Source: Antedon mediterranea
Lineage: Eukaryota; Animalia; Echinodermata
Reading direction: 5' to 3'
NCBI RefSeq assembly: GCF_964355755.1
Contig: NC_092675.1
Coordinates: 8,985,812 to 9,049,811, forward strand
Length of the DNA stretch: 64,000 nucleotides
The translations under genes were made by a program, and so were the position numbers. Positions 1-64,000 of the stretch are shown here, in pieces (within the stretch, counting starts at the first letter, position 1; the number at the start of each line of letters is the position of its first letter). The notes under the pieces are model-generated. The model did not search any database. It was not told the DNA's origin and saw nothing but the letters and a program-made list of their open reading frames with translations.

Positions 1-12600: not shown

Positions 12601-15600
12601 CGGGCCTGGTTAGTACTTGGATGGGAGACCGCCTGGGAATACCTGGTGTCGTAGACCTATGTTTAACTTTTTTAAATTATACTAAACAATGTTTATTTTA
12701 CCTTTCAATTATGTTTTTTGACAGTAACTATAAGATCTTTCTCAGTTATAATCTTGAACCGCAAGTAACCGAATGTCTACAACCATACCACGTTGAAAAC
12801 ACCGGTTCTCGTCCGAACACCGCAGTTAAACAACGTCGGGCCTGGTTAGTACTTGGATGGGAGACCGCCTGGGAATACCTGGTGTCGTAGACCTATGTTT
12901 AACTTTTTTAAATTATACTAAACAATGTTTATTTTACCTTTCAATTATGTTTTTTTACAGTAACTATAAGATCGTTCTCAGTTATAATCTTGAACCGCAA
13001 GTAACCGAATGTCTACAACCATACCACGTTGAAAACACCGGTTCTCGTCCGAACACCGCAGTTAAACAACGTCGGGCCTGGTTAGTACTTGGATTGGAGA
13101 CCGCCTGGGAATACCTGGTGTCGTAGACCTATGTTTAACTTTTTTAAATTATACTAAACAATGTTTATTTTACCTTTCAATTATGTTTTTTGACAGTAAC
13201 TATAAGATCTTTCTCAGTTATAATCTTGAACCGCAAGTAACCGAATGTCTACAACCGTACCAGGTTGCCTAGCCTGTGAATATCTGTTGTCGTACACCTG
13301 TTTTTATCTTTTTAATAATCCTAAAATATAGTCTCGTTTAAGTATTTCTATTTTCCAAAAATGTGTTTATACTGTTGTTGATGATAGTATAAGTAAATAA
13401 ATTCAAACTGTAACCGCAATTAATCGAAAGTTTTTCAACTAAACTGCATTGAAAACAACGGTTCTCGTCCGATCACTGAAGTTAAACAAGTTGTTGTTCA
13501 AAGACATGTTTGTAAGTTATAATCTTGAACCGCAAGTAACCGAACGTCTACAACCATACCACGTTGAAAACACCGGTTCTCGTCCGAACACCGCAGTTAA
13601 ACAACGTCTGGCCTGGTTAGTACTTGGATGGGAGACCGCCTGGGAATACCTGGTGTCTTAGACCTATGTTTAACTTTTTTAAATTATACTAAACAATGTT
13701 TATTTTACCTTTCAATTATGTTTTTTGACAGTAACTATAAGATCTTTCTCAGTTATAATCTTGAACCGCAAGTAACCGAATGTCTACAACCATACCACGT
13801 TGAAAACACCGGTTCTCGTCCGAACACCGCAGTTAAACAACGTCGGGCCTGGTTAGTACTTGGATGGGAGACCGCCTGGGAATACCTGGTGTCGTAGACC
13901 TATGTTTAACTTTTTTAAATTATACTAAATAAAGTTTATTTTACCTTTCAATTATATTTTTATGACAGTAACTATAAGATCTTTCTAAGTTATAATCTTG
14001 AACCGCAAGTAACCGAACGTCTACAACCATACCACGTTGAAAACACCGGTTCTCCTCCGAACACCGCAGTTAAACAACGTCGGGCCTGGTTAGTACTTGG
14101 ATGGGAGACCGCCTGGGACTACCTGGTGTCGAAGACCTGTTTAACTTTTTTAAATTATACTAAACAATGTTTATTTTACCTTTCAATTATGTTTTTTGAC
14201 AGTAACTATAAGATCTTTCTCAGTTATAATCTTGAACCGCAAGTAACCGAATGTCTACAACCATACCACGTTGAAAACACCGGTTCTCGTCCGAACACCG
14301 CAGTTAAACAACGTCGGGCCTGGTTAGTACTTGGATGGAAGACCGCCTGGGAATACCTGGTGTCGTAGACCTATTTTTAACTTTTTTAAATTATACTAAA
14401 CAAAGTTTATTTTACCTTTCAATTATGTTTTTTGACAGTAACTATAAGATCTTTCTCAGTTATAATCTTGAACCGCAAGTAACCGAACGTCTACAACCAT
14501 ACCACGTTGAAAACACCGGTTCTCCTCCGAACACCGCAGTTAAACAACGTCGGGCCTGGTTAGTACTTGGATGGGAGACGGCCTGGGAATACCTGGTGTC
14601 GTAGACCTATGTTTAACTTTTTTAAATTATACTAAACAATGTTTATTTTACCTTTCAATTATGTTTTTTGACAGTAACTATAAGATCTTTCTCAGTTATA
14701 ATCTTGAACCGCAAGTAAACGAACGTCTACAACCATACCACGTTGAAAACACCGGTTCTCGTCCGAACACCGCAGTTAAACAACGTCGGGCCTGGTTAGT
14801 ACTTGGATGGGAGACCGCCTGGGAATACCTGGTGTCGTAGACCTATGTTTAACTTTTTTAAATTATACTAAACAATGTTTATTTTACCTTTCAATTATGT
14901 TTTTATGACAGTAACTATAAGATCTTTCTAAGTTATAATCTTGAACCGCAAGTAACCGAACGTCTACAACCATATCACGTTGAAAACACCGGTTCTCGTC
15001 CGAACACCGCAGTTAAACAACGTCGGGCCTGGTTAGTACATGGATGGGAGACCGCCTGGGAATACCTGGTGTCGTAGACCTATGTTTAACTTTTTTAAAT
15101 TATACTAAATAAAGTTTATTTTACCTTTCAATTATATTTTTATGACAGTAACTATAAGATCTTTCTAAGTTATAATCTTGAACCGCAAGTAACCGAATGT
15201 CTACAACCGTACCAGGTTGCCTAGCCTGTGAATATCTGTTGTCGTACACCTGTTTTTATCTTTTTAATAATCCTAAAATATAGTCTCGTTTAAGTTTATT
15301 TTACCTTTCAATTATGTTTTTATGACAGTAACTATAAGATCTTTCTAAGTTATAATCTTGAACCACAATTAACCGAACGTCTACAACCATACCACGTTGA
15401 AAACACCGGTTCTCGTCCGAACACCGCAGTTAAACAACGTCGGGCCTGGTTAGTACTTGGATGGGAGACCGCCTGGGAATACCTGGTGTCGTAGACCTAT
15501 GTTTAACTTTTTTAAATTATACTAAACAAAGTTTATTTTACCTTTCAATTATGTTTTTATGACAGTAACTATAAGATCTTTCTAAGTTATAATCTTGAAC

Positions 15601-15615
15601 CGCAAGTAACCGAAC

Positions 15616-15735
15616 GTCTACAACCATACCACGTTGAAAACACCGGTTCTCCTCCGAACACCGCAGTTAAACAACGTCGGGCCTGGTTAGTACTTGGATG
15701 GGAGACCGCCTGGGAATACCTGGTGTCGTAGACCT
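15616..15735 (+). rRNA. 5S rRNA: 5S rRNA gene (last full copy of the array)
   Basis: Same roughly 120-nt 5S sequence (CTCCTCC loop-C variant), followed by the standard spacer. Confidence 0.9.
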
Positions 15736-15853
15736 ATGTTTAACTTTTTTAAATTATACTAAACAATGTTTATTTTACCTTTCAATTATGTTTTTTGACA
15801 GTAACTATAAGATCTTTCTCAGTTATAATCTTGAACCGTAAGTAACCGAATGT

Positions 15854-17033
15854 GGCAAACTACCAAACGTGATTTGAAGATCGGAGATATCAGTGAGAGG
15901 AAATTTGTCGTCCCTTTCCCTAAAACTGAAACTTTTTAAAACAGCTTCATCAGAGCACCAACATACCTGAATTTGCTACTCAACAAACTAAGAAATGCGG
16001 TAACAGTGAATAATTTTAAGTCTACTCTAAAAATATTTAATCCCAAAAGAAAAAACTCAACGTTTTGTATAGCATTGTAGGCTATATTTTTGTATTTAAG
16101 TACATATATAATATATATTTTTAGTCGCGTGGAAGCGACTCTATAGTTCACTATGTCGGTCTGTCGGTCTGTCGGTCTGTCGGTCTGTCTGTCGGTCCGG
16201 TATCACTATGCGTTTTATCGCTTTCTGACCTTATCTTGATATCAGTTTAATCTAGCTAGGTCAATTTTTCACAGTATATTCCTTATGGCCAGGAATCGAT
16301 GTGGTTATGTTTTCACGGTGCGCAATAAAAAATTACGTGGTCTACGCACGATTTAATGAAATCACGTTTGTAATCATATCTTCACAACCATGAATCACAA
16401 TTAAATACAATTTGGTACTCATAAATTTCAGGGCATAAATCATCATATGGCAATACAATTACGTGCGTAGCGCATGTAACGCATGCGTACGGGCGCTTAA
16501 AATTTTCAAAATTTATTTTCGATGAAATAAGAGTACGTTTCAGGCAATTTTAAGCGTTTACAAAATTGCCATGAGTGCGCATATTTTTGCGTGCGAACTG
16601 CCCGTTAAATGTTATTGCGCACTCTTTTTGCCCGGTTTCTGTTTTCTTGACTTACTTTTCAACTTGAAATTACGTTATACGAGCACGTCAAAAGTGACAG
16701 GCTACGCACGTGTAAATTAAAAATATATAAATGTTTTTAAACATTTCAACATTTTTAAACATGTTCAGTAATTTCGGTCAGTATAGTTCATTATGTCGGT
16801 CGGTCGGTCTGTCTGTCGGTCTGTCGGTCTGTCTGTCTGTCGGTCCGGTATCACTATGCATTGTAGCACGCGACTTAATGGCTGTTGGCCTTGTTTTAAA
16901 CAAAGTTCATCCGTTTTTCTTTTTCCATATATGTTTTGTTATAATGTTTATATGAGGGCCCCTTGATTGTCAGCATATGCTGTTTATGGTCACCCTCACT
17001 AAATAAGGTTTAATAAATAAAAAATAAATAAAT
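15854..17033 (+). mobile_element. 5'-truncated LINE (CR1/L2-like) 3' end that terminates the 5S array; interrupted by a HINE
   Basis: Decayed C-terminus (PFPKT..F.NSFI...LRNAVTVNNFKSTL), AT-rich 3' UTR and an (AATA)n tail at about 17012-17033. Confidence 0.6.
16118..16897 (+). mobile_element. Non-autonomous Helentron (DINE-1/HINE-like)
   Basis: Sub-terminal inverted repeats AGTCGCGTG / CACGCGACT, (GTCT/GTCG)n microsatellites, a 3' hairpin GGCTGTTGGCC followed by TTGTT, and T-rich insertion site. Confidence 0.8.
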
Positions 17034-17034
17034 C

Positions 17035-17178
17035 GTTCTTGTGAAACATGACCTTCATCCAAATGATTGGCCGTTGGGCAGAGTTGTGAACACAGCAGCC
17101 GCTGAAGATGGTCATATTCGTAAGGTGAACGTAGAAATGATTGTTGAGGATAGAAAGAAGACCATGCTGAGACCATAA
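17035..17178 (+). mobile_element. BEL/Pao LTR-retrotransposon pol C-terminal remnant (DUF5641-like); a probable LTR follows from about 17470
   Basis: Translates VLVKHDLHPNDWPLGRVVNTAAAEDGHIRKVNVEMIVEDRKKTMLRP, showing the WPLGRV...DG.IR.V.V...RP motif. Confidence 0.75.
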
Positions 17179-18702
17179 GTGAGCTAATATTAATAATTCC
17201 ATTTGAAGACTAGGTTTGCAGGAATTTGTTAGCATTATAGATAATGCATATATAGTAGTTTTAGTTAAATAATGGTTTTTAATAATAAATAAGTTAAAGG
17301 TAGCTTAATAATAATAAGATTAGTATCTTAATATCTCATGTTATATTAATGGTTGTAGCAAGTAAGGGTCTACTTATGTTAAGTCAGTAGCGCTAGTATT
17401 ATGTTATGTTGTCCCTCATACAACTTGGTATTATCAATCCATTTTTTTGATGATGCGGTCATCACTGGAGTGTGCTGTCCGTTTGAGGATTTTTATTGAG
17501 CGTAGCGCTCTCTGGGGTCGACTAAAGTCAGCTCTATCGCAAGGTTCGTTGCGGTTATGTTTTTCATAACAAATTAGTCATCTTTGAAAAATGTACTTTT
17601 AAGATGCAAAGTTAGCTGTGTTTAACACCGTCTTTATGTTTTCTGGTGAGTTTCGGAACCTATATAGTTATGTTTTTACCTTTACCTATCTGATAGTTGT
17701 TATTTTGTTAGCTGTTACTTATTATATTAGAAGCATTTTATGGATATTTGGTCCAACACGTTACCACGAGGATAATAAAGTGTGGCTCGTCGTTATTTCG
17801 AGCTTCTCATTAACGAAGAACTTATCTTAGCACTATATGCCGTATGTTAAGCCTAAAATACTACTAGCGTTTTATCCATATATATTTTAAGCACTAGAAA
17901 GTTATAATTTAATAGTATAATTTCGTTAGTTTCTGGTAATTTATAGCTTCTGCTAAAGGACCTCCATTCGCCGATTTTCCTAGTCATGAATATTTATGTT
18001 AGTTTTGAGATCGAGGGCGGTGTTTACCAACGTTATTATTTTTAGTGATAATATTATGTTTCTTTTTAGACATTTTAAAGTGATTTGCTTCCCGAAGCTC
18101 GCTCAGATTGAATTCGTATTATGTTGAGTCATACTCTGTAAGTTTATTCGTAATAATCAGTTATTATGCTTACATTCGATTGTTCATAGGTTTTGATGTA
18201 ACTGAAGTGCGTTATGCTAACGCTAAATTTTATTGTAAGAAATTGAAGATTGCAAACAGTTAATAATCTCTGTTTGAAGAGAATGTAATATTTCAACATT
18301 CTGACATAATTAGAACCTGTGGGAGAACAGACCAATGTTGACCTTGGAGTATTTTCATAATTAATAAATTTAATTAATTTTTTAATTACTTGGTTTTGTG
18401 ATAATTAAATTATTCTTAATTAATGAAGGTCATTCTTTTCCTGAGTTTGTAATAATTAAATTATTCTTAATTAATGAAGGTCTTTCTTTGTTTAGGAGGG
18501 GCGCGTTATTTATTAATATTAATTTTAAATGCTGTATATTATAATCTTAATCCTCTATATATATTTATATATATAAATCCAAAGGCAAATAACTGAAAAA
18601 ATGACAATGTTGTGGGTATCAGTGGCTGAATCTCAATGTAGATACAAAAAAAAAAGTGAAAAGGTAAATCAAAAGGATAAAGTAAAACAGCCTGAAACGT
18701 TA

Positions 18703-18739
18703 GCAGAGCTTTCGGGCAACACTAGCCCTTCATCATTGC
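18703..18739 (-). ncRNA. Minimal type I hammerhead ribozyme in the Penelope pseudo-LTR (C3 position mutated)
   Basis: Minus strand reads GCA-aUGAUGA-AGGGC uaguguu GCCC-GAAAGCUC-UGC, with a palindromic AGCU stem III typical of Penelope minimal hammerheads. Confidence 0.7.
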
Positions 18740-20208
18740 AAGTGAAGGATAAGAACTGGCAAGTGCTGCCTGGGTGGACAGGAACATGGAGTAACTCCTT
18801 GACAGGAATAAAAGAAATACAACAAAAGGAGACAGGGTGGAGTCTGAATAAGAGTAGAAAACAAAGAAGGTAGCTTGGTAGAGATACAGTATAAACAATT
18901 TTGGAATGAAACTAAAAAATAGCTTAGGCCTAAATGGTGGTTAATATCATGGAGTAAAGAATAATTACTCCATGTTAATATTGAAACTTAAATTTTGGTA
19001 GACAATGGAATAATTTTACCAACCTGGGAGTATGTTTCTAATGTTAAGTACAAAAGGTTTTGTGGTTTTAAGTTGTAATTCCCAGTGGTTTTCCTTGTCT
19101 TTGCGAGTTTTGTCACTCCATTTGACACATGGAATATTGCAATAACTCTGAAATTTGCAATCGAGTGACCAGCTGAATTAAAATGTTCGGCTACAGGTTG
19201 ATCAAGCTTTTTAAACATTAAAATGTTTTGATAGCTGATCTGTGTTGTGTCATTCTCATACGGAGAGTGTTTTTTGTTTCTCCGACGTACTGTTTGCCAC
19301 AAATATTACAGTATATGAGATAAATGAAGTTTTTGGTTAGACAATTAATTGATTGTCTTATCCGAAAAATGCGGCCAGTTTGGTTACTCTTAAATTTTTC
19401 AGTAAAATCAACCAATGAACAAGTTTTGCAAGATTTGCCGCAAAGGTGACTGCCCAAATTTTGACTGCCATGAGAGTTAATTTCACTCTTAAATTTGGAT
19501 CTGACTAATATATCACGAAGGTTGGGAGGTCTACGAAATGCAATAATGGGTGGTTCCGGAAAAACAGTCCTCAGACGTTATGTGGACTGTAGAATGGGCA
19601 TATGTTTCTCAATAAATTAATAGCCCGTAATGGAGGCAACCTAGGGTGATAGGTTGTGACCAATGGCACTCTGGTCGAACTTTGCTGACGTGGTTTGTAC
19701 GTCAGTGTTTGACATCGAGGAATATCTTTTGCTTTCTTTATAGTAGTTTCGATGTATTCCTTCTTGTAATTTCTATTCCGGAAATGTCCGGTTAGGTCTT
19801 CGGTACGATTCTGAAAATCTATATCTGAAGAACAGATACGTCTGATACGTAATGCTTTACTGTTCCGTATGTTTTTAGTCCAGTGTTGGGGATGACAACT
19901 GCTAGGGAGCAGGTACATATTTTTATCAGTGGGTTTACGGAATAGGTCAGTTTTGAGAGTACCATTTTCTATGGTCACTATAGTGTCCACAAAATCAACG
20001 CTACTAGTGGATTTGGTAACTGTAAATCTTAGGATCGATGGAGTGTTTTTTTACCATCACAGAAACAGATTTGGCCACCTTATCCGCAATTTCCGGGGTG
20101 GGTTCCGTTGTGAATTTACGATATATAATGAAGCTGTCTTAAGGATTCCTCTTAATAAAATTTGATGTCCATAGCAACAGTGGCAGAACCTTTATCAGCG
20201 GGTTTAAT

Positions 20209-20637
20209 TCAATTCAATTCAATTTCAATTTCTTTTATTTCGGAAATATCATCCATATTAATAAACGTATAAAAAATAAATAAAAAATCGTAAACTCTAA
20301 ACATAAATATATAGAATGCTTCTCCATCTACAATACATTTTGGAGTTATGGAGCATATTTTTGCAAACACAAGCAACAAGGATGTTACCACTATTCAACA
20401 TACGTTGCATAAAACCATAGGTAGATTTTAGCATGTACTCATTAAAGGAAGGGACACCATGTTCAATAAACATTGCACTGGCACTACTACTTCTAGAGAC
20501 ATTAAGTATACGGCGCAGAGCATTATTGTAACATACATTAAGAGATCTAATATTCTTCATACGATAGTTACACCAAAGGGCTGCACAATACATATTAATA
20601 CAGTAAGATCTAAAGAGACAACATTTAACATTGGTAA
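20209..20637 (-). mobile_element. 5'-truncated LINE 3' end inserted in the Penelope ORF
   Basis: LFRSYC..MY...LW.NY...YNNALRRIL......SAS.MF C-terminus, an (ATTGA)n tail, and a TTAAT duplication that splits the IIIKPADKG codons. Confidence 0.8.
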
Positions 20638-21431
20638 TTAATGATGATAGCTGACGCAATTTGGCAATGGCCTGCCTCTCTTGTTTTGAGAGATTGTCAC
20701 GTTTATCTGGACTCGGGACGTAGTTTTGGGTGGACGATTTTTAGGTGGATTCCAGGAACTTTTTGGTTTAAATTTGTTAACGTTGCCTTCGTTTTGCGTG
20801 GTGCTGCTGTCTGAATCAGCAAAATATTCACGTAATCGTAATCTTCTAGAGAAAGACTCTATATCCAAAGATAGTTGTTGTGCGCCGACCTGCCTTGGTT
20901 TTGGGCAGAATTTAAGTCCTCGGGAAAGAAGTTTTTTCTCTCCTTCGGGAAGTCGACAATTAATTTCAACAACTGAATCAGAGGTGTTGCTCTGATTCTT
21001 GTTATAAGTCCCAACGAACCTTCTGCAGGGTTTCCTAAAAGCCCTGAAGTCATCCGAAGGTAGAGTCATTTGTGTTGAAATGACCAAGTCTGCAGGTAGA
21101 CCAAATTTGTGATGTTCCCTTCGGGCCATTACCGTTGATTGTTTACGACAGTCATTGGCGATAATCCTGAGTTTGTTTTGAAACTAGGATGCAGGAAGTT
21201 CTCTTTTCAACTTCTTAGTTCTAGAGTGAATTTCAACGTCAAACTCAGTGAGTATTTTGCGGCAATTGCCAATTTGGATCTCATTGAGATCTCTAATTTT
21301 GTTCAAATACCTTTTTTAATAGATACAGTACTACATATCTACATAAATAAAGTACATAAAAAAAATTAAATTATATATATTTATAATTTTTTTTTTTTTT
21401 TTTTTTTTCGATCGAGATACGGTATTGTTCA

Positions 21432-21474
21432 GTCTATCTGAAGATCGTTTAACGTGAAACACCGTGTAATAGAC
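21432..21474 (+). ncRNA. Type I hammerhead ribozyme motif in a second, oppositely oriented pseudo-LTR-like segment
   Basis: Stem I GUCUAU/AUAGAC, core CUGAAGA, stem II CGU-uua-ACG (U-U at its base), GAAA, stem III ACA-ccg-UGU, cleavage triplet GUA. Confidence 0.75.
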
Positions 21475-22004
21475 GTCCGTGTTCCATCTACTTTATAAAA
21501 ATATATATTCGCTCTTGATTCAAATTGAGCACGTTTGCAGCATCAACGCATCTATATAAATTATATATATATATATAAATATGAATACAGGATTAAGATT
21601 ATAATATACAGCATTTAAAATTACCCACTATTAATTAATAAAATCACTTTAGATTAAGTTACTACAATCCTGAATTTGATTAGGGTGATTACTAAGCTTT
21701 CTTTTAAAATATGTCCAAGAGTTACAGACGGATGTATCTTTGAGATCCAAAGGCAAGGAATGCTAAATTTACCCGAATCCATACTTGTTATATATATTTG
21801 GCTTATAATATATAAGTTTTAATTGAAACTCTTAAACTATTTTTCCCTTTAGAATCGTAATGGTCATTTTATCGTCATTGATGTGATATATTTTCAATTG
21901 TTTTGTGCTAGTTCGATTAAAGTTAAACTTTATTCAATTAAACATGTTGTTTTGGGTGTTTTTTTTTTGCTGCTGGTGGTATCTACAATATCTAAGGTAC
22001 AAGT

Positions 22005-23230
22005 TCAAAGTTCAAGTTCAAAAAATATTTATTTATTCAACAATGGCATTATACAGTATAATATAATTATAGGTGTGTACATAAATAAAAACATAGTAAT
22101 AAGCCATCATTTGGGGTCTTCTCTAGAAGAAAACAAGTTTCTTGTCTCGAGAAAGACGCCAGAAACAATACACATACATTTACAATTTACTACATAAAAT
22201 AATAAATAAAAACAAAAACGATGAAATAAAAATAGATACTTTCAGTGTACTACAATCATAATAATATTAAAATTAGTATAAAGAAATAAGATATTTTTTT
22301 AAATTTTTTCGAAAAGTATAAAGAGATTTAAAATGCTTTAGTTTATCATCAAGATCATTCCAGATTCGCGGTCCTGAAACAGAAACAAAATATTCGGAAA
22401 TTTTCAGTCTAAAAGGAGGTACATCAAGATGCTGAAATTTATTGTCGATACGTAAATAGTACTTGTGTGATTTTTTATGATGACTTAATAGATTAGACAT
22501 TGTCACAGGGAGTTTGGTATTAAAGAATTGAAAAATAAAGGAAGCAATTTGTGTTGTAAATAGATCATGTAGACTAAGAATATTGAGTTTTTTAAGTAAA
22601 GGTTGGGAAGGGGCGAGATAGTGAGAGAAAGTAATAATACGGGCAGCACGTTTAATTTGTTTATTAAGTTTTTCTAAATTTGATGGGTAGTCGGCTGCCC
22701 AAATAATGTTGCAATAAAGAAGATGAGGTTGTATAAGGGTGTTATATAACTAGAGTAAGATATGTTGTGGAAAAAAGTGTCTTAATTTACAAAGGATGCC
22801 AATTACTTTAGATATCTTTTTAGATACATACGCTTGATGACTGGTGCATCTCAAGTATTCATGTAGATAAACTCCGAGGAATAGTACTTCGGGTTTACGT
22901 TCAACAATATTATTGTTAATGTAAATATTAAGATTAGAGAAATCAATTTGTCTTTGTTGAGTACGAAATAAAATGTAATTAGTTTTCTGTACATTAACAA
23001 TAAGCTTATTTGAGATGAACCAGTCAGTCATTTTATTTAGTTCAGTGTTGACGGTGTTATATAAGACATTGATATCAGAATGAGAAAACAAAATCGTAGT
23101 ATCATCAGCAAAGGATATGACTTTCAGAGTGTCACTTGATCTAGAAAGATCATTTACATAAATTAAAAATAGTAGTGGTCCTAAAACCGACCCTTGAGGC
23201 ACTCCGCAATTTACAGCCTCCACTGATGAT
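22005..23230 (-). mobile_element. 5'-truncated LINE (Jockey/CR1 group) RT C-terminal half
   Basis: GVPQGSVLGPLLFLIYVNDL...FADDT, SGPRIWNDL...FRKNLK and an (AACTTG)n tail. Confidence 0.9.
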
Positions 23231-23239
23231 TTAAGGTAG

Positions 23240-24035
23240 GCTATATACTTGGGGTAAATGGGGTCTCTAGTCTAACTTTAGAGGGGTCTGCCAGGGCCAA
23301 GGCAGTGTACAGATAGTCTGGAATAAGGTCATTTGGTATTTCTTACAATGTGCTAAATCATATAACATTGGTTGCTGGTGGTAACTACAATATCTAAGCT
23401 AGACCAGTTGGGGGAATGGAGTCTCTAGTCGAACTTTAGAGGGGTCTGCCAGGGCCAGGGCAGTGTACAGATAGTCTGTAATAGGTCATTTGGTATTGCT
23501 TACAATGTGCTAAATCATATAACATTGGTTGCTGGTGGTATCTACAATATCTAAGCTGGGCTAGTTGGGGGAAGGGGAGCCTCTAGTCTAACTTTAGGGT
23601 GTCTGGCACTTGCGGTGCAGCAGACAATTAGTCTGTTGTTATCCATTTAGTATTGTATGAACACAACTTGTTCATTTGGAATTAATTTTGAGTGGTACCT
23701 CACTCATCTATGCTAACCCGATTTTAGGCCCTCCCTCAGGGGGTCTGGCGGGCCTTTTGCAGCAGAGAAAAAGTCTGTCGTTTGTGATACTGGTATAAGG
23801 ATGCCAATGGGCATCCCATGGTGGTAAAATTAGGTGGTACCTATCTCATCTAACCTGGGCCGATTTTTTAGCACGTTTCAGGGTCCCCCCGGTCTAGACG
23901 CAGCAGGGGGTACCCGGCAGACTCCCATTTTCATTGACTTCAAGTGACCCCCAACACACTCAAATAGTCAGATAGCTCATCTAACCAAATGTCTCTGGGC
24001 TGCCGGTCTATAGAGGGCGCCCGGCTCCCGAGGTT
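23240..24035. repeat. Dispersed repeat with internal ~155-bp tandem units; a related copy lies at about 57340-57620
   Basis: Three to four degenerate units (GGGGTCTGCCAGGGCCA...TGTGCTAAATCATATAACATTGG). The block GGTCTA.ACGCAGC...GCAGACTCC.ATTTTCA...CTAACCAAATGT is shared with 57480-57600. Confidence 0.6.
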
Positions 24036-25544
24036 CAATTATAAATGGCATAACAGGTATTTTTCAAGATGCCGATTTTATTGAATACATGTCGCAATAT
24101 GATATTATTGGTTTGCTTTAAACATGGGAAAAATAGTGTCATATACAAAATTAGTGGATATAATTGTTTTTGGAAATTAACCGATAAACGTATTAGTTAT
24201 ATTGCAGAAGAACTTTATAGTGCAAGAAAATATATTTTGTGGGTGAAAATAAATGTTAGCATAAATAAGAAAGTAATTGGGTTTATATATAGACCTCCAC
24301 ATAACTCTAAATACGCATCAAATAACTTCTTTAACATATTGGCTGACGAATTTCTTCACTATATGTCAACATATAACCAGGAATATATCATAGGTGATGT
24401 TAACGGTCGAACTGGTAATGCGAAAGACTACATATCAAATGATGATTTCCCTTTAGGCTATGACGAGAACCTTAATGTCGATGTTGGCATCGACATTGTA
24501 AATCGTCTGAATAAGGATACTATGATTAATAATTATGGCTAGGACATTCTAGAATTGTACGATACGAATTGTTGATGGTAGAATAAACATAAAATGATTT
24601 TGTGTTTGCAATTACTTGCTATCAACGAGTAATAATGTTAAAAATATTAACTCCCTAAATATTGACGAAAGAATGAAATCTGATCACATGCCGATTTTTT
24701 TTAAAGTTTTATATGATTTACATGCGCATTGCCAAACAACGCAACCCACATTGAAGCAAAAATGGATATTAGATACAAATACACATGGGCAGATGACTAT
24801 GCTCAAACATTTAAAAATAGATGTTACCATGAGTACATGGACGAAATCGATAACAATTTCAAGTTGGCAATCAGCGAAAATAAAATTGAAATAGCTATTT
24901 CTTCATTTGAACTATGCATGTAAAGACATATTAAACCAATAATTAAAAAATCAGGAAAAGCAATTAATAATAATACCTGGTATGATAAAGAATGTATAAC
25001 CATGAAAATACAAGTTTAAAAAAAATTATCACAGTTTAGACATTTTCGAACAGAGGAATTTTTAAAAATATATATAAATACTAAAAGCAATTACAAAAAA
25101 CTATTAAAACATAAAAAAGTAGACTACTACAAAACAAAAAGGAAAAACATAATAAGACTCCTCAAAGATAACGATAAAAGATTCTGGCAAAACCTCTGAT
25201 AAGAAAAAAACAATCCATCAAATGAAATCTTATTAATGGAATGGCATCGATACTTTAGTAATTTATATTGCATCAAAGATAGCAATCGGTAGCAAACACT
25301 TCCAAAAATTGCAAACTTAGTGGACAACTTGCCCTATTTCAATCAAATATTGAACACAGAAATTAAATTAGATGAAGTCATAAGTGCATTTAAAGCACAA
25401 CAAAGGCTAAAGCCCCGGGTATTGATGGTATCAAGAGCGAAATATTATAATTGTCGCAAATTTTGTATATGAGAAAGTTAAGTTTCTCTTCAACTTAATA
25501 TTTGTCCGTGGGAATTTCCCTCAACGTTGCGCCACCAATGTGAT

Positions 25545-26870
25545 TAGAACAACTAGAGGGTGAGCTCGCTTCGCTCGCTCCCACTCTAGGAAGTGTGGAC
25601 GATGGTTCTCGGAATGATACAAATGTTCTCCTTGTACATTTTCTGTCGGTTACCATTATTGAAAATGCTTGACATTCGTAAAACTATTTCACAGTGTTTT
25701 AGATGATTAATAACATTTTAAAGTATAGTGTTTATTGTTTGGGGAGGCGGAGTTCATTTGAGGGAGGTGCTTATTCGAGGGATATATGTTAATTTTTTTA
25801 GTTTTAATAATATGGTAACATTTATAATCAAATGAAATCCTGTAATAGATATGAAAAGTGGTAAAAAAGAATAACAAATGCTTGGTAAATTGTAGATAAC
25901 AGTGCGATGAATTCTACTACAAATAGTATAATTGTGTTATTATAAATGTGCATGGACGTTTATTAGATAGTTGGGTTGGGGGGGGGGATTATTATTCAAA
26001 TGGATGTTTTATTGAAGAGGCGTTTATTCAAATAAATACCATCCTAATAATTATTAATACATTATTTAATTTAAACATCTTTTGAAACTGCCGTGACAGA
26101 GTGGGCCCAAGAAAGAAAGACATTACGGCTTGCAACATGGGCAGACATCTCGGTCCTAACGGGACACAGATAGCCTACAGTTATTCCTGCCAGCTTACTT
26201 AATAAAACTCAGCTATCGGGATTTCACTCGATTTTAAACAAAATTTCTTATCATCAAATCTCCCTATGTAATTTTATAATACTATTTCCCATAATAATTA
26301 TATTCCGATTCCTTATGGCATATATTTAATTTGATCTATATTAATTTGCAGTATAATTTTAATTTTTTAACTACTGTACCAACACACACGCGCGGTCCGT
26401 TCCTAAAATAAACAAAAAACTGAAATGGCTATGCAACTTAAGCTCCAGTCCTACTATCGGTTTGTTTCTTCCTTCTTCCAAAGGGGGACACTGTATTGAT
26501 TGATGGAAAGTGCCTGTTTCCAGTTACCTTTAAGGTCAAATCTATTATTTTAACTGCTCCCTTGTGTATAAAAGAGAGAAAATAGTTGAAACCAGGTTGT
26601 TGCAAGGTGAACCCGGAAATTACTTTGACCCGCGAAGAATTGAAATTGAGTTGAAAATCTACTGTTGAAATCATAAATTTTGTTAAAAAACTTTTTATAA
26701 TATCTTCCTAAGATAGAAATATGGAACAATAGCGTCGATGTGAAAACTAATGTTATCAAATCTACGTTTCGCGGTACATCTGAGATAGATCAGGTAGGTA
26801 TCCAAGGCGGAGATTTGTACCGAAGTTTTTGCATTGTGCTCACCTATGTCAGAATTAACCATAATTTATA
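25545..26870 (-). mobile_element. Non-autonomous Helitron-like insertion in the LINE (5' boundary approximate)
   Basis: Minus-strand 3' end shows the hairpin GAGCGAGCGAAGCGAGCTC followed by CTAG|T at about 25553. The LINE frame breaks near 25530 and resumes near 26881. Confidence 0.55.
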
Positions 26871-27869
26871 TATAGATACATAAAAAAGGAAAAATATTGA
26901 ACCTCAAAACTATAGAGGGCAATCTCTGATACCAATCAGGTTTCCTTTATATCATCAATAATAGACTCATAGACTGGAAAGATAAATGGAACATTTTGAA
27001 TTAGGAGCAAGCCGGGTTTAGGAAAAGATATCGAACCCTCGATAATATATTTATTTTTAACACAATGGTATCTAAATATCTTAGTAAGAAAAGGGGCAGA
27101 ATTGTTGTTACTTTTGTCGACTTAAAATGTCCCTTTGATTCAATAAACCACAATCTGTACCTTACTTACAAATTAAAGAAACTAGGTTTGCAAGGTGAAA
27201 TTTTAAATGTAATTATTTCACTCTAACGTTGTTTGTTAAAATTGAAAATAAATTATTGGATTCCCTAAAAAATAAAATTGGTATAAAACGAGGGTCACAA
27301 TTATCATCTCTTTTATTTCCTTCTACAAGATTTAAGTGATAATTTAAATTATACAAACAATCTGATAAAATACAGATTAGAGATTGTGAAATTAATCACT
27401 TATTATACGCAGACGATCTTGTACTAATAGAAGACACTGTTAAATGTTTACAGAGACTGATTAAGTATAGGTAAATATTGTGTTGACTGGGGATTAACTG
27501 TAAATGCAGAAAAAACCAAAATCAAATTAAATTATTAAAAGTAAGAAGTATTGCCAAAAAATGGTTTTATAAGAAGAACTCCATTGAAATTATTGATTCG
27601 TTTAAGTATCATGGGTTGTAGTTAGTGCAAATGGAAAGTGGAATAATACAATAGATAATAACACCAATACTCACATATGGCTCAGAAATATGGGGATTTC
27701 ATAGTTTAAAGAGAGTTGAAAAGGTACACACACAATTTTGTAGATATGCCATTGGAATCGGAAATAGTGCCACAAATCTTTTAGTTCTTTCAGAAATGCG
27801 GCGTTTTCCGATGAATGTAACTTGCATATTAAATACTATTTGTTTATGGTTATATATCTTAAACACTAG

Positions 27870-28773
27870 TAAAGTATGAACAGTATATTTAAATGGTGCG
27901 AAGAAAATGGTATGAAACTGAATGAGAAAAAAGCGGTTGAACTGCGCATTACATGTAAGAGAACACCAACTGAGTTTGACCCAATCACTGTGAATGGATC
28001 TGAAGTCAAGTGTGTTGAGCATGCAAAGTTACTAGGTGTCAATCTTGACCGTAAATTGTCGTGGCAGACGCATGTTGACTGTTTAACCAAGCGCGTTGTA
28101 CCAAGGTTGTTTTTTCTTAAACAACTCAAGAGGTCTGGCTTAGATAGACTGGAACTGCTCCGATACTATCAAACAGTGATACGACCAGTTCTCGAATATG
28201 CCTATGCTGTTTGGTCCCCGAGTTTATCCAAAGCACAATCTGACCAAATCGAACATGTCCAAAGAAGAGCGTGTAACATAATATGCCCCGATGGTACCTC
28301 GTATGCTGATACCCGCAGATACATTAACATCATCACTCTATCTGAACGCCGCGAGAAGTTTTCAAGAAAATTCTTTGATAAAATAAAAAAAGATCATAGA
28401 TTACACTCTCTCTTACCTAAACCTCCCACACACAACCATCAGCTCCGACGCGTTAGATCGTTCACCCTCCCCAAAGTCAGGACACAACGCACAAAAAACT
28501 TCATTACTTTCTCCACGGAGTTTTCAATGATTGGTGAATGATCAGAAACTGAGTTATGATAAGCAAATTGTGAACCCCTTTTGGTTTGTGTTACTGGATG
28601 TACTATGTTGGCCATTGAAAGACTGATTTGTGGACTATGATATATTTTAGTAACTTGTTTGGTCTGTGTTATACTATGTTTTTTTTTGTTATATTTATTA
28701 TTATATTTATGTCAACTTCATCACTGTTTATGATGCAATAAAGGAAATAAAATAAAATAAAAATAAATAAAAA
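27870..28773 (+). mobile_element. Younger 5'-truncated CR1/L2-type LINE nested in the older LINE
   Basis: 221-aa open frame (KLLGVNLDRKLSW..HV, IRPVLEYA..VW, IEHVQRRA) and an (AAAAT)n tail. Confidence 0.88.
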
Positions 28774-29399
28774 TATAAAGTAAGATTCATATCAAAATTC
28801 TATAATTTTCAAATTAAATAGGTTGAGAGAAACGAAGAATGTTGGGCGATGCAAGTTAAGAATTTACTTTTTCAAATAGGTTTTGGATATTTTTTGATGA
28901 TACAGCATGTAGAAGATCATAAGTATTTCATTAGAGAAATTAAATTACGTCTACAGGATATTGAAAGGCAAAATTATCGAGAAAATTAAACGTTATTCAA
29001 GGTTGAAATATTACAAAGAAATTAAGACGGATTTTAAATTAGAAGATTTTCCTGTTGTTATTCAAAACTTTAAGTTTAAAAAAATCATGACTAACTAAGT
29101 TAAGATGGACAGGAATTTAAAGGGAAAAACGAATCTGTAAAGTCTGCAAATGTAATGAGGTTGAAAACGAATATCACTTTGTTTTAGTATGTCCATACTA
29201 CAACGAAATTAGACACTCCTTTTTAAAAACAAAAGAAAAAAATAATCAATAACCTGGTAAGATTTGCCTTTTCGCATTTAAAAGGAGAATTAATTATTTT
29301 GCTGTTACTACTTCTTAAATGTTATAATAATTATGTACTATTTTCTATTATTGTACTTGGGCCTACATACTATTGAATAAATGAATAAATAGAGATGTT

Positions 29400-29708
29400 A
29401 TAGCGTTTTCATAATTTCCGTAGAGTTTTCATAGAAATGTCTATAGAATTTCCATAGAAAGGTCTATAGAAATTCCATAGAAATTCTATAGAATTTCCAT
29501 AGAGTTTCTATAGAATTTCCATAGAATTTTAATAAAATTTCCATAGACTTTCCATAGAAATATCTATAGAATTTTCATAGAGTTTTCATAGAGTTTATAG
29601 AATTTCTATAGATTGTTTCTATAAAAACCTTTATAGAAAATCTATAGAAAAGTCTATAGATCTTTTATAGATTTTTTATATAATATCTATAGAAAATGTT
29701 TGTAAGGG
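29400..29708. repeat. Degenerate 10-11-bp minisatellite (TTCCATAGAAA/CTATAG), probably a DNA-transposon subterminal region
   Basis: Dense CATAGA/CTATAGA repeats that end abruptly at TTTGTAAGGG. Confidence 0.6.
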
Positions 29709-30379
29709 AGAAGATGGCTTTACAGTACCCACTGTTGTGACTTCTGTTGCCACAGCAACTTTGGATACCTTCAAAATTTCCTCTGAAAAGTTAAGGATAG
29801 AAGCATGGGAGCATTTAAAAATCAGGCCAAATTAATTTAACAAGGAAAGCTCCTATATTTAAATATTTGTTAATGTTAGAAATATATATTTCACCATGAA
29901 AGAGGGTAAGTAAGCCCTTTAAATCCACCACTGAAAGCATATGATAGCAACAATTTTCAGTTTTTAGTATGGATCCATGATTCATAATGTGTGTGGAGGT
30001 CTAATGAAAACAAATTGTTGGTCATTATTCAACTTATTGTGACTAAGGTCTATCACTTTTAAACATGAATAATTTGCATATACAGTAATTAAAAATTGAT
30101 TATTTTTAATTTAATAAACTCACCGGCAAGAAAGAGGAGTTCATCATCATTAATGTATTCTGCTTCTTTGCCTTGACACGCTGATTGATGGGATTCATAA
30201 TGATATAGAAATCACCAGCACACTCCAAAATCCTCTCTATTTGTCATTTCAGTTTTCGGTATTTTTCATCAGTCACAATAAACTGACTTAATAGCCAGAC
30301 CACACTGCAGCCAACATCATTTTCCAGTAGCCATTTATATTTCCCAAAACAGATGGTAAACATTTCTTCGCCTCTTTTT

Positions 30380-30650
30380 CAGATGACTTTTGATGTCGTA
30401 ACTAGTCAGCCACGGTTACTTGAGAAAATTTTGATATTTCTGTAGCCTTCACCGAGCAATTGAGCCGTGCCTCTCCCCTCTTGTACACCGGTACCTGTGG
30501 ATATTAGTGTATCCGCTTATGATTGTTTAAATTTTGTTTCAATGTAAACAGTTTTATACATTCAGAGCATGGAAGCTTCTTTTCCTTATGGGTTTGTACA
30601 TACTTAACAAGATGGGACTTTGTTGAGAAATCCAATTAACATTTAACATT
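30380..30650 (-). pseudogene. Decayed C2H2 zinc-finger coding fragment
   Basis: Minus frame reads C*LDFSTKSHLVKYVQTHKEKKLPCSECIKLFTLKQNLNNHKRIH*, with a perfect C-x2-C-x3-F-x5-L-x2-H-x3-H at 30507-30569 and in-frame stops. Confidence 0.7.
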
Positions 30651-31814
30651 GATTGTTAAATTTATTTTGAGAAATAAATGAATAATTTATAAATAACTAG
30701 ACCTAAGTTATAACTAAATAGGATCTAAGTAATTCCAGCCAGTATAATACTAACTAGACTAGGCCTAGACCTAGCTAGGCTAGAGGCCCTGTTGTTGACG
30801 TTAGTTTTTTAAATATTTTTTTATAGGACTAGGCCTAGGCTAGGCCAGGCATATACTATTATTATAAAATATAGGTAGGCCCTACTCTACTAGCTAGGCC
30901 CAAGTCTAAAAAACTAGGCTAGAGCCTAAACTAAGGCCTACCTAGGCCTAGGCCTAGGCCTAGGCCTAGACTAGAATAAAAATAATTAATAAATCTTGGT
31001 GTCTTCTCTTAATCTTGTTTTTTTTTTTTACGAGATAGCCTAGCCTACTAGGCTAGCCTAGGCCTATGCCAAGGCCTTTGCACCTACCGTCGTATCGTAT
31101 GGTACAACAACATGTCTGGGTGAAGTTGAAGCGAAATTATAAATATGCCATGGATCTACGGGCGGCGAAATCTTTTACTAGGTAGGCCTACCTGTTGTCA
31201 AGCTAGCGCCGTAGGCGTAGCCTAGGCTACGACGGCCGCTTTTTGAATAGGATAGCTAGCCTAGCCTATCTAAATACGTTTAAACACACTTACTCAATTC
31301 AATCATGTAAATATAGGACTACACTATATCGTTTAGGTATCACCTCGGATTTCGTTCTTGGAAAAAAATCCTGCTAACAACGCTCAGTGATAAAAAAAAT
31401 ATTAAATTTAATAATTACTTTTGTAAAAAGTTTTCAGCGATATTTTATGAATGGAAGGTTGTAACGTCATGGATATAGAAGGAAGTAGTAGGTCCGATTG
31501 AAATATTTATGTAATAGAGTCCCACCGTACCAGTGAGTAGTCATCATCAATCTATATTGTGTCAACTCCCAAAAGTAGTAGACAAAATGGAAACAAAAGA
31601 TTTATTTCAATCAACTTGAAGTTAACTTTAAAATAAAAAACATACAAAAAGTCAACAGGAAAGGTGATAACAAGACAAGAAATCATAGCACTATTTCATT
31701 AAAATATGTTCGTATTCGGCGTAGTAATATTGTCAGAAATTGTTGTCTCTGATTGGTCGAAAAAGTTTTCTGCTGTGGTGGTTGTTGTTTTTCGACGGAA
31801 AATCAGCAGAGGGG

Positions 31815-34800
31815 TATATCCCTATAACAAGTAATTTGACTTTAAATCTTGTAATCAGGTACATTAAAGTTATCGCAATGACTATTGCAAATAACATTGA
31901 GGAGGATAATGCTCTTTCGGAAGTCCATAGAGGTTTTAGAAAAGATCGGCAATGTGAAGACCATTTGTCTTTGTAGTAAAAAGCATTGCAAAAGCTTGCA
32001 GAAGAAAAAAAGGAAAACATACCTATTTAGCATTCTTGGTGGACTTCCGAAAAGCATTTGATTCTGTATGGAGAGATGGTATTTTCAAGGCCATATGGAA
32101 TATTGGAATTAGAGGACGTTTGTGGCGAATAATAGACAATATGTACACTAATGTTAAAGGTATAGTTAGGTTTGAAAAAAGCAAGGAATTTAACATTAAT
32201 CAAGGTGTTAAACACGGTTGCACCCTGTCCCCTAAACTATTTTGTATATTTATTCAGACCTAATGAACAAAGATTTAAAAAATGAATGATATAGGTGTCC
32301 ACATTAAGAATTGTACATACATTTTATGGGCAGATGATGTTACTTTAATTGCTGAAAATGAACAACAAATGAATCAAATGCTAGAATATACTTCCAAATT
32401 TGCTGAAGATGGGGTTTGACATTTTAACCACTACAAGTCTGAAGTGCTATGTTGTTGGAAAGATAATTGATAGAAGTAAGCTATGGAAATTAGGAAACTT
32501 GAATTTGAAAAATATAAATACCTGGAGTTACAATATCAAGACATATTAATGATCATACTGTTAAAAATGTAACCGTCTAATTGGATACATAAAAGCCATC
32601 ATAGGTAACCTAAATGGTTTTAATAACACCTAAATAAATTCCTGTCATTTGATTGGACGAATGTGGGTCACATGGCGTGCAACAGTACGCACTATTAAAC
32701 GATCGTTTAATAGTACTTTTTTTGTGTACGAAAAAAAATCTTTTCGCGTTTGGAAAATATTTTGTTTTATACTATTGCTTTTGAAATACAACAGCGCCAC
32801 CTATTTTGTACTTCCGCGGCGATTTGAATGCTATGACTAGTACGCTCGCTTTGCTCGCGTACCATCTAGGTCGTGCCCACAGATGGTTCTCGAATACATA
32901 ATAATTTCAGCGTTAAAAAACTGACAATTTCAAATGTACGTACAATAATACATGTCGTTTACAGAAACGAATAAATAGACACTGATTTATGTACTCAACT
33001 AAAATTAGCACCCTGGGAATTACTTCCGAAAGAGAAACTTGTCACAAAATGAGACCAATTGTTGGTTTTCAATTGTTTCTTAGAGCCAATTCATACTTAA
33101 GTTGGTTCCTACCCTACCCACCAAAGTTGTTTTGCGTTTAGGGCATATGATGCACCGTTGGCCTATCAGGCTCTACTATGGCTTTACAACGCTACTCATG
33201 CCAGTGAGGGAAGGGTGATGATATGGGTGGTTTAACTGCAATAATAAAGATTTGTACATAATAAATATACGGCGACTGAAAACGCTAGCACCAGCTCATT
33301 ATCCGTTTAAAAAAAATTATATTCAACCTCTGCAGCACAAATGGATCGAATTTCTGTTATGAGTATACAGTACTTTCCTTTACGACGCCTGAGGGAATAG
33401 ACACTTGTGGAACGACACAGAGATTGGAATGTTCCATTCATCGCAAATCAATACATTTGTATAAACGTATATTAAATCTATCAAAATAGTATTTTTTAAA
33501 GAAAATCGGCCTGTCTTCAACATCATGATATTGTACTCGAGCTGTTCAACCGGTTTTCAGCTATTAAAAACAATTATCGTAGGAGGAGATAGGAAAATGC
33601 GAAGCCTCCTCGAATTTTTGTGACGGGTATTTTTCAAGATTGACATCCATTAGACAGTGTATACCACGATCGGAAAACACCCCTATTTGGGGCAAATCGT
33701 TGAACCTAAATTCGTTTTAATCGTCAATAACTAATTATCTAACTTAATTAATTAGTAAACAGGGTTACATCAGGTGGTTAAAATCAGTACCGAAAGTACG
33801 AACCAACTTTATATACCATCGAGTAAAAATTCTAAAAGTAAGGCGCGATTTACCGAATTTTGCCCTTACGTAAATTTATATATATAGATAAGTTCCAATT
33901 GTATGTCGAAGTTTTGCCTTTCAGCTAGTACTAGGTCTAGCCTAGGCCTGTTCGTATGGGTCATTTGTTGACATAATTAACACTAAAGCACTCTAAATAT
34001 AAATAGGCCTATAACATTTAATATAATAATTATTATTAAAAACCAAATATTATTGTTTTAATCAATGTGAAAATGTAGGCCTTGGCTAAGGCAATCTTTT
34101 TATTTGATTCAAATCGGAATCTATTTAGATGTTATATAAAACAAATAATAAATGTTTTATATTCGTGTAATGGTAGAAATAATAGAGAGGTTTCGAAATC
34201 TTACGAATACGAAAACGGATACGTCACGCACACGTATTCGTTTTCGTAAGCCATAAAAAAATCTGTTTCGCATGGCAACGAAATATCGAGGCGCGTCTAA
34301 AAAATATGACTGCGGTAAATTTGAGCGAAGCGCAGGTACGTGTTGCTTGGTGCTTGGCCAGCTGCCTAGGCCTAGCGTAACATCAAAGCGAATGAGGACT
34401 TTAAAAACTGCTATTTATCTAAATTGACCTGGCATATTAGTAAATTACTTTAGTAAATTACTTTCAATAAATCTATAATTATATTATAATCATGAATCAT
34501 TCCTAATTCAAATGCAAAATGTGCAAAATAGATCAAAAACTATACTCGTTTTGTAGTTACGAATATGTGATATTCGTCAACACGAATACGCCTTACGAAT
34601 ATGAAATGGGGATCAGCTCGAAAGTTTCACAAATGTGTGACGTATCCGTTTTCGTTATCGTATTCGTATGGTTGCGAAACCTCCCTATTGGCATTTGGTG
34701 AATGATGATAGGTTAATATCAACTCGGCGTTGCCACGTTGATATATAACCTTTAATCATTCACCTCCATTGTACCATTACACTCATATACATTCATTATT

Positions 34801-35190
34801 TGTATACTATAGAGACATTAGGCCTATATGGCAAACGTTGCTGTACCATCTATAAATCATAGTAGTTCCGTATGGATTGGAAGTAAAAGTGACTGTAAAC
34901 AACTTGAGCGGTTACAATTACAAATGGCAATTGGATTTTTTCTTAAAGCACGTCGTAACGCTCCCACTACTGCTTTTTATGGAGACCTTTGAGTGATACA
35001 AAAACATATATAGAATAAATTACCTTGATAGACTTTTAAAGATGGAAGAGAATCGTTGGCCAAAAATGCTGTTCGGATATATCAGAAAACCTCAATGATA
35101 TCGTATTTAAAATACCAATTTGTGTCAAATATGTATTAGAAGAATGTAATGTTATTGAGAATATTTTCTCTGAAAAAAGTGTTTGGTAAC
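31815..35190 (+). mobile_element. Decayed LINE RT split by a stack of insertions (about 32630-34810)
   Basis: GFRKDRQCEDH, DFRKAFDSVWRDG, GVKHGCTLSPKLF and WADD motifs. The C-terminal part resumes near 34810 (LER.Q, MEENRWPK). Confidence 0.8.
34184..34686. mobile_element. MITE (PIF/Harbinger-like), inserted into a short palindromic element
   Basis: Terminal inverted repeats AGAGAGGTTTCG..ACGAATACGAAAACGGATACGTCAC / GTGACGTATCCGTTTTCG..CGAAACCTCCCT. Confidence 0.7.
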
Positions 35191-37168
35191 GTGACTTGTT
35201 TTATTGCGCAATAACCATGTGCCTATGCGTTTATTGATATGGGTGTAATGGAATAAAAGGAGTATTACATTCCCTTTCCGATGATACCATGGATGACAAG
35301 TGATTACTGTGGAAATGAAATTCAAAATGGCGGCTGAAGGGGTGGTCGAAAAAATGCCACTTTACTTTTTTCAATTCAGCAACTCAAGAATAACAAAGTT
35401 GGCCAATGGAACAAATATCGAGCTAGTTTTCCTTACATATGACTGTAGGCCTACTAAATAACCTACTTGCAAAAACAGAAAATGCCAGCCACTTTGGATT
35501 TTGAGAAGACTCAAGTGGATCGTGTGTGTGTGTGTGTGTGTTTCATTGGATTCCTCATGTCTTAAAACATAATATATACATTAAAATTATCTATATTGGT
35601 GTTACCTACTCGGAAAGTTATGAGGAAAACAGGAAATGGCGACTATTTTAAGTACCATCTTGAATTGCGGAAAACTTCCAAAGGAGGATTCACATCACAG
35701 GCGTAGATCCTGGGGGAGACGGAGGAGGAATCCCCTCCCCCTCCACCCCCCCCCCCCCCATATTTTTTAGTTTCAACAAAATCATAAAAAATTGTTGAAA
35801 TTAAATGGAAAGTAAGACATCTATGACACGCATGACGTATCACATGTAATTTCAGAAAATACAGTAGGCCTACCCAGGGAGTTTTTCAACTCCCTGGCCT
35901 ACCTAAGAAGAATAGATTTTGCGTAAATATAACTCGTGACGCATCATCAGGACCAGTGCCTAAAAAGTGTACGTAACCCAAAATAATTGTATTTTTCCGG
36001 GTGGAATATTTATTTATTGAAACGACCTCTAAATTACTCAAAGAGCCGAGCTTCCCGACCGGGAAAAAAAGGTTTAAACCTATTTAGTGCTTTTGGACTG
36101 TTATTAAATATGTTAACTGTTTATCTTTTTTTAGAATGGCTCATATTTTGAAATCTTTATCATGTGACCATTTAAAAAAAAATGTATATCACTTTGGGCT
36201 GTGTCTTTTTAGCTAGATTGTATATCTGATAAATAAAATAAAAAACATCTGAAGTCATCTGATAAAATGTTTTGCCACACAGTTTACTTGTCATAAATGT
36301 TGATATTTTCTTCAATAGTTTTTCTTCATTCAAGACTCATTGTATTCTTTTTTTAAATAATCGTGCTCAATAGGCTTTTTTTTACTATTGACTTATTCAT
36401 TTAAGTTTGCTTCATATAGAGTATTTATTGTATCTGTTTTATGTTTCATACCTTTAAGTGGCAACTTTCGTTGCTGTTGGTTTTGAAGAAATAAAATAAA
36501 AATAAAAAAATAATTATTGTTAAATGCCTCTCTATTTTGCATACAATAGATAGTGATTTTTACTAGCTATTGTAATTTTAACTCAACTGATGAAAGAAAA
36601 TGCTTATTTGTAACAAACAAAATAAAAGGTGAACAATTATGAAATATTGTGGAAACTAATAGATCAACAATTATTGGATAAAAAATAAAATTAATGCATG
36701 ATCCATATCTTTAAAGATGAGTGCATTTATATACAAGTGGGTGACAACAAAACCAGCCACCTGAATTTCTGAAATATACATTATTTATATTCAAAATACT
36801 TATGTGCTATTTACTAAATGAAAGACATATTTTACTGAAAACATATACATCGCCTAATAATTATTTTAAAATATTCAAAAGTAACTAGTATACAATATGT
36901 ATTATCTTAGAAAATATACGGTTATACAAACTACTGTACTATGAACTAACAGTTTTTTTTTATATTATTTGCTTGGTGTCCATAATATTCAAACTTTTGT
37001 AAAAGTAAAATGTGTATTTCACAAAGTATTGTTTAACTGTCCAGAAGCATTACCTTCGTCATCACATGATTAGCTATGTCCAATCTATTTCTCTTTATTT
37101 ATCAAATTTACTGCAAGTATGTCATTAATATGACCATGATCCACTATGTCCAGTAATGCATATTTCTA

Positions 37169-37746
37169 TTAATCTTCAATAAGTTTGCTAGTCTGTGTGG
37201 CAGAGGTATGATGATCTTCAGATAGCACATTATCCGGTGGCAGTTCACCTCGCAATTCTTCATCCTGAACTTCGCTGCTTGTATGATCTTCATATACCAC
37301 ATCGTGTATATCCATTCCACTTTCCCATTCGTCATCTAGTAGTTTGCTACTTTGCATTTGTACATCCACATTGACAACTTTCTTTTTACATATGAAATCC
37401 TTGATACAAGAACCATACCAAACAAATGCTATCAACATTATAATCACAAATACAGAACCAATAATGATCTGCATTACCTGGTGGGTATTGATTGATAAGA
37501 AAACATAGACACAATAGGTGTCTCGTTTATTGTAGTATGCATTGCATTCTATGCAATCAGTACTCTCAATTCCAAAGCAACTCTGACATGAATGATGACA
37601 GGGGATACAACTGTTCCTAAGAGTTCCATTCACTGTAGGTTTCACCAATAGATAGTAACCGTTGGCACACTCTCTTGGACCTATGTGGTCCTCAAGAGGA
37701 TGAGATGTAGTACCATAGAATACAAGTAAAAATTGTGTCAGTTTAC
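37169..37746 (-). CDS. furin: Furin alternative last exon 13B (Cys-rich repeat, transmembrane helix, acidic tail)
   Basis: [50 protein letters not shown] and a D/E-rich tail. Confidence 0.9.
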
Positions 37747-40700
37747 CTATAAAGAGAAAAACAAATATGCATATAAATGTATTGATAGCAATATACATTC
37801 AAATATTAGTATTACAGTTACTTTATTGTTACTGAATGTTGCAAAAAGCCTTAAAGAAATATTTATATGTATCATCACAAACCAAATATTTTCTTTTACC
37901 AAACATTATTAGAAATGAATCACCATTGCAATAACCAAATTACTGTTATAGTCACAGACCAACAAAGTATGATTATAGCACTAGGGCATTACATACTATA
38001 TAGTGCATTACAGGCTGAGGTGGCAGGGATGGTTACTGTAAGTCAAATTGTTCATTAATTTTAAAAAAACATGGCCCTGCATTTTCAAGATAAGTAGCGT
38101 AGCCATAGACACCATAGTGGCTGCATGGACAATGAAAATCATGTAATTTCATTGTGAAAAACCATCTGGGTACTCTATAAAAATGAATAACTGTATACAT
38201 TATTTACATATTATAATATTATTATATCTTAAATTTGTAGACATATTGTATGTCAGGTGGAAATGCACCACAACAATACTCAATTGATAACTTAATACTA
38301 CCAAGACTATTCTCACAAATTAGTTTCCATATTCCATCAATCCTCCTCCGCATCAATTTTTAGAAATCATTAAATAGAAAATTCACAGATTTTATCTGCT
38401 ACATTTCAAGATTAAATCAATCATTCATATTTCCATATTATACACAATTAATTGAACAAACTTTTTGAAAGTATGACCACAATCTGATGACTACGATCCG
38501 TAAACAAATACATAAAAATAAAAACCAACCTCGTAGTGTAATAATCCAAAGTAGGCCAACAAATATGTGTGTGTATGTATTTTTTTTGGGGTCAGATTTA
38601 TAATAAAATAATTGGTTCAAAACTTGCTTGTACAAAAATATTTATTTTCAATATGCATACAAAATTTTCCTAACACTCTTACTGCAACGTAAAGAAACAA
38701 ACACCTACAATTATTTTTATTTAGTACTGCACCAGGAACACATATTTAAAATATTTATTATATACTTTACTTAATGTGGGTTAGATTGGGAAAAATTCAC
38801 TACATATTAAGTATTAATTAATAATCTTTAAATTAATTTTATAAAAAGTTGACCCTTATCAAATAATTAAGATCAGAATGATTACAACTTAGTTATAGTT
38901 ATGCAAATATAACTATTGAGTAATTCCTTCAAAATACCCCCACCTTTCAAAAACAAATCTGCTATATATTCAATCCTGTTTTTGACTTTTTACTTCTATG
39001 AAACAAAAACTTTGACAAAGAAATACAAAATTAAGAAATGCGCTGTACGGCAAAGAAAACTCTGAGGCACATATCCATCGTTGCTCAAGCATTTATTAAA
39101 CAAATGAGTTTCATTATACGGCAACACAACCAAAGTATTCTTATCACAATTTCGGTTGCCGACTCTAGCCAGAAGTGGGTCCAGTTGGGTTCCATACAGA
39201 ATCAAAGAATATTCCAGAAGAGAACCTAGTGATAAGATAAGGAAAACAACAAAGCTGGCTAACAAAAACACCGATTTCCATCAAATACATTCATGGTTAA
39301 GATATATTTGACGTGGCAATATATGTACGGTCAGGCATCCAGCACAATCATGTTAGTCAAATTGGCAGTGAGTAGTAAGCACATAGCAGCAATGTAAAAG
39401 ACTTCTTACACTCACCTGAATTAGCTTTATCTCCAACATTCTTAACCTCTAATGTCCAGATTCCACGTGGATCCTCTCCCCAGTTATGTGTTGTCATAAA
39501 GTCCCAGTTATTAAATCCTTTATTCGAATAGTCTTTATTTCGTTTTGTTAAAATATTTGATTTTGTTCCCATAGGAGAGGTTAAGAAAATAACAAGATCT
39601 CCTCGGTGATTGAAATTGAGAGATATTCTAGCTTGTACATGTTCCAAGTAAATAATTGAATTGTCTGCATTTGCACAAGCTGTAGTATTATAATGTATAA
39701 GTAATGACCCTGTCGACGGAATTGTTCTGAAAAAAATCCACATGCATCCAATTAAATAAAAATAATTAAATCAAGATCCGATACTCTATAAAAAAAACCC
39801 GAGATTTATATGTAGGTTCGGATGGGATACTTCTTGTTATAGACCAAACAGCCAATTTTATCATTTTCATTGTAATTCTAGTAGGTTGATGTTTTATAGC
39901 GTTAAACAGGCCTCTTATTACTTGCTGTTTAAATTTAGACTATAATTCTATTTCACCTAGTTTTTAAATGCTACCTGCTTTTTAATAAATAAACCATCTG
40001 ACAATGTAACTATAATTAAAAAGCTGCTTATTGAAAATGTTAATGTATTAACACATATATATTAAGATATTGCTACCTTGAATTTGTTAGCACTGCATCT
40101 GTGCATACATGTTGCTCAGGAACGATGTTCCATTGTTCAGCCATAGTTACCATTGCCCCAGCATTCATCAACCCAAAACCATAGGCATGACTCACTAAAT
40201 CAGAATATGGTATATAAAATATGCATACAGGTGCTTTCATTATTATTTATTCATAAAAATAAACATATGTATTTACAGTATGAATAAGAGAAATTATGAA
40301 ATGGGGAGGACTAGGCCAATACTAGATTAACTGAAACAACTAGGTTAATTTTGTTTTCACAATTCCACTTCTTTAGTTTCTACCATTACTTATAATTTAA
40401 GTACTTTTTTGGTCATTATTAATGCCTATTGGTCTCGACAAATTTGAATAAGTGGTACTATAAGATTGTTGCCACTAGGATAATCACAATCGGCTTGAGA
40501 TTTTTGTTTGATTGCACAAAAATTTGTAAAAGCTGAATGCGCATTAGAACTATTATCACCATTAGATATCACTTTTCCATTAGATAGAACTAATACCAAA
40601 CAGCACTTGATGCGCAACCAATCAAATGGAAAGGACACACTTCAGGTGTATTCACTTTGTTTACAGCAGCAGTTTTTAATTTAAAGGATAAACAAATATG

Positions 40701-43700
40701 AAGTACCAAACAACAGTGGAAATAAAATAATTCTCTGAGTGAACTGAACTTTTATTGTATCTCTTTTAAATCGAGTCGGGTTGGTGAACATCAGTCCAAA
40801 ATACGCAGAATTTTTTCCAAAATACGTCAAGTTGAGGGTGCTATACTAATCCAAAATACGCGAGTCTTTCCAAAATACGTCGACTTGAGGGCGCTATTCA
40901 TTTTCCAAAATACGCGAATTGTCCAAAATACGTCAAGTTGAGGGCGCTATAAATTATCCCAAATACATGAATTGTCCAAAATACGTCAAATTGAGGGCGC
41001 TATTTATTTCCAAAATACGCGATTTGTCCAAAATACGCGATTTGTCCAAAATACGTCAATTTGCAATTTGTGACCGCTAGTAATTTTCCAAAATACGTCA
41101 ACTTGAGGGCGGCAAACTTTTTTCCAAAATACGAGAGCCTTTCCAAATGTATCATATTGAGAGTGTTAGGTAAAATTACAGTTTAATGTATTAAAAAAAA
41201 GTTTCTTGGAATAAAACAAACAAGTACATTTTAGTTATAAATGAAAGTGTTAGAAGGCAGCATTTTTTGTAAATAAAATGTCATAGAGTAGCCAATTATT
41301 ATTTTTCAATGTAATCATTTATTACTGAATAAAAACAAATATGTGCCAACATCAGTCAATAGACAGTGCCTATAATATACATTAATAATGTCTGAACGAT
41401 GTACGATTGCATTGCCAGACATAGCTAGTTTAAATGCGGCATAAACCGGCTACAAAACCAGCATGTACGTATATAGTATTTAAGTATAGTCATAGGTATG
41501 TGTTATATATTTGGTGATCTACAAAATCGATATTTTTCCCGAGCTCGACAGACAAACATCGCTTTCAATTTAATGTACAGTACTATGGTCTAATAAGTTA
41601 CCTAATCATAAATCTAACATAATAATTATTTCATATAATAATTAATATATAATAATAAAAAGCATATGGTATTGTGATTAAAATAATATCAATAATTAAT
41701 TGGTTAGAAGAAGTAAAGGAGTTATTTAAATTGCGTATTTTGGAAAATGAATAGCGCTCTCAAGTTGACGTATTTTGGAAAATTACAAGAGGTTCCAAAT
41801 TGACGTATTTTGGACAAATCGCGTATTTTGGAAAATGACTAGCGCCCTCAACTCGACGTATTTTGGACAATTCGCGTATTTTGAAAAATGAATAGCGCCC
41901 TCAAGTCGACGTATTTTGGAAAGACTCGCGTATTTTGGATTAGTATAGCGCCCTCAACTTGACGTATTTTGGAAAAAATTCTGCATATTTTGGACTGAAT
42001 TTCACCAACCCTATTGTTTAAATCAGAGGCACAGTCTCAATGAGATGTGCAACAAGTTTACAGTGAAAAAAATACACACACACTTATATATATACAACAA
42101 CAAAAAAAATTAGACATACTGTAAGAACAAATTACAAAAAGTTTGTAAACTGAGAAAGATTAAAAACTAAGAAATTATATATATCATTTCGTTTGTTCCA
42201 TGCCATGGTCAGAAATATTTTACAATGTTTGTCGAAAATATTACTTGATAATTTGTATTCATCATGGGTCAATTGAGATGGATTTCAAGGTCATCGAAGA
42301 GAAAGTGGTATTTAAGAGCTAGTAGTAAACAATTCCCAGAACATGAATAGATTATTGTTGTTTAGTTCATCTTTAAGGTTCATGAGTATTGGTTGTGTTG
42401 TAATTATTTCAAATGTTGATGTGGTCCGTCATCACCAATTACTTAATTTATAATACTGAATACTGAATACTGACTTTATTTGTCCATCATCATCATCATA
42501 AAATAACAACAGAAATTCTTCTTGAAGATTGACAATTATTAGTACAATAATAAATAGATATACAATATACACACACATAATTGCACAAAAAATATAAGTT
42601 ATGAAACACGGTGTAAAAATGACTAGGTATTAAAATTGAATAGGATAATGAAACTATTATAATTTGTTATTCTACGTACCTTGATACCCTGCCCCATTTG
42701 TAGTCCAGTCATTTTCAATCAAGCCTTCAGCTTGTGATGTCATTACAATGATATGCTGTAGATCTCTCCATGTCAGTTTAGAGCTAAAAAGTAAATAATG
42801 TGCAAAAACCCTTGTAGTGGACACAACGAGAATTACAAATAGGCACAGCCAGGAAAAACATTTGTTCACAAAGTCTATTGTGTGGTTGTAGGAAATACTG
42901 AATGGCGAGAATTTTTAAGAGATATTAGGCTGTACATGCTTATGCCTTTTCTAGGCCTAATGAGAAACAATCATGCATGTTTAGTTGTAAATAATAGAAA
43001 GCTTTCAATTTGTGACTATACCTATAGAAACAAGTTAGGTCATGCTAATAGACACGTTTCGCGCTCGCGAGGTCACGGTCAGTTTGACCTTTTAGTGGGT
43101 ATACAATGGTAAACAAACACAGCGAGAGGTATGTTAAAGCATGGGAGAACTGAGAGATGATCATCTTAAAAAGCAATCGTCAAAACTAGCCTTTTGATGG
43201 AATGGCATGGTAAGGATGTTATTTATTTTCTAAACTTATGTTTTATATTCACTGTAGAATTATTTGGGCATTTGGTTCGGAATCATCGACTTTATTTATG
43301 TATTGTCATTTTTGGTTTGACACATATATATTACAGTGCATTTAATACATGTTAACTGTTGATTTTATTTACAAATGTTGCGTAAATATATTAATTATTA
43401 TCTTTCATTCTTCTTCATGCTCCTATTGCATTTTCCATGTATTATGTGATGTTCTTCGGCGCTTAAACAGACACCCAAGCCTCCTAGGCCTAGTAGACGA
43501 AGTACCGCATCAGGCAACGCCACCGGGCGGGCGGAGAGCCTCGAGCACATCGTGGACGTACCTTTCCTTGAAAATTTCCAAGATTTTGCGCCACTATCCT
43601 TCGGAGCCGACGCAAACCACTCAGCAAGTGTTTGAAAATTAAAAACAGGAATATTATTCAGTGATTTTGTGTAGTTAAATTCACGATTTATCCAACATAT

Positions 43701-46700
43701 GCAACATTTATGATGCACTTTGCAACAAAAGCACTCGGCAGTCGCCATTTTGCTATGCTTCAACACGCACTAGGCGAGAGGTGTTTGGTTTGTTTACAAA
43801 TCTATACCCACTATTTCTGATTTGTCGCGAGCGCGAAACGTGTCTATTGTGCGTATGCAGGGAAGTTGAGCCATGCATTCTCACTCTATTCCTAGCCTCA
43901 ACACAGCAGATTTGGTGCAGGTAGGTCCTAGTTTGTCACACCTAATGATTTGTAGATCACTTACTTTGCTTCTAATGCCAGAGCACAAATAGCTGCCGCC
44001 AGAGGCGCAGAGGCTGATGTTCCACTGTGCTGCTCTGTGCATTTCTTATTCAAATCTGTTGTAATCTGTAATCAAGTTGAAAACCTATTTAGAGTTCAAC
44101 AGTCAACATTTTCAAAATCATAAAGGAGAAGGCATTGAAGGTAAATAATATGCTGAAAACTTTTAAATTATGAATAAGAAATAAACAAAAATGATAGGCC
44201 AGGTAGTAGAATGTATGAATAGTACATACAATAATTATTAAGGAACGTTACAACTGATTGCAACACTGAAGAACATAATGGGCAATGACTGTATCCACAA
44301 TAACTATTAAAGTATTTGCATTTACAAAATAAAATCAGTGTAGATACATACTACTTCTCTTTCTGCACCGCTTCCACTACTATAGGTTGTTGCTAGTGTG
44401 GATGCACATCTTTCTGAATACCAAGGCACTTGTCCTGATTCAGACACGCTGCTTATTGATAGAGTGTGCACTGTGTTCGTATAACCATCGCAGTTACAAC
44501 TATCTTGAAAACGCCCACCATTACCGGATGCCCATACAAAGATTGAACCAAGGCCATTTCTTCCCTAAAATGTAGGGTTTTTTTCAGAAAAAAAAATAAG
44601 GAGGTGAATGAATAGATTTTTGCATGTTTGGTAAATTATTTTTATTTTGCCTTTATTAGTATGAAAAAAACAGAAATTAGGGGACAGCCTGCATCCAACA
44701 AAAAATGTACCTTTTTAATACCATCTTCAAAGGCTTTCTTTGCAAGTGGTCCTGGGCCATCAACAGTTTTGCCATCGTCATCTGGTCCCCAACTTGAGCT
44801 ATAAATATCAACATGCTGAGGAGCGTGGCTTAAAGATTTTGCTTCGACTAGATCTGTCACATCACCATCTAGCATACGAACACCTGACCAAATAGGATAC
44901 ACATACATTTAAACAGGCCAGAAAATTAGTATTATTAACATAGTTACCAACACGGTCCAGCATTTCAAAGTGATTTTTAATGAATCACGCATTTTGACGA
45001 AACACATGCGTGACCACATATTTGTCACACATTTAGCAGAAGTATATGCATGATCATTTTTTATCACTATTGAGAGGAAAATGCATTCAAATTAATTAAA
45101 ACAGTTACGTGAGTATTCATTTTTTAGGTTAATAAACACCATCCATATAAAAAAAGCCTAATATCATTGATGAATTACAATTCATTTTTTCGTGGTCAAT
45201 CACCGCGATGAAGGATGACCGATAGCAGGCATGCGTTAGTCACGATCGCAATTACTAAATGTAAAATTATACGGTGGACTGACACGACACAGTGATATGC
45301 GATGTTGTGTGCACGCATTTATACAGTAAAATACCTCAATTACTCTTTAATTAATTTATCTAGATAATCAATTGTCTATTTTTACTCGGGGTACCCGAGT
45401 CTAGGACTTACTCATTTTCTCCTCCACCATCTGGACACTATTGAGTAAAAAGTGCGATTTTTAAAGTACTACTCCTCCATTATTAGTTGTAGTATTGAGC
45501 TGGGATTTGGCATGAATATACTACAGGGACATGTTCTCAAAGCTATAGAGCCGGATTTTTAATTTTTTGTTAATTAATTTGTTTAATTAAGAAGCCACAA
45601 TGTGTGACACACACCACAGCGTTATGTAGTTATATGGTTATATGCGGCTTCTTGGCGTAGTGGTTATCACGTTTGCTTAACACGCAGAAGGTACCTGGTT
45701 CGAGCCCGGACGAAACCTTTTTTTTTTAAACTTTATGGTGAAAAGTACTGTATACGCAATATGATAATTATACACAGTATATCTTATTTTTATTATTTTT
45801 TTAAATACTTATTTTGTGTAATCGGTAATTATCACTTTTACACATGTTTATTTTTCTTTGTGCTTATTACCATATTTATTTGTAATTTAAATGCATTAAA
45901 AAACATTCTGTAACCCACATTTTTAGTGTAAGTGGGTTTCGTAGTGTAGTGATTGTCAAGTCTGCTTAACACGCAGAAGGTTATCACGTTTACTTAAAAA
46001 CACGCAGAAGGTACCTGGTTCGAGCCCGGGCGAAACCTTTTTTTTTTAACTTTATGGTGAAAAGTAGTGTATAAGATAAGATAAGATAACTTTTATTGAT
46101 CCTCAAAAAGGAAATTCATTGCTCATCATAATAACAAAGAACACACAATAAAAACAAATATAGCATAAAACCATTCTTATAAAAAACATCTAAAAAATTA
46201 CAAGATAAAATTATCTTCTTGACTTCCTGTTGTACTAGATGATACCGGAGGGAATAAAGGATTTAGCAAATCGATTTGTTTTCACACTGAGGAGCCTCAA
46301 TCTACCACTTGGATTAAGTTGGTCTATGATTACTTTGTGGAGAGGATGAGAGGCATCCGACTCAATGCGTTCGAAATCTTTCTGGAGGTGTTCTAGGTGC
46401 ACATCGGTAAAGGAAGGCAGTTCCAGACCAATCATTTTACCCGACGGATGAAAGTTTCAAGGCGTCCTTTACGCAATATGATAATTATACACAGTATATC
46501 TTATTTTTATTATTTTTTTAAATATTTATTTTGTGTAATCGGTAAATACTCCTCCCTTTCGTTGTAGTATTGAGCTCGGATTTAGCATGAATATACTACA
46601 GAGACATGTCCTCAAAGCTATAGAGCCGGATTTTTTAATTTCATACCGGATGCAGCCATATCACGTCTCGAAGATGGTACCGTATAGCCGTTTTTGGTAG

Positions 46701-49700
46701 CGCGGTTATTGATGTGTATGTTACGTTACATCCGGTCTTATGACGTCATTACAGCTTCTTTCGCTGTACCCCGAGTATTGCACATTCGTGCTTGTTTTAA
46801 ATTATCCCTTTACTATATTTATATATATTATATATTTTTATCTTTATAGTATATTTCATTTAACATTCTTACTTGTATTTAATTTGTGGTAAACAAATAA
46901 AACAAACAAATCCAATTAATGTTGGGACATATCCATATAAATATGATTTGAAGATCACTGTGTTACCATGAAAAATGAATATACTGTAGCTGTATTTAGA
47001 CCTCACCTCCTATTGCTGCATTATATGCAGCCCCTACACTACACAAACCATTATTTGCAATGGCAGCCACCTCACCAGCACATCGTGTACCATGCCTACA
47101 AATAAAATTATGAAAAGGTAATAATTGAAAATCCAAATTTATTTTAAAGAGTTATGGGCAAATTATAGATTATTAATTCTGAATAATTTAATAATCCTAT
47201 TTTATTCAAATGTAAATATACATCATAAGGTGGTTACATATTATAGTAATATTAGTGAGCTTTCGCAATGGGACAGTAGACGATATTATTAATCTGTGCA
47301 TGCGTATAAGCCCAATATACTCCTTTCCATTCTTGTCGGACTGTCTTTGATCGATTTAATGTTCGGCCCGATGAATGATCCAATGAACTAAAACATCATA
47401 TTTTATGTATATTATATAGTATATGTAGACTACGAATTCTCTTTGTTTCTTCTTGATTCATAAACAAAATAAGGATGCTTGTATGCCTCTTTAAAAATTT
47501 TGATTAAATGTCATGCTAACAAGAATTAGTCTGACAAATGCAGAAACTTTTCAAACACGCCCATGAAGCATGCATGCTCTGTTAATTACCGTCCCCTTTG
47601 TTAACCGTCCTGATGCAAAAGCTCCCTATTACGACAAATACATAATATAAATAAAAGCAACTGATTTATCCAGATGAGTGCAAGAAAGAATACATTCATG
47701 CCAACCTGTTTAGATCATTTTTTGTTTTTCGTGGATCTGGAAAATTATCACCATCATTCAAATCCGTACTTGCTTTTGGATCCTTTGAAATGTGTGCAAA
47801 TTTAAAGGAAAGAATGAAATAAATACCCATCATGAAGTTTATCCCAAGACCTTAGCCTATCTAGCTATATAAAAAGTGCATAGAGGCACACCTTTGTGAG
47901 TTCCCTATTTTGCATGTGTAAGATCTTGTACATCATGACCTATACATACATATAGGTCCATGATCATACCATAGAACTGTGCTGTGGGTGTCTAAAAAAC
48001 TTGTATCTCAGATATCTTAATCTTCATAATATGAAAACTAATGGCCTAGCATTATTTTTTAATTGAATTGACACTTGGAAGAAAGATTGGAATGTTCCAT
48101 TCATCACCAAGCAATACACAACGTATATTAAATCTTTTATTAAATAGATAATAGCAAATTGTTGGAGACATTCTCATTTTCGAGATTTGTCGTGGACAGC
48201 TCTTGTCTCTCCTCAGTGCTCCCTTTTGTATGTTTCACTGAAAGGGATATATAAAATTAGTATCTTTTTTATTACTGTTTTATTAGGATGATAAAATCAG
48301 TACCGAAAGTATGAACCAACTTTATATACCATAGAGTAAAAATTTTAGAAGTACAAATTTTGCCCTTATTACGTAAATTCATATATAGAAACATCTGCAA
48401 CTAAAAAAATTGAATCTAGAAAACATATTAAGTAGTGTATATGTGAGATCCAAGTATTCTAAACACCTCAAGATTTGTTTAATGACATCAGTAGTGAAGC
48501 TAATGAAAGCAAATGATTACAAATGATTACAAAGACATTATTCTTGTTTTCATAAATTACTGTTTTTAGTTAATAATCTGCTGAAATTTGAAATTATACT
48601 TTATTGTGCTGTGTGCTGTAATGTTACTGTTAGTGCTTTGATAACCAATTACGTTGTACAGTATATTATTACCTTATCTTTATATTGAATTAATGTTATA
48701 AAACGTTAATAAAGAAACCCAAATAAAAAAGTGTATGAAATTGAAAAGTGTTGAATGATGTCCGACCTGTTTTCATTGGATGGATTGTAGCGAGGGGTTG
48801 GGTCCAAATCACCATCATTAACATCTTTGCTTGCTACTGGGTCCTATACACATAATAGAACACAAATAAACATCCAAATAAAACATGCAAACTTTTTAAG
48901 ATGTATTGTCCCCTGAAAATAACAAAGTATCATAATGAGCGCATAAATTATGCAAAAGCTCGGCCAGCAACAGTTTATCAGGCCTCGAATTTTACCGCGG
49001 CCACCGCGGCCAGTGCCGTCGGTGCCCTCCCAGTTGGCCTCAATGCCCTCGAAAATGAATAGCACCCACGGCCACTACTGGCCTGCCCTTTTTTTGCGTT
49101 GGCCGCGAGTGCCCTTCCCGAGTTTTACCACAATAAAAACAACTGAATTAGATAGAAAATAATGTCAAGAAGATTTGTTTACACGACTCGGACGAGACGC
49201 AAAACTATCGCCTGTCTTCGTTGCAAGGGGATTTCCCTAAACGCATTTATTAATACACAAACACTGAAACAGTAAACAAAACATCGAACATTTTGTAACC
49301 AAAACAATATCATCCCGGCCGCCGTGCGTGGTAAATCATGATATAGATAGTACATTAAAATACAGGGGTGTACACTTTTAATAATCAAGCTAATAACGTT
49401 CCTCGATCGGAGGTTACTGAAAGTATTAAAGTCGCACCACCCCACCTCAATAATCGAGCTAGCCGCCTTCGATTACACGCACTCCTAGCTAGCCTAGCCT
49501 ATCCTCCCGCCGCCGATCCGGTCGAACACACGCAATTCAATTCATTGGGAAAACAATTCTATTTGACGCACACGCACCCTCTGATAAGAAATTTCACACA
49601 CGACGTCCGTACGTCGTACGCGAAGGATCGGATCGTTGGAAAAACAATTCCTTTTGACGTACACGCACCCTCTGAAAAGAAAATACCATGTGCGTTCCTG

Positions 49701-52700
49701 CATGGTGTAGTCCATTATACGTGTAAAATTAGGGGTGTTTACTTTTAGCACCAAAGTTAAACCTGCACCTCAACCCGAAGATCGTTGGAAGTACTGTATA
49801 TCATATTTATATTTTATCGCACCCACCTCAATAATCCAGCAGACAGATCATCGAAAAATCTTGTTTAACAACGTCGTACACTAAATTACCAAACGCGGTT
49901 TTACCGAACTCAAGGAAATGGTATAGTCCACAATACACGTGCAGAAGGCCGGCTAAACAGAGAGAGAGAAAGGGGTCGGTGTCCGTTTTTTGTGTTTTGA
50001 ACTCTTATAAATATGGATTATACTAACAAAAAAGCTTCAGAAATTGAAACTCGGAAAATAACTATAATTTATATTCTACTACATAATGTCATTGGCTTGA
50101 TTTTACCGTGGTTAACACTCTGTGTATGAATAGTTGTAGGTAAGGCCTACAAACAAATTGTTTTTGTATCATGTTTTCTCCGTCGGCTGCTAGGCTGAGG
50201 CTTGCTGTTGTTCCTTGGTTGGCTTCACGTGCCTTTTTATCGAATTATTTGAAACTAAACGAAACATTCAACACAGGACGGTAAACTATAAACGCTGAAC
50301 ATCGTACCTATTTATTATTTATATGGATCGTAAATACACGTAATATTTATATGAAATACAAAAAGATGTATTGTAGACAGTCCTACTACTACTACGCAAT
50401 CTGATGAATGGGGGGAAATCCCAAAACATTTTGCGCGTAGAATTTTTTTTTTTTTTTTTTTTAAATTCCACCCTCAACCGGAAACAAGCTATTTTTTAAT
50501 TTTGGCCTAGTTATTACAATGTTTTTTAATTTTGGCCTTGGTGCCCCTTCGATTTAAAACAAATGGCCTTGGTGCCCTCCCATTTGGCCTTGGTGCCCCT
50601 AAAATCAATGAAAACCTGAGGCCAAATGGCCTTGCCCCTAAAATCCCCAAATTCGAGGCCTGCAGTTTTGAATATCAAACCTTATGATATTAACAATTTA
50701 AACTGTCCATTTGGAAGAAACAAAATACATTAAATAAAAATTAGAAAAATTTTCCTTCAGCAATGACTACGCTGGATAGAACAAATAAATATTACTGGCT
50801 ATCCCTGCAGGACTACACTTAACACTAGTTAATGGTTAATATTCAGGATTAGTTTGTTAATTTTTGGAGGACAATATACCTTTCATTGCGATCATTCATT
50901 TCTGTTACCAGAATTGATCTTTTCATTCCATCTCAGATCACCCAATGAGTTCAATCCTACCTCCTTCAATTTTGGTGAAATTTGGTGTATGGATAATTTA
51001 TCAAAGTCAAAATTGTTCAACTTCATCGGACTAGCGGTTTCTAGATATCATGATTTAAATTTTTCGCAAAATAGCTGTATTTTGGGAAATACTGGTCTGA
51101 TATTGAAAACCAAGATATTTTTGTAAAAAGAAGATCTTAAGGAATCTAAATATAGATTGTGTTTTATTTTTCTGCAATTATCATTGGAAGAAAAAAGAAA
51201 TCCCCCCCCCCCTCCCAACTTTTTTGATTTTATTTTTGGTTGTTGGTGAAATGTATATCCAGTAATATAGCTACAGAATTTGGTGGCTGCGCCATTTTTT
51301 GAAAACAGTTAATTTAAAATGTTGGCATTTGTTGGGTGAACTGAGATTGAATGACCAATATTTAACAGCTATTTCCCATAAATAATTATATAACAAACAT
51401 TGAAACAAAGCAAAATCTTGAATACAAATAATAAAATATTTCAAAGGAAACAGGAACTTTACACTGTACTGCAAAAATAATACAAACATTATGGATTATA
51501 ATGACATATTTATGATGCAAAGTACAAAAATAATAAATATATTTTACGTACAAATACTAGTCGTTTCAACTAATTAATGCCACTGTACTTGTACTACACA
51601 CACGTACATATCTTATTTATGAGTTTCACTAAAACAATACTGTACTGTAGCAGTCACATACAATTGAGTACAGAACATTAATAATAAAGTACAAAGAGTA
51701 AAGAACCATTGCAAAAATTATCAAAGCCTGTTCACAAACCAAATTAAGCAAAAGTATATCTAAAATTGGAAAGGAAAGACATCACAACTCTTGTTTTGTA
51801 AGCATGCTGATGATACAGTATTATGTGGTATTGTCAAAAATCTTTATTGACATGCGTTTTATGGCTTGTGTATGTATTGTACATGTTTTTACTAAGATGT
51901 ACAGTAGTACAGTAGTAGTGATCAATGTAAAATTTTTGTAAGATTTGTATTTAATTTGATGAAAATATTAAAGACGTAATATTCACCAAAAACATGATGA
52001 AGGAAAAAAAACAATCAAAAATGTTGGTATAGTGAATGATTATTGTGTGACATTAAAAAAATGTATAAAAAATATTTTTCTGGGGTGACAATATATCTTT
52101 AAAGATTGAAATACAGTAATTATGAATTAATAAATGAATATATTAATATCATAACATCTAAAGTTAAACAAATATTGGCATTTAAATTTTATTTCTGTAT
52201 AATTTACAAAACATATTGTAACTAGAAGTAGAACAATTCAAATTGAAAAATTTAGACTACTAGTAAACATCAAAACATGGTAAATTAAATTGCCTGTGAT
52301 CACTGGCAGTATTTTGTATAAAAGATATATATGATAATAAACTAAGTTAATTCATTCAAATTATTTGTTAAATGGCTATGATAACAACATTCTATTCATT
52401 ATGCAAACCACTTAAATTGTTTATATATTAAATGATATACTGTAAGCCTTTGTAATGCTTAAGAATGAGAAAGTTACCAGCTGCAGGTGAAGTAATATAT
52501 TAAAGTACAGTAGTTAAATAATTCAATTTGTATTGCAAATAAAATTATGTAAATTACTAATACAATCATTCAATTGTTAATAATATTTTATTATCATTAA
52601 AAATTAATAGAAAAAAACAATAATGAAAAGGTCAATTTTGGATTAAAAATGTGAAGATTTTGTGGACTAGTAAGGTTCCATAAATTTTACATAATAAGCT

Positions 52701-55700
52701 ACTACTACTATAGTGTACAGTACCTAAATTCTTCGATTTTTATGTGTCAATTTCCACTACAAATTCTTTCTTACTATTCAAATCCATTCTTAAAAACACA
52801 TTTGGCCAGCCAAGGGTTTTGGAGAGTTGTGTACAGTACAACAGGAATGTAAATACAAAAAATATAGGGTGTGTCAAATATCGGAGGGGTGAGTGGCTAT
52901 GGAGATATGAAGTGGAGAGACCAAGAAGCCTACTGATCACTTGAATATAGAATAAATGTAATATTATTGCCACAAGAATTTAGTATCTCAGGATTTAGGT
53001 AAAATTTTAAACCATTTTTCTTTTGAGACTCATAAAAAACTGTCTACAGATGACGATGTAATAACATGATATTTTTCTGATTACAATCATTATTGTCTAG
53101 AGGGACATAAAAATAAAGCAGATGTGATATATTTCAAACCATGAAAGCTAGTTCGAAATATGTATACCTTATATACAGGGCTAGACTGTTAACGAGATAT
53201 TGTGAGAAGACAATCCCATTTTATCATACATTATATTATGTAATAAATTTGGTTTGTAATTTATGTAAAACCAAAATGGTTTAAACTGTTTTTTTTTAAA
53301 TTCACACATGTTATTTAAATGTATCAAATTAACACAAACCCATACAAATAAAAACAAAATGTATAGTATTTTGAGTAAAAACGAAATTTTAAGATACCAT
53401 GGTAAATTAGCGAAAATTACTCACGCCATTGCAATATTCTATTTCAACGGCCATCGGAAGCCTCTATATTCACGACGTCACATATACACACGATAATATC
53501 GAGAGCGTGTATGCCGCCCGATAGTCAGAGTGAATGATCGACGGCCTGGAAAGATACGCGAAGCGTTGACACTAATACTAATTTATTCAATATCTAATGT
53601 TGTTGAAATATAGGTCCCTAAAATGTACTTCGTTTGTTCTAAAACCCGAATTTAGAAGGCCTAACTCCCAAACCTTTACTAGGCCGCCTAACTAGGCCCC
53701 CAATCCAGCGCGCGGAGTCAATCAACCACCCACATCATGCGGCGAGGCTCCGTTTCATGTGCATCCAAGGACCAAAGCGATATCAACAACTTGCTGTGCT
53801 CATTGTCAAGCCAAAGTAAAATATGAATAAAATTCGTTTTCGAACCGCCTGATTCGTGACAAATAAATTATCATCTCATATTACTAATTTAATTCTGCTA
53901 AACTAAAAACTAAAGAAACTAACACATTTTAGCAGTATAAAATACGAACGATATACAAAATACACGAACGGAAAATATGGATACGCATCATTGCGCACAG
54001 AGCTGTATCCCGGACAACGTTGCCAGGCCAACTTCGGTATTGCCAGAAAAAAACTTTTGATTTTAAGATTTTAAAGCGTCATTTACTCGCTGAATAACCG
54101 TTTATATGGTAATCATTTTATCTAACAAAATTCTAAATACGTTTCTGCAAATGTACAAGCATTTTTTAGAAAATACTCCATAGATTTCAAGAGTTATAGC
54201 CAAAAAACTGCAAATTGTCCATTGGAGGGATAGGAATATATTCGCAAAGTGATGTCACCCGCGAATTTTTTTGATTTTCAAATGGGGCTTTCCCCAAAAG
54301 GGCCAATTTATATTTTGTAACAATATACATTCTAGCAACACCTAATAGCCCCCAAAACATCATTCTAAAATGAAAAAAATTGAAAATCCATTTCAGGTCC
54401 ATTTTAAGGAAATTAACTGAATTTGTCCACTAACACACACATTGAATATATCTACTGTAGGCCTACAAATTACGGATCTGTATACAGTCCATATACCATG
54501 CAGGATTTCCTCCATGCCTATATACAAATGTGTTGTGCAGGAATATCGCAGATAATGCATTTTGCAATTCTAAATCTATTATCCCACGAACTAATAACAA
54601 GGTCCAACTCAAATTTGTAATATATAATAATATAATATATTGTGCCATATATAAAAAAAACATTTATGAAACATAACTTTTTATTTGATATAAATAATAC
54701 TTACATAATTACTTTGCAAGTCAGGATGTACACGTTCTATACCATCATCTAGGATAGTGACCACAACACCACTGCCAGTGTAACCTTTGTTCCAAGCCTG
54801 TACAACATTCATATCTAGGCCGTTCCGATGCTGACAAAATAATAAAACAACAAATATGAACTAAATACAAAGTAGAATGTTTTTGCCAGATAATTGTGTG
54901 TATTAGTGAACATTTAGTCTGTGACAAGGCCTTCCACATTTCCTACAATTTGCAAAATGCAGAATCATGTCGTCTGCAATCAGATGAAAGCTGCTTCACA
55001 ATATTTAAAGATGTATTGTCCCCCAAAACATGAAAAATGAAGATTAATTAAATCAGATTTTGAATAGGTTATTTTGTAGTTTTAATAAAGTGATTCACTT
55101 CCGTAGAAAAAAATAATGTTTTCACTTATAAAATAACATGATAAATGGTTAAATTCACCCAAAAATCCATTGACTGGCAGCCAATTTGACCATTTTTTGC
55201 TTTAAATTCCATTTTTTCAGGTAAATACATTTTTTTTCAATCCAATTTTTGGTCGAATTCAATAACTATTATGTGACATTAAAATGGTATATTAAAAAAA
55301 AAAATACATCTTTAAAAGAAATGTTACATATGAATTGACATAAACCCTCACTAAACAAACAATACTGTAACTTTATCAAACTCATTTAGTTCCACAGTTA
55401 TTGAATATGCTTACAACATTTAAAGTTCATCAGCTGTTAGGATTTAGAACAATGCATTACTGTTGAGTATAAATTAATGCACCATTTAGAAAAGATGAGA
55501 AAGGATTGCATGTTTGTATGTATGATGATCAACATAAATTTACTACTAAAACGTGTAGTATATTTGCTCACACTTAACACTGTTTCCAGTTAGAAACTGC
55601 CACCGCCAGCGTTTTTAGCCCAATTCGATGTTTTTATTCAAGCTGATTGAAACTATGTATGTGATCTGATTTATATGTAATTTAGACTAAAATAATCATT

Positions 55701-58307
55701 AAGATTTTAGCTTTACAATGGTACCAAGAACGATTTTCAAATCGCAATATGTAAATCATAATAGTAAAATAAAAGTAACCCACTTTTTTAGTTTTTCGTA
55801 ATTTTGCGCAAGAAAGTCGAGATATTCGCGATTTTGTGCAAGACATCCCAATATGAAAATATTGCCCGGGTGAGATCAACAAAGACAAAGTTACTTACAC
55901 GGCACCGATAGGCCTATAAAAACAAGTTATCACTATCGAAAAATGTATTACATTTTATAAATCATAAATCTTACATCAATGTTTTGCCAAAATCCACATA
56001 GTACAGACACCAGGCCTAGTTAACCAGGCCTAAAATTGGTCCGGAACCGTTTTACGACTAGGCCTAGGTAGGCTAGCCTAGTACTAATAGCCTAACTAGT
56101 AAACTGATGAAATCATTTCTAAACAAGTTTGTTGCGTGAAACTCGGTCACTCACAGTAAAACACCAAAACAATTAGGGTATACATACAATAATAAAATTA
56201 AAGACTATATATTGAAAATAACTCCATTATTTTTTATTCAGATAACAAACAAACATGCCACTCCACAAAAACCTTTGTAATGCTTCGGCGGCATAGCTAG
56301 CGCGCGACCGATACACAATGCGCCAAGCCATCGCTCTACGCGCTACTGTGATGCGCGGTGTATGTTATTTCGACAGGTACCATTTTGACAGTCGTAACCC
56401 GATTAGTTACCTCAAATAGTGAAATATTGACGGTCAGACCGAATATAGTGTCCATATTTATAGTATGTACCAATAATTAACCTATCTTCCGGATTTCGTA
56501 AAAAAACGCGAAACACGAAAATCTTCGTCAAGTCAAGTGTTCCCACACTAGTGACTGAAGGAGTTCAATATTATTATGATATGTTATTGTTGTCAAGTAG
56601 TTGTGTTTGTTTCTATTGTAAACAAGGAGATCATCACATTATTATTTTATAATTGAATAGCTAATAATGATGATATTACTTACTAAGTACCACAGCTTAG
56701 GCCACTTTGGGTCATTGAATGCAGGCTCTGTTGAATGATCTCGTTTCTTGCGAATTAACACCTGTTGTTGCTCTATCCATTTTACCTGGAAGATACACCA
56801 CAATAACAACAACTGTAGACACTGTATAATGATCATAAGACAAAAATACTGTACACACTATTTAGAACCTTTCAACTTTTCAGGATGCAATACAGTAACT
56901 TGTATGTACAGTGGGTTGACAGGACTGACAAATAGGTAAAACATGTTGGTTATTGTAAAAACTACTGAATATGGGTAGTATTACCTGAGGGTCTTGAGTT
57001 AATTTTGTCACATGATGATCGTTGCTTCTCTGTGGTGATCTACGTTCACGTGGCCGACTGTCAATGAATTTGAAATGACTCTCAATAATCTGAAAAAAAA
57101 AAAAAACTTAAAGAAATATGGTATCTTATTAAAGCTTCTGGTTGCTAAGGATATGGTAAATGATATTGACATCACTGTGTTTTCATACAAAGTTTTGCCC
57201 CACACTTAAATGTGTAGAACAGATATTCAATCAGGTTTTGAACGGTTAAAAATACTTGCGTACATTTTCACAGTATTCAAACACATACAGTAATTACATT
57301 CTATGCTATCTCATACATATACAGTAGTTATCTCCATTTGTAGGCCCTCCGTGGGGGGGGGGGGGGATGTCTGTCATTTGTGAATTTGGTATGAGGACGT
57401 CAATGGACATCCAATGGTGGTGAAGTTGGGTGGTACTGTATCTCTCTCGTCTATCTGGTACCGTTTTTTTAAGCACCTTTCGGGGTCCTCCGGTCTATAC
57501 GCAGCTGGAGGTTCCCAGCAGACTCCTATTTTCAATTACTTGAGGTAACCCTCTATACACAGACATTGGTACCTACTGTAGCTCGTCTAACCAAATGTTT
57601 CTGGGTGCCTGTCTATGGCTAGTTGGTGTAATGTTAGTGATGTGGTTAAGGAGCTGGGGGTTGTGGTTTCCATTTCCCAATTGCTTTACAACAATTTTTA
57701 TTTACCATTGTTTTGAGGACAAGGGTAACTGTATTTCAGCTTACTCAACATTTGCTTAGATTTAAGGATGTTTTTTTTTTTGTTAGTTCTGATTTACCAT
57801 ACTATACTGTACCTTTTTTCAGAAGACGTCACAAAAACCCTGACACTAATATGATGCCGCTGCGTCTGACTACTGTACGAATGCTTTCTGTGCTACGAAC
57901 CAGTACACGTTTTTTTAACATTCCAAAAAAATGGTGGTGCTTCCCGATGACAATCCACCACAAACATGTGTACTACTAATTTCATTACAAATTTGAATAT
58001 TTTTAATTCGTGTTCATTCAGTCAAATTTGTGAATGTGGGAAAGGGGCATTAGGTCCCCTCTAATCTTCTGACTGCCAATGGGTAAGATTCAATATTTAG
58101 AGCCTCAACAATGAAAAGTAAATACTTAATTAATATTATTTATACAGTACTTACCTCTCCTTGATTTATAAAACCATGTCTTTCAGCAACAGTATTGGCT
58201 ACTTCATCACCTCCATGTATAAGAACAGCGTATTCATTTAGATAAAATTCTGATCCACAAATGCAAATTTCAAGTAGTAAAAGTAGTTCAAGAAAAAGGT
58301 AGTCCAT
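37169..58307 (-). CDS. furin: Furin-like proprotein convertase (S8B/kexin family), 13 coding exons per isoform; 749 aa with last exon 13B or 633 aa with 13A
   Basis: Exons 58307-58155, 57089-56985, 56785-56684, 54830-54705, [48843-48767 or 47782-47706], 47095-47007, 44883-44711, 44564-44352, 44065-43965, 42783-42680, 40194-40077, 39726-39416, [39225-38996 or 37746-37169]. All are GT-AG and in frame. Signal peptide, RKKR pro-cleavage site, LDDG/HGTRC/GTSAS triad, SGNGG oxyanion hole and RGD are present. Orthology to furin rather than PC5/6 is inferred. Confidence 0.95.
38996..39225 (-). CDS. furin: Furin alternative last exon 13A (short, hydrophobic C-terminus)
   Basis: [13 protein letters not shown] completes the P domain, TAG acceptor in phase 1, ends [15 protein letters not shown]. 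Confidence 0.8.
39416..39726 (-). CDS. furin: Furin exon 12: P domain
   Basis: LEHVQARI...[14 protein letters not shown]...[21 protein letters not shown]. Confidence 0.95.
40077..40194 (-). CDS. furin: Furin exon 11
   Basis: [31 protein letters not shown]. Confidence 0.95.
40772..42016. mobile_element. Foldback-like element with long modular inverted arms, in furin intron 10
   Basis: GGGTTGGTGAA..CAGTCCAAAATACGCAGAA / TTCTGCATATTTTGGACTG..TTCACCAACCC, arms built from CCAAAATACG repeats, TTTAAATC on both flanks. Confidence 0.85.
42680..42783 (-). CDS. furin: Furin exon 10
   Basis: [14 protein letters not shown]...DWTTNGAG. Confidence 0.95.
43047..43848. mobile_element. Non-autonomous TIR DNA transposon in furin intron 9
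   Basis: Perfect 24-bp inverted repeat AATAGACACGTTTCGCGCTCGCGA / TCGCGAGCGCGAAACGTGTCTATT, plus subterminal inverted segments. Confidence 0.85.
43965..44065 (-). CDS. furin: Furin exon 9: catalytic Ser
   Basis: [34 protein letters not shown]. Confidence 0.95.
44352..44564 (-). CDS. furin: Furin exon 8: oxyanion-hole Asn
   Basis: [17 protein letters not shown]...CNCDGYTN...[18 protein letters not shown]. Confidence 0.95.
44711..44883 (-). CDS. furin: Furin exon 7
   Basis: [17 protein letters not shown]...[17 protein letters not shown]. Confidence 0.95.
45646..45718 (+). tRNA. tRNA-Val(AAC), probably a pseudogene
   Basis: TGGCGTAGTGG A box, GCTT-AAC-ACGC anticodon arm, GGTTCGAGCCC B box and poly-T. 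The acceptor stem has mismatches. Confidence 0.8.
45935..46037 (+). pseudogene. tRNA-Val(AAC) pseudogene with an internal ~31-nt duplication
   Basis: GGTTTCG...CGAAACC acceptor stem, with the anticodon-arm segment present twice. Confidence 0.8.
47007..47095 (-). CDS. furin: Furin exon 6: catalytic His
   Basis: [29 protein letters not shown], 89 nt. Confidence 0.95.
47253..47628. mobile_element. Degenerate PIF/Harbinger-like MITE between exon 5B and exon 6
   Basis: TAGTGAGCTTTCGCA / TGCAAAAGCTCCCTA inverted ends. Confidence 0.55.
47706..47782 (-). CDS. furin: Furin exon 5B (divergent duplicate, putative mutually exclusive exon)
   Basis: 77 nt, same phases as 5[27 protein letters not shown], pyrimidine tract with AAG acceptor and GTTGGC donor. 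Confidence 0.82.
48767..48843 (-). CDS. furin: Furin exon 5A (canonical copy)
   Basis: 77 nt, [29 protein letters not shown] acceptor and GTCGGA donor. Confidence 0.92.
48896..52102. mobile_element. Kolobok-like TTAA-flanked element; a short relative lies at about 55004-55314
   Basis: TTAAGATGTATTGTCCCCTGAAAA / TTTTCTGGGGTGACAATATATCTTTAA inverted ends. Confidence 0.55.
48979..50662. mobile_element. Non-autonomous hAT element nested in the Kolobok-like element
   Basis: Terminal inverted repeat CAGGCCTCGAATTT / AAATTCGAGGCCTG, imperfect 8-bp duplication CAGTTTAT/CAGTTTTG, and GGCC/GTGCCC subterminal repeats. Confidence 0.85.
54705..54830 (-). CDS. furin: Furin exon 4: catalytic Asp
   Basis: [37 protein letters not shown]. 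Confidence 0.95.
56684..56785 (-). CDS. furin: Furin exon 3: pro-cleavage site
   Basis: [34 protein letters not shown]. Confidence 0.93.
56985..57089 (-). CDS. furin: Furin exon 2: prodomain
   Basis: IIESHFKF...RERRS...LTQDPQ, AG/GT boundaries, phase 0. Confidence 0.88.
58155..58307 (-). CDS. furin: Furin exon 1: signal peptide and prodomain start
   Basis: [18 protein letters not shown]...[26 protein letters not shown], donor GTAAGT. Confidence 0.9.
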
Positions 58308-59157
58308 CTTAAGTTTATCTGTTAATGTTAAAACACTTACAATTATCAATTAAATGAAAACAAAATGTTTTAGATTTTCTGATGATTCTGTTTTTTCTTC
58401 TAAGTAGACCGTCGTAGGGCTACTGTACATACAATACAAATGCACCAGTTCATGAAATTGATTTTGCTATACGTTTAGAAACCTTTTTAGGCCTAGGCCT
58501 AGCTAGGCACTACTGTGTGAAGTACTAGGCCTAGGCTAGATAGGCTAGTAGAGTAGGCTACATGGACGGATGCACCATCCAAACATTTAAAATTGTTTAA
58601 TAAACTTTGTCATGTTTTTTATTTTTTTATCTTTATTATATTATATTACTTTTGTTTGAGAGTTTAATAATAGTCTGTCAAGGTTCATTCATTATTGCTA
58701 CAAAGAAAGTCAAAGCCTACTACTACTAAGCTAGCTAGACAGGCCTGGGCCCTCTACTATAGGCCACCTAGACCTATACCTAGGCCTAGCCTAGTCCTAT
58801 TTAAGCTAGTAGGCTGCTAGGCCTTCTATTCTAGGCTAGGCCTAGCCTAGGCCTATCCAAGCAAGACGGAAGTAGTTAGGCCTAGGCCTACCTACTCTTA
58901 CAGTCTCAGTCATCCTAGCAAATAATTTGATAGTAATAGAGTATAAAACCTTTTAAATAAAAACACTAGGCCCTAGGCCTTAGGCCCAGTGACACGGCAA
59001 TCAAAGAATATATATCTCTTTGCGGTAATCAAAGAATATATGTAGAGTAATCAGCATACGCCCCAAAATACGCTTGTTTGTCACAAGCCAGCCACTTTTT
59101 TACTGAGAGAGAGGCCGGGGAGAGGATCGAGGAGAGAGAGGAGAGGTGTATTATTAA

Positions 59158-60333
59158 CGCCGTGGTTAGGATTCCGGCACCGGAACTCAACTGCCCACCG
59201 TTAGGGAATCCGACACGCTATTGCGCATGCTCATAGCTCTGGGAAGTGAATTATAGCAAAGAACTTATAACACAAGAATCTCCTGTTCGTCCGAAGCGCG
59301 TAACAATTTCGAAAGGCATTGTGGGATAGAATAGAGCTATGGGTGGTGGCGCCATTGTGAGCCATGGAGTAGGGCGCCCGCATCAAATTAGAAAGTCAAA
59401 ATCATAGAGGGGTTCTGCTAATGCTCTAGGGGGTATAGAGTAATTGACTGAGGAGTAGGGCGCCCGCATCAAATTAGAAAGTCAAAATCATAGAGGGGAT
59501 CTGCTATTACTCTAGGGGGGATAGAGTAATTGACTTCCTAGTTTGGAGGGGGCGCTGCTCCATGCTGTGAAATGGCGTCGCCCAGTTTGACCTTTTAACC
59601 CTGTACTTCCGATACTGTGTTTTGAATGCAAATTGAAGAACAGGAGATTCTTGTGTTATAAGTTCTTTGATTATAGCTTGCACTTATAGAGTGCCACACA
59701 CACCACACCACCGAGAGTCGGAGTGTTATAGGGATTTACTGTAGCCTAGATAGTCGTTGCGCGAGCGAGAGAGCGATGGATGAAACTTGGCCTATGCCAT
59801 ACATGAATTAATAATTAAAATACGACTACGCCACGCGTTAAAATAATTATAATGATATTAATAAGTATCAGTATCTATCTAAGAATCGTAATGCTGTTTT
59901 TAGCGTTGCGACCCTGACTTTCCAAACAGTTTTCACATCCACGCGGATGGCTGCCGTCAACAAATCAACTTGTGATTGCATGTTGTTATGTACAGTATAA
60001 TGCGTTATGAAAAATCATAAAACTAGTCATGTAATTATATAATTCATAATGATATGAAGTTTATATATGAATGAAGCAACCACTATTTAATTAAAAAATA
60101 AATAGGCCCACTGGTCACGTCTAACTGGTAACCCTAGCCTAGATTAGTGGATACCGTATTAGTAGGCATCTAGACTAGTTTGCCGTGTGTGGCGCAGCTA
60201 TGAAATGATCCATCGCTGTTGTTGATAGGTGGTATAGAGTCGCCGATTACCTCGCTCTGGGCATGCGCAATAGCGTGTCGGATTCCCTAACGCTGGGCAG
60301 TTGAGTTCCGGTGCCGGAATCCTAACCACGGCG
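59158..60333. mobile_element. Mutator-like (MULE) non-autonomous element
   Basis: Near-perfect ~73-bp terminal inverted repeats and a perfect 9-bp duplication TATTATTAA (59149-59157, 60334-60342). Confidence 0.9.
59257..59669. mobile_element. P-element-like MITE nested in the MULE
   Basis: Terminal inverted repeat CAAAGAACTTATAACACAAGAATCTCCTGTTC, 7-bp duplication ATTATAG, and an internal ~67-bp direct repeat. Confidence 0.82.
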
Positions 60334-60699
60334 TATTATTAATTCAGCAGCAGAGAGCGTCATTCTCCTGATGATGAACGCATGCGCGAAAAGGGAGTTT
60401 TTCATGTTTATTCAACGATTACACGCTTCACTGATCTTCGCTGGCTTGGAGGGGAGGTTGAAAATTTTAGCTAAAACTTTCAACCCCCCGGCCCCGTGAA
60501 AGTTACCCCCCCCCCCCCTCAACACCTCCCTTCTCTTTTGACTGACCCTCTCCCATCTCTTATAGCAGAACCACATAGTTATCTAAAAACAAAAAATAAC
60601 ATGGATATTACGAGGGCCTTTTTTATAATCATAATTTTATTTTTTTATGTCGCAATAATAATAATACAATTTTCATAGAAAGAATGTCTTCCCCCTCCC

Positions 60700-63108
60700 C
60701 CCACCTTGGTACCTTCTGTTTAAAAAAGTTCTGAATCGATTTTCATCATTATTTTTTCATAATCGATCAGTTCTCAGCACTATGTCAAATATCAATACAA
60801 ACAAAATTTGGTTTTGAATATCATAGAAATTGGAGTGGGGTTCGTTTTCATGGCCTATCTAACATTTTCAACCCCCCTGTGAAAGAAAGTCCCCCTCTGT
60901 TTAAAGAAATTCTGAATCGATATTCTTCATTATTTTTTCATAATCGATCAGTTCTCAAGACTATGTCAATTATTAATACAAAATGAATTTGGTTTTAAAT
61001 CAGAATATCATAGAAATTGCAGGGGGGGGGGGGTTTGTTTTCATGGCCTATCTAAAATTTTCAACCCCCCTGTGAAGGAATGACCCCCCTTTGTTTAAAG
61101 AAGTTCTGAATCGATATTCATCATTATTTTTTCATAATCTATCAGTTCTCAACACTATGTCAATTTTCAATACAAAAAAAATTGGTTTTAAATGCGATTA
61201 TCACAGAAATTGGAGGGGGGTTCGTTTTCATGACCTATCTAAAATGTTCAACCCCCCTGTGAAAGAATGACCCCCCTCTGTTTAAAGAAGTTCTGAATCG
61301 ATATTCTTCATTATTTTTTCATAATCGATCAGTTCTCAACACTATGTCAATTATTAATACAAAATGAATTTGGTTTTAAATCAGAATATCATAGAAATTG
61401 GAGGGGGTTTGTTTTCATGGCCTATCTAAAATGTTCAACCTCCCTGTGAAGGAATGACCCCCCTTTGTTTAAAGAAGTTATGAATCGATATTCATCATTA
61501 TTTTTTCATAATCTATCAGTTCTCAACACTATGTCAATTTTCAATACAAAAAAAAATTGGTTTTAAATGCGATTATCACAGAAATTGGAGGGGGGTTCGT
61601 TTTCATGGCCTATCTAAAATGTTCAACCCCCCTGTGAAAGAATGACCCCCCTCTGTTTAAAGAAGTTCTGAATCGATATTCTTCATTATTTTTTCATAAT
61701 CGATCAGTTCTCAACACTATGTCAATTATTAATACAAAATGAATTTGGTTTTAAATCAGAATATCATAGAAATTGGAGGGGGTTTGTTTTCATGGCCTAT
61801 CTAAAATGTTCAACCTCCCTGTGAAGGAATGACCCCCCTTTGTTTAAAGAAGTTCTGAATCGATATTCATCATTATTTTTTCATAATCGATCAGTTCTCA
61901 ACACTATATCAATTATTAATACAAAATGAATTTGGTTTTAAATCAGAATATCATAGAAATTGGAGGGGGGGTTTGTTTTCATGGCCTATCTAAAATGTTC
62001 AACCCCCCTGTGAAGGAATGACCCCCCTTTGTTTAAAGAAGTTCTGAATCGATATTCATCATTATTTTTTCATAATCGATCAGATCTCAACACTATGTCA
62101 ATTATCAATACAAAACAAAATTGGTTTTAAATGCGATTATCACAGAAATTGGAGGGGGGGGGGGTTCGTTTTCATGGCCTATCTAAAATGTTCAACACCC
62201 CTGTGAAAGAATGACCCCCCTTTGTTTAAAGAAGTTCTGAATCAATATTCATCATTATTTTTTCATAATCGATCAGTTCTCAACACTATGTCAATTATCA
62301 ATACAAAATGAATTTGGTTTTACATCAGAATATCATAGAAATTGGAGGGGGGTTTGTTTTCATGGCCTATCTAAAATTTTCAACCCCCCTGTGAAGGAAT
62401 GACCCCCTTTGTTTAAAGAAGTTCTGAATCGATATTCATCATTATTTTTTCATAATCGATCAGTTCTCAACACTATGTCAAATATCAATAAAACAACATT
62501 TGGTTTTAAATCAGAATATCATAGAAATTGGAGGGGGGTTCGTTTTTATGGCCTATCTAAAATTTCCAACCCCCTGTGAAGGAATGACCCCCCTTTGTTT
62601 AAAGAAGTTCTGAATCGATATTCATCATTATTTTTTCATAATCGATCAGTTCTCAACACTATGTCAATTATCAATACAAAATAAATTTGGTTTTACATCA
62701 GAATATCATAGAAATTGGAGGGGGTTCGTTTTCATGGCCTATCTAAAATTTTCAACCCCCCTGTGAAGGAATGACCCCCTTTGTTTAGAGAAGTTCTGAA
62801 TCGATATTCATCATTATTTTTTCATAATCGATCAGTTCTCAACACTATGTCAAATATCAATAAAACAAAATTTGGTTTTAAATCAGAATATCATAGAAAT
62901 TGGAGGGGGGGGGGTTCGTTTTCGTGGCCTATCTAAAATTTCCAACCCCCCTGTGAAGGAATGACCCCCCTTTGTTTAAAGAAGTTCTGAATCGATATTC
63001 ATCATTATTTTTTCATAATCGATCAGTTCTCAACACTATGTCAATTATCAATACAAAAAAAAATGGTTTTAAATGCGATTATCACAGAAATTGGGTGGGG
63101 GTTCTTTC
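60700..63108. repeat. ~187-bp tandem satellite, 13 units
   Basis: TTCTGAATCGATATTC...GATCAGTTCTCAACACTATGTCAA recurs at about 60729, 60910, 61104, 61291 and onward to 62984. Confidence 0.95.
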
Positions 63109-63488
63109 CACAGCATATAACCAGATAGGCCTACTTCTTAAGGTTGATTAATGGCTAAAATATCTAATCCAAAATCTGTCATTCTTAAATTGTTTTATGA
63201 TGTTAAAGGTCGAGGGGTTGGTAGACTTCATTCTTTTGAAAATATTTTTTTTCTTTTAAATAAACAACTGGTCAATCAGCTAGTAATATTGCAGGTCACC
63301 GGTACTGTCAGTATACAGTTGTTAAATTTTATAATATTGAACATTTTAAACTACATCACATTACACAATCTAAAATGTTTGTTTAAAAAAAAACTTATCT
63401 AGGCTCACTTCTGCACATGCATTTTAATATGTAACATCTTGTATTTTTATGTATGCGTAGAGAATTGTTTAAAATAAACGAAACGAAA
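63109..63488 (+). mobile_element. Probable LINE 3' fragment inserted in the last satellite unit
   Basis: Ends AATAAACGAAACGAAA, after which the satellite motif AAATGTTCAACCCCCTGTGA resumes. Confidence 0.45.
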
Positions 63489-64000
63489 TGTTCAACCCCC
63501 TGTGACGAAATTTAGGTTTACTATGTTAATAATATCTATCGAATCTATCTGATTCGTCACTGTTCTCATCATCCGATTCTGTTGGAAGAATCTCCCTTTC
63601 ACACCAAAGGCCCCAGCAAATCGTTATCGCCAACGCACCATCCGTTATTGTCTTGGGGTTTCGGCAACTCGTAAATCGGCGTTAGTGCGAGCTTCCAGAT
63701 CATGACTTGATAGTTCGATCGTGCGTCGTATATGTTTTATGCAAGCATCTACGCGACGGTGGAAAGTTAGCTAAATCAATGTTTTTTAACACTGATTATC
63801 CGTCTTTTTCCTTGCATTTCCTGCGAAGAAAGTAAAATCTAAGTTCATCGGTACGTACCCGTTGCTTTCGATCGGGATCCATATAAGACAGCGATGTTTT
63901 TTTTATGTTGTTACATTTTGTTTCGTCCATTATTAAGTCCTATTCGATACAGGCAGTGGCAGGAATCGACGAATAACCAATCTCACCAGTTTAGCCACTG

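Follow-up and report, generated by a model that had tools for sequence, protein, structure and literature searches.

The furin gene of Antedon mediterranea carries a real pair of exons, mutually exclusive by reading frame and likely both ancient and functional, within the part that encodes the catalytic domain, and exchange of one copy for the other is predicted from the sequences to tune the specificity of the protease rather than to flip it. Both forms of the Antedon protein are already annotated in RefSeq, without comment. What is new is that apparent swap pairs, seen as annotated isoforms, are confined to the same 26 residues in Asterias rubens, Acanthaster planci, Apostichopus japonicus and the hemichordate Ptychodera flava.

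The Antedon furin gene and its duplicated exon

The window, by which is meant the whole 64,000-nucleotide stretch of A. mediterranea DNA analysed, holds on its minus strand the furin-1-like gene of this species (100% match in the P-domain exon), and the RefSeq cluster for it comprises three proteins, X1 (exon 5A, long tail), X2 (exon 5B, long tail) and X3 (exon 5A, short tail). The hallmarks of a furin-type (S8B) enzyme are present, namely a signal peptide, a prodomain with a terminal basic motif, the Asp/His/Ser triad, the oxyanion Asn and a P domain. Coding exons 1-3 (58307-58155, 57089-56985 and 56785-56684) encode the signal peptide and prodomain in a spliced model identical to the RefSeq proteins, constitutive exon 4 (54705..54830) the catalytic Asp and the equivalent of the S2 residue Asp154, constitutive exon 6 (47007..47095, 89 nt) the catalytic His, and exons 7-12 (39416..44883) the remaining catalytic domain and the P domain. 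Immediately upstream of the start codon lies a 187-bp satellite of 12.7 copies (60712-63104), and elsewhere in the window are 36 5S rRNA genes on the plus strand (156-15734; 236-bp units split into blocks of 1 to 12) and several broken reading frames at about 19200-28600, which presumably are retrotransposon reverse transcriptase and endonuclease pieces.

Two alternative terminal exons, both opening with the last P-domain strand, finish the protein. Terminal exon A (38996..39225, minus strand) gives the short hydrophobic tail of the 633-aa X3, possibly a lipid anchor or a tail-less membrane form, and terminal exon B (37169..37746, minus strand) gives the Cys-rich repeat, transmembrane helix and acidic cytosolic tail of the 749-aa X1 and X2. 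Four isoforms are possible from 5A/5B and the two ends, and 5B with the short tail is the one missing from the cluster; both tail forms are present in the crinoid Anneissia too (short-tail match P0002). In C. elegans BLI-4, Drosophila Fur1 and vertebrate PC5/6 A and B, isoforms likewise arise from alternative 3' exons. Those isoforms alter tail and sorting, whereas the 5A/5B swap alters the catalytic domain. A second Antedon gene of the furin clade (P0154, 1056 aa, with a long Thr-rich and Cys-rich tail) nests within the echinoderm furins and has a single annotated form, with an A-type segment.

Exon 5A (48767..48843) and exon 5B (47706..47782), which alternate between exons 4 and 6, are each 77 nt long on the minus strand, and the AG/GT ends, stop-free frames and peptides that the earlier note had given for them are confirmed there. 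Each has the same single open frame, with the final Arg codon split over the junction. The proposed equivalence to furin 168-193 is borne out by an alignment free of gaps with human furin (PCSK3; PDB 4OMC and 5JXG), in whose numbering, counted backward from His194, residues are given here. 5A, the canonical-type copy, has D181, Y186 and E191, and 5B has L175, F181, K186 and L191, the acids of the one and the hydrophobic residues of the other at 181 and 191 being present as claimed. Exclusivity by reading frame also held when splicing was scripted, as either copy alone gives 749 aa, both together a stop after 195 aa and neither 169 aa. The 5A splice reproduces RefSeq X1 (P0001) or X3 (P0121), and the 5B splice X2 (P0122, XP_071954110.1), to the letter. 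The 5B isoform matches human furin at E 5e-194, no gap falling in the segment or in any catalytic motif, and its predicted model superposes on 5JXG with a TM score of 0.97 at 1.1 Å. AlphaFold2 pLDDT over residues 171-190 (66/64 for 5B, 64/59 for 5A) does not distinguish the isoforms and is evidence neither way.

The two copies are identical at 46 of 77 nucleotides and 14 of 26 amino acids, with silent changes in 4 of the 13 full codons that encode the same residue in both. Similarity between their 300-nt flanks is no better than chance, since out of 200 shuffles 98 and 20 reached the observed score, which argues that the duplication is old. The residues kept by 5B are not a chance set, since 8 of 9 near-invariant convertase positions are retained and only 6 of the 17 others match 5A (Fisher p = 0.014), a non-random pattern that would be expected of purifying constraint.

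The donors read CAG|GTCGGA (5A) and CAG|GTTGGC (5B), with a pyrimidine at +3, a position held by A or G in each of the gene's 11 remaining donors, and 5B is alone among 14 internal or terminal exons in having an AAG acceptor; these features fit a regulated, minor exon 5B. Of five sequencing runs listed, none on record as RNA, four were examined, of which run X1 is RNA-like and the other three DNA-like; run X1 fits RNA because a GT-AG joint is found there and in none of the DNA-like runs. That joint takes 5A to exon 6 (48767>47095) at a depth of 85.6, with 27 letters on its short side. In this one sample, read at the level of contigs, which drop rare forms, the 5B joint (47706>47095) was not found and no joint from 5A to 5B is listed, and a single unbroken contig spans 5B and both flanking introns at a depth of 11.5. 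The result records use of 5A in one sample and is no proof that 5B is absent, and since the one RNA-like run has the 5A junction alone, 5B is probably a minor form or confined to certain tissues. The case for 5B expression rests on the RefSeq model X2, the B forms of other species being likewise RefSeq gene models, and no B form was met among the unnamed transcript-derived proteins searched. The 13 substitutions listed across the four runs, none inside 5B, are too few to weigh.

Between 5A and 5B lies an intron of 984 nt (47783..48766, minus strand), within which, at about 48030-48370, is a very high-copy repeat of contig depth up to 1e6. This length and the short AG-free zones (50 and 70 nt) argue against steric exclusion, and a distant branch point was rejected. 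A 22-nt inverted repeat joining the intron downstream of 5A and the exon 6 acceptor (-12.9 kcal/mol) was considered as a loop-out device and rejected, since the best intron RNA pairings are equalled by 13, 11 and 18 of 25 shuffles. Exclusion may instead come from competition between weak splice sites together with decay of the frame-shifted products.

The swap in other ambulacrarians and its counterparts

Equal-length X1/X2 pairs differ at 12 residues in Antedon, Asterias rubens, Acanthaster and Ptychodera and at 8 in Apostichopus, every difference falling within the 26-residue segment. Swap pairs thus occur in 5 of 10 ambulacrarian species, Antedon included. An A-type form alone is seen in Anneissia (both of whose proteins are of that type), Asterias amurensis, Glandiceps and two sea urchins of the genus Diadema, an absence of B in which annotation gap and true loss are not separable. 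That the relatives' pairs also come from tandem exons would follow from these isoform pairs at the protein level. The earlier note would have taken a lack of 5B junction reads, together with absence or frame disruption of 5B in close relatives, as the mark of a dead exon, and relatives turn out to have retained a second copy.

A scan by identical flanks placed this in a wider sample, with 466 of 626 stored proteins scorable and 69 groups sharing identical 110-aa flanks, isoform sets of amphioxus, molluscs, arthropods and vertebrates among them. At least 8 segment differences were seen among the members listed in only 5 of the 69 groups, all ambulacrarian, the other groups having at most 3, and so no swap pair was seen outside Ambulacraria among the listed members of the isoform sets sampled. 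The vertebrate furin and PCSK4 isoforms sampled have one form of the segment, unlike the Antedon pair. Among 80 metagenome loci, 63 with a readable segment, neither a swap pair nor any B transcript evidently from an echinoderm turned up, and a search of 50% representatives gave no ambulacrarian B fragment. Two unnamed convertase contigs (L001:650-775 and L034:644-769) have Ile at 191 in an N-I-N context, as in sea star exon B.

In a gene tree built outside the exon, from 400 residues downstream of the His in 40 rows (2 rows without the motif omitted), the swap-bearing genes form one clade (95/90) that groups with furins and is split from PC1/PC2 at 94/90. Within the segment, residue 175 is V in 5/5 A copies and L in 5/5 B copies, D or N187 occurs in 5/5 A copies and 0/5 B copies, and residue 191 is E in every A copy, as it is in the hemichordate B, whereas the echinoderm B copies have L, I, I and M. 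A hydrophobic residue at 191 is thus found in 4/4 echinoderm B copies as against 0 of 87 non-PC2 segments. L175 is less distinctive in a broader sample, drawn with a B-type profile, where 27 of 117 segments have it. The tree of the 26 columns, which is weak (61/78), groups all five B copies, with the hemichordate outside and the branching order that of the species. Pairing of A with B inside a species was rejected at p 0.001 for Acanthaster, 0.038 for Ptychodera and 0.049 for Asterias and not for Antedon (p 0.51) or Apostichopus (p 0.18), in a test that is partly circular in that the A and B labels outside Antedon were set by resemblance. Descent of vertebrate furin from copy B, for which the shared T187 might speak, is unsupported, both fish furins lying on the A side without resolution.

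Known exon pairs of this kind, PKM exons 9/10, FGFR2 IIIb/IIIc and OGDH 4a/4b, are like 5A/5B in that the homologous exons lie side by side, match in length and phase and are of old origin, with core residues retained and surface residues varied. 5A/5B is unlike them in that the swapped piece is the loop adjoining the catalytic His of a protease. A catalogue of human duplicated exons (PMC8373072 supplement), consulted beside passages and the supplement of PMC9741552 on tandem exon duplication, has PKM, FGFR2 and OGDH as positive controls and no PCSK or FURIN row. Among the rows examined from the supplement of a human screen for mutually exclusive exons (PMC5740500), the only convertase entry is a candidate, intronic and dissimilar, for the following exon of PCSK4. 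The passages seen of an echinoderm matrix-protein review (PMC10381214) mention furin without isoforms, and term searches of PMC11394684, PMC5037460, PMC12405487, PMC10387760 and PMC3545927 gave nothing further on a furin exon swap. No description of mutually exclusive exons in furin or a convertase was found in the literature searched, most subscription papers lying outside its reach.

The exchanged loop and the substrate pocket

Kept in both Antedon forms are S172, D174, N176, D179, P182, P184, R185 and N192, and the B loop of the five species departs from A at 175 and 187-189, and in echinoderms at 191 as well. The earlier note had placed a switch of the S2 pocket at residue 191. The part that stands is the change from acid to hydrophobic residue, kept in 4/4 echinoderm B copies; a pocket switch through loss of that acid is not supported as stated, the contact there being by backbone, Ser being common and the hemichordate B having E191. 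According to passages of PMC12703725, PMC11859198 and PMC8453481 the S2 ligand is contacted by the side chain of Asp154, by the backbone carbonyl of Asp191 (in the first two of these) and, through water, by the side chain of Asn192. The Asp154 equivalent sits in the common exon 4, and Asn192 is retained in 5A and 5B. Ser occupies 191 in 24 of 87 non-PC2 segments, arthropod furins being among those that carry it, and I, L, M, V or F is found there in other convertases in 13 of 117 and 2 of 27 segments of two further samples, which argues that an acid is not required at 191 and that its change is tolerated. With the contact made by backbone, Asp154 supplied by exon 4, Asn192 kept and Ser191 frequent, loss of the acid need not abolish P2 recognition. 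Judged from the residues exchanged, an adjustment of local charge and shape is a more likely effect of the B loop than removal of that recognition.

Residues D174, D179 and D181 are taken here to be the third calcium site of furin. D174 and D179 are kept in all copies and D181 in 4/5 B copies. The switch in calcium dependence read into F181 and the basic RKTK fails as a conserved function, because both are peculiar to Antedon, D181 and Y186 being retained in each of the four remaining B copies. Among the B copies F181, D183 and K186 are confined to Antedon 5B; D181 is present in 84 of 87 non-PC2 segments, Y186 in 98 of 98 non-B segments, and K186 in 3 of 117 other segments. These private changes may be either further specialisation or early decay. 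The proposed likeness of 5B to PC2 holds at two positions, the hydrophobic 191 and the aromatic 181, the latter not present in other B copies, and does not extend to the gene, which clusters with furins apart from PC2 (PCSK2). PC2 has Asp at the oxyanion position, and the Antedon enzyme keeps the furin-type Asn.

Competing readings and significance

The reading preferred here, that an exclusive 77-nt pair with a single origin before the echinoderm-hemichordate split gives two enzymes, both predicted to be active, is held with fair though far from full confidence. One copy would enter each productive mRNA, with 5A as the default and 5B, with its weaker acceptor, turned on by splicing factors in some tissue or stage, and messages with both copies or neither would be cleared by nonsense-mediated decay. 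The two enzymes are predicted to differ in the charge and shape of the rim on the S2 side, and the core S2 contacts would stay because the eight residues from S172 to N192 are kept in both forms. The B changes would then adjust how tightly the P2 residue, bulky substrates or the prodomain are bound, leaving the cleavage motif unflipped.

It is unlikely, though worth serious consideration, that the pair is ancient and functional elsewhere in ambulacrarians while Antedon 5B itself is decaying or near-silent, its enzyme being scarce or of low activity. Such decay would suit the longest branch of the segment tree (1.2), the private changes at Y186 and D181, the gene's sole AAG acceptor, the missing 5B junction in run X1 and the two A-type proteins of Anneissia. 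Against it 5B keeps its length, its frame, both splice sites and the near-invariant residues despite saturated flanks, X2 is modelled by RefSeq, and K186 does occur in a few other segments; the lack of listed substitutions in 5B points the same way, with numbers too small to weigh. That B is a hard switch of specificity or calcium dependence, PC2-like in dispensing with a basic P2 residue or with a calcium site, we consider quite improbable. The E191 change to L, I or M is conserved in three echinoderm classes, PC2 carries F191 and Y181, and the introduction of PMC11859198 has S2 delineated by Asp154 and Asp191. Against it, residue 191 makes its contact by backbone and is commonly Ser, D181 is kept in 4/5 B copies, the hemichordate B has E191, and the passages of PMC3266396 and PMC13419460 that deal with the two essential calcium sites mention no residue from the swapped exon.

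Independent exon duplications in several lineages, or B isoforms that are in part annotation products, would leave no single ancient switch. Mean B-to-B identity (15.3/26) barely exceeds A-to-B identity (14.8/26), half of the species have no annotated pair, and there is good documentation, in passages of PMC9741552, that tandem exon duplications can be convergent. Yet it is the same exon in five orthologous genes, no outgroup sampled has a pair, L175 and, in echinoderms, the hydrophobic 191 fall on the same copy, the B tree follows species order, and three of the five within-species pairings are rejected, and this reading is therefore given very little credence. A single origin before the echinoderm-hemichordate split would be the simplest reading of the sequences. 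That split lies over 500 million years back. A bolder form of the preferred reading, put forward tentatively and as something short of an even chance, is that a switch of that age rebuilds the S2-side loop so that one gene makes two convertases with different substrate sets. The echinoderm B form, with a hydrophobic residue for the acid at 191, would serve a tissue-specific job such as the processing of neuropeptides or connective-tissue proteins, and splicing would thereby fill the role that additional PCSK genes play in vertebrates.

The active sites of convertases resemble one another so closely that their selectivity resists both explanation and targeting. A natural pair of enzymes 8-12 loop residues apart, in two phyla, would be a ready-made test of the role of furin 168-193 in substrate choice, the effect of the swap on specificity being at present a prediction from sequence. 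If the preferred reading is true, this would be the first splice switch within the catalytic domain of a convertase, so far as the literature searched reaches, and a molecular character common to echinoderms and hemichordates.
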